This document shows, in pieces, positions 1-64,000 of a stretch of 64,000 bases of DNA; the stretch's first letter is position 1, and every line of letters starts with the position of its first letter. Made by a program: the position numbers and the translations under genes. The notes under the pieces were generated by a model. That model was given only the letters and a program-made list of their open reading frames with translations. It searched no databases and was not told the DNA's origin. The DNA lies in the IMG/VR virus record IMGVR_UViG_3300031251_000001, positions 150,230 through 214,229 of that record; one strand, given 5' to 3'.

Positions 1-415
1 TCGCTGGCAGCGGCGTGGTGTTGCTGATCTCGATGGTGATCTTGCCTTCCCACTCCGGCTCGAGCGGGGTGACATTGACGATCAGGCCGCAGCGAGCATA
101 GGTACTCTTGCCGACACAGATCGCCAGGATGTCGCGAGGAATCTTGAACACCTCGAACGTCTCCCCCAGCACGAAGCTGTTGGGCGGGATGACGCAGGTG
201 TCACCCTCCATGCTCACGAACGACTTGGGGCTGAAGTTCTTCGGATCTACGATCTCGCCGTGGACGTTGGTGAAGACCTTGAACTTGTTACCCAACCTGG
301 CGTCGTAGCCATAGCTGGTTACACCGTACGAGATGACACCTTTTGACATCTGCTCTTTGATGAACGGTGTAATGCTGATCTCTTTCTCAATTTGCCAATC
401 TGCTAAGACGCCGAT
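1..415 (-). CDS. dcd: dCTP deaminase (3' end outside window; apparent ATC start)
   Basis: Manual translation: (I)[17 protein letters not shown]...[15 protein letters not shown]...IPPNSFVLG...[37 protein letters not shown]. These are canonical Dcd motifs. Absent from the ORF track. Confidence 0.95.
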
Positions 416-582
416 GGGGCACCTCCTTGGTGTTAAATTGTGGTACTCAAACTACGGACCGTGAAAATCGTTCTGGGTCATGCTATGAAACCAGGAAGCC
501 AGCCAGATGCTGAACAGGTAAAAAGCAATCCCAATCACGGTGAAAAGAATATCCAGTTTGCGTGAGATCATAAAGCCCTCTG

Positions 583-903
583 TTAGACATTGATTCCGCA
601 GCCCACGTCCTTCCGGCAGACAGCACACTTCTTCACGTGCTTGCGGACACACTTCTTACAGAACGATCCGCAGTAGGTGGACTGCACGTCCTTGGTGCTG
701 CTGCACTCTGAACAGGTCGGCTCCTCTTTCACGATATAGCACAGTGCTCCACACGCGGGGCACTCCCCCGCCGGTACCTCGCCGCCGACATCAACCCGTT
801 GTGACAAGTCCTGGATGTCTTTGAGCTTGGCACCGGTATGGATCTTGCCGCAGTTGTCGCACTGGTACTTCTTGCCTGGTTCGACATCTTTTGGTGTTGT
901 CAT
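583..903 (-). CDS. small Cys-rich Zn-binding protein
   Basis: Multiple CxxC pairs; GGAG RBS. Confidence 0.65.
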   Translation of the reverse strand: MTTPKDVEPGKKYQCDNCGKIHTGAKLKDIQDLSQRVDVGGEVPAGECPACGALCYIVKEEPTCSECSSTKDVQSTYCGSFCKKCVRKHVKKCAVCRKDVGCGINV

Positions 904-911
904 GATGCTCC

Positions 912-1397
912 CTAGATGTAGTGGTTACCACGCAGGTGGTCACAGAGTTTCTCGACCACAGCGTCATACCACTCCTCGCGGGTGTCGTAGTCGGCTTCGT
1001 CGGTGTTGAGACCGCTGAGGTCATCGCCATAGCGGTAGTAGAGGTGCTTGGCCTCCAGGATCTCCTGACGGGCGTCGACTGATCGCACGTGCTGGTAGAC
1101 CACTGAATCTGCATCCGTGGTTCCCTCGTACTCCTGGAAGAGCCTGTCCTGCTGCTCAGGGTCAAGGTCATGGCCCTGTTCAGTGAGGAAGAGCGTGGTG
1201 TAGAGGTAGTTGAGTTCGTACGAGGGAGTGACCTCAGCGCAGTTCACGTGGCGGTTGTAGTCATAGACATACACCGCCACGACCTTCTCGATGAAGGGCT
1301 TATCCACGCTGGGGAAACTGTAGTATTCGGTTTGATCCAGCCCGATCACGCGGAAGTCGGGACGGACTTCGACCGTTGGTCGCGTCGCGTCGTTCAT
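912..1397 (-). CDS. hypothetical acidic protein
   Basis: GGAGAGAGG upstream; tiles with neighbouring ORFs. Confidence 0.65.
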   Translation of the reverse strand: MNDATRPTVEVRPDFRVIGLDQTEYYSFPSVDKPFIEKVVAVYVYDYNRHVNCAEVTPSYELNYLYTTLFLTEQGHDLDPEQQDRLFQEYEGTTDADSVVYQHVRSVDARQEILEAKHLYYRYGDDLSGLNTDEADYDTREEWYDAVVEKLCDHLRGNHYI

Positions 1398-1696
1398 AGC
1401 CTCTCTCCGTGATGATGTGAGTTTTCGAGATGTGAGCGTAGTAAGAAGGCCAGTCGACGAAGATGCCGACGCTGGCCAGCTTGTCTGCCGGCATCATGAG
1501 CATGTCGCCGGTGTTGGTGTGATAGCCAGGGAAGATGTGCTCTCGGTGCAGCTCGCCGACTTGTTCCCATTCGGCCCGCTCACCGCGGATGCGGGTGATG
1601 CGGATCACCTGGAAGATGTGCGATTTGGCCGTGCTGGGTGTCGGGTCGTGGTTCATGCTGACGTTGTCAACAAAGAGGATCTGGCCGACGACCAGG

Positions 1697-2116
1697 TCAG
1701 GCTTCGTTGGTGTAGGAGGCAGCGTCAATACGCTGCCCGTAGGCCTCCTCGAACTTTTCTCGTTGGTTGATATCGAAAAGTTTTTCATCGAAGTCCCAGT
1801 CCTCGCAAGGGGCGGAGAAGGTGTCAACGCTCAGGTTGTGTATGTCCGCTTTCCGTAGCAGCTCTCTAAAATCGTGACCGACCTGCATCCCGCATTCGGC
1901 TAAGTTGCCGAGGTCGCCGAGGTTGAATTGCTCATTGGATTCCATGTAGCAATCGTAGCCCTCTTCCGTGAGAAACCACTCGTTGAAGATCTCGATCAGC
2001 GTAACCTTGAGAACGTCACCTGCGGTGATCTTATCGGAATCCCAAGTGACGGTAGCGTACGCCATGTCACCAGCTTCCGAGTTCTTGCTGGTGACGTTGA
2101 TGGTGTGTCGTTTCAT
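1697..2116 (-). CDS. hypothetical protein
   Basis: Minus-strand tiling; ATGA overlap with the upstream ORF. Confidence 0.6.
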   Translation of the reverse strand: MKRHTINVTSKNSEAGDMAYATVTWDSDKITAGDVLKVTLIEIFNEWFLTEEGYDCYMESNEQFNLGDLGNLAECGMQVGHDFRELLRKADIHNLSVDTFSAPCEDWDFDEKLFDINQREKFEEAYGQRIDAASYTNEA

Positions 2117-2629
2117 GGTTTAGCCTTTTGCTGGAGATAGCCACATTTACAGTGGCCATTGAACAGATCGATGCTAGGGCAAGTACACGTCGTCTTGGGT
2201 AGCGACTTGATTGTGATGCCCGGCAACGGTATTGGCTGCAGTGGGGTAGGTGTCAGATTGATAGACACGTTGAGTTGCGGTGCGGCGGGCGGGTTGGCCG
2301 GTGGTGCTTTTGTTGAGTTGGGGTTCTTCTTCACCAGGGTGCAATTCTTGACTGGTGCACAGCGAGAAATCACAACCGTTTTAGCTCCGCCCCCGAATGT
2401 GGATTGGCTGGTCGAAGCGTCGTACCAGATGACATCATCGCAGCTGATACTTCCTTGGTTGAGAAATCCCTTAAAATCCTTAGTCATCCCGGTGACGATG
2501 ATCGAGTGACCGACCGCAGGAGTAGCTACCTCATCACCAATCTCGACATCTTCTAAAAGCATTTCAGTCTCCTTAAACGAAAGCAGGGAGTGGTATATCC
2601 ACTCCCTGGGCAAGACACAAGAGTCGATG

Positions 2630-2941
2630 CTAGGCCATCAAGCTGGGCAAAATCTTCAGAGTGCGAATGAGGCCACGTCGCATGACTGCTCCACCGCCGT
2701 CCCGGATCTCCAGTTGGATCTTGTAGTCTCCCGGAGTCGGGAAGGGGTTGTAGATGGTGAGGAAGTCAGCGGAACTGACCGAACCGGACACCTGGAGGCC
2801 ATTGATCACCACGATATCGACGTTAACGTCCGGTGACACAACGACCAGCTTGGCTGAGTAACCAGGCGTCACCCAGTCCAGCTTGATCCTGACGAAGCGG
2901 ATTCGACGACCACGTTCACCAGCGTAAATCGGTTGTGCCAT
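2630..2941 (-). CDS. putative virion structural protein (small beta-rich)
   Basis: Last gene of the structural cluster; AAGGAG RBS. Confidence 0.5.
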   Translation of the reverse strand: MAQPIYAGERGRRIRFVRIKLDWVTPGYSAKLVVVSPDVNVDIVVINGLQVSGSVSSADFLTIYNPFPTPGDYKIQLEIRDGGGAVMRRGLIRTLKILPSLMA

Positions 2942-2951
2942 CGCTCACTCC

Positions 2952-4145
2952 TTACTCGTCCACCAGGGTGTAAAGCTCATCCATGCCGGCGTCGAGTATG
3001 GTGATCTCTTTGTCTTGATCGCTACCCATCCCGGCGTCCATTTCGTACATCTCGTCCATGTAATAATTACTGATGTAGTACCCCCATTCGATGGGTTCTT
3101 CTATCTCCACTGTATCATCGTCCACCCGCACGGTGACCCAGTTAACACTGGTGCCGGCAAGCTGAACGTGCGAAGTACCCAAGAAGAGCACCTTCGTGTG
3201 CAGGAGCCCGATGGCCTCTCCCTGCAGCTGTACCGCGCCGACGGCTGCTACCAGGTGACGATGGAACAGAAGGCTAGCCGGCTGTCCAGCAGCCAAAGTT
3301 GATGACACGCCGGCATAGAGTTGCCGTTGAAACAGTAACGTCGCCGCGTGTCCTGTGGCCGATACCGAGGACGCACTCAGTGAGAAGACGCGTACCTTAC
3401 CCAGCCACACTGGTAGGCCAGCAGCGATGACCTGAGAAGCACCCATGTGCAACTGGCGCGAGATGCGCATCCCCAGCGTGCCGCCGTGCAGCACAACGGA
3501 AGAGGCACCCAAACGTAGGACCTTGAGATCGACAAAGGCGAGGTCCTCACCTGCCAGAACCGTATTCTCTCCAGCCAGGTGGAAATAGCGGGTGTAGGGC
3601 ATGCGCAGCCCTTGCCCCTGAGCTGTCAGCGACGAGACACCACAATGCAGCACGCGACTATGGAAGAGGTTAGCACCCTGCCCGGTGAGTGACACAGCGC
3701 CAATACCGGCGTACAGTCGACGGCGATGGAAGAGGCCGGCACTGACGCCACTGACGGTCGCTTGACCGGTGGCCACCTTCAGTAATCGATTGTGCTTGAG
3801 GAATGCTCCTATGCCGGCCAGCGTAGTGGCGGAGACCCCCAGGGTGAGGCGTCGGTCATGGAAGAGTGAGACAGACTGGCCTGTCAGGCTGACGCTGCCA
3901 GCGGCCATCTGTAGCCGCCTGGTCAACGTGAGCGTGGTGCCGAGGCCTGCGAGCGTGACTGCGCCGGTACCGGCTAGGATCTTACGTGTGACGCTGGCGG
4001 TGACACCCTGTCCAGCGAGCTGGACGGCTCCTGTTCCGGCATAGAGATGTGACTGTTTGAGCAGATTCACGCCGTTGCCGGCAGTGACCACGCTGCCGCC
4101 TTGCAGCGGCGTGGTCTCACCAGCTAAAGCTAAAAGAAGGCCCAT
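2952..4145 (-). CDS. repetitive beta-strand structural protein (about 30-aa repeats)
   Basis: Recurring L.AG.GAV.L.GQ...L...R.L units; probable start MGLLLALAG after AAGGAG. Confidence 0.7.
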   Translation of the reverse strand: MGLLLALAGETTPLQGGSVVTAGNGVNLLKQSHLYAGTGAVQLAGQGVTASVTRKILAGTGAVTLAGLGTTLTLTRRLQMAAGSVSLTGQSVSLFHDRRLTLGVSATTLAGIGAFLKHNRLLKVATGQATVSGVSAGLFHRRRLYAGIGAVSLTGQGANLFHSRVLHCGVSSLTAQGQGLRMPYTRYFHLAGENTVLAGEDLAFVDLKVLRLGASSVVLHGGTLGMRISRQLHMGASQVIAAGLPVWLGKVRVFSLSASSVSATGHAATLLFQRQLYAGVSSTLAAGQPASLLFHRHLVAAVGAVQLQGEAIGLLHTKVLFLGTSHVQLAGTSVNWVTVRVDDDTVEIEEPIEWGYYISNYYMDEMYEMDAGMGSDQDKEITILDAGMDELYTLVDE

Positions 4146-4155
4146 GCCGGCTCCT

Positions 4156-5655
4156 TTACATGAAGAAGCCGCGAACCGCCACTGAACCTTGGATGACCTG
4201 TGAGGCAGTAGCGGTGCCAACCGGCATACGCAGGATGACCGCGAAGTTCTTACCGGCGAAGGTGGGTATGGGGGTCTCGAAGGAGACGTTGATGTCAGGA
4301 GCATTGGCACCGATAGCGGCACCGACAGGAAGCTGGTGCGTGCCGAATGCAGTACGCAGGTGAGCACCCGTCGACAAATTGGCCGAGGCACCGTTATGGC
4401 CCAGGCCCCAGAACAGAAGGCTGGGTGTGGTGGCCACGATGGCACCGGTATTCCAGCAGGTGGCATAAACGCCGGTACACATGAAGGTGTAGGGCGAGGG
4501 CACGGTGAAGCCAAAGAGCACGTAATCGGTGGCGGCACCGGCAACCGCAGCGAAGGAGTAGAGACCGTCCTTGGTGGTGTAACCGGCGACGGTGTTGGAC
4601 AGGGTCGCATTGGCGGGAGCGGCGGAATTGGCGAAGGTCGACGTCTGGGTGTAAGCGGTCGGGCTCATGTGCCCACCCTGACCCAGGAGCGGCATGTGGT
4701 AGGCCAACGGCATGTTGATGGCCCAGTCCTTGCAGCTGACGACCACGTCACCGATGACTGTCTGCTGTGCTGTCAGGGTTGCTGAGGCATTGCAGTTGCG
4801 GAAGAAGACCGGGATGTGGGTGACGGCGTTGAACTTGGCGGCAGTGTAAGGTACACGATAAGTAGCGTAGGCAATGATTGCCCCGGTGGTGGCATCCTGA
4901 ATCTGGAAGTCAGCCCGGTCGTCGCTCATGATGATGTCAAAGACATAGAAGCGACCGTTCACCAGCAAGTTGCCGGCGGCACCTGAGCTGTTATCCGCTG
5001 GACCATTGAGAGTAAGAGCGATTTCTGTTTCACCGACTGAATTGAAATTAACGACGGCGACCACTGTCTGATTGCTCTTCTCGCGGAAGTAAGCACCGTT
5101 GGGAATGGCACCCGTGCTGATGGCCGTCGCCGGGATACCAAAGCCAAAGTCGGTCTGACCGTTGGCGTAACTGGTGATCTGCAGACGAGCACGGAAATGC
5201 AGTGGCCCGAAAGCGATCTTGGAAAACATCTGCTGACTGACGATCATGGCACCCGTGGCGGTGGTCAGCGTCGAGTTGGCGTTCAGCGTGATGCCGGTAG
5301 CAGCCTGCGTGACAGTCTGCGTTGTAACCGTGTTGGTCCAGATCTGGGAGTTCTGGGTAGCGCCTTCGATGTTGTCACGGAAGACGATGTTCTCCAGGGC
5401 CTGCCTGGAATTACCCAGGCGATCGACGCGGAGCGAAGCCAACCATGACTCGTCGGCATAACCGCCGATGGGAATCGCGATCGGCCCGCTGGCTCCGACC
5501 GGGGAGCGACTGACACGGGGAATAGGCCGACCCAGGTGGTCTACCAGGATGGAGTCGAGCAGGCCGTACGTGCTGCTCTGCTGGAAGTCAGCCCCGGCGT
5601 TGTTGGGGCGTCCTGCCATCTGCAGATTACCGGCACCGACTTGTACTCCGAACAT
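4156..5655 (-). CDS. putative tail/tail-fibre-associated protein
   Basis: 499 aa, Thr/Ala/Gly- and beta-rich; AGGAG RBS; structural-gene context. Confidence 0.6.
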   Translation of the reverse strand: MFGVQVGAGNLQMAGRPNNAGADFQQSSTYGLLDSILVDHLGRPIPRVSRSPVGASGPIAIPIGGYADESWLASLRVDRLGNSRQALENIVFRDNIEGATQNSQIWTNTVTTQTVTQAATGITLNANSTLTTATGAMIVSQQMFSKIAFGPLHFRARLQITSYANGQTDFGFGIPATAISTGAIPNGAYFREKSNQTVVAVVNFNSVGETEIALTLNGPADNSSGAAGNLLVNGRFYVFDIIMSDDRADFQIQDATTGAIIAYATYRVPYTAAKFNAVTHIPVFFRNCNASATLTAQQTVIGDVVVSCKDWAINMPLAYHMPLLGQGGHMSPTAYTQTSTFANSAAPANATLSNTVAGYTTKDGLYSFAAVAGAATDYVLFGFTVPSPYTFMCTGVYATCWNTGAIVATTPSLLFWGLGHNGASANLSTGAHLRTAFGTHQLPVGAAIGANAPDINVSFETPIPTFAGKNFAVILRMPVGTATASQVIQGSVAVRGFFM

Positions 5656-5664
5656 GCGTGACTC

Positions 5665-5955
5665 CTATGCCCAGGCCCAGGCGACGTTCCACACTCCCGT
5701 CAGAGGAATCGTCGAAATTGCTTGAATGGTGAAGCCGTTGTTGGCGATCACCGAGGATCGGGGTACCCAGACGGTCAGGGCACCTTCCGATTTGAGGACA
5801 GCATGCCCGTCCTCGGTATTGTTGCTTGTTGCCTTGGGGGCGATCCAGCAGTCCACACGGCTGTCAGCCGCGATGTTCTGACCGGTGATGGCCAGGCTCG
5901 CGGCCTGCGTGGGGGATGACCCAAAATCGATAAGTGCTTCACCGCTGGCGGCCAT
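5665..5955 (-). CDS. putative virion structural protein
   Basis: Within the structural cluster. Confidence 0.55.
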   Translation of the reverse strand: MAASGEALIDFGSSPTQAASLAITGQNIAADSRVDCWIAPKATSNNTEDGHAVLKSEGALTVWVPRSSVIANNGFTIQAISTIPLTGVWNVAWAWA

Positions 5956-5963
5956 AAGGTCCC

Positions 5964-6401
5964 TTAGCTGGCGGTGACAGTGAGAACGCCATTGGTATCG
6001 TCAAAATCGAGGGAGAGGTTTTCCCCGTCGTTGAGGGTCTGTGACGATCCATAATCCCAGAAGCCGCACAAGATCTTGTTGGTCGAGGTGTCGTCGTAGA
6101 GGACAGCGTACCGAAACGGTCCGATAGCTCCGCCCGACGCGGTCAGCAGGTAATCGGCCAGCTTGGTGGTCCAGACGTTGGACGCCAGAGCTGCAGCCGA
6201 AATGGTCATCGCCGGCCCACCAGCGGAGTAACCAAACCCGGCCGAGATGTCGGTGAGATCCGATTTCTGGGTATGCGTAGCAGGGTTGGGTGCTGAGTTC
6301 GTCAGCATTACCTTGAAGGTATCAGCGCTCAGATCGAGCTGCTTGGTTGCCAGAGCCTGGGCGTAGTAGTTGAACTTCTGGAACGACTTGGGGGTGGGCA
6401 T
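5964..6401 (-). CDS. conserved phage tail-associated protein
   Basis: DLSADTFKVML...GYSAGG...GPFRYAVLYDDT...DYGSS pattern typical of phage tail-region proteins. Confidence 0.7.
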   Translation of the reverse strand: MPTPKSFQKFNYYAQALATKQLDLSADTFKVMLTNSAPNPATHTQKSDLTDISAGFGYSAGGPAMTISAAALASNVWTTKLADYLLTASGGAIGPFRYAVLYDDTSTNKILCGFWDYGSSQTLNDGENLSLDFDDTNGVLTVTAS

Positions 6402-6625
6402 GCTGGCTTCCTGCCGTATTAGGTGGTCTTGTCAGCAGGGACAAACTCACCCGCGTACACAGCCTGGTGACCAGACCTGATGTAGCGGCTTCCTGGATGA
6501 TCCTTATCCAGGATTGCACCTTCGGGGGACACGATGATGTCAGCGGTATCCGCAGGCCATTCGACCTGAAGACCGCCATGTGTTCCACCTGACAGCACAA
6601 TAGTCATAACCTGCCTCCAGTTCTG

Positions 6626-6634
6626 ATAGTAACA
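6626..6634 (-). promoter_or_regulatory. extended -10 element TGTTACTAT
   Basis: TGnTAnnnT just upstream of a GGAGG RBS. Confidence 0.4.
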
Positions 6635-6960
6635 CAAACGGCAGGCTAGTTGTCTAGCCTGCCGCACTTACCTGACCCTGCTCTTTATTTTGTGACGATC
6701 TGCTTATCGCCATCGAGCTTCTTTTTGATGGCGTCGGTGAGACTGGCCACCTTGCCGTTGGCCCACAACGCGATCGACTTGAGGGTGCTCTCAGCATCTT
6801 CCAGGGACATGCCGACAATGTGATTCTCGGTCGAGGTGACCACAGAATCAACGGCCCGATGCGATAACTCTTTGTTGGCTTCCGACACGTTCGCGAGCGG
6901 AGCCTTGTGCGATGGTTCCATTACTGGGACCTCCTTGGTTAGGTGATGGCGATTGTAGCG

Positions 6961-7290
6961 TTAGACGAGAGCGGAGTCGAGATGCTTGTCACGGTAACCG
7001 GCTGGGTCTTTGACGAACGCCATGGCCCAGTGATAAGTAAAGTTCACCAGCCAATCGCGGCCGGCGAACCTCGTAGTCTCGAACTTGATCCGCATCTCAG
7101 GTTGATTGGCGTGGACCCATCTGGCCCGCTTGTCACAGTGGGCCTGGAACCAACGGATGTCACGCATGCAGAGCGTAGCTTGGTCATTTGGCCCGAGCGC
7201 TTTTCTGACGCGAGCCAGGGCGCCGACGGCGATCACCTTGGGGAGGAGATTGGTCTTTTCCCGGAACTCCCGACTTGGTGTTGGTTTCAT
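6961..7290 (-). CDS. hypothetical protein
   Basis: GGAGG RBS. Confidence 0.6.
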   Translation of the reverse strand: MKPTPSREFREKTNLLPKVIAVGALARVRKALGPNDQATLCMRDIRWFQAHCDKRARWVHANQPEMRIKFETTRFAGRDWLVNFTYHWAMAFVKDPAGYRDKHLDSALV

Positions 7291-7315
7291 GAAGTTCCTC
7301 CAGTTCGTACAATGG

Positions 7316-7350
7316 CGAAAGCCAAGGCGGTTCTAGTCGCCCTGGCTTTC
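7316..7350. terminator. hairpin between divergent genes
   Basis: GAAAGCCA.GGCG / CGCC.TGGCTTTC inverted repeat. Confidence 0.4.
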
Positions 7351-7379
7351 TAACTCAGCACCCTTTAGGAGAGGATGCC

Positions 7380-7910
7380 ATGTCTGCTAGACGTTATCCG
7401 TCTGCTCGTTATCTTCGTCAATGCTTCAAATACAAAAATGGAAAACTCTTCTGGCGGGAACGTCCGTTAGCCCACTTCACTAAGCAGAATCTGCACCGAA
7501 GATGGAACAGTAGATACGCTGGTAAAGAAGCCGGATCCTTGAGCACGATAGGCAGATACGTGATCGGCTTAGACGGTCGACGCTACTATCGTTACCGTTT
7601 GGTATGGGCTTTGTTTCGAGATGAATGGCCACCTAGACTTGATCACAAAAACAGAAACTCTTACAGCGACAGTCTCAGCAATTTAAGAGTAGCCACCCAC
7701 AAGCAAAACCTTTGCAACCGAGGAAAAAGTAAAAACAACACCTCCGGATACAAAGGCGTCTGCTGGGACAAAGAAAACGATAAGTGGATAGCTCAGATCA
7801 GAAGCGACGGTCGAAACTTCAATCTGGGAAGATTCTCCACGATCACTGCTGCGCGCGATGCCTACGTGAAAGCAGCAAAACACATGCACGGTAAGTTTGC
7901 GTGTGTCTAG
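7380..7910 (+). CDS. HNH homing endonuclease with C-terminal AP2 domain
   Basis: LDHKNRNSYSDSLSNLR (HNH_3-like) plus NNTSGYKGVCW...KWIAQI...LGRF...AA..Y (AP2). Opposite strand and more AT-rich than the flanks. Confidence 0.9.
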   Translation: MSARRYPSARYLRQCFKYKNGKLFWRERPLAHFTKQNLHRRWNSRYAGKEAGSLSTIGRYVIGLDGRRYYRYRLVWALFRDEWPPRLDHKNRNSYSDSLSNLRVATHKQNLCNRGKSKNNTSGYKGVCWDKENDKWIAQIRSDGRNFNLGRFSTITAARDAYVKAAKHMHGKFACV

Positions 7911-7915
7911 GTCGG

Positions 7916-8230
7916 CTACAGACTATAAAAGGCCATCCATCGCCTGGTGACGTCGGATGGTCGATCGCGGTGCATCTCCTGGACGTAGGTGGCACCGTGG
8001 GTGGTCAGCGGGTTCTCGAAGAACTTGCCGACCCACCAGGGCTTCTTGGTCTCACTCCAGTTCTCGCGGTCCTTGCAGCTGTCACCGCAACCGCAGTGGC
8101 TGGGACTATCAGATTCCTGGTCAGAGTAGGGGCCGGCTGGAGCGATCAGTTTGTTACGTTTGGCCATGGCGTTTGCACACTTGGTGCAGTAGACATCACC
8201 GTCGATGATCCACGTGTCCGGACTGTTCAT
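7916..8230 (-). CDS. Cys-containing hypothetical protein
   Basis: Start MNSPDTW after GGAGG; CxxC motif. Confidence 0.6.
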   Translation of the reverse strand: MNSPDTWIIDGDVYCTKCANAMAKRNKLIAPAGPYSDQESDSPSHCGCGDSCKDRENWSETKKPWWVGKFFENPLTTHGATYVQEMHRDRPSDVTRRWMAFYSL

Positions 8231-8243
8231 GTTGCCTCCAACC

Positions 8244-8259
8244 CAAAATACGTATTTTG
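8244..8259. promoter_or_regulatory. 16-bp palindrome CAAAATACGTATTTTG, copy 1
   Basis: Exact, intergenic. Confidence 0.85.
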
Positions 8260-8261
8260 GA

Positions 8262-8783
8262 TTACTTGGTTTTCTTGGGACGGCCCCGCTTGGGTGACTC
8301 GACGAGCGACTTACGGACACCGTTGAGATAATTGGTGTTGAGTAGCTCATAGAGATCATGAGCAAGGCGGTCACTGGCAGCCACGCAGATCTTCTGCAGG
8401 ACACGACCGCCGTCATAGACGACTTCACCGGTCAGGGTGAGTTTATTGTCATTACCGTCGATCTTGAAGTCGTGCAGGTCGGCAAGACCGGGATTGAGCT
8501 GGTTCTCTTTCTCTGCGGCGAGAAGTACCACTCTGGATGCCGTGGCACAGCCGTCATGCCGAAAAGATTCGACGATGATCGCGGCAGCGTGCTCCTGCAG
8601 AGAGTTGAAATTGAAGTAGCGGTTCTTCTCTCGCTGTACCTTCCACTGAGCGATCAGCTCGACAGCCACTTCATCGACCACCGCAGAGATCAGATCAATC
8701 TTGTCGATGACCTCGGAGAATGTGGGAGCATTGGCCACCAACATACCGAGGCGAGCCGCGAGAGCAGAATGGGTAACTCGCAT
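8262..8783 (-). CDS. hypothetical protein
   Basis: Start MRVTHS after AAGGA. Confidence 0.6.
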   Translation of the reverse strand: MRVTHSALAARLGMLVANAPTFSEVIDKIDLISAVVDEVAVELIAQWKVQREKNRYFNFNSLQEHAAAIIVESFRHDGCATASRVVLLAAEKENQLNPGLADLHDFKIDGNDNKLTLTGEVVYDGGRVLQKICVAASDRLAHDLYELLNTNYLNGVRKSLVESPKRGRPKKTK

Positions 8784-8791
8784 AGTAGTCC

Positions 8792-9991
8792 TTATTCGTG
8801 AGCCAGGCGGAAGGCCTTGGCTTGGGGCATCTTGGGAACACCCTTGCGGGTGAGGCAGAAGTATTTCACGGTCAGCATCTGACCGATCCACTTCTTGCCT
8901 TCCTTGAGGTAGCGACGCTTGTCTTCGTTGTCACCAGGTGCAGTGACCGTGAAAGTTTTCTTTGGGTCGCCGGGCATCATGCACATGAAGATCGCTTTAT
9001 CAGCAAAGGTCGACTTACCGGGGCTGACGCCGATAACCTCGAACTCCTTCTCGATCCAGACCTTGCACTTGTAGAGACCTTTCGATCTCTTGCTGGGATG
9101 GTAAGGCAGATCGAGACGGAGCATACAGCCTTCCTGGTGGTCGGCGATACACTCGTCACGGAACTTGATCAGATCCTCGTGACTATTACACACGAAGGTC
9201 GGCGTGAACTTGATGGCTTCATTCGGGAACAGGTCCGTCAATCGGGCCAACTCGCTGAGACGCTTCTCAAGCGGCAGTTGCGGCAGACTGGGCGTATACA
9301 AGTCGTAGACGTGGTAGACCATTTTGGCCTGGAGGTCGGCCCGTTCCTGATTCTTGGCCTCGCCGCGAATGGTGCCCGAGAGTTCCTCGAAATCGGCATC
9401 GGGATCGAACAGCTCACCATCGACGAGGATGAGCTCCTCAAACCGCACGTTGCTCGACTTGCGGTAGGGCTGGAGGGCCTCGACGATGTGTGGCATGGTA
9501 GGAATAGGTTTACTACCGCGACTGAACAGCTTCACGCCATCCTTGGTGATGTGAGCCACACAGCGGTGACCGTCCCACTTGGGCTGCGTCCACTTCTTAC
9601 CGGGAGTGGCAAAGATCACCTCGGGTTTGAAGTCCTCATAGGTCTCAGCCAGCATGGGTTGCAGATCACGCTTCTCGGCGGACTCCTTCCCGGTAGCGTC
9701 CTGGCTGTAGCCCTTGCTGTCGAGCTTCTTCTGCCACTTGGACTGGGCCTCCGCCAGGGCCTGCTCGACTGCCGTCGTAGCGTTGGCCTTGCCCAGGTTC
9801 TTGCCTTCCTTGATGACGTTGCGCTCTTCACGCATCTTCCCGCCCTCACGCCCATACCGGGTCGTGATGACGCCGTAGTCACCCTCCTGGGTGACCGTCA
9901 GGGTCCAGATTACCGGGTCCCCCACCGAGGCCGCTTTGGTCAGCGGGGGCAGCTGGTGTGGGAGCTTGATCTTGGGAGCCGTCGTCGCCAT
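8792..9991 (-). CDS. ATP-dependent DNA ligase with N-terminal WGR-like domain
   Basis: QPKWDGHRC (motif I), LVDGELF (III), YHVYDL (IIIa), EGCMLR (IV), LYKCK (V), C-terminal OB fold; N-terminal W...TRYGREGGK. Confidence 0.93.
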   Translation of the reverse strand: MATTAPKIKLPHQLPPLTKAASVGDPVIWTLTVTQEGDYGVITTRYGREGGKMREERNVIKEGKNLGKANATTAVEQALAEAQSKWQKKLDSKGYSQDATGKESAEKRDLQPMLAETYEDFKPEVIFATPGKKWTQPKWDGHRCVAHITKDGVKLFSRGSKPIPTMPHIVEALQPYRKSSNVRFEELILVDGELFDPDADFEELSGTIRGEAKNQERADLQAKMVYHVYDLYTPSLPQLPLEKRLSELARLTDLFPNEAIKFTPTFVCNSHEDLIKFRDECIADHQEGCMLRLDLPYHPSKRSKGLYKCKVWIEKEFEVIGVSPGKSTFADKAIFMCMMPGDPKKTFTVTAPGDNEDKRRYLKEGKKWIGQMLTVKYFCLTRKGVPKMPQAKAFRLAHE

Positions 9992-10276
9992 GTGCCATGC
10001 CTCTGAAATCGAACAACTGGCCCAGGATAGGATGACTCATCATCATGGGGGCCAGCTTGCCCTTACGTGGTTTAACGTCCTGGAACCGGAGCTCGGCCAG
10101 GCGTGAGAGTTCGTTGACGACACTCAGGATGAGCGTCGACATCATGTCGGGATCACTCGCAATGGAGGGATCAATGGTTAAGTCGAGAAGGCTGAACGGG
10201 GCGACCGCCGCCTTACCACTGACAAGCCCGGTGGGGTGTTTGTATTCCACCGGGCCGATGACGGACGACATAGGGT

Positions 10277-10864
10277 CTACTTTCCTTCGAGCGCTGCCGC
10301 CAGCTTGGCCAGCTCGGCGGGAACGTCCTCGAACTTTTCGGGGGCGGGGCAGAGAGCGAAACACTTAATGTTCTCGACGGAATAGAGACGGAAGTTGACA
10401 TCGGCCAGTTCACCCGTCTTCTTCTTGCTGCTGAGGATGAGCTCGGCCTCGGCGGTAGGGATCTCGGTTCCCTCGCTGTCGTAGTAGGTGGCCTTCTCCG
10501 GCCCCTTCATCTGATCGAGGCAGATGTAGAGCTTTTCGGGTGTCTTGATGTTCTGGTGGATGGGGGTAGGGCCACCGTCTGAAGCATTCTTGACCATCTG
10601 GTGGTAAGGAGCCCGCGCAGGCTTGAGGGGTGCTACCGTGTCGGCCGCGATGGCAGCGTTGACCTTTTCTTTAGCCTCACGCTCGCGGGCGATCGACTTA
10701 TCGAAGATGAGCTGACCCACGACGACGGATCGCTTGAACACCTCAGCAGCGGTAACCGTATCCTCGGGCTTGAGGACGACCATGGCGATCAGAGTTGGCT
10801 TGTTGGGCAGGTTGGTGCAGATGGCAGCAATTGGTTGATTCTCGACGAACAGATCCATAATCAA
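10277..10864 (-). CDS. hypothetical protein
   Basis: 195-aa ORF tiling the minus strand. Confidence 0.6.
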   Translation of the reverse strand: MIMDLFVENQPIAAICTNLPNKPTLIAMVVLKPEDTVTAAEVFKRSVVVGQLIFDKSIAREREAKEKVNAAIAADTVAPLKPARAPYHQMVKNASDGGPTPIHQNIKTPEKLYICLDQMKGPEKATYYDSEGTEIPTAEAELILSSKKKTGELADVNFRLYSVENIKCFALCPAPEKFEDVPAELAKLAAALEGK

Positions 10865-11203
10865 TTCCTAGATAAAGAAGAGGGAAGCCAGGCCGCTTTC
10901 GCGGCCCGCTCCGCCTTCGGGTTAGATGATGCCCAGGAGCTTCAGCCCCTGGACGATATAGGGTAGGGCCAGAGTGAGAGCAGCCGTGGTCAGGAAATAA
11001 CCACAGCAGTAGCCGGCTGTGTAGATCAGCAGGCGACGCCATTTGGCTTTGATCAGAGCAGCTTGTTGTTCCTTGCGGACAACGCTGACTTCGTGCAGGA
11101 TGCGGGTAACATTCAGAGTGAACTCAGCAGACATGGTCAACCCCTTGTAGGTAAGTGTGCGTTAGGTGCCGTTCATCAGTTATGACGCATAACGCCTCCC
11201 AGT

Positions 11204-11575
11204 TTAGTTGGGGTTTTCGTCCTCCACCCGTTCCGATTCTCTGGCTCCCTCCAGGGTGAAGGCTCGTACGTTCTCGGCGTTGATGTCCATCGCCAAGCGG
11301 ATCCAGAGGCTACCCTCATAGAACTCAAAGTAGGCAGGGGAGCCGTAACCCTCAACCGCGGTCTTCTCACCGTAACCGTTGAAATAGAGTTCCAGGAATT
11401 GATCGTTGTTGAGAACGGCCTTACCGGTCACGTGCCCATCACAGTCGGGCGAGTGGTCGATGAGCTTGAAGAAGAAGGTCCGCTTCAGCCGGCGGAACTC
11501 GCGATCGCGGACGTAGATGTCCACGATGATGGCAATCAGGATGGCAAAGAGCAGGATGCCGATAACAATGACCAT
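11204..11575 (-). CDS. membrane-anchored hypothetical protein
   Basis: N-terminal hydrophobic helix. Confidence 0.6.
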   Translation of the reverse strand: MVIVIGILLFAILIAIIVDIYVRDREFRRLKRTFFFKLIDHSPDCDGHVTGKAVLNNDQFLELYFNGYGEKTAVEGYGSPAYFEFYEGSLWIRLAMDINAENVRAFTLEGARESERVEDENPN

Positions 11576-12039
11576 GTGGGCCTCATGGAGTTAAGTGAAG
11601 TTTCAGAACAGGGGTACCAGGGATGCAGTAACCGGTGTCGGGGTCTTCGGTGATGTGCGAGACCACGGCCAGCGGCGTCTTGTCTTCGTACTCCTGGTTG
11701 TAGAGCTCCTGGGACATCCCAGGATGCCACTCGGCGATTTGGTAGTGCATCTCGCGCATCTTCTGGGCGAGCTGCATGGCGTTGACGACGGCACAGGTGT
11801 TGGTAGCGATGAAACCGCTGTGCAGCATCTTGTGCCAGTTCTGCTTGTTACGAACCTGGAAGTAGATGAAGTAGCGGGTGTGTGGCTTCCACACCCCGAC
11901 GAGGGGCTCGTAGACCCAGCGGGTTTCCCCTTCCAGGTGGATCGCCTTCTTGCGGTCCCATTCGATCTTGCCGCCGTAGAACTCCACCCGAACCGGGCAC
12001 TCCAGGGCGTGTTCCAGGGGAGGAACGATCCGCTGACAA

Positions 12040-12618
12040 TTACATTGAGACATGGTGTCCTTCGGTTCGTAGTTGATTGACGATTTCGATCAGCTCTCGA
12101 TTGGTGACCTCGGCTTCCGGATCCACCTCGACTCTCTGCCTGAGCGTGAGGATGAAGTCCGCCATCATCTCCAGCTCCCAACGATGGCTGTACTGGGGAC
12201 CGAGCTTCTTGAGCCTTTGGATCGCCCGCAAGTAAAGCAGGATGGACATGCGCGGCGTAACACCCTTGCGTCGACTGAGCAGGTACTCACGGGTCGAAGC
12301 CATGATCTCGCGGACCTTCTCGACTGGCACCGTAGTCACCAGTTCCAGTCGAACAGGGTGGACGATCCAGCGTTCGCCGGTGATGATGGCGTCCCAGGTG
12401 CCCTTGGGTTTGACAGCCCGGCACGGCTGGGCGGTACGGTAGCAGTAGGTGTGGTGCCAGAAGAACCTGGCGGCGAAGCAGGCAGCGACGGATGGGCCGA
12501 CGCACAGGCGGGGCGTGGTCGGCTCGATGTGGCCTTTGTTGGGTGGCGTGAGCAGCTTCGAGGTGAACGATGGTCCGTGGTTCACCTCGGTGCAGTGCCA
12601 CCAGTGTCTGGGTTTCAT
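12040..12618 (-). CDS. hypothetical protein
   Basis: Overlapping start/stop tiling. Confidence 0.55.
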   Translation of the reverse strand: MKPRHWWHCTEVNHGPSFTSKLLTPPNKGHIEPTTPRLCVGPSVAACFAARFFWHHTYCYRTAQPCRAVKPKGTWDAIITGERWIVHPVRLELVTTVPVEKVREIMASTREYLLSRRKGVTPRMSILLYLRAIQRLKKLGPQYSHRWELEMMADFILTLRQRVEVDPEAEVTNRELIEIVNQLRTEGHHVSM

Positions 12619-13778
12619 GGCTTGCCCATCTGATCCATCACGGTTTCGACTGTCTCACGCAAGGCGGAGATGATGAAGCTGGCGTTACCGTGAGCAAACA
12701 GCTTCCGCTTGTGGGCGGCACGAGCGAAGGCCAGGAGAGTGGCCTCGAAGATGTCCAGGCCGGCGTTGAACTGATCGACCTCCGCCTGGTTTTGCCGATG
12801 CTCATGAAGAGCGATCGGGTCAGCTGTCGTCCGCTGGAAGTTGGTCTGGATCTCCCCCGTGCTGTCCTCATTCAGGTTGAAGATCACCTTGTGCGTGCCC
12901 GTCTCCAGCACGATTGTCCTGATCAGTTGCTTCAGTTGTTCCGTCTTCATCGGTGTCCTCGCAGGTACGGTAGTCCAGGGCGGTGATATTTTCCAGGCCA
13001 CACTCGCCACACTCAGAATCGCAAGCCGACTCGTAGATCTCCTGCCACTCGTACCCACAGCGTGGGCAGCAGTAGTCGATCTCGTAGAGCGGCTCGCGAC
13101 TGGCCTGGCGTGCCCGCATGACGCTAAGCTCCGCCATCTTCTTCCTCCTCCTCTTCTTCCTCTTCTTCCTCGATAGGTTCGTAATGATCGGGCTCATTGA
13201 GTGTCTCGACGGAGATGGTCTCGACCCACTGATCGTTCTCGGTCTCCTCCTTCTCGTCATAGGAGACCTCGCCGGCCCGGCACAGCCGTTCCGCTTCTTC
13301 AGCGGTCTCGGCCTGAACCGTGTAAGACGTCTTGTAACCGAAGAGCTCGTAAGCCTCGACGATGAACGTCTTCTTATTGTCGGGCTTCACCTTCACTTTG
13401 CTTGGCATGGTTGTTCTCCGGTAGTTTCTTTGGCTCGCGATTAGCGAGGATGGTTTCAAGGACTTCGAGACGTTGTTTGACAAGGACTAGCTCGGCGAGC
13501 AACAGCTTGATCGTTGCGGCTGATAATTCCTTATGCTCAAAAAGAGTTACCGGGTCTTTAAGCAGATTCTCCAGGTGCTCGTTGGGAAGGATGGCAGCAT
13601 AGTCAGGATCAGCTTTGAGCTTCTCTGCCGCCTCCTGTGCACCCTGGAGGATACTAGTGGCCAGCTGATCAGCGGTAGATGGCCGCTTATAAGGAGTGAA
13701 CCCAGCATTGATCTGATCGATATGACTTGAGTGTTCCTTGTACAGATCAAGAAAGCGTTGCAGCGTCATCATGGCTCC

Positions 13779-13810
13779 AAAACGAAAACACCCCTCCACG
13801 AGGAGGGGTG
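13779..13810 (-). terminator. intrinsic terminator
   Basis: CACCCCTCC-TCGT-GGAGGGGTG followed by TTTTCGTTTT. Confidence 0.8.
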
Positions 13811-14043
13811 AGGGACTCGGGGTGAGGGTAGATTACTTGGCAGTCGTGGTGGCCGCAACGGTGGGTTTGCCGTGCACCGGGTCACCGACCGCCATCTTCT
13901 TGATCGCGATCACGCCGACCACGACCATCAGACAGATGAGACCGCCACCCACGAAGAACTTGTTCATTGAGCTCTTCGTCGCCGGATCCATCGGGATACT
14001 GTTATCCTGCTGCATGTCACTCTCCACTGGGTTAGATAACTCC

Positions 14044-14052
14044 AGTGTAGCA
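14044..14052 (-). promoter_or_regulatory. extended -10 element TGCTACACT
   Basis: Intergenic TGnTAnnnT. Confidence 0.4.
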
Positions 14053-14054
14053 CT

Positions 14055-14933
14055 TCAGTCGAGCAAGTTGACCTGAGTCAGCATGGTACGCAGGACTTCT
14101 TCACTGAGGTCACCAAACCCGGTCATGCGACTTAATGCTCGCAGGCCAGCCGCCCTGGCCAGCAGCGTCTCAGCGTGTTTCTCGCAGCCCTCAGCTGCAG
14201 AAATGATCAACTGGCCCAACGGAATCCGTTTGGCTTCGGCCGGGAGGGAAGCGTTCATCTTCTCCTGGGCGTTCGCCTGCAGCTTACTGATCTCCTCGGC
14301 TTCCTCAGCCATTGACTGTTGCTGCTCTTCCCAGGTCATCGGCGTCGACGGCTCGCTCAGCACGACAGGTCGCGTACCACACCAGTCGACTTCCTTGCTG
14401 CTGCCGTCGGTTTCAGGACGAGGGTTGTTGCCGTAGATGTGTGCCAGCACTGGAGTGAGTTGGCAGTCACTGGCAATGTCGACAATATACCAGTGCTTGT
14501 CGGCCAGATCAAACTCCGTGAACTTGCCTTGAGTGATGGGCCGATTGGTAGTCCAACGAACCATCTGTACAGCGAGTGGTCGATGGATGTCGATCCTGTG
14601 GTAGGGCAGGTACTGAAGAGCCTTGTTCAGCATCTCGCGGGTGAGGATGATCTCCAACTCAGCTTTGGTGGGATCAGGTGCAATCTCGTGCAACGAATAC
14701 TTGGCCTTGGGGCAGTATTCGCAGTGCTCTGGAACATCAGTCACGTAGATCGACTTCTTGAGGAACTCAAACCGAGGCGGTGTGGCAGAGATATCGATTT
14801 CTCTACCGATCCACAGCATGTTGTAAAGCACCCTGGCTATGGGAGGACACACCATGACGGCGGGGCCAGAAAAACTATTGATGATGAGCTTGGCTTCTCT
14901 GGTCGTGATGGATGGTAGATCAGTGCCTGGCAT
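14055..14933 (-). CDS. hypothetical protein
   Basis: Start MPGTDL after AAGGA. Confidence 0.6.
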   Translation of the reverse strand: MPGTDLPSITTREAKLIINSFSGPAVMVCPPIARVLYNMLWIGREIDISATPPRFEFLKKSIYVTDVPEHCEYCPKAKYSLHEIAPDPTKAELEIILTREMLNKALQYLPYHRIDIHRPLAVQMVRWTTNRPITQGKFTEFDLADKHWYIVDIASDCQLTPVLAHIYGNNPRPETDGSSKEVDWCGTRPVVLSEPSTPMTWEEQQQSMAEEAEEISKLQANAQEKMNASLPAEAKRIPLGQLIISAAEGCEKHAETLLARAAGLRALSRMTGFGDLSEEVLRTMLTQVNLLD

Positions 14934-14955
14934 GTTGGATTCCTTGAAAGAGGGG

Positions 14956-14990
14956 AAAACGAAAGACCCCACGATGCAGGCCGTGGGGTC
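14956..14990 (-). terminator. intrinsic terminator
   Basis: GACCCCACG-loop-CGTGGGGTC followed by TTTCGTTTT. Confidence 0.75.
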
Positions 14991-15005
14991 AAAATACGTA
15001 TTTTG
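14990..15005. promoter_or_regulatory. 16-bp palindrome, copy 2
   Basis: Exact; abuts the terminator. Confidence 0.85.
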
Positions 15006-15295
15006 GATTCAGCGTGTCACTTAGGCTTGCCTGTTTGCGTACGAAAGAGGAAGCCGTCGTCCATTGAGACAGCGTCCGGGTATTCGTAGTCAAGGTTGGG
15101 CCAGTAGGTGACCGCCCAGCAGCGAAGCGACTTGTCACGGTAGATGCAATACTGCGGGAAGTCCTCATCGGCCATCTGGATAGAAAAGCCGATGTGGTCC
15201 GGACTGTCCTTGAACCATGTCAGGCGAAGCTGCGGTCGGGACAGCAAGAAGAGCAGCAAGGCAAAGACCAAGGCTTGGCGGATGATGATCATTGG

Positions 15296-15796
15296 TTACC
15301 TGCAGAACAGGTGCATGTACCGGCGACCGTCCGATCCCATCACCCACGCAGCTCCGCAGTAGGTGTAGTTATCGTACGTGCAGCACGCACCCCAACCCCA
15401 ATCTGGTGTCCAGGCAGCACAACCACCGGTGGTGGCGTGAGCATCAGGAGGGAGATAAGCGAAGTCACCATGCTGACCGCCACAATGTCCAGCGTTGTGG
15501 GACTGTGCCCGTACTCGAGCGCACGCCAAGGCACCCTGGGCGAGAAGCGGATCGTTGATATATGGCTTCAGCCCACGCTGTGCTCGGGTGGCGTTCACCT
15601 CGGCCAGGGCATCGGCACATTCGGCTGCTGATCCGTTGTAGGGAACCGGGGCTGACGGGATACCGCCACCACTGCTTCCACCACTGACTGGCTGCCAACC
15701 ACCGGAGTTACGGACACGACGACCGCTGGCGTCCAGGCCACCAACCAGCACCAACGCGACCAACAGACTTAAAGCGATTCTCATCACTGACTCCAA
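15296..15796 (-). CDS. secreted CAP/SCP-domain protein
   Basis: Signal peptide; ALAEVNATRAQRGLKPY..DPLLAQGA...GH and YTYCGAAWV...YMHLF. Confidence 0.75.
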   Translation of the reverse strand: MESVMRIALSLLVALVLVGGLDASGRRVRNSGGWQPVSGGSSGGGIPSAPVPYNGSAAECADALAEVNATRAQRGLKPYINDPLLAQGALACARVRAQSHNAGHCGGQHGDFAYLPPDAHATTGGCAAWTPDWGWGACCTYDNYTYCGAAWVMGSDGRRYMHLFCR

Positions 15797-15831
15797 CAGG
15801 ACACGGGACGGGTTTTAAGCGAGGCGGGATG

Positions 15832-17157
15832 TTACTTGCCCTGATCTACGGCGTCAACCGAGATCGGGCTGTCCGGGGCCAAGGCGGCAGCCGCTTGGCC
15901 ATCCGCGATGCCTTTCTTTCTGACGTTATCGACCATGTGGGCGAAAGGGCTGCTACTTTCAGCTCTGGGCTTAATCTTAGCTTCATCAGCCCATTTTGAC
16001 ATTTCAGCCGCGAACGTACTTTTCATGCCCCACCCTGCATCAAACATCCGCATATCTTCCATCATCCGACAGAAGCTCCGACGCGAGTCGTAGGCAATGG
16101 CTTCCGGCATTTTGAGAAGAGACTTGCACTGGCAGCACTGATAGATCTCACAGAGGAACATCGTCGGTACGGCGACCAGGGTCTCGATCTTCTCGCACTT
16201 ACTGCAGGCGTAAGTGAAGAGCAACGTATAGGCTGGATGCGACTTCAGCTTTGACAGCTGGTAGGCAATGCTGATCGGCTTATGAAGCTCCCAGTCGAGC
16301 AGCTGAGCCAGCTTGCCATTCACCAGGAACTTCGCCCTGGGATCGAGCGATCCTTTTGTCATGGCAGCGTGCGCGGCTTCCCAGTCACGGTAGCCACTGT
16401 TGCCGTACCCAGCGTAACGTGCAGCGTCCTCTGCCCGATGAAAGACTTCCATGTTGGGTTTATGCTCTTTCTTGATCGCTGCCTCGGCGACACTTTCTGT
16501 ACCTTGCATTGCCCACGACCAGGTACCGAACGGGTCATGGAACTTGTACCTGGGGGATTCCAACTTCCGTGTCGCGAGACCATGAGCGACTGGATGGTAG
16601 CTCTTGAGCCTCTTCATCGCGTCGATACGTTCCGACACGCTGAGACAAAGAACGAGGTTGGTGATGGCGTCAACCCACCTATCGAACTCTGCGGGGTTGG
16701 AAGGGACAGCACCAAAGTAAGCGGCATCCGGGTCGACCGCTTTGAAGAACTCTGATTCACGGATCTTCGATCGGATGAGCTCCGTCTTGCCACACTGCCT
16801 GGCCTGGTGACGGATTGTTTGCTCGATGCACTTGTTAGCAGCGAACGGTACCGAGGGAGGTTCGAGGAACTCTTTCTCTATCTTCTTCGCGAGTTTGTCG
16901 CTTGCTTCGTCAATGACAGCACGCAACTCCTGAGAGTCCTTGATCTCTTCGTCGACGATCACCACGTCGGCTTTGAGCCCGCTCTCCGGCATCTTAATAG
17001 GCCAGAAGGCAATCTTCTTTGGCCTATCGAACATGATCATCGTCTGCACGCCAACGATCTTGTCGGGTGCGCTGGGCATGATGTCATCGTTGCTGGCGAG
17101 GATGACTGGCTCAGGCATATCATCCGCCTGGCTGATGATTGGGTCGTTGTTCGACAT
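15832..17157 (-). CDS. hypothetical protein
   Basis: 441-aa ORF; AAGGAAG upstream; CxxC pairs. Confidence 0.65.
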   Translation of the reverse strand: MSNNDPIISQADDMPEPVILASNDDIMPSAPDKIVGVQTMIMFDRPKKIAFWPIKMPESGLKADVVIVDEEIKDSQELRAVIDEASDKLAKKIEKEFLEPPSVPFAANKCIEQTIRHQARQCGKTELIRSKIRESEFFKAVDPDAAYFGAVPSNPAEFDRWVDAITNLVLCLSVSERIDAMKRLKSYHPVAHGLATRKLESPRYKFHDPFGTWSWAMQGTESVAEAAIKKEHKPNMEVFHRAEDAARYAGYGNSGYRDWEAAHAAMTKGSLDPRAKFLVNGKLAQLLDWELHKPISIAYQLSKLKSHPAYTLLFTYACSKCEKIETLVAVPTMFLCEIYQCCQCKSLLKMPEAIAYDSRRSFCRMMEDMRMFDAGWGMKSTFAAEMSKWADEAKIKPRAESSSPFAHMVDNVRKKGIADGQAAAALAPDSPISVDAVDQGK

Positions 17158-17740
17158 CGTCTTCCTTTCTTACGCCGGCAACACAGCCGTGCGTGTCTTT
17201 GGTATAAAGCGCGGCCATGAAGCCAGAACCATCCACTGCGGCCATCGGGCCTTCAAAGCCCGATGCGATGCTGTATGTATTAGTCACGTGTCTTGCCTTC
17301 AGGCATCGACCCACGCTGAGATCGACAGGATCCCATGCGTCAGTGCCCGCTTGAGCGTTGCCGGCAGTCTCGGCGTACTCTTTCACCGGTGACTGGTCCC
17401 AGAACTTGCACTCAACACAGTGAACGATATCGAGTGGTGGCAACCGACCTGTGCGACCAGGTAGCCTGCCCTGAGTAATCTGCGTCTGCCAGCCCAACGA
17501 CTGTAACTTACTATGGACAAACGTCAGGATGTCGACGTTCGTGACCTCGATGGCCTTCTTCCACTCGTTGGCCACGTCCAGCATATCGCGGGTGAGCTGC
17601 CGATCGGAGTCAGCACGCTGGGCCTTGATGTGATAGTTGGGCGTACGATCCTGGATTTGTTCCAGCTTACTACCCAGGAAGAACTCTACGTGCTGAATAG
17701 TCATGCGTCTCTCCTGGGCTGAGGATAGCACCCCAGAATG

Positions 17741-17766
17741 AAAAAGGCCACCCCGAAGGATGGCTT
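17741..17766 (-). terminator. intrinsic terminator
   Basis: GCCATCC-TTCG-GGGTGGC followed by CTTTTT. Confidence 0.75.
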
Positions 17767-17772
17767 GGTGAG

Positions 17773-19995
17773 TTAGGGTGTCGCCCCTGGCGGGTTACTC
17801 CACCAGTCGGGACGCAGGACGTTTTGCCTGCCCGTCATTGAATTGAAGATGATGTTCTTACCAGGCAGCTTCACCGACTGGCCCGGCACCGTAATCACCT
17901 GGGCCGGCACGGTCACTGTCACCGGCGTGGTGGGGAGGGTTGAAGACCCGGCCGGGATAGCAGTAGCGGTCGGCACGTTCACCACGATCGACTGAGCCGG
18001 GATCGTCACCTTGGTGTCGAGCACCGGGGCGTTATAGGTGGAGACGACCAGCTTGTAACCGGGAAAGGGCTGGTTCCAGAACGACGGGTCCATCGGCCAG
18101 TGGTACAAGGTAAGCCACTGCGTCTTGGACTGGGCCAGGGTCGGCTCATAGAGAGCGACCTGTTCCGAGAGCGGTGTATCATCGAAGCGAAGATCGACAC
18201 AGTTATACTGCGGACTGACGACCAGGATATTGCCAGCCGGCTGACCCTGGGTGTTAGTGCCGTGGAACTGCATCTTGTGCGTCAGCTGCGATTCCATGAT
18301 GCGGGCCAAGTTGGGAGCAGTGCCCCAGCAATTGAGCTTACCCTTGTAGAGTGCAACCTGCACCCGACTGTCCGAGGAAGCGTCAACGAAGTGCTTGAAG
18401 CCTTGATCACACCAGATCCCGGTGACGTCGATGTTCATGTCGCTGATCGTCCGGAAGATCACCCCGGAGACCGAGTCGACGTAGAAGCCATTGGACCAAG
18501 TCACGATGTTGCCGGTGTTGACGTAGACCGCTGAGCTGCGACGATCATTGGTGGCTGAGCCGAATGCCCAGCAGCGGTCGAACTGGATGTCAGCGGTCTG
18601 GTTACCTTCGAGCCAGATGCCGATGTCACCAAAGAAAGAGCAGTTGGTGTAGCGCTGCTCGGAAGCGGTGTGTCCGCCCGAGGAGGTGGAACACTTATCC
18701 CAGATCACCATACCAGCGGTACGGCCGACCGGAGTAGCCACACACGAGAAGCTGCAGTTGTTGAACTGGTTACTGAAGCCCTGCCCGCCGCTGAAGTCCG
18801 AGTAGGCTAGGCCGGCACTGGCGCCGTGGACACCCTGGACCTGGACACCCTCCCACAGTGACGCCTGGTTCTGCACCACGATCATCGGCCAGTAGGTCTC
18901 GCCGGACAGGCTCATCTGTTGAACGAGATACCAGTGACCGTTGTCGGCGGCGGCGATGCGACGACCACTCTTGCTGTTGCCGCCGCCGTACTCATCGATC
19001 ACCGGGCAGTAGCAATAGTAAGTAGAACCTGCCGGGACGATGATGCTGCCGTTAGCGTTCATGAGCTGCATCTGCAGATCATTCAACCGACTCGAAGGAG
19101 TAGCCACAGGATTCGGTTGAACCACCGTTGAAGCCAGGTGACTGAGCATCGGTTGTTCATCGTGCCACTGGAAGAGCCAATCATCAGCGATCTTCGGATC
19201 GCCAAGACAGTGCGGGGCCGGCACGCGTTGCCACGGATCAGTGGGTTGAAACCTAACATAGACGTGGTATCCGAGAGTTCCTTGGGGGTGTTGTTCGGCC
19301 ATACCAAGCAAGACGCGCATGACATCAACGGGCGTGCCGAAGTTAGGAGCAGTAAGACTGGTCGGCGGTGATAAAGCCGTCTCACCCGACTCAGTAACAC
19401 GACACCAGCATACATCGAAATTGGCACAGGGGAAGGCGTCAGGGGAGACCACAGGAGGTGGAGCAACAGCAGTATTGCGACCACCAAACCGGAGACCCTT
19501 CACGTCCAGCGACCAGAGAACGATGAGAGGTTGAATGGTTGCCGAGTCACCGGAGTACGGCGAGATCGACACCACTGGCTGATGGTTGGTCGAATAATAA
19601 TGCTCACTACCATTGGTGAAGTCGAGCGTCTCGGTGACGTTGATGCACTTCACCTTCCAGAGCAAACCACAATCATCGGTGGTGGTAGGCTGGTTGGAGC
19701 TGTCGACCCAGAACCTGCCGCCGAGCTTGGTGGTGACAGTGGCCGGCTGCGAGAACGTCCCGACTTTGCGGGAACGATCTACGATGGCATTGCTGATCTC
19801 GTAGGTGCCGGCGGGTTGACCCGATGCGGGGTTATTCCAGCCGGCGTAGCTGGAATAACTTTGGATGAAGAGAGCGTTGGTGGGAGCCGTCACCGGCGAC
19901 CAGGTAAACCCTGGGGTGACGGGGAGAACAATGGGGTCCTGACTGGGAGCCAGGAAACACAATAACCCCAGCAGCAGAATACCGGACGTGCGCAT
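17773..19995 (-). CDS. large signal-peptide protein, probable beta-helix (pectate-lyase-like) region
   Basis: MRTSGILLLGLLCFLA after GGAGG; repeated N.F.NCSF / F.RCWAF turns. Confidence 0.55.
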   Translation of the reverse strand: MRTSGILLLGLLCFLAPSQDPIVLPVTPGFTWSPVTAPTNALFIQSYSSYAGWNNPASGQPAGTYEISNAIVDRSRKVGTFSQPATVTTKLGGRFWVDSSNQPTTTDDCGLLWKVKCINVTETLDFTNGSEHYYSTNHQPVVSISPYSGDSATIQPLIVLWSLDVKGLRFGGRNTAVAPPPVVSPDAFPCANFDVCWCRVTESGETALSPPTSLTAPNFGTPVDVMRVLLGMAEQHPQGTLGYHVYVRFQPTDPWQRVPAPHCLGDPKIADDWLFQWHDEQPMLSHLASTVVQPNPVATPSSRLNDLQMQLMNANGSIIVPAGSTYYCYCPVIDEYGGGNSKSGRRIAAADNGHWYLVQQMSLSGETYWPMIVVQNQASLWEGVQVQGVHGASAGLAYSDFSGGQGFSNQFNNCSFSCVATPVGRTAGMVIWDKCSTSSGGHTASEQRYTNCSFFGDIGIWLEGNQTADIQFDRCWAFGSATNDRRSSAVYVNTGNIVTWSNGFYVDSVSGVIFRTISDMNIDVTGIWCDQGFKHFVDASSDSRVQVALYKGKLNCWGTAPNLARIMESQLTHKMQFHGTNTQGQPAGNILVVSPQYNCVDLRFDDTPLSEQVALYEPTLAQSKTQWLTLYHWPMDPSFWNQPFPGYKLVVSTYNAPVLDTKVTIPAQSIVVNVPTATAIPAGSSTLPTTPVTVTVPAQVITVPGQSVKLPGKNIIFNSMTGRQNVLRPDWWSNPPGATP

Positions 19996-20029
19996 AAACA
20001 GACCTCCATGTTTTGGGAACACAGAGGTC

Positions 20030-20038
20030 ATTCTAGCA
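20030..20038 (-). promoter_or_regulatory. extended -10 element TGCTAGAAT
   Basis: Intergenic TGnTAnnnT. Confidence 0.45.
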
Positions 20039-20043
20039 TGGGA

Positions 20044-21099
20044 TTAGGTAGTGGGGTTGGAGTCGAGATACTTGAGCCAGATCCTCACCCCTTCAGCACA
20101 ATACTCTTCCAGGGCTTCGCGGCCCTCGATGCCGGCGTTGAAATCATTGAGGACGTAGCAGCCTTTGCGGGCCGCTTCCTCAGCGTCGTCAATCGGGCAC
20201 TGCCACGACTTCGGAGCCCAATCGATGCAATCGCCCACGACACAGGGGACCTGGGCCGCGGCGGCATCAGCCGTGGTGATGTTGAAGGTTTCGGTGGCGC
20301 TGAGCTGGATACAGAGATCCATCTCCTGCACCGTCTTGCGGAATGAGCCCCAGCGCTCCCAGGGGTTCTCGACCAGGGCGGCATACTTGGAGCCACGGAA
20401 CATGTTCCGCAGGCTGTGCAGCACTGCCTTGCCGTGTTCCTCGCGGTTGACTGAGACATAGAAGTTCACATGACAGCCCAGGTTGCGGGCGATGAGCATC
20501 GCTGCAGCTGCGGCTGTCGTGTGGTTCTTCAGGAGTCGCAGAGCACCGAAGGAGGCGATGTCGATGCAGTCCCGATGATTAGGATGCTTGAACTTCTTGT
20601 GGGTGGCCCGGCAAGCGTCATAGAGATTGGGCAGGTACTTGCAGTGGCCGTCGTAGGCTGTCTGCAAGAAGTCATTGGCCCGCCGGCTGTTGGCGGACAT
20701 CGTGAAGTTGAGTTCGTGATCCTGCATCTCCATGCCTTCGCGAATCAGGTTGATCGCTCCGGGTTCGACTTGGAGGAAGCCGATCTGCGAGTGGCAACGG
20801 ACGACGAAGTGAACGTCCGGGTAGGCACGCACGATCATTTCCAGATCGTGCGTCTTGACCCAGGGTGCTTCGATGATGCAGTGCGTGCAGCCGGGGTTCT
20901 GAGCCAGTACGACGTTGATGTCCTGGTGCTTACGGACGCCATGAGCTGAAGCCTTGACGCCATTCTTACGCAGCACCTTAACGGAGTGAAGGCTGTTGAC
21001 CCCCAGACCGATGTGGCAGTAGTTCGGCCCGATGGCCATGAAATTGCGGTAGATGAAAATGACGTCGGCTCGTCGGTGGTGCGGACGATGGTAGTGCAT
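20044..21099 (-). CDS. glycosyltransferase (GT-B/GT4-like)
   Basis: YLPNLY, FGALRLLKNH, MDLCIQLSATETFNITTADAAAAQVPCV (donor-binding motif). Confidence 0.75.
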   Translation of the reverse strand: MHYHRPHHRRADVIFIYRNFMAIGPNYCHIGLGVNSLHSVKVLRKNGVKASAHGVRKHQDINVVLAQNPGCTHCIIEAPWVKTHDLEMIVRAYPDVHFVVRCHSQIGFLQVEPGAINLIREGMEMQDHELNFTMSANSRRANDFLQTAYDGHCKYLPNLYDACRATHKKFKHPNHRDCIDIASFGALRLLKNHTTAAAAAMLIARNLGCHVNFYVSVNREEHGKAVLHSLRNMFRGSKYAALVENPWERWGSFRKTVQEMDLCIQLSATETFNITTADAAAAQVPCVVGDCIDWAPKSWQCPIDDAEEAARKGCYVLNDFNAGIEGREALEEYCAEGVRIWLKYLDSNPTT

Positions 21100-21935
21100 G
21101 ACCCATCCTTGGGACTACGAGTGAGGCGGTTAGATGCTCTGTAGCATAGCGTCGGTCTCAGGTGTCGTACAGAGCAAGTGACGTGAAGGTTGGATGACAA
21201 GCTGCGTCACCGCTCGGGTGTGCTCCACCTGTAATTCTGGGCCGATCTGGGCATCCCGCCACTCATCGCCGATTCTCACAACTGGCACTAGATAAATGAA
21301 ACGATCATTAGCCTTGCGACAGCGGTAGGCGACGAGGCCCACCGCGTGGCTTTGATCATGGCCGAGCAGCACGATTTCATTCTGCCGCAAACGGCAGGCG
21401 ATAGAGTTCACGCTTTAAGTACCTCCATGACGACAACATCCCCTTTGCGGAGATACCCACGGTCAGGTAGGCCCTTGAGGTGCAGAATGCCGTTCAGCAT
21501 GTAAGTGCGGTTGATCACCGATTCAACGGACATCTCCCGGAGCGACGGAGAGAACATGAACGACCGCATCAAGAAGGTATGCCGCTCCTGGTTATAGTCG
21601 AGGATCTCGGCCGAGATGTAGTAGCTCATGAGTTCCACTGGTCTCCGTTTTCGGCCGCTGCCTTCAGCAAGCGGTCAACCGCATCGGGATAATCCTCGCA
21701 ATGCTGGCTGAAACCGACACCGTTCTCGCAGGTAGAATAGTGCCAGCGCTTGTCACCCTCATAGGAGATGGCCCGGTACTCCTTGACGCTAATGTTAACT
21801 TGAGCCTTGGTGAACTCTATCTGAACGAGTCTGGTTTTCATGGCGATCAAGCACGCTCTTCTGTCTGCCTCGACCACTCTGACTTCCAGACCACCAACAT
21901 CAATCGTCAGCGTTCGCATGTGTTCTCCTGGTGTG

Positions 21936-21951
21936 CAAAATACGTATTTTG
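21936..21951. promoter_or_regulatory. 16-bp palindrome, copy 3
   Basis: Exact, intergenic. Confidence 0.85.
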
Positions 21952-22179
21952 GAATCAGACAGCGACAGGCTTGGCGTCAACGAGCTTGCCGTCGATCCAG
22001 GCGTAGTTGACAGGGTCAGCACTCTCAGTGACGCGACGATCAGTGACCAGCACCCAACGGCACTCCAGGTCCTTGCCGTAGGCCTCAGCCTCCTCACGAG
22101 TGGCTAACCGCACAGCGTTGCTGTTCCACTCTTTACTGCGATCAGCGATGACTTCGACTTTGAAACTCATGGGTGTTCC

Positions 22180-22908
22180 TTAAACTTGCCACCAGATACC
22201 GGTCCAGTCGATCTGGTGGATGGGGTTGCGGATGTTGCGGACCTCACGGAAGTTATCAACGGCTTGTCGGCAACCCGGCACGCAGCCGTAGTCATCGACG
22301 ATCACGTAGCCGCCGGGGCTGACCTTCTCGTAGAGGGCCTTGAGGCACTGCCAGGTCGACTCGTAGAGATCACCATCGAGACGAAGCACGGCCAGCTTCT
22401 CGATCGGACCTGGTAGCGTGTCCTTAAACCAGCCTGGCAGGAACTTGACGTTAGGATGCAGGAGGCCATAACGGTTGAAGTTGGACATGACCTCTTCCCG
22501 CGAGACGGCCAGGAACTGCAGACTATGGTGGTTGTCGTTGAGATCGGCAGGGTAGAGCTCAGGGTTAGGCTTAGGGCAGCCCTGGAATGAGTCGACGACC
22601 CAGACATTGCGGACAGGCTGATACGGATGATCGCCGCTGTCCATTCGCTCCTCGACAACCGCTGCCATCATGATGGCACAGCCGCCTTTCCAGACGCCGC
22701 ATTCAGCAAAATCACCAGGAATGCTGCGAGCGTAGACATCCTGGCACAGACGAGTCAGGCTGCAAAGCCGTTCCGTGCCGACCATGGTCTCGGCATCCAT
22801 CGGCCAGTCCCTACCGTGCCTGCGGTCCTGTAGCTTCCTGGGGTCGGTCAGGAACAACTCCCGCGTCAACACTTTCTGCAGGAGATTCAAATAGCGGTTG
22901 TTGACCAT
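22180..22908 (-). CDS. TylF/MycF/NovP-family O-methyltransferase
   Basis: AETMVG..RL, IPGDFAECGVWKGG, DSFQG, GWFKDTLP, LRLDGDLYEST, GGYVIVDDY. Confidence 0.95.
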   Translation of the reverse strand: MVNNRYLNLLQKVLTRELFLTDPRKLQDRRHGRDWPMDAETMVGTERLCSLTRLCQDVYARSIPGDFAECGVWKGGCAIMMAAVVEERMDSGDHPYQPVRNVWVVDSFQGCPKPNPELYPADLNDNHHSLQFLAVSREEVMSNFNRYGLLHPNVKFLPGWFKDTLPGPIEKLAVLRLDGDLYESTWQCLKALYEKVSPGGYVIVDDYGCVPGCRQAVDNFREVRNIRNPIHQIDWTGIWWQV

Positions 22909-23325
22909 ATCACTCTCCAGCGTAGTGGCTATCGTTGCGTTTCACGACTTCCTGGGCCGCATCGAACAACTTGCCCTTGATGGACTCGAAGTAGCGACAG
23001 GCTGCCATGACCAAGTCGATGTTGTCGGCGGAGAAGTCAGTCATCTTGTCGTGGGCCTGCAGCGGTCCCCAGGTCAGGTTCTTCTCGTAGAGCGACATCG
23101 ACCAACCCTTGTTGGTGTAGTCATAGCGGGCGGTGATACTGCGCTTGCATGCCCCGGTGCCATCACGGTCGATGAAGCGGACGATGCGTGATTGCACCGT
23201 CTCTTCAAAGACCATTTCCGGCCCAGGTTCGACAATTGCAGCAGGTGCGTGACCACACCTGCCACAGGTGGTGCGCTTGGTGTTGGGTGAGCCGCACGAC
23301 GGGCACTTCCACTTGTAGGCTGCTG

Positions 23326-23967
23326 TCACAGGGTCTCCTTGTTAAGCTCAGTCACCAGCAACTGGACGAGATCGTTACGATCGGTGACTGCTTTGTAGGC
23401 CTCGTCAAGGCGTGCGTTAGCGGTGGCCAGCTCCTGGCCGGCGTCAGCGAGCTCCTGGTTCCAGAACTCCTCAGCGGTCACGGGCTGCCAATCGTTGGGA
23501 TCGGTCTTCAGGGCTTGATCGATACCCTGGCAATCCCAGGCGATAGCCACGTTGATCTCGTTGAGCAGGCGACCACGGAAGTTCCGGAACGCCTCGCTGT
23601 CGATTGCGGGCTTCCAGTTGTTAATCTTGTCGATCATGCCGTCGTAGCGGGCTCGCAGCTCCTTCTTGTATTGAAGCCGCTTCTCTGGTTCTTTCCGCCA
23701 CTCCAAGAGCTTCTTATTGTGGGCCTCCGCTGCCGCTTCCTTGTCAGCCTGGGTCATGGTCGAGATCTTCGTGAACTTGGCCTTAGCCAACTCCACGTTG
23801 ACCCCGTAGTGCCCCGGCTCCCAACCGGTGAACTCGCCGGCGATCACACCGCGAGGGACAGCCAGGTCGGTGCGAAGCATGTTCTCGCTCTTAGCGACCC
23901 TGACCGCGAACTCCTTGAGGGTGAGTTCTCGACCTGCCATAAGTTCATTAGTGAGACCGTTAGCCAT
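23326..23967 (-). CDS. helical hypothetical protein
   Basis: 213-aa ORF, tiles with neighbours. Confidence 0.55.
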   Translation of the reverse strand: MANGLTNELMAGRELTLKEFAVRVAKSENMLRTDLAVPRGVIAGEFTGWEPGHYGVNVELAKAKFTKISTMTQADKEAAAEAHNKKLLEWRKEPEKRLQYKKELRARYDGMIDKINNWKPAIDSEAFRNFRGRLLNEINVAIAWDCQGIDQALKTDPNDWQPVTAEEFWNQELADAGQELATANARLDEAYKAVTDRNDLVQLLVTELNKETL

Positions 23968-24416
23968 GTGAGTCTTTCGTTAATTGCCAGTCTGCGATCA
24001 GCAGCCAGGCGGGCCAGATGAGCAAGATAAGCAACGGGAGGATGGTGAACACCATCCACCAGGGGTAACACATGTGGTGACGACTGAGCTTGTGTCGTTT
24101 CTCCATCGTCATGATGGCGACGGAATAGACGACAACGTAAGAACCGAGGTGCAAGTACCACCACCAAAAGTCATGATCGCTCATGCTTGATTTCCTCTCA
24201 GAAACGCCTGGGCGATCTGCACGGCCGCTTGGTGCGTATAGCCATCCGGGTTGTCGTCAGGCTGAGGCTGCAGTTCTTTGTTGACATAACAGAACACCTG
24301 CCACTGAGCGTGACAGGTATCATAGCGGAGGATCTCCACCTTCTTGTCGCCCAGCTTGGCAACCGTCCCGTGCATGTAGCCACGGGACGTCGGTTTGAAC
24401 TCGGCCGCGATCATGG

Positions 24417-25607
24417 TTACTTCCCTTTGTTGAGGATGACCATCACCGTCTTAATCGTCGTCCCCGACTCTTTGAACGCCGCGACAGGGAGTTCCTTAAT
24501 CTTGCCGTTCTTCTTGATCAGTTCGACCAGCTCGTTGTGCAGCGCTGTGCCACGGAACTGAACAGAGCCAGAGGCGATCGACACCAGCCTGCCGCCCGGT
24601 TTAAGCATCTTCCAGGCGTGCAGGATGTGCTTGATGTCCTGCATCTTAGTGAACGGCGGATTCATGACGATACGGTCGTACTGGGTGACCAGCGAGGGAC
24701 TGTTGAAGGTGAGGAAGTCTTGCTGCCAGACCGCGTAACTCTTCTCCACCAGGGCGTCGGCATCGTGCTTATCCAGCTCCACACAATGCACATCGCAACC
24801 CAGGTCTTTCAGCCTCTTGGCGATGCGACCATCGCCGGCTGACGGTTCCAGGCACAAGTGATACTTGCGTACCTGGGCCTCCTTCATCATCAAGTCGACG
24901 ATCTCGGGCGGTGTGTAGAACGATTGCTTGGTCTGCTGGATATTGATCGCCTTGCCGGTCTTAATCCCTTCCCGGAGCAAGTCGATGGCTTGGCGGTTGG
25001 GGAAGACGTGGGTGCCGAGGTTGGACTTCCATTTACCGTCATAACCCAGCAGGACCTTCTTGAAAGCAGCGTAGACCTTGGGGGCGAGTTGACCTTCCGG
25101 AAGCGTGACGGTCAGAGCGTCATCGTCGATAGTGCAATTGTTCAAGATCTCTTTGATCTCGTCGGGAATCGTGCCGCGTGCTGCTATGGCCATTGCTTCC
25201 TTTCTCTTTTGTTCTTTGACCTTGTCTATTGCTTCTGGAAGATACTCCTCCAACCGACAGCCCTCGTTGTGCTTGGTGCGGTAGTGCCGAAGGATGTCTA
25301 TCCAGTAGAGGTAAGACTTGTAATAACGAGTCTTGGTGTCGAGCAGTTTCTGCAACCTCGACTTCATGTACATCTCGGTGTTGTCGTCACCATATCGCTT
25401 GGCGGCAAACGTCGGACCCCGGTAGTCGCTGTAGATGTGTGAACGCAGCCTGACTGCGGCTTCCTTCTCGAACAGCTCCAACGTCCCGCGTACGTGCTGC
25501 AGGACGTTAGCCAGGCTGTGTGGGTTGTTGTCGATATAAAGCAACAACATATCAGTGTCGTGGCTCGGTCGCCACTCAGTGTTAATATCCAGTAGCTCAG
25601 GAAGCAT
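24417..25607 (-). CDS. class I SAM-dependent (N6-adenine DNA-type) methyltransferase
   Basis: QSFYTP, LEPSAGDG (motif I), YDRIVMNPPF (motif IV), FKESGT; start MLPELL after AGGAGA. Confidence 0.85.
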   Translation of the reverse strand: MLPELLDINTEWRPSHDTDMLLLYIDNNPHSLANVLQHVRGTLELFEKEAAVRLRSHIYSDYRGPTFAAKRYGDDNTEMYMKSRLQKLLDTKTRYYKSYLYWIDILRHYRTKHNEGCRLEEYLPEAIDKVKEQKRKEAMAIAARGTIPDEIKEILNNCTIDDDALTVTLPEGQLAPKVYAAFKKVLLGYDGKWKSNLGTHVFPNRQAIDLLREGIKTGKAINIQQTKQSFYTPPEIVDLMMKEAQVRKYHLCLEPSAGDGRIAKRLKDLGCDVHCVELDKHDADALVEKSYAVWQQDFLTFNSPSLVTQYDRIVMNPPFTKMQDIKHILHAWKMLKPGGRLVSIASGSVQFRGTALHNELVELIKKNGKIKELPVAAFKESGTTIKTVMVILNKGK

Positions 25608-26432
25608 GTGTCTCCTATCGGCGGTTGCTGTTGCGGCCGCTATAGCCGTTGGTTGGTACGGGGTGACCCTCCAGTGCACGAATCCTCGCTCTGCAATGAG
25701 TGATACTCCACATGAACTTATCCATGCGACGGCGGGCGCTGGCGGTGTAAATCTGAAACGTGCCGGGAGGGTTACGGTTCTTGGGGTCGTCCTCAATCTT
25801 CTTGACCTTGATCAGCAGCTGTCGCATCTCCTCACGCAACTGCGGTATGGTCTCTTCCGTGTCGGCGCTCATAGCTCGTCCTCGGTTAACACACCCTGGA
25901 ACATGAAGTAGATAACGCCCTTGCAGGTAGTCGAAGCAATGAACGTGGCGTCGGCTGGCAGGCAATCTGTCTCACCCGCCACGATGATGATCTTGAATCG
26001 CTTCTCGTTCAGGGCTTCCTTGGTGGGTTGAGCGTAGCGCCAGAAGAGAGTAGGGACATAACGATAGTGCTTGGTGCCACTGTCGTAGTATTTCTCCTTT
26101 CGCATCGTGAACCCCAGCAGCTGAGAGTCAGGAGGAATGCGAATGAAGCTCGTAGTGACCCATTGCCGTTCGATGGAGTGCAGCTCCGCAGAGCCGATTC
26201 GATGCGTGTCCATGGTCACTTGCCTTTCCGTTTCTTTTTGTTCTCGCTGAGGATGTCGTTCAACATGCACACCAGATCCATGTTGTCGGGGAATCGCTGA
26301 GTCATCTTGGTGTACTCGACGATTCGCCCACCCATCGTCGTCTCGATGAAGTCGTAATAGTAGGCCCCGTCCGTGACGTCAGGCTCCACGAACTTGTTGG
26401 TACGCATCCAGTTGTCGATCACCAGGGCCATG

Positions 26433-27278
26433 TCATGGATTTTCTCCACGATGTCGGCGTGCGACTGATTCCGGTAGACCTCGTTCCATACCTTCAATCG
26501 AGACAGAGGGTGAATAACACCCTCGGTCAGATAGTAGGTAGTGAGAGCGACGTCGCGCAGCTTGTTGGCGTCGTACAGCCGAGGTATGCCGTTTGGGTGC
26601 GTAGGTGGGCGGGAGGGGACGTTTGAGTTTGCGGACATATTTGGGCTTCTCTCGGTTACAGAGGATGGAAATGGCGAGCTTGAGAGTATGGTACTCCTCA
26701 CGATCAATGTAGAGCGTGAGCAGGTGTTGATTGCCGAAACCGATGTCATGCGTGCGTTCGTGCTTGATGACTCGCACCAGCTTGAGACCGGGTTCCTTGT
26801 TAAGCACATCCATCGTGTCGTCCAGGAACTTGTCGGGTACGGTGAGTCTCACCTCGACCAGGCCCTCACGCTGCAGGCCTATCAGGATGTTTGGTTGGCG
26901 TGCCTTGATCAGGCCGAGACGAAACTTGAACTGCTGAAAGGCAGCGCCGGCTGTATTGGCCTGATGGGCGGCCTCCATGTGCATGTTCCACTTGCCGCTG
27001 TGCGGATTGACGTCTGGAAGTTGAGCAGTGACAGCCCGCTCGGGTTCCTCGAACTTGAAGAACACTGTGTAGATAGTGTCTTCGGAGAACCACAAGCCAC
27101 CTGAGACATTGACCAGGCCGCAGTCGGAATACAGGGTGACCTGGAACCGATCGAGCCAGGGTTCCTTCGTGTTGTTGCCGTCCAACGCCACCATGCCCAG
27201 CGTGAGCAGGTGCTCGTAGACCAGCTTGTCGAAGCGTTTGATGCGTTCTTGAATCTCTTTGGGGACGCGACGTGCCAT
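26433..27278 (-). CDS. hypothetical protein
   Basis: 281-aa ORF. Confidence 0.55.
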   Translation of the reverse strand: MARRVPKEIQERIKRFDKLVYEHLLTLGMVALDGNNTKEPWLDRFQVTLYSDCGLVNVSGGLWFSEDTIYTVFFKFEEPERAVTAQLPDVNPHSGKWNMHMEAAHQANTAGAAFQQFKFRLGLIKARQPNILIGLQREGLVEVRLTVPDKFLDDTMDVLNKEPGLKLVRVIKHERTHDIGFGNQHLLTLYIDREEYHTLKLAISILCNREKPKYVRKLKRPLPPTYAPKRHTSAVRRQQAARRRSHYLLSDRGCYSPSVSIEGMERGLPESVARRHRGENP

Positions 27279-27490
27279 GAGTTATCCAATCTGAAGTTGA
27301 CCACGCTTGTTGGTGGTGATGCCTTTGGAGCAAGGGAAAGAGCGACGACCATCTGGCCATGTCACAGATACACGTACTCCGTTACAACCCTCCAGGCTGC
27401 AAGGACGTATATTTCCAGAACACACGCCCTTCTGCTTGCCGTCGCGATCCAAGATGATGGTGCCTTTCTTGAACATAGTGTCTCCTGATT

Positions 27491-27523
27491 AAACGAAAAC
27501 ACCCAGGCGGGATGCCTGGGTGT
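27491..27523 (-). terminator. intrinsic terminator
   Basis: ACACCCAGGC-ATCCC-GCCTGGGTGT followed by TTTCGTTT. Confidence 0.8.
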
Positions 27524-27549
27524 CGTGGTATTTCTCAGCTGTCTGTCCG

Positions 27550-27786
27550 TTATGGGAAAATCGGGCTGGTCAAGACGATCCAAAGCCGCAGTAATACATC
27601 CCAAGCTACGGTTCCTCCGCCTGGTGGCATGGTAGGAGGAGGTGTGGGATCGCCCGGAAAGGCAGGATCCCAGACCATCACCACATAACCATCGCTGTTG
27701 ACATAATATACCCAGTCGGCTTTGACTGTCTGCGTTGTGCAGAGCAGCACCAAGCAGGCCACCAGGGCCAAAACAGATCGCTTCAT
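27550..27786 (-). CDS. small secreted Pro-rich protein
   Basis: Signal peptide ending VKA; AGGAG RBS. Confidence 0.6.
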   Translation of the reverse strand: MKRSVLALVACLVLLCTTQTVKADWVYYVNSDGYVVMVWDPAFPGDPTPPPTMPPGGGTVAWDVLLRLWIVLTSPIFP

Positions 27787-27850
27787 TGCGGACTCCTAAC
27801 GCACGTCCATCGTAGGCGTCATGCCGGTGACTGGCGTGCGATATAGTCCA

Positions 27851-27859
27851 ATTATAACA
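27851..27859 (-). promoter_or_regulatory. consensus extended -10 TGTTATAAT
   Basis: Perfect TGnTATAAT in an intergenic gap. Confidence 0.6.
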
Positions 27860-28423
27860 CGACTGGAAGGAGGCCCGACGTGGTAGAGGCTTGGCTAGTA
27901 CTCCTCGACTCACCCACGTCAGGCCATGGATCTATTTAGCGGTGGCATCCGCCAGGGCTTGGAGGACTTGATTGACGAAGTCAGGGGAGCTGGTATTGAA
28001 GTCGAGAGCCAAGAGCTGACAGCGTGGATCACGCAGCAGCGAGGCCAGGGCAACGAGGTCAGACAGGTCTATAGTGACGTTGGCTTTCATGGGATAACAA
28101 CGTCCTCGGGGCAACTGCCGGCACCGCAGCTATCCTCACCACTTGCCGGGTTGGGAACCACGGCGGCGTGAACGTAAGGCTCGGAGAACGACTGCGTCTC
28201 CAGAGCCTTGGTGAGCATGTCACGAATGGCTACAAGACCCTCACGGGTGGTAGCCAAGCGGAACCTGTGCTGAAGGTTGCCGAAAGAGCTGGTCTCGATC
28301 TCTAGCGTTGGGCCGTAGGCATCGAAGACGCGAATGGTGGCACCACTATTACCCACGTGCAGGTAGATCTCGGTGGCGGGCGTTTCGACTTTTTTACTGT
28401 CTTGGGACATGGTGACCTCTAAG

Positions 28424-28495
28424 AGCCGGGGGCAAGATTTGAACTTACGACCTCGTGGTTATGAGCCACGCGAGCTACCACTGCTCCACCCCGGT
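28424..28495 (-). tRNA. tRNA-Met(CAT), initiator-like, no encoded CCA
   Basis: ACCGGGG TG GAGC AGTGGTA GCTC G CGTGG CTCATAA CCACG AGGTC GTAAG TTCAAAT CTTGC CCCCGGC T folds as a cloverleaf. Confidence 0.93.
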
Positions 28496-28587
28496 ATGGC
28501 GGGAAGACGCCAGACAGACGGGTACCAGACCGACCTGCCTAACGCCCTCCCATGTCTGCATGTTGTACATGACCCACCGTGCCGTGT

Positions 28588-29118
28588 CTAGTTCACCTTG
28601 GCCCTCGTTCCAAATAGCCAGTCACACCCCAGGAAGATGATGTTGTAGTTGGTGCCCGGCTGCACGTGATGCAGCTCATGGTGATCGTGCAGGGCCTTCC
28701 AGAATGGCAGGTAGGGTACCCACCAGTGGGAACCGGGGATGTGCATCTCACTGTGGATGTAACCCCAGAGGGCGTGGTGGACGTACACCAACACGAAGAA
28801 GGCGATGGATCCGGCAGGGCTCACTAACCACATCAACCCGCAGACGAGGATCATGGGGATCCACTGCAAGTCGAGGGTCAGGTTGAAGAGGTTGCACGGG
28901 AGCTTGTCATCGTGATGGAAGTCCTCACGGAAGCACTGACCGTGGTGGAAGTGCCGGTGGGCTTCCAGGGTGTAGTTGAGCGTGGGGAACCAGCGATACA
29001 TGAACGCTGGAAAGGATTTGCGGTGCATGAGGTAGCGGTGAATCGTCCACTCGAACACGCTCATGAACGGGTAGAACAGAGCCAGGACGGCGATCAAGAC
29101 TGCGATGTTGGTCGTCAT
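28588..29118 (-). CDS. fatty acid hydroxylase / sterol desaturase family membrane enzyme
   Basis: His boxes HRYLMH, HRHFHH, HSEMH, HHELHH; NYNIIFLGCDWLFGT; TM segments. Confidence 0.85.
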   Translation of the reverse strand: MTTNIAVLIAVLALFYPFMSVFEWTIHRYLMHRKSFPAFMYRWFPTLNYTLEAHRHFHHGQCFREDFHHDDKLPCNLFNLTLDLQWIPMILVCGLMWLVSPAGSIAFFVLVYVHHALWGYIHSEMHIPGSHWWVPYLPFWKALHDHHELHHVQPGTNYNIIFLGCDWLFGTRAKVN

Positions 29119-29124
29119 GTCCTG

Positions 29125-29133
29125 ATTGTAACA
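29125..29133 (-). promoter_or_regulatory. extended -10 TGTTACAAT, 6 nt before ATG (possibly leaderless)
   Basis: Spacing to ATG at 29118. Confidence 0.5.
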
Positions 29134-29489
29134 TGCTAGGGTGTGCGACCGATAATCACGACGTAGAGGCGACCAGGCGAGTTCTCGTGGACCACCTGGA
29201 CCTTATCCCCGACGTGCAGGTTGGTGTAGAACTCATCACCGACGCCGACAGCCAGCCAGACATAGCCCAGATCGTCTTCGACCTCCAGGTTGTACTCAGT
29301 TGGGCCACTGGGATCCTCGCTATCACCTGTGGTGCGGATGAGGGGTTGCTGACTGATGCTCAGCACGGTGCAGGGGTAACCAGGCATCGGCTGGGGCTGA
29401 GGCTGGTTTTCGTTGATGGCGATGATGGCGGCACAGAGGACCAGGAGTACAGAGTAGAACGAGAGACGACGCATGGTGTACCTCAAGTG

Positions 29490-29514
29490 AAAAACCCAGG
29501 CGGTAGGCCTGGGT
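29490..29514 (-). terminator. intrinsic terminator
   Basis: ACCCAGGC-CTACC-GCCTGGGT followed by TTTTC. Confidence 0.7.
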
Positions 29515-29520
29515 ATTGGT

Positions 29521-30204
29521 TTAGAGATCGTCCTGCTGAGGGTCAGCATCGTTGACGTGGCGGATGAAGCCACGATGCAGCCAACCGTGAAAGCCGGGAC
29601 GAGACGGAGCAATGAAGATAGAGGGTTTGACGGTAACTCGTGGCACGGTGCCCTTGCGTGACCAGGCCGGGTTGCTGCCTGAGCTGATCGATGGCCCGTC
29701 GATAAACCAGTCTGAAATGTCGGGGCCTTCGCCACTGGGGTCAGACGGGCAGCGAACATAGAGACAGATGCCATCAGCACCCGTGAACTTATCCTTCTTA
29801 CCGTCCGAGCCGCGCCACCAGGAAGCATCCCACATGGCTCCTGCTGGTGCTCTGACCGGCCCACCAGGCAGCTCGCTCAGGTGCAAGTGATACTCACCGC
29901 CCTTATCGTCCTGGTAGATCACCTCCCAGAACAGCTCACGATCCTTCTTCTCGAACGCCAAACCACAGCTGCACTGAGCCGGCCAGCGTGTGTCTTCGGC
30001 AAAGGGCGTCATGTCGCCATGCCCGCCCAGGATGCCGCGTGCCTTATCCTCGGCACTGATGACACCATCCTCGACTCGATTCAAAGCAGAGTGATAACTG
30101 TAGTCACCGCCCATCGAAGGACACGGCCCGCTACGGCTGCACCGCAGCCACTGATAGCTGCGGTCACTCGGTTTGATGAAGAAGCAAAGGATAGGTTTCA
30201 TCAT
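29521..30204 (-). CDS. hypothetical protein with DUF6527-like C-terminus
   Basis: W.R.G..P..TVKPSI......FHGWLHRG motif. Confidence 0.55.
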   Translation of the reverse strand: MMKPILCFFIKPSDRSYQWLRCSRSGPCPSMGGDYSYHSALNRVEDGVISAEDKARGILGGHGDMTPFAEDTRWPAQCSCGLAFEKKDRELFWEVIYQDDKGGEYHLHLSELPGGPVRAPAGAMWDASWWRGSDGKKDKFTGADGICLYVRCPSDPSGEGPDISDWFIDGPSISSGSNPAWSRKGTVPRVTVKPSIFIAPSRPGFHGWLHRGFIRHVNDADPQQDDL

Positions 30205-30446
30205 GGGTGATTCACCTTCAGGTTGTTGAACCAGGTCACGATGAGGACGAGCAGCCCCCACACGCCGATGACAAACAAGGTGATCCAGAGTGGACTCATG
30301 ACCCAGAGCCAAGACCAGTCGATGGCCTTGAACAGCTTGAGAGCGATGAACACCAGCTGTACGATGCCGATGATGATGGCAATGACCATGATCACGAGCG
30401 ATTCAAAGATTGCTTCACCGAAGGAGTTGAAGTCCATTCCATCCTC

Positions 30447-30462
30447 CAAAATACGTATTTTG
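30447..30462. promoter_or_regulatory. 16-bp palindrome, copy 4
   Basis: Exact; adjacent to the GGAGG RBS of the gene starting at 30437. Confidence 0.85.
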
Positions 30463-31295
30463 AAACCTACTTGGCCATCACCAGCAGCATGAACGGCCAG
30501 GAGACCATCCACAGAGTGAACCAGTAGGGCAACGTGAACCCAGGAGCACCTTTAGCGACCAGGATGATCAAGGCCAGGACGAATCCGATAGTCAGATAGC
30601 CCAGCACGATGCCGGCCAGCAACCTGCCGGCGCCTTTACAGATCTTCCAAAGTGTTCGCATGCGGTACTCCGGAGTTCCTTACTCCAGTGTACCCTGTCG
30701 GCGTCTCCGCACACTGCGGAGCGAACCCCGTGGCGGGAAGTACCCGATGTCCTTGACTTGACCGTTATGGAACACCACGCGGATGTTCTCAGGGCTGATG
30801 TGAGTGATGATCCCTTCGCGGCCGAGGAGTGACTTACCGCCGGCCAGGGTCTCACCAGTGACTTTAACTTTGGTTTGAGGTCGCATCGTGCTCTCGCTGT
30901 TTGTCCAATACTGTTGAGATATCGAGCAGGTACAGGCCGAACCAGATGGGCAGGCACACCGCCACTGCTATCGACAGGACAACAATAACACCTGCGAGAA
31001 CGGACATCAACCATTTACCGGCTGCTGACCAGGCAACGAGCCCAGCAGGGCTGCACAGCCAGAAGATCAAGATGGCGACCGGGGCGATGATGAAGCCGTA
31101 AGCGGTTGCCCGCGTAAGGTGAACGAGGAAGCGCATCACGAGGCCATCCTTTCCCGGAGAGCAGCCTCCTTGGAGCGAGGCCGCGGCCAACCATGACGGT
31201 AGAAATAATTGCAACACTTCCGGCAGTAGTAGCCCTGATGCTTACCTTTGTCATTGACGACAACCAGGACCCTGCTGTAGGGAGTCTCGCAGTCC

Positions 31296-32003
31296 TTATT
31301 TTGACACTTTTGCTTTGGTACTCGGCGGTGACGAGGCATTGACATCTCCAATGACGAGCCAGTTGATGGACAGGGCGGAGCAGAAGAAGCCCAGGAGCCA
31401 ACCACCGATGCAGTCGGTCGGGTAGTGGACGCCGAGCATGACGCGACTGGTGCAGACCAAGGCGATACCAAAGAAGGTAAGGCTGACGATGGTCCTGAAC
31501 ACGGCGTAGTTGATGTCGTACTCACTCCGACCTCGGGCCTTGAGCACCCTGTCGGCACGGATGTAGGCGACACGCAGAACGGTCCACCAGAAGGCAACAG
31601 CAGCGGAAGCATGGCTACTGGGGAAGGAGTAACCGCCCTCCTCGGTCAGGTGTGAGACGATGCTAGGTCGATCGCGTTGAACGATGAGCTTCCAGGCCAA
31701 GTCGAAGATGAACGCCAGTGCGACAGCGATGAAGGCAGGTCTGGGGTCAGGCCGATCGTTGCTATTGGTGGGATCGACTGCGCAATAGAGCATGTAGATC
31801 AGCATGGCAAAACAGACCGTGGCGGCCGAGGCCCAGGAGGTGATATCCCGAGCCACGCTGGCCAGCGTGCTGTTGGTAATAGGGTGCAGCCAGGTGAGGA
31901 TGGCGTCATCGAATCCCTGCGTCCAGCCACTCTTGACAGCGATGGCCAAGAAACCGAAGAGGAAGGCAAGTACCCAGAGCTGCGTCGTGTGTTTGTTGTT
32001 CAT
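31296..32003 (-). CDS. PAP2-family membrane phosphatase
   Basis: KLIVQRDRP, SFPSSH, SRVMLGVHYPTD motifs; TM helices. Confidence 0.93.
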   Translation of the reverse strand: MNNKHTTQLWVLAFLFGFLAIAVKSGWTQGFDDAILTWLHPITNSTLASVARDITSWASAATVCFAMLIYMLYCAVDPTNSNDRPDPRPAFIAVALAFIFDLAWKLIVQRDRPSIVSHLTEEGGYSFPSSHASAAVAFWWTVLRVAYIRADRVLKARGRSEYDINYAVFRTIVSLTFFGIALVCTSRVMLGVHYPTDCIGGWLLGFFCSALSINWLVIGDVNASSPPSTKAKVSK

Positions 32004-32084
32004 GTTTGTCCTTGGGATGATCCCGTTTGACTTGGCCAGGAGTAACCCCGGCCGTCGACCACATACCAGTACCCGGTCGTGGTG
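32004..32084 (-). CRISPR. putative minimal-repeat array A (ACGRCCGGG, 25-nt period)
   Basis: ACGACCGGG and ACGGCCGGG 25 nt apart, plus a degenerate AAACGGG about 25 nt further. Confidence 0.45.
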
Positions 32085-32150
32085 CGTTGTGCCGCCGAGT
32101 ACCCACCAGGAGCACCCTAAGCAGCGGTAGGCCTACCGGTGGCCCCGTGA
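32085..32150 (-). ncRNA. 66-nt structured scaffold element, copy A
   Basis: TCACGGGGCCACCGGTAGGCCTACCGCTGCTTAGGGTGCTCCTGGTGGGTACTCGGCGGCACAACG. Confidence 0.8.
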
Positions 32151-32421
32151 ACTGACTACTTGCTCTGGATGTTACAGCGGGCATCCCAGAACAGCAAGAT
32201 GACGATGGTGACGACCAGGCCAATGATGCCGGCCGTGCCCCAGTAATAGTCGAAGCTGGAGTCAAACCAGATCGCTGTCATGCAGAGCATGCAGGCTAGC
32301 ATGGAGAGCGTGAACGCTGCGTATTTGGCTGGTGGATCTGAAGGAATTGGCTTGTTAAAAGCATCGCCCAGCAACCTGCGTAGCTGGGCGTCCTTGTCGA
32401 AGTGAGGCATCGATAGCTCCG

Positions 32422-32874
32422 TCATGCGGTATTATTTTCGGGTGCGAGCCCCAGCGGAACGAAAGAGTGATCGTCAGGCGGCGGTGCAGCAACAGGGGCT
32501 GGTGCCGGCGGCTTGACGGGGGCTGCGGGTTGATTACTGAGTTTGAGTGGTGGGGTAGTCGATTGGCCTGATCGTCGGCTACCCAGGATGCCGATGCCGA
32601 CAGCTCCACCCATCGCTGCGGCCGGGCCAAAGAGCTTGAGCCCCCGCGAGAGAAGACCAGCCGTCTTGCCCAGTCCCATGCCGGTGTTGAGCAAGGCCCT
32701 GCGAAGCTGCCAGCCGGTGTAGAGTTGCTCCACGACGTCGGTGGCTTCCTTCTTCTCTTCGCCTACCTTGTCGGGCAGGGTGATGTCCTTGGGTGTGTGT
32801 TCCTGCCATCGCTTAGCCATCTCGGGCTTCTGAGAATACATCCATCTGCGCTGGGCCTTCGACTTAAACGGCAT
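32422..32874 (-). CDS. conserved phage protein
   Basis: N-terminal MPFKSKAQRRWMY...AKRWQEHTP...LPDKV motif; Gly/Pro-rich tail. Confidence 0.65.
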   Translation of the reverse strand: MPFKSKAQRRWMYSQKPEMAKRWQEHTPKDITLPDKVGEEKKEATDVVEQLYTGWQLRRALLNTGMGLGKTAGLLSRGLKLFGPAAAMGGAVGIGILGSRRSGQSTTPPLKLSNQPAAPVKPPAPAPVAAPPPDDHSFVPLGLAPENNTA

Positions 32875-32996
32875 GACATATCTCCATTTGACCCGGTACG
32901 CTTATCCTAACCCCGGCTCGTGTTGCTTAGCCATATCTAGGTCCCCCGGTGCGGCAATTCCTTCCTTCCGGATCCAATGCAAGCCCGGCGGCGATG
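32875..32996 (-). repeat. irregular CCGG(G) array B
   Basis: CCGG at 32893, 32913, 32946, 32968, 32985; spacing irregular. Confidence 0.3.
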
Positions 32997-33062
32997 CGTT
33001 GTGCCGGCGAGCGTCCACCAGGGACGCCCTAACCAGCTGTGGGCCTACCGGTGGCCCCGTGA
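32997..33062 (-). ncRNA. 66-nt scaffold element, copy B
   Basis: TCACGGGGCCACCGGTAGGCCCACAGCTGGTTAGGGCGTCCCTGGTGGACGCTCGCCGGCACAACG. Confidence 0.8.
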
Positions 33063-33466
33063 CTTCAGTCTAACAAACGGGCGGCTGCCCATGCGGTGCT
33101 GAATGAAGAATCATGTCCTCCAGTCGGAGGTTGACGTCGTCGAGGTAGACCGGGCTAAAGCGGATGCGAGCTTCCTCTTTGGTGCCGTAGCTCGACTGGA
33201 CAGGCGGGTGCTGAGAGAGTTGCTGCTCCTGAACTCGCACCCAAGGCAAACCTCGCAGCTCATCGGGGAGCTTCTCGTAGTAAAGCCGGGAAGACCACTT
33301 CACCGGCGTCAACCACACTAGCTTGCCGTTCTCCTTCGACTCAAAGGTGGCGCCCTCGTAGACCATAAAGGTGCCACTTCGGAAGGCCATGATGGCGGTC
33401 ACCGGTCCCACGCCACATCTGATCTCGGTGGCCAACCGCATGGTGGCCACCGTACGACGGTGCGGG

Positions 33467-34270
33467 TTAAGCGAGATCGCCTTGGTCCTGGTCGGAAGGA
33501 ACAGGCCCGTGATCATTGCTACCAGGCTCCCCAGCAGGCTTCGGCGGTTCGACATGAGTTGCTCTCTTTTCCAAGTCAGCCAGCACGGGAGTGGCGACAG
33601 GGTTATGGGTCTTGTTCAATCTTAACTTAGACAAGGCAGCGCTGAGGTTGGAGGTGCCCTTCTCCTGGAGGCGACGAGCCATCACCTCTTCGCTGCCGGC
33701 ATTGGGGGTGACGGTGGTTTTCTCCTGGCGAATGACTTTCACCCGTGCTCGACTCTGATCATTATCGGCTTCTTTCAGGATCTCGCCAAACGCTTCATGC
33801 GTTGCTTGCTCCTCAAAGACACTCTGTTCCTTGGCGTCCTTACGACGCTGCACACTGACAGGTCCATTCAGGGTGTAGTCGAGAAGCTCGTGACTGTGGC
33901 ATCCCTGGGTGTACTCCCCTTTAGGGAGTGGGTGATCTTTACCTGTGATCTTCAGGGTGCGGAACTGGTTCTCCATCCGCGTCATCGCTGCCCTGACGTG
34001 CTCCTTAAACTCGGCAAAGGTGCCGACAAAGGCGTTGATGTGCACATCCGTCTCATTGGTCACGATGGCCACCGGTTCCTCGCCGGCAGGCACTGCAGGA
34101 AGATCAGCGACCGGTGTGATAGACGGCACCTTCACGGTAGGCAGATAAAGCGGAATGCCGGGACCGTCACCCACCCCGCAGGTAATCCCGAAGTAGAAGA
34201 TGTGCTTGATTGGACCCTTGGGTGGCTTCACCTCGCTGAATATCTCTGGATGCTCGAAGTGATTGCTCAT
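33467..34270 (-). CDS. hypothetical protein
   Basis: GGGGAG RBS, 267 aa. Confidence 0.6.
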   Translation of the reverse strand: MSNHFEHPEIFSEVKPPKGPIKHIFYFGITCGVGDGPGIPLYLPTVKVPSITPVADLPAVPAGEEPVAIVTNETDVHINAFVGTFAEFKEHVRAAMTRMENQFRTLKITGKDHPLPKGEYTQGCHSHELLDYTLNGPVSVQRRKDAKEQSVFEEQATHEAFGEILKEADNDQSRARVKVIRQEKTTVTPNAGSEEVMARRLQEKGTSNLSAALSKLRLNKTHNPVATPVLADLEKRATHVEPPKPAGEPGSNDHGPVPSDQDQGDLA

Positions 34271-35550
34271 ACTTACTCCCCTGGTTACTGGTATCTCTCG
34301 GCCCGCTCCCGACTCATCACGTAAAGCGACTCGCTCTGCTCGGTGGCACTGACTACCACCGTAAAGCTGCAGTCCTTGACGAAGCCCGAGCTGTTGAGCA
34401 GCCCTGGCCCTTTTGTATCCACTGCGTCATGGTCTGTATAGTCGATTATCTCGACGCCGTTACAGACCATGTGCGGAGAGCAGGGGGCAGCTGAGCCGTG
34501 GTGATTCCAGGTGCTGGCGTTCTGGAAGCGGATCAGGGTGCGGTTATGATCCGACAGCACCAGCATTTCTTTAGCTACGATGCTGTACGACTGACGATTG
34601 GGCAGGTTGAGCCAGGCGCGTGGGTTCGACATCGTGAGAGCGATGTTGAGATAGTTATGCCTCTTGCCGTCCTTGCTCACGTTAGCCTTGAAGGCCCCGA
34701 TGATGACCAAGAAGATCGCTACGAAGCACATGGCGAAGAACCAGAGGATGCTGACAGCGTCCATGCTTACCCCTTGAGATGGAAGACCTTGATCAACTCC
34801 TGTCGCAGTTCTGGGTTGGCCTCCAGCACCTGGAGAGTAGTCTCCTGATCGGCAACAAGCAACTCCAACAAGGTGGTAGCCCACTTGACGACATACTCCT
34901 GCTTTGACATCAGCAGGTTGTCGAACTCGGTCGCACAGATGCCACACTGGCTGCGGTGGTCGCAGGTGGCCTTTCCACCCCCGACGAACTTGAGACCGAC
35001 GTCGGAGGGGGCCGGAGTTGACCAACTGACCGGTTGCTTAAACTGTTCAACCACCTGAACCGCCTCATTCTTGCGAGCACGACAAGGCGACTTCATCTCC
35101 GCCGGGACAATGAAATCACCACAGCGCTTGCACCTGACGCACTGACCCTGGCCTGGCGGGTGCGACACAGTACACCGCTCCATGCCCGGTTCGTGCGGTA
35201 AATTGAAAGGATGTGGTTCGCTGACGCCGAGTTCAGATTTGATTTCTTTACACTCCCATGTTTTCTTGTTCGAGTTGTAGTTGTACCAGTGCTCATGCAC
35301 CGATGCCGGCTCGTCGAAGGTGAAGAGGAGCGACACCTCTTTGGGATCCTCGATGTCGAGGTGGAAAGTAGCGGAATGAGCATGGATGCCGTGGGAGACG
35401 GCAGCGTCCACGTTAATAAATGATGACGTGGAGGAATGGTCCGTAACCCTAGACAGGGTACGCACGGTGACTCGTACCTTCTTGGTGTCGGGCCAGATCG
35501 GAAAATGGAAGAAGTAACGGCTGAGTGGCATGGTGGCTCCTGTGGAGGTG

Positions 35551-35889
35551 TTACTTATGATCTTTGACCAGCTGTTCACACTGCTGGGCATAGGTCTTGC
35601 CAATGAACTGCTGCTGGCGTAGAAATCCGAGCTTGGCTCTCGATGTCATCTTCTCCCAGAGCCGGGCTATCATGGGCCTGATCTTATCCAGGCCGACGCC
35701 AGATCGGAAGCGGAAACGACCCTCGGACAGGTCCCCCGTCTCCTCCATGACTCCACCAAGCTCTTCGGGCAGCTGATCACCACCGTCACAATCGATGTCA
35801 GAGTACATATTGACGATGCGTTCAGCGGTGAACTTGCTAGGTACGTTATTAACCCCTTGTGAGGGGTAAGGCGAGGCGTAGATAGGCAT
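35551..35889 (-). CDS. hypothetical protein
   Basis: Start MPIYASPY after AGGAG. Confidence 0.6.
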   Translation of the reverse strand: MPIYASPYPSQGVNNVPSKFTAERIVNMYSDIDCDGGDQLPEELGGVMEETGDLSEGRFRFRSGVGLDKIRPMIARLWEKMTSRAKLGFLRQQQFIGKTYAQQCEQLVKDHK

Positions 35890-35903
35890 GCTTGCTCCTG
35901 GTT

Positions 35904-35919
35904 CAAAATACGTATTTTG
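35904..35919. promoter_or_regulatory. 16-bp palindrome, copy 5
   Basis: Exact; directly at the end of array C. Confidence 0.85.
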
Positions 35920-36079
35920 GGTTCGTGTCTCCGCCCCTGCTTCGTGCTGGTGGACTCCACCTGCTGTGACAAGCCCGACTTGACTCCCTGCTACGAGGTA
36001 GCCAGATCGGCTCACCTGTTGCGAGCATTGGCATCTCCGCCCCTGCCCGTGCGGGAAGAGCATCAACACCCTGCTCGCT
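35920..36079 (-). CRISPR. putative minimal-repeat array C ((RG)CAGG x6)
   Basis: Plus-strand cctg at 36070, 36042, 36015, 35987, 35960, 35936 (periods 28, 27, 28, 27, 24). Confidence 0.6.
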
Positions 36080-36145
36080 CGTTGTGCCAGCGACCCGCCA
36101 CCAGGGCGAACCTAACCAGCTGTAGGCCTAGCAGAGGCCCCGTGA
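36080..36145 (-). ncRNA. 66-nt scaffold element, copy C
   Basis: TCACGGGGCCTCTGCTAGGCCTACAGCTGGTTAGGTTCGCCCTGGTGGCGGGTCGCTGGCACAACG. Confidence 0.8.
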
Positions 36146-36150
36146 ATCGA

Positions 36151-36627
36151 TCAATGACTCGGTGTACGATGCTTCAGCTCAGCCCAGACGTTAGCCGGGG
36201 TCCAGTGGCTCTGTTCCCCTGTCTGATCGAGCGTAGCAATCAACTCGTCCAAGTCGTACCAGGCCCAGCCGTCGCACTTGTCCGGCTCCTTGTTGACCGG
36301 CTCTCCGCCGATGTACTCGGCATACACCCAGTAGGTGATGTGGTTGACTCGCGGTCGATGATCGCTGACGCCCAGGATAGCAGGACAAAACTCAATGTCC
36401 AGATCAGTGCAGACCTGGAGGCCTGTCTCTTCGAGGACCTCACGGTGAACAGCATCCATGATGGTCTCACCATTCTCGACATGCCCACCCGGCAGAGCGA
36501 TGCAGCCTGGTCCGCGTTTGCACGTCATGGAGCGACGGCCGGCCAGGAACTTGCCCTCTTTGTGAATCAAGATGCCCACCCCGGAAGTGGGTGGGCGACC
36601 AAGCAGAACGGTCTTCTCGTCGGTCAT
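36151..36627 (-). CDS. Nudix hydrolase (NUDT15/MutT-like)
   Basis: Nudix box GGHVENGETIMDAVHREVLEETGL; EPVNKEPDKCDGWAW. Confidence 0.92.
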   Translation of the reverse strand: MTDEKTVLLGRPPTSGVGILIHKEGKFLAGRRSMTCKRGPGCIALPGGHVENGETIMDAVHREVLEETGLQVCTDLDIEFCPAILGVSDHRPRVNHITYWVYAEYIGGEPVNKEPDKCDGWAWYDLDELIATLDQTGEQSHWTPANVWAELKHRTPSH

Positions 36628-37390
36628 TTTGGCTCCGGTCGGTGTAGCAGCGTGCCTTTCGGCAGCTTGGCTTTGGCGTACCACCAGCAGTTAGCGCAGG
36701 TGTTGCTGGCACGCTGAGGTTCTTTGGTAATGGGTTCGTCGATTCGCTTGGCCCCGCAGTAGGCTTTGGTGGTGTTGCCAGCGGGGAGCACATGGTAGAG
36801 GTGAGTGCGGAAGAAGCTGATGTCGGGGTTGTCGTATTCGACGGTGAAGCGACTGCGACGCTTGCACCGGCTGCATCGCCGGGGCTCACCACGAGGGCGG
36901 TTCATCGTGGCACCGCAGCTCTGACACTTCCATCGGGTCATGCTACCGCCCTCAAGTGTTTCTCGATTTGAGGCTGGAACACCTTGAAGTCGGTGTACTT
37001 GCCATCTGCGGTGAGTTGGCTGGCGGTCTCCCAGGCAGCCACCATGTCCACCTCACCGATGGTCGGGTATCGTGGCAGGCGATCACGGCCATGCCACGGC
37101 GTCCACGAACCAGAGAGCCGATGATGAACGATCTCCGGGATCGTGTAGATGAACAAGGCGGCGGGGTTACCAGTGCATTCGAGTTGATGGTTGAATGCAC
37201 CCGGTGCACCGCGATCTCGACCGCAAGCAGGATAGTAACCCTGCCAGAAGCCCTTGATCAGCAAGTAGAACGGCAGGTCACCCTTGGGTACGTCCAGCTG
37301 GGCGATGCGGAACTTCCTGGCTCGTATCTGCTTGTCGATCTCGGCACGCAGGCTTTCTGACGCCTGATAGAGCTGAAGCATGACCACTCC

Positions 37391-37933
37391 TTAGTCGCAG
37401 TTATTGTAAGTCAGCACGGCATCCCGATTCTTCCCGTTGACCTTCACATTGAGTTTGATCCAGGCCTCAGAATGATAGCCATCAGTGACCTTGATAGGCA
37501 GCTTATTGCGATCGAACACCTCTTGCATCGCTTCTTTGTCCAGTCGCGTGTCACACAGGCAAGGAGTCAAAGTATCCTGGTCGCGGGAGGAAAGGAAGTC
37601 CAGGCTGAAGGCGTAACCCTTCATGTACTCCTGGCTGCAGCTGATGCCGTTGGTCTGGTTGTGGTGCTCTGGGCCGTCGTCGTCTTCAATGATCACCGTA
37701 GGTCCCTTGGCGAAGTTGACCTTCCAGCTGGGTGTGGCACTGAAGTCGATGGGTGAGTCGTCTTTGACCTGACCGGTGGCGTGATTCACCAGCTCCCGGT
37801 CGATGATCGTCATCCACCGGTCGACGATCTCGTCTTTGGTGTCATCATCGACGCTTTCCCAGACGCCTCTACGGTCATCCAGGTCTTCCCTGATCTTGGC
37901 TGCGATTGACTGAGCTACATCGGAATAGGACAC
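37391..37933 (-). CDS. hypothetical acidic protein
   Basis: GAGGAG RBS, GTG start. Confidence 0.55.
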   Translation of the reverse strand: MSYSDVAQSIAAKIREDLDDRRGVWESVDDDTKDEIVDRWMTIIDRELVNHATGQVKDDSPIDFSATPSWKVNFAKGPTVIIEDDDGPEHHNQTNGISCSQEYMKGYAFSLDFLSSRDQDTLTPCLCDTRLDKEAMQEVFDRNKLPIKVTDGYHSEAWIKLNVKVNGKNRDAVLTYNNCD

Positions 37934-39907
37934 GGTGTCTCCTCAAAGCTATTAGCGAGGCGTTCGATCTCGTCGGCAATGCGGGTAAACTCGTAACCCC
38001 AGCTCGGTGGAGTTCGCTGCTCAAAGATCGCGCGAGCGTTCTCTGCCTTCAGATCCTCAGCTCGAATTAGCTGAGCCTGGATCAGCCCCCAGATGCGCAG
38101 GTTGTGTGGACTCATCGTCTTGCTCCAGGTAGGCAGTATGGTCGGCGTCGGCGTCGAAGTCAACTTCGTCGCCATTGAGGTGGAGAGCCACGCCGTTGTC
38201 GAGGATCATCATGGGTTTACCGCACTGCACGCAGTCACCGGAAGCGATGACATCGTGCTTTTGGATGGGCGCAAAGTTAGGCACGACCAACCCAATGGTC
38301 TCCCAGATCTCCAGGTGAATTAGTTTGTCAGATGACATAGTCCCCTCCACCGGAGAGCCGGCACTTGAGCTCATTCATCACCATGAGAGCAGTGACACCT
38401 GGTAGCTTCTGGCTCCACGCGGCCTGGAGACGGGCGAACTCCTCCTGGGTAAACATAGTGAAGTGATGAGCCCACCAGGTGCGGTTGTCCCAGCACCGAC
38501 CGCACACATCTTGCCGTCGCAACGACTGGCCCAGTGGGGCAAGCGGGCCGTAGCAGTCTTTGCAGATCATGGTTACTCCGGTCTAAGTGTTTTCCAGCCG
38601 TGGCCCATCGCCCACTTGGCGTCACGCTGAGCGTTCTCCCAGGTGTGCCAACAATCTGGGTAACTGTTGTTGGCAAAGAAGTTGAGGCCCTTTTCGGCTG
38701 CGGCCAGGAGCTTCTTAGGGTCGTTGCTGTTCCTGGCTCGCGTGAGGGCTGCCTTGAGCTTGGGGAACTCCCTCTTCATCTTCTCGTAGTCGATCGACAT
38801 TAGAGCCCTCCGGATCATTCAGATCCAAGTCGAGTAAGGTGGCAATATCGGTGACGAGGTTGGCCATGCTGTCGAATCCCTCTTTGCCCTCATCTGTGCT
38901 GCAATCCCAAGAGCCGTCACGACCCTCTCGGCAGCACTTCAGCAGGGTGTTCAGACGCGACTGGATACGCTGCACGTGGTTACGGTAGAGCTCGTTAATG
39001 GTATTACGGAAGCCAGTGACGACACCATCGCCGACTTTGGCCTTAGCCGCCTGCATGACTCCCGTCTGCCCGCTCAGGGTCAGATCCCGCTTGAGGTGGA
39101 TGAGTGTCATCAGGTACTGCAGGTTGTTTCTCATGGTTACTCCTTACCACGGGCAAGCATCTAATCGCGTGGCGTTGTTTGAGTCGAGCAGCTCGGTTTC
39201 GAGGTCGTTGAGGTGCTCTAAGATGTAATACTGCTTGGGGTGTGTCTCGTCGTATTCGCCGCCTGGCTCAGGTTTGTGGATGACACGTGATCCACCGCCC
39301 GTCGTGTACATGAACACGGAGCACAAAACAGAGTCAACCTCCCCACGCCGGTTGTAGTTGTCCTTGCCAGCTGGTGCAACAACATACTGGCTCACCCGCG
39401 GCAGTCTTTTTAACTGTGACTGCAAGATGTCGCCATAGGGAGTGTGGAGGAGAAGATCAACGGGCTCAGGCAGCGGGACGACCACGGGCCGAGGCTTCGG
39501 GACCGGCTCCGGCTCCTCCACCTTGGGTTTCTTAGGCTTCTTGGGTTTAGGTGGAGGTCGCTTCACCTCCGGAAGGGGCAGCGGGCGGTACGTGATAGCC
39601 TTCTGCTGCGGGATCATCCGATCAGGCGGCCTTCAGTGCGGCGTCTGCGTCACCTTGGTGTGTACGATCTCAGCACCGCCGGCCTGCTTGAACTTCTGGG
39701 ACAGCAGGCGGAGGTACTTCACCAGGTCGAGCTCCTCCTCGTTGAGCCCCCTGATCTTGTTGGCTTGCCCGTACCGCATAGCGTCACGCGCTGAACGGTC
39801 TGACCTACCTGTCTCCATGACGTTGGCTTTACCATTCAGTGCGTCAGCGATCAGACGGCAACCCAGACTATTCAGCTTCGTGAGTGGCATGGTATCTCCT
39901 GTTGCTG

Positions 39908-41641
39908 TTATTCCTCGGGTTGATCAGCTGCGTCCCTCTTCTCCTTGAGGATCTTCACCATCGCCTCCAGCTGCGACAGTGTATCGGCGTCACGGTCGGC
40001 CGTCCGCAGCATGCGCTTAGTGAGAGCACGTTTAGCGTAAAGCACCGTCACCGGCAGACGAGCCATAGCCTGGCCCACCGCTGCTGGACCACGAGAACGG
40101 AAGATGTCGTGGAACTTCTCGTAGAACTCCATGCTGTGCACATGCGTCCCGGTGTCAGCGTTGTCGTGACAGTGCTCATGGGCCAGCAGATGGACCAGGC
40201 TGCTGACGCCATCGACGTCGAACTGGAGCCTTCTCAGGTAGTCCCGGCCGATAGCAATGTAGCTCTCGCCGTCCGTCCAGCCCTCGGCCACCGGGGAGCG
40301 ACCGATGCAGAGCTTACGTCGCTTCTCCCAGCTGTTGCGTTCGCGTTTGATGATCAACCAGTAGGCAACATGAGCCAGCTTGAGCCAGATCCCCTCCAGG
40401 GCGGTGAGGTTCTTCTCGGCGATCAAGTCATAGCTCTCGCTGATCGACTTGATCAGCGACTGGAGACTACAGATCTTGTAGCTGGAACCCAGGTTCATCC
40501 TGTACGATTCCTTCCCTGTCCTGATCTTCCACATGACATCAAGGAACTTACTCAACGACATGTTGAACTTGCGCAGGGTCTCCTCGGCCACCACGAACGC
40601 CAGCTTCTGCTGAAACAGCTTATCAGCCCTGCGGTCACCCAGCGGAGCACTGGTGAGGCGTTCTTTGTACTGGTAGGAACATTGAAAGAACTGCTTGATG
40701 GAATAGTGACGACCTGAGCAAGCGGTGATGATCTTGAGATCAACAGCACCCGCCGGCACCTCATCCTGAGCGATCAAGTCGATGAGGCGTTGGCGTTCGT
40801 CATCGTTCATCGACTCCCTCTTGAGGAGTTCCTTCTGGGCGATCTGGTCGACGAACGGTTTGATCTTCCGCCACACCTTGCAGGACGATTGGACGTCGTT
40901 CCTGGCGAAGTTCACCTCCAGCTGCTGACGGCTGACGATGACGCCGCCTACGCCGAAGTGAGAGCCGGCCATGTCCAGTGTGTGCACGCCCAGGTTGTAA
41001 AGAGCCAGGGTGCCGGCACCACGGGTCAGGCGGATGTAGGCCTCATCGGTGACGAAGTCCCACTTTTCTTTAGCGGGGTCGACGTTGATCTTGGTGCCGT
41101 TGTAGACAACAACACACTGGGCGTACTTGGCCCAGCTGCGGATCAACCGCTCAGTCTCGGCAAAGTCCGAGGGCTTCATCCGCTCGTAGAGCTTGATCTC
41201 GATGCGGCAGCCATCCTTCTCAGGCAGGCCACTCTTGAGGTCGTAGTCCAGACCATCGTCGGCGATGTTGACGTTCATCTCGAATGGGCCGGTACGCCAG
41301 CGGTTGCGACCATAGGAGAACATCTGCCCACGGCCCATGCGGAAGGTGCCGTAGATCTTCTTCTCTTTCTCGGTGTGGGGCTGACCGAAGGTCTCAAAGA
41401 AGTCCTCGATCTGCTTGCGTTCGGCGATGCCGATACCGTTGTCGTCGATGAGGACGCTCTCAGGGGTGACGGTGATGGAGCACTTGGTGGCTTTGGCGTC
41501 CACCGAGTTCATGACCCCTTCGAGCACGGCCTTGGCCAGAGTGCCGGCCTGCCGCTTGATAACGTCCAGGAGGAGCTTCGGGTGCATCCCGAAGCGACGG
41601 CGCTCGATGTTGTCGGTACGTGCGAGTGCGGAAACGGACAT
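39908..41641 (-). CDS. GHKL (HATPase_c/Hsp90-like) ATPase protein
   Basis: EGVMNSVDA, IDDNGIG, YGTFRMGRG, GCRIEI; HEHCH near the C-terminus. Confidence 0.85.
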   Translation of the reverse strand: MSVSALARTDNIERRRFGMHPKLLLDVIKRQAGTLAKAVLEGVMNSVDAKATKCSITVTPESVLIDDNGIGIAERKQIEDFFETFGQPHTEKEKKIYGTFRMGRGQMFSYGRNRWRTGPFEMNVNIADDGLDYDLKSGLPEKDGCRIEIKLYERMKPSDFAETERLIRSWAKYAQCVVVYNGTKINVDPAKEKWDFVTDEAYIRLTRGAGTLALYNLGVHTLDMAGSHFGVGGVIVSRQQLEVNFARNDVQSSCKVWRKIKPFVDQIAQKELLKRESMNDDERQRLIDLIAQDEVPAGAVDLKIITACSGRHYSIKQFFQCSYQYKERLTSAPLGDRRADKLFQQKLAFVVAEETLRKFNMSLSKFLDVMWKIRTGKESYRMNLGSSYKICSLQSLIKSISESYDLIAEKNLTALEGIWLKLAHVAYWLIIKRERNSWEKRRKLCIGRSPVAEGWTDGESYIAIGRDYLRRLQFDVDGVSSLVHLLAHEHCHDNADTGTHVHSMEFYEKFHDIFRSRGPAAVGQAMARLPVTVLYAKRALTKRMLRTADRDADTLSQLEAMVKILKEKRDAADQPEE

Positions 41642-42000
41642 GCGTTTGAATCCTTGTCTGGTTACCAGGGTGAGTTAGAAGGTGAGGTCGTTGAGGTGGC
41701 GGAGAGCGATCTTGGCCCAGGCGTCAGTCAACCTTTGCCGGTCAAGTTCCGAAACGTGCATGGTGTCGACATGAGGGCCATCCACCAAGTCTTGCACGAT
41801 GTCTCGCCCGATCTGCTGGGCTGCCAGCTGCAGGTCGGTGTTGATGACCGCTGCCACCTTAGCGGTGAGTGGGGTAGATTTGGGTGGATCGAGCTTCTGG
41901 ATGATGTTCTTGGACAATTGCTCAACGATAGAGGCATCATCGTGTTTGACCTCGACATCGTAATCCCTGACTTTGAATCTGACCGTGATCATGGTGGCTC

Positions 42001-42627
42001 CTAGTGTTTCTTGTACCAGGCAAGTTGCTCACCGATGCCCAGGCCCTTCAGCGGGAAGATCATGGGGAGGTGAGTAACCAGCCGTTCGGTGTAGAGCTGT
42101 CCCGCGTGGGCATAGAACATGGTGTTACAGAACCGCAACTTAGATAGCTCCAGCTCCACGTTGACGGCCCACAGGCGGTTATACGAAGCGGTGAGCTTCT
42201 GGTCATAAGGTTCGATCACCTGATTCAGCTTCACCACCCCGTGCTTGGCTGACAGGATGACGTTACGACGATAGTGCCGCCTGCAGTAAGCCAGGGCCTT
42301 CTTGAACAAGTCGGACTGGTAGAGCTGGTCGGCTCGGGCAGGGTGATCGAGCTTCTCCCCGCAGCAGGCGATGAGGCCGATGCGGTGCTGGAAATGTGGG
42401 TGTTCCAGGTAGTAGGCAGCTTCCTGGGCCTGGCCTTCGTTCTGGAAGCCCAGGATGGCATGCTTCTCCTGACTGTCCCAGAGACGGTAGCAGGAGTAGG
42501 GCTGCTTCATGCGGCCGGCCCACTGGATGGCAAACCGGCCCTCATGGTCACGCCACACCCGCTCATCTTTGACGGTGGTGAGCTCCCACTGCTTGCGTGA
42601 GGGATCGGGCTGCGAGAGTGGGATCAT
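42001..42627 (-). CDS. DUF6884-like protein
   Basis: LIACCGEK...ADQLYQSDLF...ILSAKHG......IEPYD..L...GLGIGEQL. Confidence 0.75.
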   Translation of the reverse strand: MIPLSQPDPSRKQWELTTVKDERVWRDHEGRFAIQWAGRMKQPYSCYRLWDSQEKHAILGFQNEGQAQEAAYYLEHPHFQHRIGLIACCGEKLDHPARADQLYQSDLFKKALAYCRRHYRRNVILSAKHGVVKLNQVIEPYDQKLTASYNRLWAVNVELELSKLRFCNTMFYAHAGQLYTERLVTHLPMIFPLKGLGIGEQLAWYKKH

Positions 42628-44108
42628 GAAGCCACCCAGGGCATGTCCTGCAGATTGATGATCTCCAGCTCCCAGCCTCGCTCGCGTAAGCAGTCATACA
42701 CGTCACTGTCACTCCAGCCGTCGTCCTGCTTTTTGATCTTCCGGAGGGCGGTGTTGAAAGCGGTGGTGAAGTACATGTCGGGCCGGGGAGTAACCATGAT
42801 CAGGGTGTGTGAGTGATGACTGCGATCACCATCGTCATCGTGGCGGTAGAGCAGAATCTTCTTGGAGTCGATGAGTTTGCGTAGCTCGGCGGGTTTCATG
42901 TTTCTTAGTCCTTTGCTGATGGAGGAAGGTGACGGCCTCATGTTCGTGCTCGGCCAGCAGTTTGAGCCCACGGTAGATGTCTTTCCAGCCGAAGACCACC
43001 TTGCCGTTGGGACAGTGATAGAGGTGGCCACGGCCCGAGGCGAGCAGCAGGGCAGCGGTCAGGGCCTTCAGCTGCGTCTGGAAGCCCAGGCCGTTGGGAG
43101 CGATCACCATCGTTCCTTGAGGGTCGTTGAGGTAGTAGGGCCAGAGAGCGGTCGGGTGCATGCAATGCCTCACCCGCCACGTTCCGCCCTTACGGTCGGG
43201 GATCTGAATCTCGGCGGGGAAGGCCACGACTACTCCTCTTGTTCGGCTTCGTAGTGCATGACACCACGCTGCAGAATCTTCTTGAAGTCCATGCCCTCCC
43301 GATCGCACAGGTGCATCAGGTAACTGAGCAGATCACCGACCACGGTTTCTTTGTCGTGTTCCAGGTCGCCGCTGGTGTCCTGGTGTGTAAGGTGAGCGAG
43401 TGCGATCAACGCTTCATTGGCGTAGTCAGCCCGCAAATCGTTGTCCATCTCGACCGTGAGCAGCGGCAGGCGCTTGGGGCGAGGTCTCTTCTTGGCTTTA
43501 ACGGGCATAGACTCTCCTAGGCGCTAGTGACTTTAAGAACGACGTCAGGCCGGACATTATCAGCCGGTACGTTCCAGATAACGCGATAAACCGACCACCG
43601 CGCATCAGCGACGAGGATGATGTCACCCTCGCGAGGTACTTGGGGCCACTCCGCATTACACAGTAGGCACTCCTGCTCACCGCCGACGATGAAGATGGAG
43701 ACACGGATGGGCATGGTTACCTCGATTGTTTGATGGCGACAATGGTAGCGAACAGCTCAGCGAAGGCGTCGAACCACACCTGCTCTTCAGCATGAGCAGT
43801 GGGTTGTTTGTGGTAGGTGCGACGTCGTCGCCTACTCTCGTATTCCTTCCACTCTTTCTTGCCGACCAGACGCAAGGCAACACGACGCAACAGGTCCTCG
43901 CGCACCATCCTGGACTCCCTGATCTCATAGAAGACCGGATCCAGGATGGTGCGACTGAAACCACGAACAGGACGACCAGTGAACTTGTAGGTGCCATAGT
44001 CACCCCTGATCTGTGCTCGTGTCCAAGCCGTGATCCCGTCCCTGGCCGTTTTGGTAAGTGGGTCTGAGATAGGTTTTAACAGCTTGTCGAGAAAGTCCTG
44101 GGTCATGA

Positions 44109-44588
44109 TTACTCCGGGGAATAGCCGATCAGCTCGGCCAGGGACATTTGCTCTATGCCTTTTTGTTGGCAGTCGTTGCAGATGATGTAGCCCTTCATCC
44201 GTGGCTTGCCGCACTCCGGCATAACACACTTGATTGGATTGATGCTGTCGAGCAGAGCGGTGAACTCGGTGGACAAGGTGCCATCATCATTGAATACGCT
44301 CCCCACGTCATCGAACAGCAGCGGGTAGGGTTCCTTGCTGTTGTAGGCCGAGGAGAGCTTGATCACCCTCCCATGCAGCGAGCAGCGCAGGTTGCGAACG
44401 AAGAGGCAGCCATCACCCTTGTCCTGGTCGACGCGGAAGCCGGCCGAGACAGCACTGGTGAGTTGCAGCTTGAGCGGCCACTTCATGCCGGGACCGCTGT
44501 GGATGAGGAGTGCTAGTTGGCCTAAGCATTTGAGCAGCTTGGCCTCGTTGAACAAGTCGCGAGGCAGGACGCGGTCGTAGGGCATCAA
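44109..44588 (-). CDS. conserved phage hypothetical protein
   Basis: YDRVLPRDLFNEAKLLKCLGQLAL N-terminal motif. Confidence 0.6.
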   Translation of the reverse strand: MMPYDRVLPRDLFNEAKLLKCLGQLALLIHSGPGMKWPLKLQLTSAVSAGFRVDQDKGDGCLFVRNLRCSLHGRVIKLSSAYNSKEPYPLLFDDVGSVFNDDGTLSTEFTALLDSINPIKCVMPECGKPRMKGYIICNDCQQKGIEQMSLAELIGYSPE

Positions 44589-46302
44589 TTTCGCTCCCAG
44601 TAAAGCACACCTGATTGACGGAGATCTTCGTAATCGGCGTCAGACAGTTCGTCATTTCTAGCTTCTCGCAGTGCTTCACGTCTGGCGTTTGCGATGGCAG
44701 CCGCCAATCCGGTTTTAAGTTGATAGGTTCTCTTGCTAGCACCGCAGATGATGATTGGGTTCGCGGCAGTCTTCCTATCGGTGTCGCAGGATGCGACAGC
44801 TAGACGTGTGTTACCAATGACGGCGGAGAAATAGGTCTTGCCTCCTCGATTCTGTCTCTGAAAATCCACGCCATGTTTCTTGAGCAGGGTAATAGCGTTA
44901 CTCAGTTTCATGGTGCTTTCACAGTGACGACAACGGGATTGTTGCGATAGTGATTGGTCCGCACGGCCCGCGGTCCCTCATTGCCGCGTGGGCCGATCTC
45001 CAGGGAGAACAGCTCCTTGAAGCGATCGAGGATCGCCTTCTTCAGTTCTGGCTGTTCCTTATCAAAGATCTCCTGGCAACTGGAGGCTGGTCGAGAGTCG
45101 GAGCGAACGATCACTTCGACCCTGTCGCCGTCGTTGTAGAAGAAATCGATTGTCTCGCGGTTGTAACTACCCGTTGGTGGGTAGAGTGGTTCACCTTCTC
45201 GGGCCAGGGTGATCAAGGCTGGTAGTCCTTGATGAAGAATGTAATTACCAGGTGGAAGTGGTAGCGTGAGCATGGTCACTCCTTTGGGGTGAGCTCTTTG
45301 AGTTGATCAGCAGCGTAGGTCTGCAACCGCAGCCGTTCTTGTAAGTAGAGCCTGGCCTTGTGCAGTTGCTCCTCAGCGAGGGTGATATGCCTCTCTGCCT
45401 CTTTGACGGCTGCATCTGCGGTCGATTGATACCGCTGCCAGGCTTCTAGCGGAGTAAATGAGTGCATGCCGGCCAGATAGGGTCTGGATTGCATGAACCC
45501 TCCCAGAGTGGCTTCCCAGTAGGTGGTACCGTTCTCCACTCTGACGCGCTGAAAGGTGTAGGCCTTGAGCTTGTCGTCGACCACCATGTACAGTTTGTCG
45601 CCTTTGTTAGGCATGGTCATCCTTTCGGGAGTATGGTGATGGGCTGCGTGCCGACGTTTTCCCTGGCACGGGACCGCTCGATGACCTTGGTTAACTCATC
45701 AAGAGTGTCGTCACCGATGAGGATGTCCTTCTCGGTGCTGTGTTCATGACGAACGATGATGGTCACCCTGGTGTTGGATTGATCTTTGAAGCAGGGCAGG
45801 ATGCGTCTCACGATGATGGAGGCGAGTTCGACTCGCAGAGCCTGAAGGACAGGGTCCATGGTTACCTCTTCTTGTTACCACTGAGGATGAGTTCAGCTTC
45901 CAGTCGACGTGAGTTGGCATAGACCTGCTCACGGTTCTCCGGATTGAGCTTCCACATGCCGTGGAGAACTTGATTGAAAGGGCCATCTTTGTACTTCAGT
46001 TCGTCGCAGACAACGAACAGGATGGCCTCGTCGATGATGTGTTCCAGGCGTGAGGTACTGCCATACTCCAAGGGAGTGTCTGTCCTGACCATGATGACGT
46101 AGTCACCAACGCCGCGTTCGCTCTCGCTCTTGGAAACCGGTCGGCGATCGATCTTAAAGTCGGCAGCTGAGAGCTTAGTAGCGATGTTGACAACGTCGCG
46201 GGCCATGATGGGGCTGTTGAATCGATACAGTTCACGCTCGTGCATAGTTATCTTCCTTGTCGCCAACGCCGCCGGCACTCCATCTCGAAAGCCCAGGAGA
46301 GC

Positions 46303-46791
46303 TCAAAAGGAATAGGCGGGCCGTTGGCGTATCTTGGATTGTTTGACTTGCAGAGCTTGGCATACCTTGCACGTGCAGGCACCCGCAACCGTTCCAGCTC
46401 TGCTTCTTCGGCCGCGGTGAGACGGTAGCTGTCGGGCATAATGGCCATGCTGAATAAGCTCCTTATCAAGGACACAGTACACGGTGGAGACCCGGTCACC
46501 ATCCTGGTAGTCAGGGATCACGCAGCAATCGTGCTCGTTGATGAAGGCGTCGACGGCCAGGCGGCAAGTGCCGTGCGGGTAGTTAGCGACGATCTCGTCC
46601 CAGGTGTAGACCTTGGGTTCGCTGACGATAAGGGTGAACGGGCGGACATGCTCACCGAAGTAAGCTGCAGCATCAGCACAGTTGCTAAACCAAAACCCGA
46701 TGCCGCGTCCGCCCGTTAACCCTGTTCCGATCTTCCTGTCGTCGAAGTGCTCGAAGAGCGTGTCATCCCCACGATAGACGTGGTAGGTCAT
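46303..46791 (-). CDS. ADP-ribosyltransferase-fold (ART-PolyVal-like) protein
   Basis: VYRG...FEHFD...GIGFWFSN....A.YFG pattern. Confidence 0.55.
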   Translation of the reverse strand: MTYHVYRGDDTLFEHFDDRKIGTGLTGGRGIGFWFSNCADAAAYFGEHVRPFTLIVSEPKVYTWDEIVANYPHGTCRLAVDAFINEHDCCVIPDYQDGDRVSTVYCVLDKELIQHGHYARQLPSHRGRRSRAGTVAGACTCKVCQALQVKQSKIRQRPAYSF

Positions 46792-47483
46792 GCCTGCTCC
46801 TTGACTTCGACGTATTCATTACCATGGATAGGTGTCCAGTCGACCATGACCATCGGTTCGCCGACGAGTTGAAAGCCCTGGCCGGCTACATACCGCCTCA
46901 GCTTCACCACGATGGGAACGATGATGTTGTCATGCCCGCTCTCGTCCAGCCCCGGAGTGACAACATCCAGATCACCGTGCTTAGCCATGATCTTAGTCAG
47001 CTCGGTGATGGTTTCAGAGATCTTCATGTTACTCCTTGGGTGCGATCTGCCATGTAACGCTGACGACACACTCCTCGGGCTTGAAGCCAAAGGTCACCTT
47101 GAAATCACCGTTACGCTTGTTAGCGACGATCTCTTCGCGGATGATATCGACAGCCTCTTTGTGGAACTTAGCCATGTACTCTTTGTGCCGAACGGCCAGG
47201 TTCAAGTCGGAGGCGAAGCGGATGTCGTGGGCGCAGATGGTGTGAATCCATGTCGTCAGGACGGGCGACTCCACCATGGTCAAGCGGCCCTCGACATCAG
47301 TCCGCATCACCTGCAGCCGCATCTTCGGGTTTTGGTGGTTGAACATCAGCTCACGACCGGCACTGAAGACGTCTTCCCGGCTGGGGAAGGGTGGTGGGTT
47401 GAGACAGGCACTGCCGTCCTCACCCATCAAGTAAACCCTGCTGGGCTCGATGACCAGCAGGTAGTAGCGATCCTGTGCCATGG

Positions 47484-48038
47484 TTACTCCTTGGGGATGC
47501 GGTGGATCCGGCAGTAGCTGGCCAGTTCAGCCAGGGGAATACGGTCGTGGATGATGCAGCTGTACCACTTATACTTGTCAGCCCGCATCTCGTTAATCCA
47601 CTCTTCGATCTCCTGCTCGGCCTGCTCCTTGGTGTAATGCAGCGCCTCAGAGATGGGTAATAAGTCAGGCCCAAGGACCTGGAGATCACCTGGTGCTGGC
47701 ATGGGCGCTGACTCACGTTCCGGTGCCACCACAAAGGCCGACGCCGTTTTCGCGTGCGTCATAGGTACCCGTTGGTCTTCTTCCTCTTCGTAGAACCCGG
47801 GCGTGTAGGGGTGCTTCATCCAGGAGCACGGGATACCTGGCACTGGTGTCCAGGTAGTGAAGTTGTTCTGGTAGTACCAGCCCGCTCTGCGGGGGTCATT
47901 GGGAAACAGGCCCGAGAGTGAGCCAGGAACAAGGTACCGGGCGGAGAAGACCAGCTTTAGACCGAGGTCAGCGGTGCATAGCAGCACCCGCTTGTTGAGA
48001 GGGGCGTTGTCTATGCGATTCCACGACGCCATGGTCAC
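47484..48038 (-). CDS. hypothetical protein (DUF551-like)
   Basis: WNRIDNAP...VLL...SWMKHP. Confidence 0.45.
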   Translation of the reverse strand: MTMASWNRIDNAPLNKRVLLCTADLGLKLVFSARYLVPGSLSGLFPNDPRRAGWYYQNNFTTWTPVPGIPCSWMKHPYTPGFYEEEEDQRVPMTHAKTASAFVVAPERESAPMPAPGDLQVLGPDLLPISEALHYTKEQAEQEIEEWINEMRADKYKWYSCIIHDRIPLAELASYCRIHRIPKE

Positions 48039-48958
48039 TCCTTGGGTGGTTCATCAGTAGCTGTTTCATAGTCAGCGTGAGGCATCTTGCCGGGCTGCAC
48101 CTGACTGTGCTCACTCGCTGGAATGGGACAAGCCTTCTCACCGAAGTCCACCTTAGCGGCGGTCTTAGCACTGAGCGGGTGAGCGGTGCCCATCACCAGG
48201 TGCGTCGGCATGTTGGGGTGAGTGAAGACCGGCAGCTTGGGTTGCTCTGTCCAGGCCATCGGTCGACCCGGCACCAATTCATAGACGCCTGTTTGCCTGC
48301 CGGCATAGTACCAGCCATCCTGGTGGGCCGGCCACTCAGCGTCAGGACTGGCGGTGCCATCCGAGTAGTGAGCATCGTAGATGTGGCGGTTGCCGTGCTT
48401 ATCGATGGTGAGCAGGAGGATGGCACCACCTTTCTCCTTGAACTTCTTCAGACGGATATCCTCCATCGTCTTCCAGGGCCACAGCTCACCACCGTACGGG
48501 TAGTCCTTGACCTCGTTGCCGGCGTTCTTGCCGCAGTTGCTGCACACCGACTCGAACTTGCCGTTCTTGAAGGCTCTATCCTTCTCCATGAAGAACACGC
48601 CCAAACTGCGTTCACCGTCGCACGCCTTGCAGACAACATGGCGATAGAAATTGGGTTTGAGTCTGACGTAACCAGCGGCCACGGCCTCATCCTCGTCATG
48701 ACAGGCGGACAGCATGGCCTCCAAGTCGAGGGCCAGCTCGGCGAGGTGAGGGATGTGGCGGGCCGCTGCAGCGTAGGTGAATGCTGCCTTACGACAAGCG
48801 TGGATGTGCTCTGGATCACTGCCGCCACCATCCAGGCGGAGCACAAAGTAGACGGCATTACGGTCCGTGGGTGTGCCGTCAGCTTTCTGTACCACGTAGC
48901 GCTGGTGCAGGCCGGTGGGGTTCTCTTCCTGGGTCGGAATCGGGGAGTGGGAAGGCAT
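48035..48958 (-). CDS. multi-domain phage hypothetical protein
   Basis: Start MPSHSP after GGAGA; GLHQRYVVQKADG...YFVLRLD; CxxC pairs. Confidence 0.6.
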   Translation of the reverse strand: MPSHSPIPTQEENPTGLHQRYVVQKADGTPTDRNAVYFVLRLDGGGSDPEHIHACRKAAFTYAAAARHIPHLAELALDLEAMLSACHDEDEAVAAGYVRLKPNFYRHVVCKACDGERSLGVFFMEKDRAFKNGKFESVCSNCGKNAGNEVKDYPYGGELWPWKTMEDIRLKKFKEKGGAILLLTIDKHGNRHIYDAHYSDGTASPDAEWPAHQDGWYYAGRQTGVYELVPGRPMAWTEQPKLPVFTHPNMPTHLVMGTAHPLSAKTAAKVDFGEKACPIPASEHSQVQPGKMPHADYETATDEPPKE

Positions 48959-51931
48959 GGTATCTCCAATCAAATTGAGGGATTTCGTCACAGTGCTCGC
49001 AGAACAGCGAGGCATCAAAGTCACTATCCAAGTGCCACCGCTGCTCGGCGTGGCTCCAGACCACCGCATTCGTGCTGATCCAGACCTCAGCACTACCACA
49101 CTTACAGCAAACGGGATGAAGAGGAACAGAGTGACGAGCGGCGTAGCGGGTCGGGCTGGAGAACAGGTAGTAGAGGTAATCAATGATACGTTCAGGCCAG
49201 GTCAAGATCAGGAATCGGGGTGTGTTAGGTTTGAAGACGTTCCGTGGCATCGGTAGCCCTCAAGCGTTGGGAGTTGTATTGATCGATGGTTAATAGCTCA
49301 ACGAGCACACCGCAGCGGTGGCGGGCGTTGACGTTGCCGGCGACTCGGTCATACGAGTGCCCTGACCCGACGACGACCTGGAGATGATCACCGCTGCTGA
49401 TCTTCGTACCTTTGGGCAGCAACAGAGCCTTGTCATCCCACTGGAAGACCGGGGACGAAACACGATGCGAATCGGCGGGTCGGTGCGTACTGATGAGCTT
49501 AGCTTTCGGCGTGGCCATGCGGTCTCTCCGGTGCCGTGGGGACTGAGTCGATATAGCTGTTGACGAAGGTGGCCAGGTCGCCGTACTCGGCCGCGATCCG
49601 AATGCCATCGCTGGTCTGGTCACTGGTGAGGGCGTCACCCATGAGGATGAACTTGTCCGCCAGGGCACGCAGACGGGTCTTTTCTTTAGCGGTCAGTGGC
49701 GACATGGATCACCTGAAATAGTAGTAGGACAGGACGACGAACGCTGACAGCAGGGTCAGGCAAGAGAAGATGTAGCAGACGATCCCTGGCGTGGGACGTC
49801 GCTCGTTGCGCAGCACCCATCTCAGCTTGGTGTAGCTGAGTGAGTAGTAACGGGCAATGCGGTCGATGCAGTAGGACATCACGAGGATGAGGAAGACAAC
49901 GACGCCGCACACGATGACGATGTAGCCGGCGGCGAGGGCGAGTTGATCCATGGTTGGGCTCCTTAGCCCCGACCATCACGCCGGAGCCTGGTGGGTTTGC
50001 GTTTGGGTTTGGCAGGGCATGACGGTGGTATGAAACCACCGAGCTTGGCGGACAGGCCGGCTTGATATTCACCGCAAGCCTGTCGTAGTTGGTACTCGTA
50101 GTAGTCACCACGATAAGCGTTGTGTTTGCTCTCATCGTCGCCTTCGTAGCCAATCAAGCCCTCGGCGAGCAGGGTGGCGTTAATCACGGCAACGTGGTGC
50201 TTCTCGTCAAAGACGATGCCGACCATGAGGCCACGGCAGCTGGGTGTCTTGAACAGCACGACGTGGTAGGGAGCACCGTCGATGCCGTTGCGGATGTAGG
50301 TCACCTTCTTAACGGAGATCTTGATGTTTCTCATATCCCGTGTTGCTCCTTAAAGGCGGTTTTTGAAGGCGTCCACAGCGATGCTGCTTCTTGAGTAGCC
50401 ATACATACCCTGGTACAGATCGGCAGGCACGGCTATCTGTTTAAGCATCTCTTGGCGGAAGAACTCTTCCCCGCTGATGCTGTAGTCCATGGCGATCTGC
50501 TCATTGAACTGGCGGAGTTGATTGAGCATCCACAACGTGCGGAACTGCCCGGTCATCCAGGGTCTGGCGAAGTAGAACTCCATGTTGCCTTCGCACTCAA
50601 CGCGATGCTTCCAGTCCTCAATGCGGTACTTGCAGCCCAGCAGCCAGCAGTAGATGCGGTGAAACATGGTTATCCTTAGATCGGTGTTATCGCCAACAAG
50701 CGAAGAATGACACCAGCTGCTAGCTTGCCGTATTGCCGAACAGTGGTGTAGTAGGGCGATTTGCCCTCTTCTGGTCTGATGAACTCGGTGTCGAACTTGT
50801 AGATATCGAAACCGAGCTTGGTCCAGAATTGATTGATGTCGAGGTTGAAAGTGTCCTGGAACTCTTTGCGGGCCTTCACCATCTCGCGGTATCGCATCTT
50901 CTTGGTTAACGACCCAGGCAGGCGAAAGTTGCTCAACCCTGCCCACATGCGACGGTGCAGTCGGTGTAGCGCGGTGGTCTCACAGCCTTGTTTGGTTCTG
51001 GTCGCGATATAGACAGCGATGAGATCCATGTTGTTCAGGAGTCGCATGGCTGCGGCGTATCGGGCCACCTCGCACCGACCGGGAGGTTCTTTGCAAAGCA
51101 GCTTGATGGCAGCCTCGATAGACTTGCTTTGGATGGCCTTGAGCACAACCTTGACAGCGTGCTCATTGATCGAATTATCCACTTTACGCTTAGTTGCGGG
51201 CATGATTATCCTTTGTCGATGACGGCCTGCAGCTCTGCGGCTTTCGCCGTGGCCCACGCGTGTCTCTGGTTGTGGTAGGTGCAGTCATAGCCCATGGGCT
51301 CACCCATCGTGGCCTGGATGTCGTGGTAGCCGGCGATGAGCGTCCAGAACTCAGGACGCTGCACCAGGGCGGCAAGTTCCTGTTCGGAGGGCATGGGATC
51401 ACGGACCCGACTGCTGGGCGAGTCGAGATCATCGGTAGAGTTAGCCCACTCCAGTTCGTACTTATGCAGGGCGGTAGATGCCTCTTCACGGGTAACTATG
51501 CCCTGTTCGACAGCTACAGCTACGGCTTCGGAGAGCTGCTTAGGCGTACCATGCTTGGCACGCAGTTCGGATCGCTTCACACGGGGCTTGGCTGACGCCA
51601 ATGCGTCCTCACAGTAGCGCATCGCATCCTCAGAGAGGATAGGCTCGGTTGATGTCATGGCTTCTCCTCGGTGCTATAGACAGCGGACAAAGGGATGGAG
51701 GCACCGTTGTGGTCGGTCTCCTGCAGCTTGAGGAACAGGTTGGCGTACGACCGAAACCGTGGCCCGACCTGTTCCTCGTTGGGTTTGTTGAAGCTCTCAC
51801 GCAAGAGGATCTGTCGCATCTTACGATTGCCTTCCAGACGCCAGCTGGTGAACGGGTCTTTGTAGTCGGCGAGCCAGTCACGCACGAAGGCCTCGACCCA
51901 GAGGTTCCCCATCGCTTGTTGCAGCTGCATG

Positions 51932-52435
51932 TCACTCCCCTAGTTGTTCCAGTGAGTAGCCCAGGCCGCAGTAGAGCACCACGTCACCGCAGCGCTCGAG
52001 GACGCCCTCGGGGCCATGGATCTTGCCCGTCTTCTCCGACTCGCGGAGGAAGTCGATGTGCTTGTAGGCGTAGAGGCGGCAGAGCAGGATCGGGCACTCG
52101 CCGAAGTCCCGCCCGATACGGAGGAAATTGCCCAGGAACATGTGTTCCGAGGAGTAGCCCTGGCCCTTGCCGAACATGCACAGCTCAACGTAGTTGTAGA
52201 GCTCGGTGGGTTTGATGCCCTTGCGGATGGCGTACTCAGCAGCGTTGGCAGCCACCGACCACCAATGCCACGGGCCTTGCGGGCGAGTGAGTGGGTTACA
52301 ATCCCGCAGTAGCTGGAGATCAGTTCGTTCATCTCGCAAACTGTTGTGGATAAGCTCACTAGCCACATTGCCGACGAGCCGTCCGTGTACCTCGTACCTG
52401 ATGAGCTCCATCAGGGCTTTTCTGTCCTTGACCAT
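51932..52435 (-). CDS. hypothetical protein
   Basis: Start MVKDRK after AAGGA. Confidence 0.6.
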   Translation of the reverse strand: MVKDRKALMELIRYEVHGRLVGNVASELIHNSLRDERTDLQLLRDCNPLTRPQGPWHWWSVAANAAEYAIRKGIKPTELYNYVELCMFGKGQGYSSEHMFLGNFLRIGRDFGECPILLCRLYAYKHIDFLRESEKTGKIHGPEGVLERCGDVVLYCGLGYSLEQLGE

Positions 52436-52439
52436 GTGT

Positions 52440-52530
52440 GTTTCCTTCGGGGCTACGGTGTCCTGACTCGTTGATGTGCGACGAGCCTTACCTGACTCGC
52501 CGCTATTGGGAACGAACTCCCTGACAGATG
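52440..52530 (-). CRISPR. putative minimal-repeat array D (CGAGTCAGG, 29-nt period)
   Basis: Plus-strand cctgac at 52462, 52491, 52520; 20-nt spacers. Confidence 0.65.
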
Positions 52531-52596
52531 CGTTGTGCCGGCGACCACCCACCAGGAGTGCCCTGACCGGCTGTAGGCGTGTCAGACGCCCCGTGA
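52531..52596 (-). ncRNA. 66-nt scaffold element, copy D
   Basis: TCACGGGGCGTCTGACACGCCTACAGCCGGTCAGGGCACTCCTGGTGGGTGGTCGCCGGCACAACG. Confidence 0.8.
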
Positions 52597-52601
52597 ACGG
52601 A

Positions 52602-52913
52602 TTACTTGCCGTGGATCTTAGCTTCATTCATGCGAATGATCTCGTCGACGGTCATGGCACTGCGCTTGACGTTGCATTCAGCACAGGCCCAGACGAGGTT
52701 CTCACGTTCGTTGGTGCCGCCCAGGCTCAGTGGAAGGATATGTTCCACGGTTCGGCAATCGGGCGGCTGGGGGTTGGTGTTGGGCGGGTAGACCACCATG
52801 ACTTTGTCACACCAGAAGCAGAGGTCGGACTGAGGTCCTTGCTCCAGCATTTTCCGGCGTGCCTTCTGGCGTCTACCCGACTCGTTGCGCTTCCGTCTCC
52901 TCGGTGCGATCAT
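52602..52913 (-). CDS. small HNH endonuclease
   Basis: CFWC...TVEHILPLSLGGTNERENLVWACAECNVKR. Confidence 0.9.
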   Translation of the reverse strand: MIAPRRRKRNESGRRQKARRKMLEQGPQSDLCFWCDKVMVVYPPNTNPQPPDCRTVEHILPLSLGGTNERENLVWACAECNVKRSAMTVDEIIRMNEAKIHGK

Positions 52914-52938
52914 GCTTGCTTTCCGGGCGGGAGGGTTC

Positions 52939-52954
52939 CAAAATACGTATTTTG
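52939..52954. promoter_or_regulatory. 16-bp palindrome, copy 6
   Basis: Exact, intergenic. Confidence 0.85.
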
Positions 52955-53754
52955 CCGGGTGGCAGGGGACAAACTCCTGCCGTGACTATGACGTCACACC
53001 TTCGCACCAGGCAATTACCAGCCGCTGATTGAGGGTTGCATGACGAGCTTGTCGCCGATGCTGACCCTGCCTGGGCCAAACAGCTCCGGCTTGGGCTTGT
53101 CATTGATTGTGATGATGTGAGGCCAGATCTCCTCCAGGGAGACAGCCCTTTCCAGGGAATTGCGGTAGACCACATAAGCGATGTGGTTATCGCGGAGGTC
53201 ATTACGAGTGATGTAGATAGTGTTGTTCTTGGTAGCGGTGCACTCAGGTGGGGCTTCAGGTGCGATGAGGAAACCAGGTGAGCTGTTCTCAATTGATATC
53301 AGACGCAGTACGTTACTGTTGTTATCAAAGGTGTACGACTGCCCACCCGTTTTTACGATGAGCTTCCGGTCAAAACTATTCTGCTCAGTAAGTGCTTCCA
53401 GCTCCACCACAGCGTCTTGCCTCGCAATGAGGCTACCGAACGTCTCGATCCAGATCTTCATAGCTGTCTCCTTGGGTTAACCAACGCCGCCCAGCAACAC
53501 CTCGACCTCGAACAAGAACCGATCCATATCCATCTTGGGGAACATGGCCGAATCGGTGTAGGGTCCGGATCGTTTGATGCTTACACGGGGATCCTTGTTG
53601 AGTCCAGCCATGACGAACCTGGACTGGGACATCGGCCCCACCACAGTGTACCGAACGATTACCTCAGTACCAGAGGTCTTGCAGTTATCGAACTTGGGTG
53701 GGTCGTAAGCGGGGATGCGCATGTTAGTCTCCTAGTCGGGGATGTGGTGATCCG

Positions 53755-54270
53755 TTAATTCTGGGATGCAGTGAGGATCTCGCTACAGATCTGATCGATC
53801 ACCGACACCAGGGGACTGGGAGCGATGATGTCAACTTCCACGAAGATCCCATCACCAGCATCGCCTTCCTTGAGCATGCTGAGGCCGATCGTATCCAATC
53901 GCTTCGTGAACGTCCTCCAGTGTTCTCTGGGTATCTTCACTTCAACCCTGGCTAGGTCATATTCGGCCTTGACGTGCTTGAGCGGCTTCGATGCTGCCGA
54001 CTTGGATTCGATGATCGTACCAGGCGCGATTGTCAGTTTGTTACCTGTGGCCTCCGTTGCTTTGGCGAATCTGGCCATGAGATCCTTGTCGTCCATACCG
54101 GCAATGATGGTGATGGTGTGGAGTTCCCCTTGGATGCCTTGACCCCTTGCGTCAGCGTGGGGACTGAACATCTTGAAATTGCCACGTTGCATAGTGTCAC
54201 AGTCTTCACGGGTTAGACCGATGAACACCATGTAACCTTTGGCCCCGTCATCAGCGTACGCTTTAAGCAT
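53755..54270 (-). CDS. hypothetical protein
   Basis: AAGGAG RBS. Confidence 0.6.
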   Translation of the reverse strand: MLKAYADDGAKGYMVFIGLTREDCDTMQRGNFKMFSPHADARGQGIQGELHTITIIAGMDDKDLMARFAKATEATGNKLTIAPGTIIESKSAASKPLKHVKAEYDLARVEVKIPREHWRTFTKRLDTIGLSMLKEGDAGDGIFVEVDIIAPSPLVSVIDQICSEILTASQN

Positions 54271-54286
54271 GTCTTTCTCCTTGGTG

Positions 54287-54323
54287 AAAACGAAAAGGCC
54301 CGCACCAGTGAGGATGCGGGCCT
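54287..54323 (-). terminator. intrinsic terminator
   Basis: AGGCCCGCA-loop-TGCGGGCCT followed by TTTCGTTTT. Confidence 0.8.
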
Positions 54324-54344
54324 GTTAGCTCTCTTCTTTAACTA

Positions 54345-57161
54345 CTAGCGGACGGGTGCTGTCGGCTGCTGACCGGTCAGGGCCTGGTTGATCTTGGCCG
54401 GAGCTTGAGCAGCACCAGCGTTCCCGAGGAAGTTGCGGGCAGCGGTCAGGAGCCCCATGCCTGCCATGCCGGCGATGCCACCGACCATCCCGCGACCCAG
54501 GCCACGCCCGAACGAGAAGTTGGGAGCTGCGGGCCGAGTCATCGACATGTTGGTGTTGAGGTAGGAGCGGGGCCGGGGAGCGGTGGGTTGACCATCCATG
54601 AGGCCGGCACGCTTGGGGACGCCTGCAGCAGGAGCAGCAGCCTGTTGATCAGATCCACCCAGGTACGACTTCATGGCCATGCCGCCACCCAGGAGACCAG
54701 CACTGGCAGTGCCGAGGCCTGCGACATTATCCCCCACAGTCGGAGCAGTGGGCGTGGGCTGGGAACCGAAGGCACGCTGAGCCGGAGCGGGAGCACGTGG
54801 GGCACTGGGCACCGAAGCACCGACCGGCACGTGTGACATGGAGGTGGGTAGTGCCTGGGCCATCGGTGCTGCGGGTCGAGGCACGATGGTCTGCTTGCTC
54901 ATGTTCTTCATGCCACGCATCATCTGCCCTGGGGCTTTGAGGATGCCACTGAGGATGCCAGCGTGTTTGGTGACGGGCTTATCGTCTTCCTCTTCCTTCT
55001 CGTGCTTGGGCTTGCTGCTGTCGGTCAGGCGATGCAGGCCGTAACCAGCCAAACCGCCAACCAGGCCACCACCGAGCATACCTAAGCCACGGTGGTCAGA
55101 CGGCGAGGCCATCAGGCCACCCATTTCACCCAAGGTACCACCAATGCCAGTAAAGATAGCTCCGCGTGAGCCACTGTTGACCTGGCGTGAATGTTCTTTC
55201 TTGTCGCCACCTGAGTCGGTAGCACCGACCACGCCTGGATTGATGACGCCAGCTGGCCCCATCATCAAGCGACGGATGATACGTGAGCTCTTGTCTCCCT
55301 GATCAACTTCCTTCTTGTTTCGCTGCCACGAGGGCTTACCACCGACCATGTACTGGCCGAACTTGTCGCCACCACGCATACCCAGTAGCCCACCAGTGAT
55401 ACCACCGACCGAAGCACCAATGCCGGCACCGGCTTCCTCGTGACCCAGTGCACGACCAATACCAGCGCCAGTTGCAGCTCCCAACCCGAGTCCGGTGGCA
55501 CCGCCCAAGCCGGCACCGAGGAGACCGTATCCAGTACGCTGCGTACCACGCACGGCGCCTTCGTAACGGTGACCCTTGGGTGAAGTGGCAGCACCAATGA
55601 TCGCAGGTAGACTAGCGAGGCTTAACCCACCCACCCCACCAGCGATACCGCCCGCTATGGCGGGATCGATAGCCCGCTTACTCCAGCGCACCTGTCCATC
55701 CACGGCCCCCTTCTTGCCTACAGGCGGTGCGGATTCCCACGGTGCCGGCGCAATGTTAGGCTTGGGCTGAACAGGAGCAATAGGGTAGTCAGCGCCACCG
55801 CCAACCCCAGAGGGTGGCGCGAATTGCATGAGATCATTAGGGTCTTTCGGCTTGCTGAACTGTCTCTGCAGGAAGTCACCCACAGACTTCTTGGGCTGGT
55901 CCCGCACAGTGTCCTTCAGTGATTTGAAGCCACTGGGTTGTGCGGCATAGTTACCCTTGATGGTTTCAGCCGCATGATGCACACCCTCATTCACCTCAGC
56001 GTCGTTCTGTTGTTGCTTACTCGTCAAATACCTGTGCAGCAAGTAGGTAGAACCAATACCAGCAACAGCACTAAGCACAGGGAGTGAACGACGAAGCAGA
56101 CCCGGCTTCTTGGGTTGTACGTCGACGGCCAACTTGCTCCAACGCACCTGTCCATCCACGGCTACTTTGTGTGTCAACGGATTACTCCCAATGGACGAGT
56201 CGTCAGCTTCGACTTCCTCGTGGTCTTCTGGATCAGTCTTGTCTTCACTCTGATTGGCGTCATCCAGCAGCTTGTTGAGTGGATGCGTCTTGGTGTCGGG
56301 CGTCATGGTATCGAGATGTTCACCGTGCCGCAGAGGCGAAGGCGGCGGTGGTGGAGGAGGCGGCACAGGTGGTGAACCAGGAGGCGGCGGATTGCCGTCA
56401 CCAGCGAAAGGCTGAGGAGGAGGCGGGCCGGCGGGTGCTCCACCCTGCTGCGAAGGATCGGTCTGTTGCCCAGGAGGGGGCGGTTGTCCACCGGGTGCGT
56501 TCGGTGCTCCTGGGGGGCCGGCGGGGGCACCGGGGGATGGAGGAGCACCGAACGCAGGTCCAGTGGGAAGTCCAGCTGCAGCGGCCTGCTGTCCTGGGGG
56601 CAGGTCACCTGACTGCGGTGGCTGCTGAATGGGGCCGGTCGGTGAGGCAGGTTGAGCTCCGACGTCACCAGCCGGCAGCGCTGCCCTCTTGCGTCGCGAG
56701 CGTGCTTGATGTGCCTCCACCCCGATCCGCGTGATGGGAATGCCGTTCAACTGGATCGGCGTGTACCGTAAGTCTCGGGCCGTGACAACCTTTTGCACCA
56801 AGTCGGCAGCACTGTGCACCGCCTCCTGGGACGAGGCGTCAACGTCTCCTATGGAGATGGCTTGTCCCGGCTGCTCCCCGGATGTCGTGCTGTCAGGGTC
56901 AGACCCGAGCAACAGGTTGCTGGTAACCCCCGCTCGCTTGTCCCGTCTGTGGGACCAAGTCGTGCGCAGAGTGTCAATGGCTCCCGTGAGCTCGGGAGTT
57001 AACCGTGGATTAGCCATAAATGATGCTGCCTTGCTCTGGGACCGTGCGAAGCGGTTCAGCTGTTCCTTCGTGGTACGAGCGGGTTTCGCAATGGACGACA
57101 ACTGTTTGTCGGCCTCAGAGCGTACCAGGTTTGGTGCGATTTGAGCGTCTGTGGATTGCAT
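54345..57161 (-). CDS. 938-aa low-complexity Pro/Gly-rich protein with glycine-zipper segments
   Basis: Poly-Pro tract, GxxxG helices, internal repeat AVDGQVRWSK x2. Confidence 0.75.
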   Translation of the reverse strand: MQSTDAQIAPNLVRSEADKQLSSIAKPARTTKEQLNRFARSQSKAASFMANPRLTPELTGAIDTLRTTWSHRRDKRAGVTSNLLLGSDPDSTTSGEQPGQAISIGDVDASSQEAVHSAADLVQKVVTARDLRYTPIQLNGIPITRIGVEAHQARSRRKRAALPAGDVGAQPASPTGPIQQPPQSGDLPPGQQAAAAGLPTGPAFGAPPSPGAPAGPPGAPNAPGGQPPPPGQQTDPSQQGGAPAGPPPPQPFAGDGNPPPPGSPPVPPPPPPPPSPLRHGEHLDTMTPDTKTHPLNKLLDDANQSEDKTDPEDHEEVEADDSSIGSNPLTHKVAVDGQVRWSKLAVDVQPKKPGLLRRSLPVLSAVAGIGSTYLLHRYLTSKQQQNDAEVNEGVHHAAETIKGNYAAQPSGFKSLKDTVRDQPKKSVGDFLQRQFSKPKDPNDLMQFAPPSGVGGGADYPIAPVQPKPNIAPAPWESAPPVGKKGAVDGQVRWSKRAIDPAIAGGIAGGVGGLSLASLPAIIGAATSPKGHRYEGAVRGTQRTGYGLLGAGLGGATGLGLGAATGAGIGRALGHEEAGAGIGASVGGITGGLLGMRGGDKFGQYMVGGKPSWQRNKKEVDQGDKSSRIIRRLMMGPAGVINPGVVGATDSGGDKKEHSRQVNSGSRGAIFTGIGGTLGEMGGLMASPSDHRGLGMLGGGLVGGLAGYGLHRLTDSSKPKHEKEEEDDKPVTKHAGILSGILKAPGQMMRGMKNMSKQTIVPRPAAPMAQALPTSMSHVPVGASVPSAPRAPAPAQRAFGSQPTPTAPTVGDNVAGLGTASAGLLGGGMAMKSYLGGSDQQAAAPAAGVPKRAGLMDGQPTAPRPRSYLNTNMSMTRPAAPNFSFGRGLGRGMVGGIAGMAGMGLLTAARNFLGNAGAAQAPAKINQALTGQQPTAPVR

Positions 57162-57167
57162 AGTGGT

Positions 57168-57176
57168 AATGTACCA
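57168..57176 (-). promoter_or_regulatory. extended -10 TGGTACATT, 6 nt before ATG (possibly leaderless)
   Basis: No SD sequence; spacing to ATG at 57161. Confidence 0.5.
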
Positions 57177-57200
57177 CAGACGCTGGGGTTGGTGGTGGGA

Positions 57201-57512
57201 TCAAAGCGAAGGCAGGCAAGCGTGGGCGACGTCGGAGGTGAAGAGCTCTCCTGGGCCGTTGCCTTCGGTGTCACGAGAAGCGTAGAGATGGACGTCGTTG
57301 TCGAGGATGATGACCAGAGGACGATTATCCCAGCGCATGTCGGTTGCCTCCTTCTTGGTCATGTACCTGACGTGCTTGATGGTGCGATCACGCAGGAGAT
57401 CAGTAGCAACAGCGGTCCAGTAGGTTTCACGCTGCTTAGCGTTGGAGAGGTCGTATTGCTTTCTGTGGTGAGTAACGATGGATGGCATGAGGTTGTTCCT
57501 GAGAGTTGACAT
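57201..57512 (-). CDS. hypothetical protein
   Basis: ASRDTEGNGPGELF motif; follows array E. Confidence 0.6.
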   Translation of the reverse strand: MSTLRNNLMPSIVTHHRKQYDLSNAKQRETYWTAVATDLLRDRTIKHVRYMTKKEATDMRWDNRPLVIILDNDVHLYASRDTEGNGPGELFTSDVAHACLPSL

Positions 57513-57642
57513 ACTGGTATTGCGTGCCCGTCACGACAGATCTGGCAAGGTGCCCGTCCGGAGGACGATACGGTACATGCCCGCCCTTGAAAGGTCGGGG
57601 CATGGACCCGTCCTCGGAGTGACGGCCAATACCGTCCCTGTT
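57513..57642 (-). CRISPR. putative minimal-repeat array E (GRCGGGCA, 26-27-nt period)
   Basis: Plus-strand cccg at 57527, 57553, 57580, 57607 and cctg at 57637. Confidence 0.6.
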
Positions 57643-57708
57643 CGTTGTGCCGACGCGTGCCCACCAGGAGCACGCTAATCAGCTGTAGGCCTGACGGAGG
57701 CCCCGTGT
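57643..57708 (-). ncRNA. 66-nt scaffold element, copy E
   Basis: ACACGGGGCCTCCGTCAGGCCTACAGCTGATTAGCGTGCTCCTGGTGGGCACGCGTCGGCACAACG. Confidence 0.8.
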
Positions 57709-58529
57709 GCTTGATTGTTAGAACCTTGGTCTAGGCAGTTCCTTTGATTCTTCCACAGTCGGCTCAGGTGTGGGTTGGTGCCGGGCCTCCAGGGCGGAAA
57801 TGCGACTTGATAGCGACTCATTCACGATCGCTTGCTCGGAGATCTTGTTCTCGATGCGGATGTGTTGAATGGTGTGAATGACCAGGTAACCCATGGCGAA
57901 CCAGAAGATGAAATCAAACATGTGTTCCTTAGTTGATACTGGGTTTACCTGCCACACGGCGTAACACCGTGGTCAGGGCCTCATTGGTGATGTCGGCTCG
58001 GTCGGGGTCAGTCACCTCGCGGCAACCATCCTCGACGATAACGATGTCATGCTCGCAATGGTCAGCGAGGAAGCGAAAGATCGGGGCAGTCTCGCCGCCA
58101 TCGCCCATGACCGAGAACTCGGCCCCGCTGATGTGCAGCAAGTAGGCCAGAGAATCCGACTCAGCCAGTACCCGACGCAGGAACTCTTCGCTCACGCGAC
58201 TGGACTGGGGCGAGTCGAGATTGCAGGTCTTGCAGCGGTAACTCATGTCGACAGACATAGTGACTCCTCACAGTTCGCCACGTGATTGCAACAGTTTGAT
58301 CATGGCGGGATGAATCCAGAACACCTTGTTGCATTGGCAGGTGATGGCGATCCGTGTACCTACGGGCAAATGGGCCAACTCGTCGTTGCCGCCACGATCA
58401 GTCTCCGCCTTGTCGATGGTAGTCATGCGGTGATCTGCCGTGCTGAGCGTACGACATAGGGAGTGCCACTGACTGCGGACATAGCCCATGAACTTGGTGT
58501 TCGATAGTGTTTCTTTCATCGAGTCTCCT

Positions 58530-58612
58530 TAATTAGCCTGTTCGCCATTTCCCATCCAGCAATCCGGTCAACTGGTCCCATCCGGATTCAGGTTATGCCA
58601 CTCCCACCCGAT
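58530..58612 (-). CRISPR. putative minimal-repeat array G (GGRTGGGA, 26-nt period)
   Basis: Plus-strand ccca at 58551, 58577, 58603; 18-nt spacers. Confidence 0.65.
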
Positions 58613-58678
58613 CGTTGTGTCAACGCCAATCCACCAGGGATGAGCTCATTGACGGTAGGCGTGATGGACGCCCCGTAG
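58613..58678 (-). ncRNA. 66-nt scaffold element, copy G
   Basis: CTACGGGGCGTCCATCACGCCTACCGTCAATGAGCTCATCCCTGGTGGATTGGCGTTGACACAACG. Confidence 0.8.
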
Positions 58679-58738
58679 CCGTGAGGCCTCATGCGGTGTA
58701 AGCTGATCGCAGGCAATAATGCCACCAGAGGACCTCGC

Positions 58739-60325
58739 ATGCTAGATCAGAAACGAGTTGTGCTACCAGGTAGCGACCGCAAACCCTTAGAGGGTGCCAC
58801 GGTTGCAGCCGGCCACCGTCATAGTGAAAGGTTTGAGGTCACCGTGCGTCTGCGACGCAAGGCACCAATCAAACCCGAAGGAGCCCAACACGAGGATGTC
58901 CTTCCCGCTGATCGCAAGTATATGACCTGTGATCAGTATCTTGCACAGCATGGTGCCAAGCAGGAAGATGTTGATTTGGTGACAGCGTTTGCCAAGTTGT
59001 ACGGTCTGACGGTAGTCGATGTCAGCCTGGCACGCCGTAGTGTGTTCTTGTCGGGTTGTACCGAGCAGTTTGAGAAGGCCTTCAGTACCACGATCGCTGA
59101 CATGGAGCACCCTGGTGGCGGTTATCGCGGCCGAACTGGTCCACTCACAATCCCCGAGAGCCTGTCAGGCATCGTGGAAGCTGTGTTGGGCATCGACAAC
59201 CGCAAGATCGCCAAGCCCCACTTCCAGATGGCTAAGAGGCTGCAGGGTGCGACACCACACGCCAGCCACTCTTCCTACAATCCCAACGATGTCGCCAAGG
59301 CGTACAACTTCCCCACCGGGGTAGATGGTACGGGACAGTGCATTGCCTTGATCGAGCTCGGTGGCGGTTATCGTCTGCCTGACATCACCGCCTACTTCAC
59401 CAAGCTGGGACTGAAGGTGCCCACCGTGAAGACCGTGCGCGTTGATGGCGGCACCAACTCACCGACCACCGCCGATGGCGCTGACGGTGAAGTGATGCTG
59501 GATATCGAAGTAGCGGCAGCAGTGGCACCAGGTGCCACCATTGTCGTCTACTTTGCTCCCAACACCGATAAGGGCTTCCTTGACGCGATCACCATGGCCG
59601 CTCACGACACGGTCAACAAGCCTTCGGTCATCTCCATCAGCTGGGGTGGACCGGAAGCACAGTGGACCGTGCAGGCTCGCGTCGCCATGGATCAGGCGTT
59701 CATCTCAGCCTCCGTGCTGGGTCTGACCATCTGTGTGGCTGGCGGCGACAATGGTTCGACCGATGGCATGACTGACGGCAAGAACCACGTGGACTTCCCC
59801 GGCTCGAGCCCACACGCTCTTTGCTGCGGCGGAACACGACTGGGAATCGGCAGCTCCGGGCAAATCAGCTCGGAATCTGTGTGGAACGATAATCCCACAC
59901 AGAGCGCCACCGGTGGCGGTATCAGTGATGCCTTCAACGTGCCGGTCTATCAGAAGTCCGCTAACATCCCTCCCTCGGCTAATCCCAACAAGAAGTCGGG
60001 ACGCGGATGTCCGGATGTGGCCGGCAATGCTGATCCTTCCTCGGGTTACAACGTCCGCGTGGACGGTGGAAACTATGTGATTGGCGGCACCAGTGCGGTT
60101 GCTCCGCTCTATGCCGGACTGGTAGCACTCTTAAACCAGAAGCTGGGACACCGTTGCGGCTACCTCCACCCGCTGCTGTATGGCAGCGTGCAGGGCAAGG
60201 GAGCCTTCAACGACATCACGTCTGGTAACAACGGTGCTTACCACGCCCAAAAGGGCTGGGATTGCTGCACAGGGCTGGGCACACCCAACGGGCAGGCCCT
60301 CTATATTGCCCTGGGCGGCAAATAG
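58739..60325 (+). CDS. S53 family peptidase (kumamolisin/sedolisin-like) with propeptide
   Basis: Triad motifs GEVMLDIE (ExxxD) and GGTSAVAP, oxyanion GDNG, SISWG, C-terminal GWDCCTGLGTP. Confidence 0.95.
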   Translation: MLDQKRVVLPGSDRKPLEGATVAAGHRHSERFEVTVRLRRKAPIKPEGAQHEDVLPADRKYMTCDQYLAQHGAKQEDVDLVTAFAKLYGLTVVDVSLARRSVFLSGCTEQFEKAFSTTIADMEHPGGGYRGRTGPLTIPESLSGIVEAVLGIDNRKIAKPHFQMAKRLQGATPHASHSSYNPNDVAKAYNFPTGVDGTGQCIALIELGGGYRLPDITAYFTKLGLKVPTVKTVRVDGGTNSPTTADGADGEVMLDIEVAAAVAPGATIVVYFAPNTDKGFLDAITMAAHDTVNKPSVISISWGGPEAQWTVQARVAMDQAFISASVLGLTICVAGGDNGSTDGMTDGKNHVDFPGSSPHALCCGGTRLGIGSSGQISSESVWNDNPTQSATGGGISDAFNVPVYQKSANIPPSANPNKKSGRGCPDVAGNADPSSGYNVRVDGGNYVIGGTSAVAPLYAGLVALLNQKLGHRCGYLHPLLYGSVQGKGAFNDITSGNNGAYHAQKGWDCCTGLGTPNGQALYIALGGK

Positions 60326-60327
60326 TC

Positions 60328-60343
60328 CAAAATACGTATTTTG
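60328..60343. promoter_or_regulatory. 16-bp palindrome, copy 7 (20 bp perfect here)
   Basis: TCCAAAATACGTATTTTGGA between convergent stop codons. Confidence 0.85.
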
Positions 60344-60349
60344 GATGGA

Positions 60350-62200
60350 TTAACTGGAAGCCAAGGCCTTCTCGGGGGCCTTGGCTTTCTTGATGCCTAA
60401 CAGCTTATCTTCCTGATCCTGTAGCTTGGCAAGCTGCTCATTACTTATCTTGAGCAGATTCCTCATCTGTTGATGGATGAGAGTGAAATGACGAGCACCA
60501 CCCGCGACAGGGCAGTCGATGTAGACGTCCTTACCCTTCTTGCCGTCGTAGCGTCTGAGCTTCTCGTGGGCGGCGTGCAGCTTCTTATTGAACTTCTGTG
60601 CCTTAACGACCAAGTTGCGGATCTTGATCACGTTATGCAGATCGTAGAGGGTGGCTGTCTCTTCGCTCAGATCGGTGTAGGCCTTGCCAGTTAAAACACA
60701 GTCATCCTCAAACCAAGAATGCCTGTCGCCTTGATCGATGAGATCGTACCAGATCAGGTAGTGGAAGACCGGGCCTTCCTCTTTGAGGTGGACGATCAGA
60801 TCCATGGGCGTGCCGTTGATGAAAGCAGCCGAATCAGGTTCCTCCTCCCTGGCCCCCAGGTAGAACGGCAAGCGATGCCCATTCCATGTGATGCTGGAAG
60901 CAGCGAGCAGGTAGACGCTGTTACCTGGTGCTGGTTTCCCTGACGGTTCGGTCACTTGGATATCCACCAGCTCTTGAGCCTTCTTGGTGTCAAGAAAGTT
61001 TCTCATGATGGGGTGCTGCGGGCCGGCGTAGAACTCCTCGGTGGTGTCAAGGAACTCCTCCCAGTTAAGCAGCGTGTTGATGAGACCATCATCTACCACT
61101 GACTGGCCACCCTGAACGTAGAGATCCATCTCCTCTTCCCTGGATTTGATACCCTCGTCCTGGACATAGTCAAAGCTGCAGTTCTCGTAGTCCTGGGAAC
61201 TGTAATGCCTCCAACCCAGGCTGCGTACCAGGGCCACGCGATGACGATTGAGCCACTGATCCAACTCCGTCATATCTTTACGTTCGTTATGAGTGAACAG
61301 CTCCGGTAGTGTCGTCATCACGGGTCGCAACCTGGCCACGTAAGCAGACCATCGCGACTTGAAGTAGTGCAATACGTAGTCACGCAGCGCTGTGAGGATC
61401 TGCTGCATGGCTGATTTGAGTTGGGGTGAGTCGATGAGGATGGAACGATCGGGGAGCTTGGGCCGGACACCCGATTCGGGATCGACAAACCAGATGAAGT
61501 TTTTCAGTTCCTCATCGATGGGCAGAGTTTTTGCCTCTTTAAGGTACTCATCTGCCTTACCGCTGCGAAGGTAACGATAGTCCCATACCGGCTCTGGATG
61601 GTTAATGAAGTAAGGACTTGACCTTAAACCCAGCAGCACACGCCCCACCGGCGTCATGAGATCTACCAGGAGATCACCATCCATGCGTTGTGTGATCAGG
61701 TTGCCGTTAAGGGTGAGGGTGAAAGGGTACAGGGCGCGAGCAGTGCTGATGGCGTGGTCCAGCTCCTTCTTCTTGCTGGTGGACAGTATCAGCTTGAGGT
61801 AGAAACCAGGAACGCCTTCTTCCTCAATAGGTTGAATGTCTTTGTCGATCCAGTTCTTGGTGTCAAACTTGACCTTCCAGTTCTTGGAGCGGACAGTCAC
61901 CTCGGTGAACAGATCAGGGTTGAGGAGGCTGAAGAAGCCCATGCCGGCAGGAGAGGTGACCTTGGTGCGATCCCAGCCGGTCTCACCGCCCTCCACGAGT
62001 AGCTGAGGATCTTCACAGCCACGACCGTCGTCCAGGATGGTCAAGACGGTACATTCGGGATCGGTGATGACCGTGACGTTCTTGGCGCCGGCACGGTAGC
62101 AGTTCTGCAGGATCTCAGCCAGGGTGGCATCGAAGCCACCAAAGAAACGAGTCAGCTCAGGCAGGATCGCCTGGCTGACGTGAGCACGAATCGTCTTCAT
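60350..62200 (-). CDS. GHKL (HATPase_c) ATPase protein
   Basis: EILQNCYRAGA, ILDDGRG, AGMGFFSL, GFYLKL. Confidence 0.85.
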   Translation of the reverse strand: MKTIRAHVSQAILPELTRFFGGFDATLAEILQNCYRAGAKNVTVITDPECTVLTILDDGRGCEDPQLLVEGGETGWDRTKVTSPAGMGFFSLLNPDLFTEVTVRSKNWKVKFDTKNWIDKDIQPIEEEGVPGFYLKLILSTSKKKELDHAISTARALYPFTLTLNGNLITQRMDGDLLVDLMTPVGRVLLGLRSSPYFINHPEPVWDYRYLRSGKADEYLKEAKTLPIDEELKNFIWFVDPESGVRPKLPDRSILIDSPQLKSAMQQILTALRDYVLHYFKSRWSAYVARLRPVMTTLPELFTHNERKDMTELDQWLNRHRVALVRSLGWRHYSSQDYENCSFDYVQDEGIKSREEEMDLYVQGGQSVVDDGLINTLLNWEEFLDTTEEFYAGPQHPIMRNFLDTKKAQELVDIQVTEPSGKPAPGNSVYLLAASSITWNGHRLPFYLGAREEEPDSAAFINGTPMDLIVHLKEEGPVFHYLIWYDLIDQGDRHSWFEDDCVLTGKAYTDLSEETATLYDLHNVIKIRNLVVKAQKFNKKLHAAHEKLRRYDGKKGKDVYIDCPVAGGARHFTLIHQQMRNLLKISNEQLAKLQDQEDKLLGIKKAKAPEKALASS

Positions 62201-62233
62201 TCAGTTACTCCCTAGTTCGGTGTACAAGTAGTG

Positions 62234-63529
62234 TTATTCGCCTGCAATTACAGGCTCTTCGACGGCCTTGCCCATGTACAGGAACTCGACCCCGGCCTCA
62301 GTGCAATGGCGCTCAAGTTCCCCCTTGAGCTGGAACCACGGGAAGCGGGGCACGAAGTTCTGGATCGAGTCGTCGTACTTAATGGAAGAGACATCGTTCC
62401 GCAGGGCGAACTGCACGACCTGGCAGCAGGTCTGCAGGATAAAGGTTTTGATACGGTTGTTGTGCTTCCTGGCCCAAAGATCGGCGTCACGCAGGAGACG
62501 CTCCTTCTTGGCCTTGGGGATGCGCATCTCGTGTTTGAGGTCCTGGGACTGGCGGTGCTGCCGGCGTCCGTACTGATAGCACCAGTCACGCACACGGTCA
62601 GCATTAACGACCCAGGGCTCCTCACGGTCCTGGAGGATGCCATAGAGGAGCGACTCCTCAGTAGTGCTGATGTTGAAGAAGCGCTCCTTCTCCAGCTTCT
62701 CCCTGGTCTTGCGTGGGGCATTGACCACGAGCTTGCACATCAGTCGATTGACGGGTCGGGAGGGCTTATTGCCTTGCGGTATATTACTCCTGTGATCACC
62801 CTCGTTGGCTCGCATCTGGTAGAGAGCGATCTCATTGCACTCAGCCTCTCCGTCGAGCACCTGCTGCAGCACTCCGAGCTGACGCCAGTATTGCGACTTA
62901 GAACCTGACAACCGCAGCGTGGTGTGCTCCTTCTGCCCCATCAGACGCATCTTGACACCGAAGGCTTCAGGGAGCTTTTCTTTAGCGGGTAACTTCACCA
63001 GCTTGCTGTCATTGGTGGAGTAAGGCTGCGGGTAGCGGAACGACGGCAGTGATTGCTTGCCGGTCCAGATCACCTCATAGCGGGCAGCGGCATAGATCTT
63101 CTGCACCAGGTTCTCGGCGATGGCCCGCATGGCAGGGTGGATCCGGAAACTAGCCGTCTCCTGGTAGAGATAAGGCCTATCCCAGGTGGGCATTTTCGCC
63201 ATCGTGCCATCACGAACGATGTCACGGAGGAACATCTGGCGGATGAGGAAGTTCTTGAGCCTGGTCGCTTCGGCGAACGAGTCGCGAAGCAAGGGCCGCA
63301 GGTCTTCCCAAGTGATGCCGTCAGGTGCAGTGACCGGGATGGTTATCGCAAAAGTGCGATAATCCCTCTTGTAGCACTTGTTGCAGATGAGCTTATCACC
63401 CTTGAGCTTCCAACCCTTGGGTATTTTAGCAGTGCCGTCTTTGCCCGGCTTGGACTTGCCCTTGTTGACGCAGCCCTCATTGGCGCAATACGTCTCCATC
63501 AGATTCGGTTTGGTTTCGACGATTGACAT
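62234..63529 (-). CDS. Cas12f/TnpB-like protein, predicted nuclease-dead and C-terminally truncated
   Basis: Colinear Cas12f-like blocks: TGKQSLPSFRYPQP, VLQQVLDGE, RFFNISTT (at RuvC-I GIDLG), bridge helix to QVVQFALRNDVSSIKYDD (RuvC-II), FPWFQLKGELERHCTEAGVEF; then stop. AAGGAG RBS. Confidence 0.72.
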   Translation of the reverse strand: MSIVETKPNLMETYCANEGCVNKGKSKPGKDGTAKIPKGWKLKGDKLICNKCYKRDYRTFAITIPVTAPDGITWEDLRPLLRDSFAEATRLKNFLIRQMFLRDIVRDGTMAKMPTWDRPYLYQETASFRIHPAMRAIAENLVQKIYAAARYEVIWTGKQSLPSFRYPQPYSTNDSKLVKLPAKEKLPEAFGVKMRLMGQKEHTTLRLSGSKSQYWRQLGVLQQVLDGEAECNEIALYQMRANEGDHRSNIPQGNKPSRPVNRLMCKLVVNAPRKTREKLEKERFFNISTTEESLLYGILQDREEPWVVNADRVRDWCYQYGRRQHRQSQDLKHEMRIPKAKKERLLRDADLWARKHNNRIKTFILQTCCQVVQFALRNDVSSIKYDDSIQNFVPRFPWFQLKGELERHCTEAGVEFLYMGKAVEEPVIAGE

Positions 63530-63597
63530 AAAAACTCCTTATTGGGAAGCGAAGACTCACCCCATCACGAAGAAAGCCACTGCACTATGCAGCGGCT

Positions 63598-63663
63598 CGT
63601 TGTACCGGCGAGTGTCCACCAGGGACACCCTAACCAGTGGTAGGCGGGATGGACGCCCCTTAG
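63598..63663 (-). ncRNA. 66-nt scaffold element, copy F (directly upstream of the Cas12f-like gene)
   Basis: CTAAGGGGCGTCCATCCCGCCTACCACTGGTTAGGGTGTCCCTGGTGGACACTCGCCGGTACAACG. Confidence 0.8.
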
Positions 63664-63932
63664 TTGATTGGCTGACCTGTGGGACCGAGGATGCTGCCTG
63701 GTTTGCGGACTTCCAGTTCAGCGGGATCAGGTGGCAGCTCAGGGACATTATCGAACAGACACAGATAGCTGGTGGGATGCTTGCCATTGATCAAGGGCAG
63801 CTTGTCCAGGTCGGTTTGCAGCTGGGCTTCAGGGTTAGGTATCCGTGCGACGGTGATTTTCTGCGGGATGACGTAGCCACCCATGGTGCAGGCCTGCCAG
63901 ATGCGATCATCGTGGTCAAAGACTTGCTCCAC
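63660..63932 (-). CDS. hypothetical protein
   Basis: 90-aa ORF whose stop codon overlaps scaffold copy F. Confidence 0.5.
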   Translation of the reverse strand: MEQVFDHDDRIWQACTMGGYVIPQKITVARIPNPEAQLQTDLDKLPLINGKHPTSYLCLFDNVPELPPDPAELEVRKPGSILGPTGQPIN

Positions 63933-64000
63933 GGAGGAGTATTCATCGAGATCCTTCTGTCGTGCGTCGCAGAAGTAGTAAGCAACGACATCCCAGTAGA

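Follow-up and report, generated by a model that had tools for sequence, protein, structure and literature searches.

Repeats in the leader of a phage gene match the loop of a predicted RNA hairpin just upstream

The locus and its repeats

The sequence examined here – referred to below as the window – is a 64,000-nt stretch, positions 150,230 to 214,229 of IMG/VR record IMGVR_UViG_3300031251_000001, and forms the last 64 kb of a 214,229-bp virus contig from a rhizosphere metagenome. The two ends of the contig share the same sequence (window 63956-64000 and genome 83-130), so that the assembly is circular or terminally redundant. Genes in the region of interest run on the minus strand, and the locus lies in a gap of about 230 nt between an ORF for a 67-aa protein of unknown function (57718-57921, minus strand) and an ORF for a 95-aa protein without a family match (57201-57488, minus strand). 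The latter is followed by a 938-aa open frame (54345-57161, minus strand), which has no Pfam or PHROG match and no homologue among 5.8 billion proteins, in IMG/VR or by megablast; the gene caller calls only its C-terminal 653 aa, leaving about 0.9 kb uncalled after the 95-aa gene.

Read on the minus strand, the gap holds five copies of (G/U)GACGG(G) between 57527 and 57637, in the 5' leader of the 95-aa gene: GGACGGT at 57637-57631 (site 1), GGACGGG at 57613-57607 (site 2), GGGCGGG at 57586-57580 (site 3), GGACGGG at 57559-57553 (site 4) and TGACGGG at 57533-57527 (site 5), spaced 24, 27, 27 and 26 nt apart. The preliminary description, made from the sequence alone, had listed this stretch as Array E, a series of GRCGGGCA repeats at 26-27 nt, and that observation is confirmed. 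Exact GRCGGGCA occurs 11 times on both strands of the window, three of them here, and in 300 first-order Markov simulations of the window no 70-nt stretch held three copies, while six simulations reached two. The intervening sequences are indeed unique: identity between units is 0.64-1.0 at only six positions and about 0.25 elsewhere.

Three details nonetheless need correction. The first unit is GGGACGGT, which contains the same GACGG core, whereas the AACAGGG previously proposed is shifted a few bases upstream of it. The ATG at 57512-57510, said to follow the array without a clear SD, does lack one but is probably not the start codon, as the gene caller starts the gene at the ATG at 57488-57486, in frame 24 nt further downstream, which has an SD-like AGGA (57497-57500) 8 nt upstream. 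Finally, ACCAG is present in the last segment, as described, but it occurs 5 times in the 1166 nt of the ten leaders discussed below against 2.2 expected, which is not significant.

A conserved two-hairpin RNA upstream of the array

The array turns out to be the downstream half of a larger element. The first 68 nt of the gap (57643-57710, minus strand), which begin 8 nt after the TAA stop of the 67-aa gene, are repeated elsewhere in the genome, and we refer to this conserved unit as the scaffold. A regular-expression scan and a covariance model built from the alignment (model R1) find exactly ten copies at 78-94 bits (93.5 bits for the copy discussed here), all on the coding strand, with the next hit at 11 bits. 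Seven lie in the window, with the first C of the CCTGGTGG loop motif at 63623, 58638, 57668, 52556, 36105, 33022 and 32110, and three lie outside it, at genome positions 147049, 122646 and 5123. Given the shared contig ends, the copies at genome 213852 and 5123 are neighbours, and 8 of the 10 copies lie in one 37-kb arc. Seven of the eight copies checked start 6-11 nt after, or overlapping, the stop codon of the preceding gene, whereas the copy at 58638 lies in a divergent intergenic region.

In the consensus fold, a 5' flank is followed by HP1 (57687-57703), a 5-bp stem (GGGCC/GGCCU) closing a 7-nt loop, UCCGUCA, at 57698-57692; by three unpaired bases; by HP2 (57649-57683), a 14-bp stem with a 2-nt bulge and an invariant loop C-CUGGU-G (loop at 57667-57663); and by an invariant single-stranded tail, ACAACG (57643-57648). 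RNAalifold predicts 19 pairs, 10 of them with compensatory changes, nine of which fall in HP2. Of all cells, 97.9% are paired, against 81.9% in shuffles and 36-48% when the partners are slid. There are 43 G-U pairs on the sense strand, which would be 47 mismatches on the other strand, so that the structure belongs to the sense RNA. As no relatives were found outside this genome, all covariation comes from ten paralogues, whose common descent inflates the counts.

Rfam 15 offers no counterpart: a scan of the window at gathering score found only a tRNA – a tRNA-Met (CAU) gene lies at 28423-28495, minus strand – and a scan of 57400-57800 at E up to 10 gave no C4 or related hit. Pattern scans of IMG/VR, of JGI metagenome contigs and of GTDB prokaryote genomes left, after scoring with model R1, only the window's own contig; these scans required an exact pattern, so that diverged relatives could have been missed. 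A blastn search of the scaffold against deposited phages gave only chance hits. The phage itself encodes a 1674-aa protein (genome 102635-107659, outside the window, minus strand; 1636-6660 of the stretch labelled L174) that carries an RNA polymerase Rpb2 domain 6 and aligns over 85% of its length, at about 30% identity, to the 'RNA polymerase subunit beta' of Salmonella phage Arash and to Vibrio phages D181, D148 and D69. It looks like a fused beta/beta'-like phage polymerase, and the genomes of these nearest polymerase-bearing phages lack the scaffold.

Complementarity between the HP1 loop and the leader sites

The HP1 loop is the one variable single-stranded part of the scaffold, with seven different sequences across the ten copies, and in every locus the repeated word in the downstream leader is the reverse complement of loop positions 14-18, often extended by a G-U pair at position 13 or a U-A pair at position 19. 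The loop UCCGUCA of Array E is thus matched by GACGG(G), UCUGACA by GUCAGG, UCUGCUA by AGCAGG, ACCGGUA by (A/G)CCGGG, ACCGCAA by (U/A)GCGG, UCCGACA by GUCGG and UCCAUC(A/C) by GAUGGG. Within Array E, site 5 is the best match to the loop, with six Watson-Crick pairs plus one G-U, and site 3 includes one G-U pair in the duplex.

The matrix of reverse-complemented loop 5-mers against leaders is diagonal, with 23 own-locus hits against 1.83 +/- 1.35 (maximum 10) in 20000 shuffles and a mean of 1.0 (maximum 5) when loops are reassigned among loci. There are no hits in the 300 nt upstream of the scaffolds and background levels in the ORFs. Four of the five loop positions in the register co-vary with the sites. 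Each duplex is only 5-7 bp, however, and duplex energies rule out full orthogonality of the loops: with G-U pairs allowed, they cross-react with several foreign leaders, so that specificity is partial. Since only the six-nucleotide core is conserved between the units of an array, whereas the spacers are at random identity, selection acts on the loop-complementary core alone.

In 9 of 10 loci – counting a 4-bp match at genome 147049 – the first site lies 9-12 nt after the start of the ACAACG tail (11 nt in Array E), which is the geometry of an H-type pseudoknot. The exception is the locus at 63623, where a terminator-like hairpin takes that place and the site follows it. Across all arrays the spacing averages 26.2 nt (sd 4.5, n = 24), although such regularity could be a relic of tandem duplication rather than a functional constraint. 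It counts against firm conclusions that in minimum-energy folds several sites are buried in local hairpins, including sites 2 and 3 of Array E in a predicted long hairpin at 57561-57615, and a second copy of the loop sequence, CCGUCA at 57620-57625, can sequester site 1 in a small local hairpin (reported on the plus strand).

The other loci of the window, all on the minus strand, follow the same arrangement. At 63561-63665 the scaffold (loop UCCAUCC) is followed by a terminator-like hairpin with a U-tract (63570-63596) and a single site, UGAUGGG (63561-63567). At 58551-58680 the scaffold (58613-58680; loop UCCAUCA) precedes three sites (GGGUGGG, then GGAUGGG twice; all within 58551-58609) spaced 26 and 26 nt, and at 52462-52598 the scaffold (52531-52598; loop UCUGACA) precedes three GUCAGG sites spaced 29 and 29 nt. 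The locus at 35936-36147 has the loop UCUGCUA and six (A/G)GCAGG-type sites spaced 24-28 nt, while two loci share the loop ACCGGUA: that at 32892-33064, with four (A/G)CCGGG sites, and that at 32022-32152, with three sites (ACCGGG, GCCGGG and AACGGG), which lies before a PAP2 phosphatase gene. The loci at 58638 and 63623 form a reciprocal best match, as the GGAUGGG sites of the former are the perfect complement of the loop of the latter, and the single UGAUGGG site of the latter is the perfect complement of the loop of the former. Comparison with the DNA contigs of three sequencing runs revealed no variants inside any array.

Genomic surroundings

The proteins encoded downstream of the ten loci – PAP2, ThyX and unknowns – are unrelated to one another, so that there is no shared regulated function. 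An HNH endonuclease gene (52602-52913, minus strand) lies directly upstream of the scaffold at 52531-52598. A sedolisin-type protease gene with a Pro-kumamolisin activation domain (58691-60325, plus strand), the only plus-strand gene in its stretch, has its start codon 10 nt from the 5' edge of the scaffold at 58613-58680 on the other strand. Two large proteins (60350-62200 and 39908-41641, both minus strand) carry a GHKL (HATPase_c_3) ATPase domain, as seen in MORC-like and conflict-system proteins.

No sigma-70-like promoter was found in the array, nor any minus-strand terminator-like site in 57300-58900, and HP2 is followed by ACAACG rather than by U residues, unlike an intrinsic terminator. 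The scaffold at genome 5123 is the only copy with recognisable host-type signals directly before it, namely a sigma-70-like promoter (TTGTCA, a 16-nt spacer, TAAGAT) and a strong terminator hairpin with a U-tract at genome 5166-5260, outside the window. A perfect 16-bp palindrome, CAAAATACGTATTTTG, occurs 22 times in the genome – at window 8244-8259, 14990-15005, 21936-21951, 30447-30462, 35904-35919, 52939-52954 and 60328-60343, with 15 more copies outside the window – almost always in intergenic positions 10-25 nt before an SD and start codon, sometimes directly after a terminator hairpin. AT-rich in a genome of 57% GC, it is a candidate promoter for the phage's own polymerase, or an operator, and two scaffold loci carry it between the array and the SD.

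Interpretation

The analysis itself establishes the conserved two-hairpin RNA after the stop codon of the preceding gene, the complementarity of its first loop to five sites about 26 nt apart in the next leader, the recurrence of this arrangement at ten loci with seven loop sequences and matching sites, the position of the first site relative to the tail and the confinement of selection to the cores. What the element does with these features is our inference. We favour, with a probability of about 0.55, a self-addressed RNA-RNA pairing module, previously undescribed, that controls the downstream gene. In this view, the HP1 loop pairs in the transcript with the nearest site to close an H-type pseudoknot, with a 5-bp stem, a 1-nt loop 1, 5-7 bp in stem 2 and HP2 looped out, while the further sites are alternative docking places for the same loop, which may come from the same molecule or from scaffold RNAs released from other transcripts. 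A common factor would read the invariant CUGGU loop and ACAACG tail, although no candidate binding protein was identified. The outcome would be control of the downstream cistron through premature termination, cleavage or stability, or access to the ribosome site; as the sites end 5-40 nt before the SD and do not cover it, simple occlusion of the ribosome site seems less likely than termination, cleavage or stability. None of the three sequencing runs listed is RNA, so that transcription through the element, processing and pairing are all unproven. Action in trans is hinted at by two anecdotal observations: the terminator-like hairpin after one scaffold, which would release it as a separate small RNA, and the reciprocal best match between two loci.

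The interpretation offered in the preliminary description is partly supported. It was right that this is one of several arrays, each tied to a conserved upstream scaffold, and that it lies in cis before a gene. Its proposed link – ACCAG in the last segment being complementary to the CUGGU loop of the long hairpin – has no statistical support, and covariation could not be applied to it because that loop is invariant; the real link is to the variable loop of the other hairpin. Processing or protein binding at the repeats, whose absence had been named in advance as what would count against the proposal, was not measured. A CRISPR-like reading, with processed guide units, finds no support.

Of the alternatives, the least remote – though still unlikely – is a purely structural element acting only in cis, in which the scaffold and its first site form a pseudoknot marking an intercistronic processing or stability point, such as an exonuclease block or an RNase entry site, and the extra sites are spare partners that raise the fraction of folded molecules. 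The fixed first site, the two loci that would be complete with a single site, the position of scaffolds 6-11 nt after a stop codon inside operons and the stable GC-rich HP2, a plausible exonuclease block, all fit this view, but it explains neither why up to six sites are kept under selection while the spacers drift freely nor why one scaffold is followed by a terminator-like hairpin in place of a first site. Less likely still, the scaffold might bind the transcribing polymerase, possibly the phage's own multisubunit enzyme, and make it resistant to termination, or the reverse, with the repeated sites keeping the nascent RNA tethered to it. The two adjacent hairpins of about 60 nt, with invariant loop and tail, resemble the put RNA (putL and putR) of HK022, and the polymerase-like protein and the scaffold directly before a terminator-like hairpin would suit such a role, whereas the lack of any sequence or model match to a known antitermination RNA, and of loop-matched downstream repeats in put-type elements, speaks against it; polymerase behaviour was not assayed.

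We consider the remaining readings very unlikely. A guide array, with the scaffold as a tracr-like handle and the 18-20-nt spacers guiding a nuclease or repressor, is formally similar, the scoutRNA of Cas12c/d uses only 3-5 nt of complementarity, and host targets cannot be excluded because the host genome is unknown. Yet the core is only 6-7 nt, the period is 24-27 nt, each locus has a different repeat, Tandem Repeats Finder reports nothing here, and the spacers have no significant match elsewhere in the phage genome. Family searches found no RT, TnpB-type domain, IS110-type recombinase or RNase III, Pfam gave no Cas domain in the 26 ORFs scanned (23 of them in the window), and PHROGs gave none in the window ORFs scanned. 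Iterons, operators or parts of a promoter or origin at the DNA level, phased at 2.5 helical turns, would account for the regular spacing of about 26 bp and the location in front of a gene, and on the plus strand the HP1 loop is an inverted copy of the repeat; but seven site sequences, which follow the RNA loop, would require seven proteins, the associated structure is strand-specific and rich in G-U pairs, and no sigma-70-like promoter was found. A neutral remnant of tandem duplications of the scaffold's 3' end, the least likely of all, could explain the regular spacing, the longer stretches shared by some units (for example at genome 147049 and window 36105) and the recurrence of parts of the tail inside arrays, although neutral decay would erase cores and spacers alike, whereas the cores are conserved and track the loop of their own locus. 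Translation of the array was rejected because the ATG-initiated frames across it (55 aa on the minus strand, 66 aa on the plus strand) do not keep the repeats in one frame, and a tRNA-like reading of HP1, suggested by its 5-bp stem and 7-nt loop, because the invariant second loop base is C rather than U and pairing uses 5-7 loop bases.

Comparison with known systems

In concept, the element is closest to the c4 antisense RNA of P1/P7 (Rfam C4 family) and the CI RNA of satellite phage P4, small structured RNAs encoded in the leader of a phage operon, whose exposed sequence pairs with repeated sites in the same transcript – seqA and seqC in P4, the sites before icd/ant in P1 – and thereby shuts off the downstream genes (PMC4825925; PMC8198154). 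Specificity in these systems is set by matched changes in the RNA and its sites. The complementarity of the HP1 loop to 1-6 sites in its own leader, in all ten loci, shares this logic, but the element is not a member of those families: it does not match their covariance models, its fold differs, its complementarity is only 5-7 nt with up to six periodic sites, and it occurs in ten copies with seven specificities in one apparently lytic jumbo phage rather than as one immunity locus. Excision of the scaffold from the primary transcript, by RNase P as in those systems, and action in trans are unproven here.

The translational operator of phage T4 gene 32 has a similar layout, with a 5' pseudoknot followed by a leader carrying several copies of a short motif that runs towards the ribosome site (PMC535899), but there the motif (UUAAA/UAAA) is read by a protein, gp32, and does not pair with the pseudoknot, whereas here it differs from locus to locus and is complementary to the hairpin loop. 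As in classical H-type pseudoknots in leaders and riboswitches, the loop of a 5-bp hairpin is complementary to a downstream stretch at a constrained distance, with support from covariation, but here the 3' strand is present in up to six evenly spaced copies, and a 35-nt hairpin with invariant loop and tail lies in loop 3. The put RNA of HK022 likewise has two adjacent stem-loops of about 60-70 nt in the early transcripts of a phage, acts in cis and occurs in more than one copy per genome, but it has no variable loop with matched downstream repeats, there is no sequence similarity, and the function of the element described here is untested. ToxI arrays of type III toxin-antitoxin systems and CRISPR arrays are also tandem short repeats in an untranslated region before a gene in phage or defence contexts, yet those repeats are 28-46 nt and nearly identical over their whole length (34-46 nt in ToxI-like arrays, which precede a ToxN/AbiQ-type endoribonuclease gene); here only 6-7 nt are conserved, no toxin or cas gene is nearby, and the downstream 95-aa and 938-aa proteins have no family match. 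The element can thus be described as a leader RNA with self-complementary target sites, or pseudoknot, whose architecture we cannot match to any described family.

Implications

A more far-reaching possibility, unlikely but not excluded, is that the scaffold is the RNA part of a new kind of programmable ribonucleoprotein, in which a factor bound to the invariant CUGGU loop and ACAACG tail uses the exchangeable 7-nt loop as a very short guide. Specificity would then come from multivalent reading of 3-6 sites spaced about 26 nt apart, so that each of about seven scaffold types coats and controls only its own leader, or the matching non-template DNA strand – a natural family of partly orthogonal, self-addressed riboregulators in one phage genome.

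If the pairing is real, this phage carries ten copies of one RNA device in which a single 7-nt loop can be rewritten and the target sites follow, which would be a natural set of partly orthogonal RNA-RNA switches. It would add a new class of structured RNA, without an Rfam match or a relative in the collections searched, and would show that short multivalent pairing, with several 5-7-bp contacts at a fixed pitch, is used in nature to address an mRNA, offering compact parts for synthetic gene control. For phage biology, it would expose a layer of post-transcriptional or elongation control in an orphan jumbo phage that carries its own RNA polymerase.

Follow-up and report, generated by a model that had tools for sequence, protein, structure and literature searches.

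A structured leader RNA predicted to be self-addressed in an uncultivated jumbo phage

What is the short, regularly repeated element on the minus strand in front of a small open reading frame of an uncultivated 214-kb soil phage, and does it carry its information in the spacers, as an array would, or elsewhere? We analyzed a 64,000-nucleotide stretch (the window) comprising positions 150,230 to 214,229, the last 64 kb, of the 214,229-bp IMG/VR virus record IMGVR_UViG_3300031251_000001, which derives from a rhizosphere metagenome. An earlier note, made from the sequence alone, had described the locus at 58530–58678, cassette G, as the copy with the most divergent scaffold of a repeated family, carrying an exact 26-nt array at the head of a transcription unit. 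This observation was confirmed, and the sequence given in the note is exact. Read on the minus strand, a 67-nt scaffold is followed by GGGTGGGA, GGATGGGA and GGATGGGA, spaced exactly 26 and 26 nt. The two-unit pattern with up to 2 mismatches is expected 0.19 times per window and occurs only here, as an overlapping triple. Two features had not been noted: the Shine-Dalgarno (SD) sequence TAAGGAGA of the downstream ORF lies exactly 26 nt after the third repeat, and the repeats are complementary to the loop of the first scaffold hairpin, P1.

As an initial step, the relationship of cassette G to other parts of the genome was examined. A BLAST search of the region against the window revealed three weak sister copies of the 67-nt part, and an alignment of the four copies folded into two hairpins with compensatory changes. 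A covariance model built from this alignment (R1) identified seven copies in the window and ten in the genome, all on the minus strand and scoring 61–92 bits, whereas the next best hit in the window scored 13.9 bits. A second model built from all ten copies (R2) recovered the same ten and nothing weaker at E ≤ 1. The scaffold of cassette G scored 86.6 bits with R1 and 78.8 bits with R2. Sister cassettes are named below by the 5' end of their scaffold. In the ten-sequence alignment, 96% of pair cells are standard pairs and 10 of 20 pairs show changes on both sides; none of 500 shuffles and no slid register came close. Several pairs are invariant or frequent G.U, so the fold exists on this strand only, which is the sense strand of the flanking genes. 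Cassette G has the most divergent sequence, with 23 differences from the consensus and a mean pairwise identity of 0.65, but it keeps every helix.

The 5-nt loop of P1 differs between cassettes, and in every case the short motif repeated downstream is the reverse complement of the cassette's own loop (CCAUC with GAUGG in cassette G). Seven different loops occur in the ten cassettes: those in the window are listed in Table 1, and the three copies outside the window carry CCGCA and CCGAC. Counting sites that pair over all five positions with at most one G.U yielded 30 own-loop sites in 1146 nt of leader, compared with 4.0 ± 1.7 (maximum 10) in 3772 derangements in which loops were exchanged between cassettes. 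In 8 of 10 cassettes, a site is found within 12 nt of the 3' end of the scaffold, lying 2–5 nt behind it; cassette 147088 has a 4-bp version at this position, and cassette 63662 has no proximal site. Off-consensus sites often keep the pairing through G.U, such as GGUGG in cassette G, GCCGG opposite CCGGU, GGCAG and GGCGG, so the pairing is at the RNA level. Successive sites are mostly 24–29 nt apart, although the arrays of cassettes 33061 and 147088 are less regular, and the periodicity may partly reflect origin by tandem duplication of units. The arrays always lie between the scaffold and the SD, and in the eight cassettes without the palindrome described below, the last site starts 21–44 nt before the ATG. 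This covariation between loop and array cannot be produced by a constant protein-binding motif and is the strongest evidence obtained here, although it comes from paralogs in a single genome that are not independent lineages.

Table 1 Features of cassette G, its sister cassettes in the window and other elements mentioned in the text
Coordinates (window unless marked genome)	Strand	Feature	Details
58611–58677	-	Cassette G scaffold, 67 nt	P1 hairpin, UAC junction, P2/P3 hairpin with a bulged A and an invariant CCUGGUGG apex (58631–58638), A-rich tail ACAACGAU (58611–58618); covariance model hits, structure and covariation
58663–58667	-	P1 loop "address" CCAUC	P1 stem 58668–58673 paired with 58657–58662; loop complementary to the downstream GAUGG/GGUGG sites
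58602–58609	-	Acceptor site 1, GGGUGGGA	Core GGUGG pairs with the loop through one G.U; 2 nt behind the scaffold; proposed pseudoknot partner
58576–58583	-	Acceptor site 2, GGAUGGGA	Core GAUGG, a perfect complement of the loop
58550–58557	-	Acceptor site 3, GGAUGGGA	
58524–58531	-	Shine-Dalgarno region UAAGGAGA	In the fourth 26-nt slot
58268–58519	-	Downstream 83-aa ORF	No family match; first gene of a unit that appears to run through cassette 57707 and the 938-aa ORF to a terminator near 54296
58691–60325	+	Divergent S53-like 544-aa ORF	Alternative start at 58739; Pro-kumamolisin activation domain, E 2.9e-13
63596–63662	-	Sister scaffold, loop CCAUC (same address as G)	Followed by a terminator-like hairpin and one GAUGG site
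57641–57707	-	Sister scaffold, loop CCGUC	Five GACGG/GGCGG sites at +4, 28, 55, 82 and 108
52529–52595	-	Sister scaffold, loop CUGAC	Three GUCAG sites 29 nt apart
36078–36144	-	Sister scaffold, loop CUGCU	Five to six AGCAG-type sites, then the 18-bp palindrome at 35903–35920
32995–33061	-	Sister scaffold, loop CCGGU	Four ACCGG/GCCGG sites
32083–32149	-	Sister scaffold, loop CCGGU	Three sites; upstream of a PAP2-family ORF
63576–63593	-	Intrinsic-terminator-like hairpin with T-tract	Starts 3 nt after scaffold 63662; its 3' strand contains a 4-bp partial acceptor
genome 5167–5190	-	Intrinsic-terminator-like hairpin with T-tract	Directly before scaffold 5162 (genome)
8243–8260, 14989–15006, 21935–21952, 30446–30463, 35903–35920, 52938–52955, 60327–60344		18-bp perfect palindrome	Copies in the window, of 22 in the genome
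52602–52913	-	HNH endonuclease ORF, 103 aa	Ends immediately upstream of cassette 52595
28424–28495	-	tRNA gene	61 bits; the only Rfam hit in the window
24417–25796	-	459-aa ORF	Matches phage DNA methyltransferase families
genome 122962–125232		C5-methylase ORF	Two genes upstream of cassette 122685, with a 100-aa ORF between
genome 102635–107659, 96994–100695 and 27098–27259		Fused beta/beta'-N RNA polymerase subunit (1674 aa), beta'-C protein (1233 aa) and sigma-70 region 2 ORF	Outside the window
genome 1–126 and 214103–214228 (window 63874–63999)		126-bp identical overlap of the record ends	

The interpretation offered in the earlier note was only partly supported. It held that, unlike the other copies, cassette G has no minus-strand gene directly upstream because a divergent S53 gene lies there, and that it therefore needs its own promoter or antisense read-through. 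The absence of an upstream minus-strand ORF and the presence of the divergent S53-like gene were confirmed. However, cassette G is not the only cassette without a co-transcribed upstream gene, because the copy at genome 5162 sits directly behind an intrinsic terminator. The inference about a promoter or read-through is reasonable but rests on sequence alone. No sigma-70-like promoter scored in 57400–58900, and the only public runs containing this DNA are four DNA metagenomes, with no RNA run among them, whose contigs add no informative variants in cassette G. The phage has a second intergenic signal, the 18-bp palindrome CCAAAATACGTATTTTGG, most copies of which lie between a stop codon and the next SD of minus-strand genes. 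At least two copies (genome 15540 and 84134) directly follow an intrinsic terminator, and in two cassettes the palindrome sits one period after the last acceptor; it is probably a phage promoter or operator. No copy lies upstream of cassette G and no degenerate copy lies nearby; the nearest, at 60327–60344 between the convergent S53-like and 616-aa genes, could in principle send antisense transcripts through the S53-like gene into cassette G. A perfect 11-bp hairpin just 3' of this copy, inside the 3' end of the 616-aa gene, may be a bidirectional stop signal.

The repeat/spacer vocabulary of the earlier note and its proposed spacer search were not supported. The 18-nt spacers have no match in the phage, in GenBank phages or elsewhere, and the information lies in the short repeats, which match the cassette's own hairpin loop. 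A CRISPR-like or other guide array is therefore very unlikely, its only support being the repeat-spacer appearance and the constant period in cassette G: the repeats are 5–8 nt and cassette-specific rather than constant and of roughly 20 nt or more, the spacers vary in length between cassettes (24–29 nt periods), and no cas-like gene or cas domain was found beside any copy.

To assess whether the element is already known, we compared it with RNA families and sequence collections. The only Rfam 15 hit at gathering threshold in the whole window is the tRNA, and a permissive scan of 57450–58760 returned one chance hit at E 5.4. No similar DNA was found in GenBank phages. Three conserved-motif pattern scans, covering IMG/VR (twice), JGI metagenomes and GTDB genomes, returned only the phage's own contig and chance hits that fail the covariance model. 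The fused beta/beta' polymerase led to more than 180 related IMG/VR records carrying the same fusion at 35–51% identity; of these, eighty whole records were scanned with R1 or R2, and the only hits scored 17.7 and 16.8 bits, the first lying in coding sequence. In a 182-kb relative inspected for analogous dispersed repeats, only coding-type repeats were seen. The 938-aa neighbor has no relatives at all, and literature searches found nothing with this design. The element thus appears to be a previously undescribed structured RNA.

We tentatively favor, at less than even confidence, the view that cassette G is one of ten copies of a cis-encoded, address-specific riboregulatory module carried inside minus-strand mRNAs of this phage. 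What the sequences establish is the conserved 67-nt fold, the variable P1 loop, its complementarity to acceptor motifs repeated about every 26 nt between the scaffold and the next ribosome-binding site, and the proximity of the closest acceptor; transcription of the locus, formation of a pseudoknot, occupancy of the array and any effect on the downstream ORF are inferred. In this view, the loop and the proximal acceptor would close an H-type pseudoknot, in which the UAC junction, the P2/P3 hairpin and the A-rich tail with its invariant ACAAC form the long third loop crossing the sequence-conserved G-C-rich P1 stem. The further acceptors, evenly spaced up to the SD, would take additional scaffold copies (from sibling transcripts, from a processed stable fragment, or from the neighboring cassette with the same address) or let the loop re-latch after it has been stripped, so that the leader would be occupied up to the edge of the 30S landing zone. 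Expression of the downstream ORF (translation, mRNA fate, or both) would then depend on scaffold dose in a gene-specific way, with the diversity of addresses keeping the cassettes orthogonal. For cassette G, the module would sit at or near the 5' end of its transcript. Multivalent acceptors that stop one slot before the SD are most simply explained by several bulky scaffold molecules docking side by side, and the flanking genes (ThyX, PAP2, hypotheticals) are unrelated to each other, so the module is generic rather than gene-specific.

Several points weigh against this model. One loop can pair with only one site at a time, so the reiteration is explained only by assuming trans copies or re-latching, and a seed of 5–6 bp is short for action in trans. 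In the two cassettes with a promoter-like palindrome between the array and the SD, the genes can be expressed without the module. The terminators that touch two copies point towards transcription rather than translation. Furthermore, the minimum-energy fold of the whole cassette G leader does not recover the scaffold (z = -1.1), although that of cassette 57707 does. Neighboring cassettes share addresses (63662 with G, and 33061 with 32149), which could reflect local duplication or cross-talk. If the pairing does control expression, the cassettes would form a compact set of orthogonal riboregulators and a window on how a giant phage with its own polymerase organizes gene expression. Multi-copy structured RNAs in phages have repeatedly turned out to be new regulatory or catalytic principles, and here the genome supplies a natural compensatory-mutation series of seven addresses, each with its own matching array, which is unusually direct evidence for a specific RNA-RNA contact and makes the element readily testable by address swaps. 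A bolder possibility, which we consider unlikely but not excluded, is a new class of programmable, self-addressed RNA device in which a compact scaffold docks, one molecule per roughly 26-nt slot, on the acceptor array of its own leader, giving each phage gene a private, dose-dependent (timer-like) switch; alternatively, the scaffold would be a small guide-directed ribozyme or a polymerase-riding element that reads the acceptors in turn. In any of these forms, it would be an RNA-only regulatory principle not described in phages or bacteria.

Among the alternatives, the least improbable, though still unlikely, is a put/EAR-like element that docks as nascent RNA on the host or phage-encoded polymerase and changes pausing or termination across the untranslated leader and beyond, with acceptors pairing with the loop as they leave the exit channel. 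HK022 putRNA is about 70 nt, has two stem-loops, acts in cis without protein and lies in phage early operons (PMC9378689), and the scaffold shares this size and two-hairpin shape, is embedded in phage operons and likewise has no dedicated adjacent protein gene. Put RNA is further characterized by its stem I triplex, binding to the beta' zinc-binding domain and suppression of downstream terminators. The phage encodes its own polymerase and a sigma factor, terminator-like hairpins adjoin scaffolds 63662 and 5162 (only suggestive evidence), and evenly spaced sites suit a process that moves along the RNA. The invariant apex, together with an invariant bulged A and a U.G pair, looks like a docking surface for a protein, the polymerase or another RNA. 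However, no sequence relation to put is detectable, there being no model of put against which to test one; nothing forces the loop to leave site 1 for site 2; and no consistent terminator lies downstream of the cassettes. Put occurs twice per phage rather than ten times and has neither a variable loop nor a downstream array complementary to it. Nearly as likely is a processing or stability element, an intergenic punctuation mark in polycistronic mRNA whose compact pseudoknot would be an RNase recognition site or an exonuclease roadblock, in the manner of T7 RNase III sites, REP elements or xrRNAs, or, in its most novel form, a small self-cleaving or guide-directed ribozyme cutting at the acceptors. 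There are ten intergenic copies, seven of which start 0–13 nt after the upstream stop codon; the inferred H-type topology with an A-rich crossing strand and a sequence-conserved G-C stem is typical of mechanically resistant folds; 27 invariant positions are spread over loops, junctions and tail, more than a simple protein hairpin needs; and every acceptor ends in GG, with most followed by a further G, which could define a cleavage context. On the other hand, the phage has no RNase III gene, no Rfam ribozyme or xrRNA model matches, a roadblock would need only the proximal site, and cassette G and copy 5162 have no upstream message to protect.

A DNA-level role, as iterons plus an inverted copy for a DNA-binding protein, an integron attC-like recombination site or a Chi-like signal, is highly unlikely. 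At the DNA level, loop complementarity equals an inverted repeat of the iterated motif, and the elements bound small accessory genes. The apical sequence CCTGGTGG, invariant in all scaffolds, is 7 of 8 identical to the E. coli Chi site and occurs 29 times on the minus strand against 8 on the plus strand, which is probably coincidence plus coding bias. Seven different motifs would, however, need seven different proteins, and the G.U pairs of the helices become A-C mismatches on the other strand, while site variants preserve G.U. An attC site is a single imperfect palindrome joining inverse-core and core sites, whereas the element is two independent hairpins whose ends pair by at most 3–4 bp in 4 of 10 copies; moreover, the genome has no tyrosine recombinase (PF00589), and no recombination junction was seen in metagenome variants over 57100–59300. 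A Csr/Rsm-type sponge, with many copies of one constant GGA motif in hairpin loops, is not supported because the motif differs between cassettes (GAUGG, GACGG, GUCAG, AGCAG, ACCGG, GUCGG, GCGG) and tracks the cassette's own loop. Likewise, type III antitoxin (ToxI-like) arrays consist of tandem full-length repeats of about 34–40 nt next to an endoribonuclease toxin gene, whereas only 5–8 nt per unit is conserved here and no toxin-like neighbor was found. A G-quadruplex was rejected because cassette 52595 has too few G-runs, an anti-SD mimic because the loops do not consistently resemble CCUCC, and readthrough or frameshift stimulation because the period is not a multiple of 3 and cassette G has no upstream ORF. 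No gene for ribosomal protein S21 was found in the phage.

Other systems offer partial analogies. The T4 gene 32 translational operator has a 5' pseudoknot followed by a leader with reiterated short motifs running up to the ribosome-binding site, an architecture similar to that proposed here. In T4, the repeats are bound cooperatively by one protein, the product of the regulated gene, and are unrelated to the pseudoknot pairing; here, the repeats are the pairing partner and differ from gene to gene, and the ten downstream proteins are unrelated to one another. T7 RNase III processing sites and REP elements are likewise about ten conserved structured elements in intergenic positions of polycistronic phage mRNA close behind stop codons, but are single long hairpins without a pseudoknot partner or array. 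In H-type pseudoknots with an embedded hairpin, such as the preQ1-II riboswitch, a hairpin loop pairs with a 3' strand near the SD and an extra hairpin sits in the long connecting loop; in our case, the pairing sequence varies freely and is reiterated, and ten copies precede unrelated genes, which argues against a ligand sensor. PeSL regulatory cassettes of T4-type phages and start-associated sequences of mycobacteriophages are also multi-copy intergenic cassettes between small accessory genes in a plastic part of a large phage genome, but they are promoter/terminator or DNA motifs of constant sequence, without a covarying loop and array.

Besides the fused beta/beta' polymerase, a second beta' fragment and the sigma-70-family ORF, the phage encodes DNA polymerase A, a DnaB-like helicase, a terminase and a baseplate protein, whereas most other proteins have no family match. 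Eight of the ten cassettes lie in one arc of about 37 kb made up of mostly small ORFs without family matches; the genes downstream of the cassettes include ThyX and a PAP2 phosphatase, and no paralogy was found among the flanking proteins. Although the record is listed as linear, the overlap of its ends indicates that the genome is probably closed or circularly permuted, in which case cassettes 63662 and genome 5162 are only about 5.4 kb apart.
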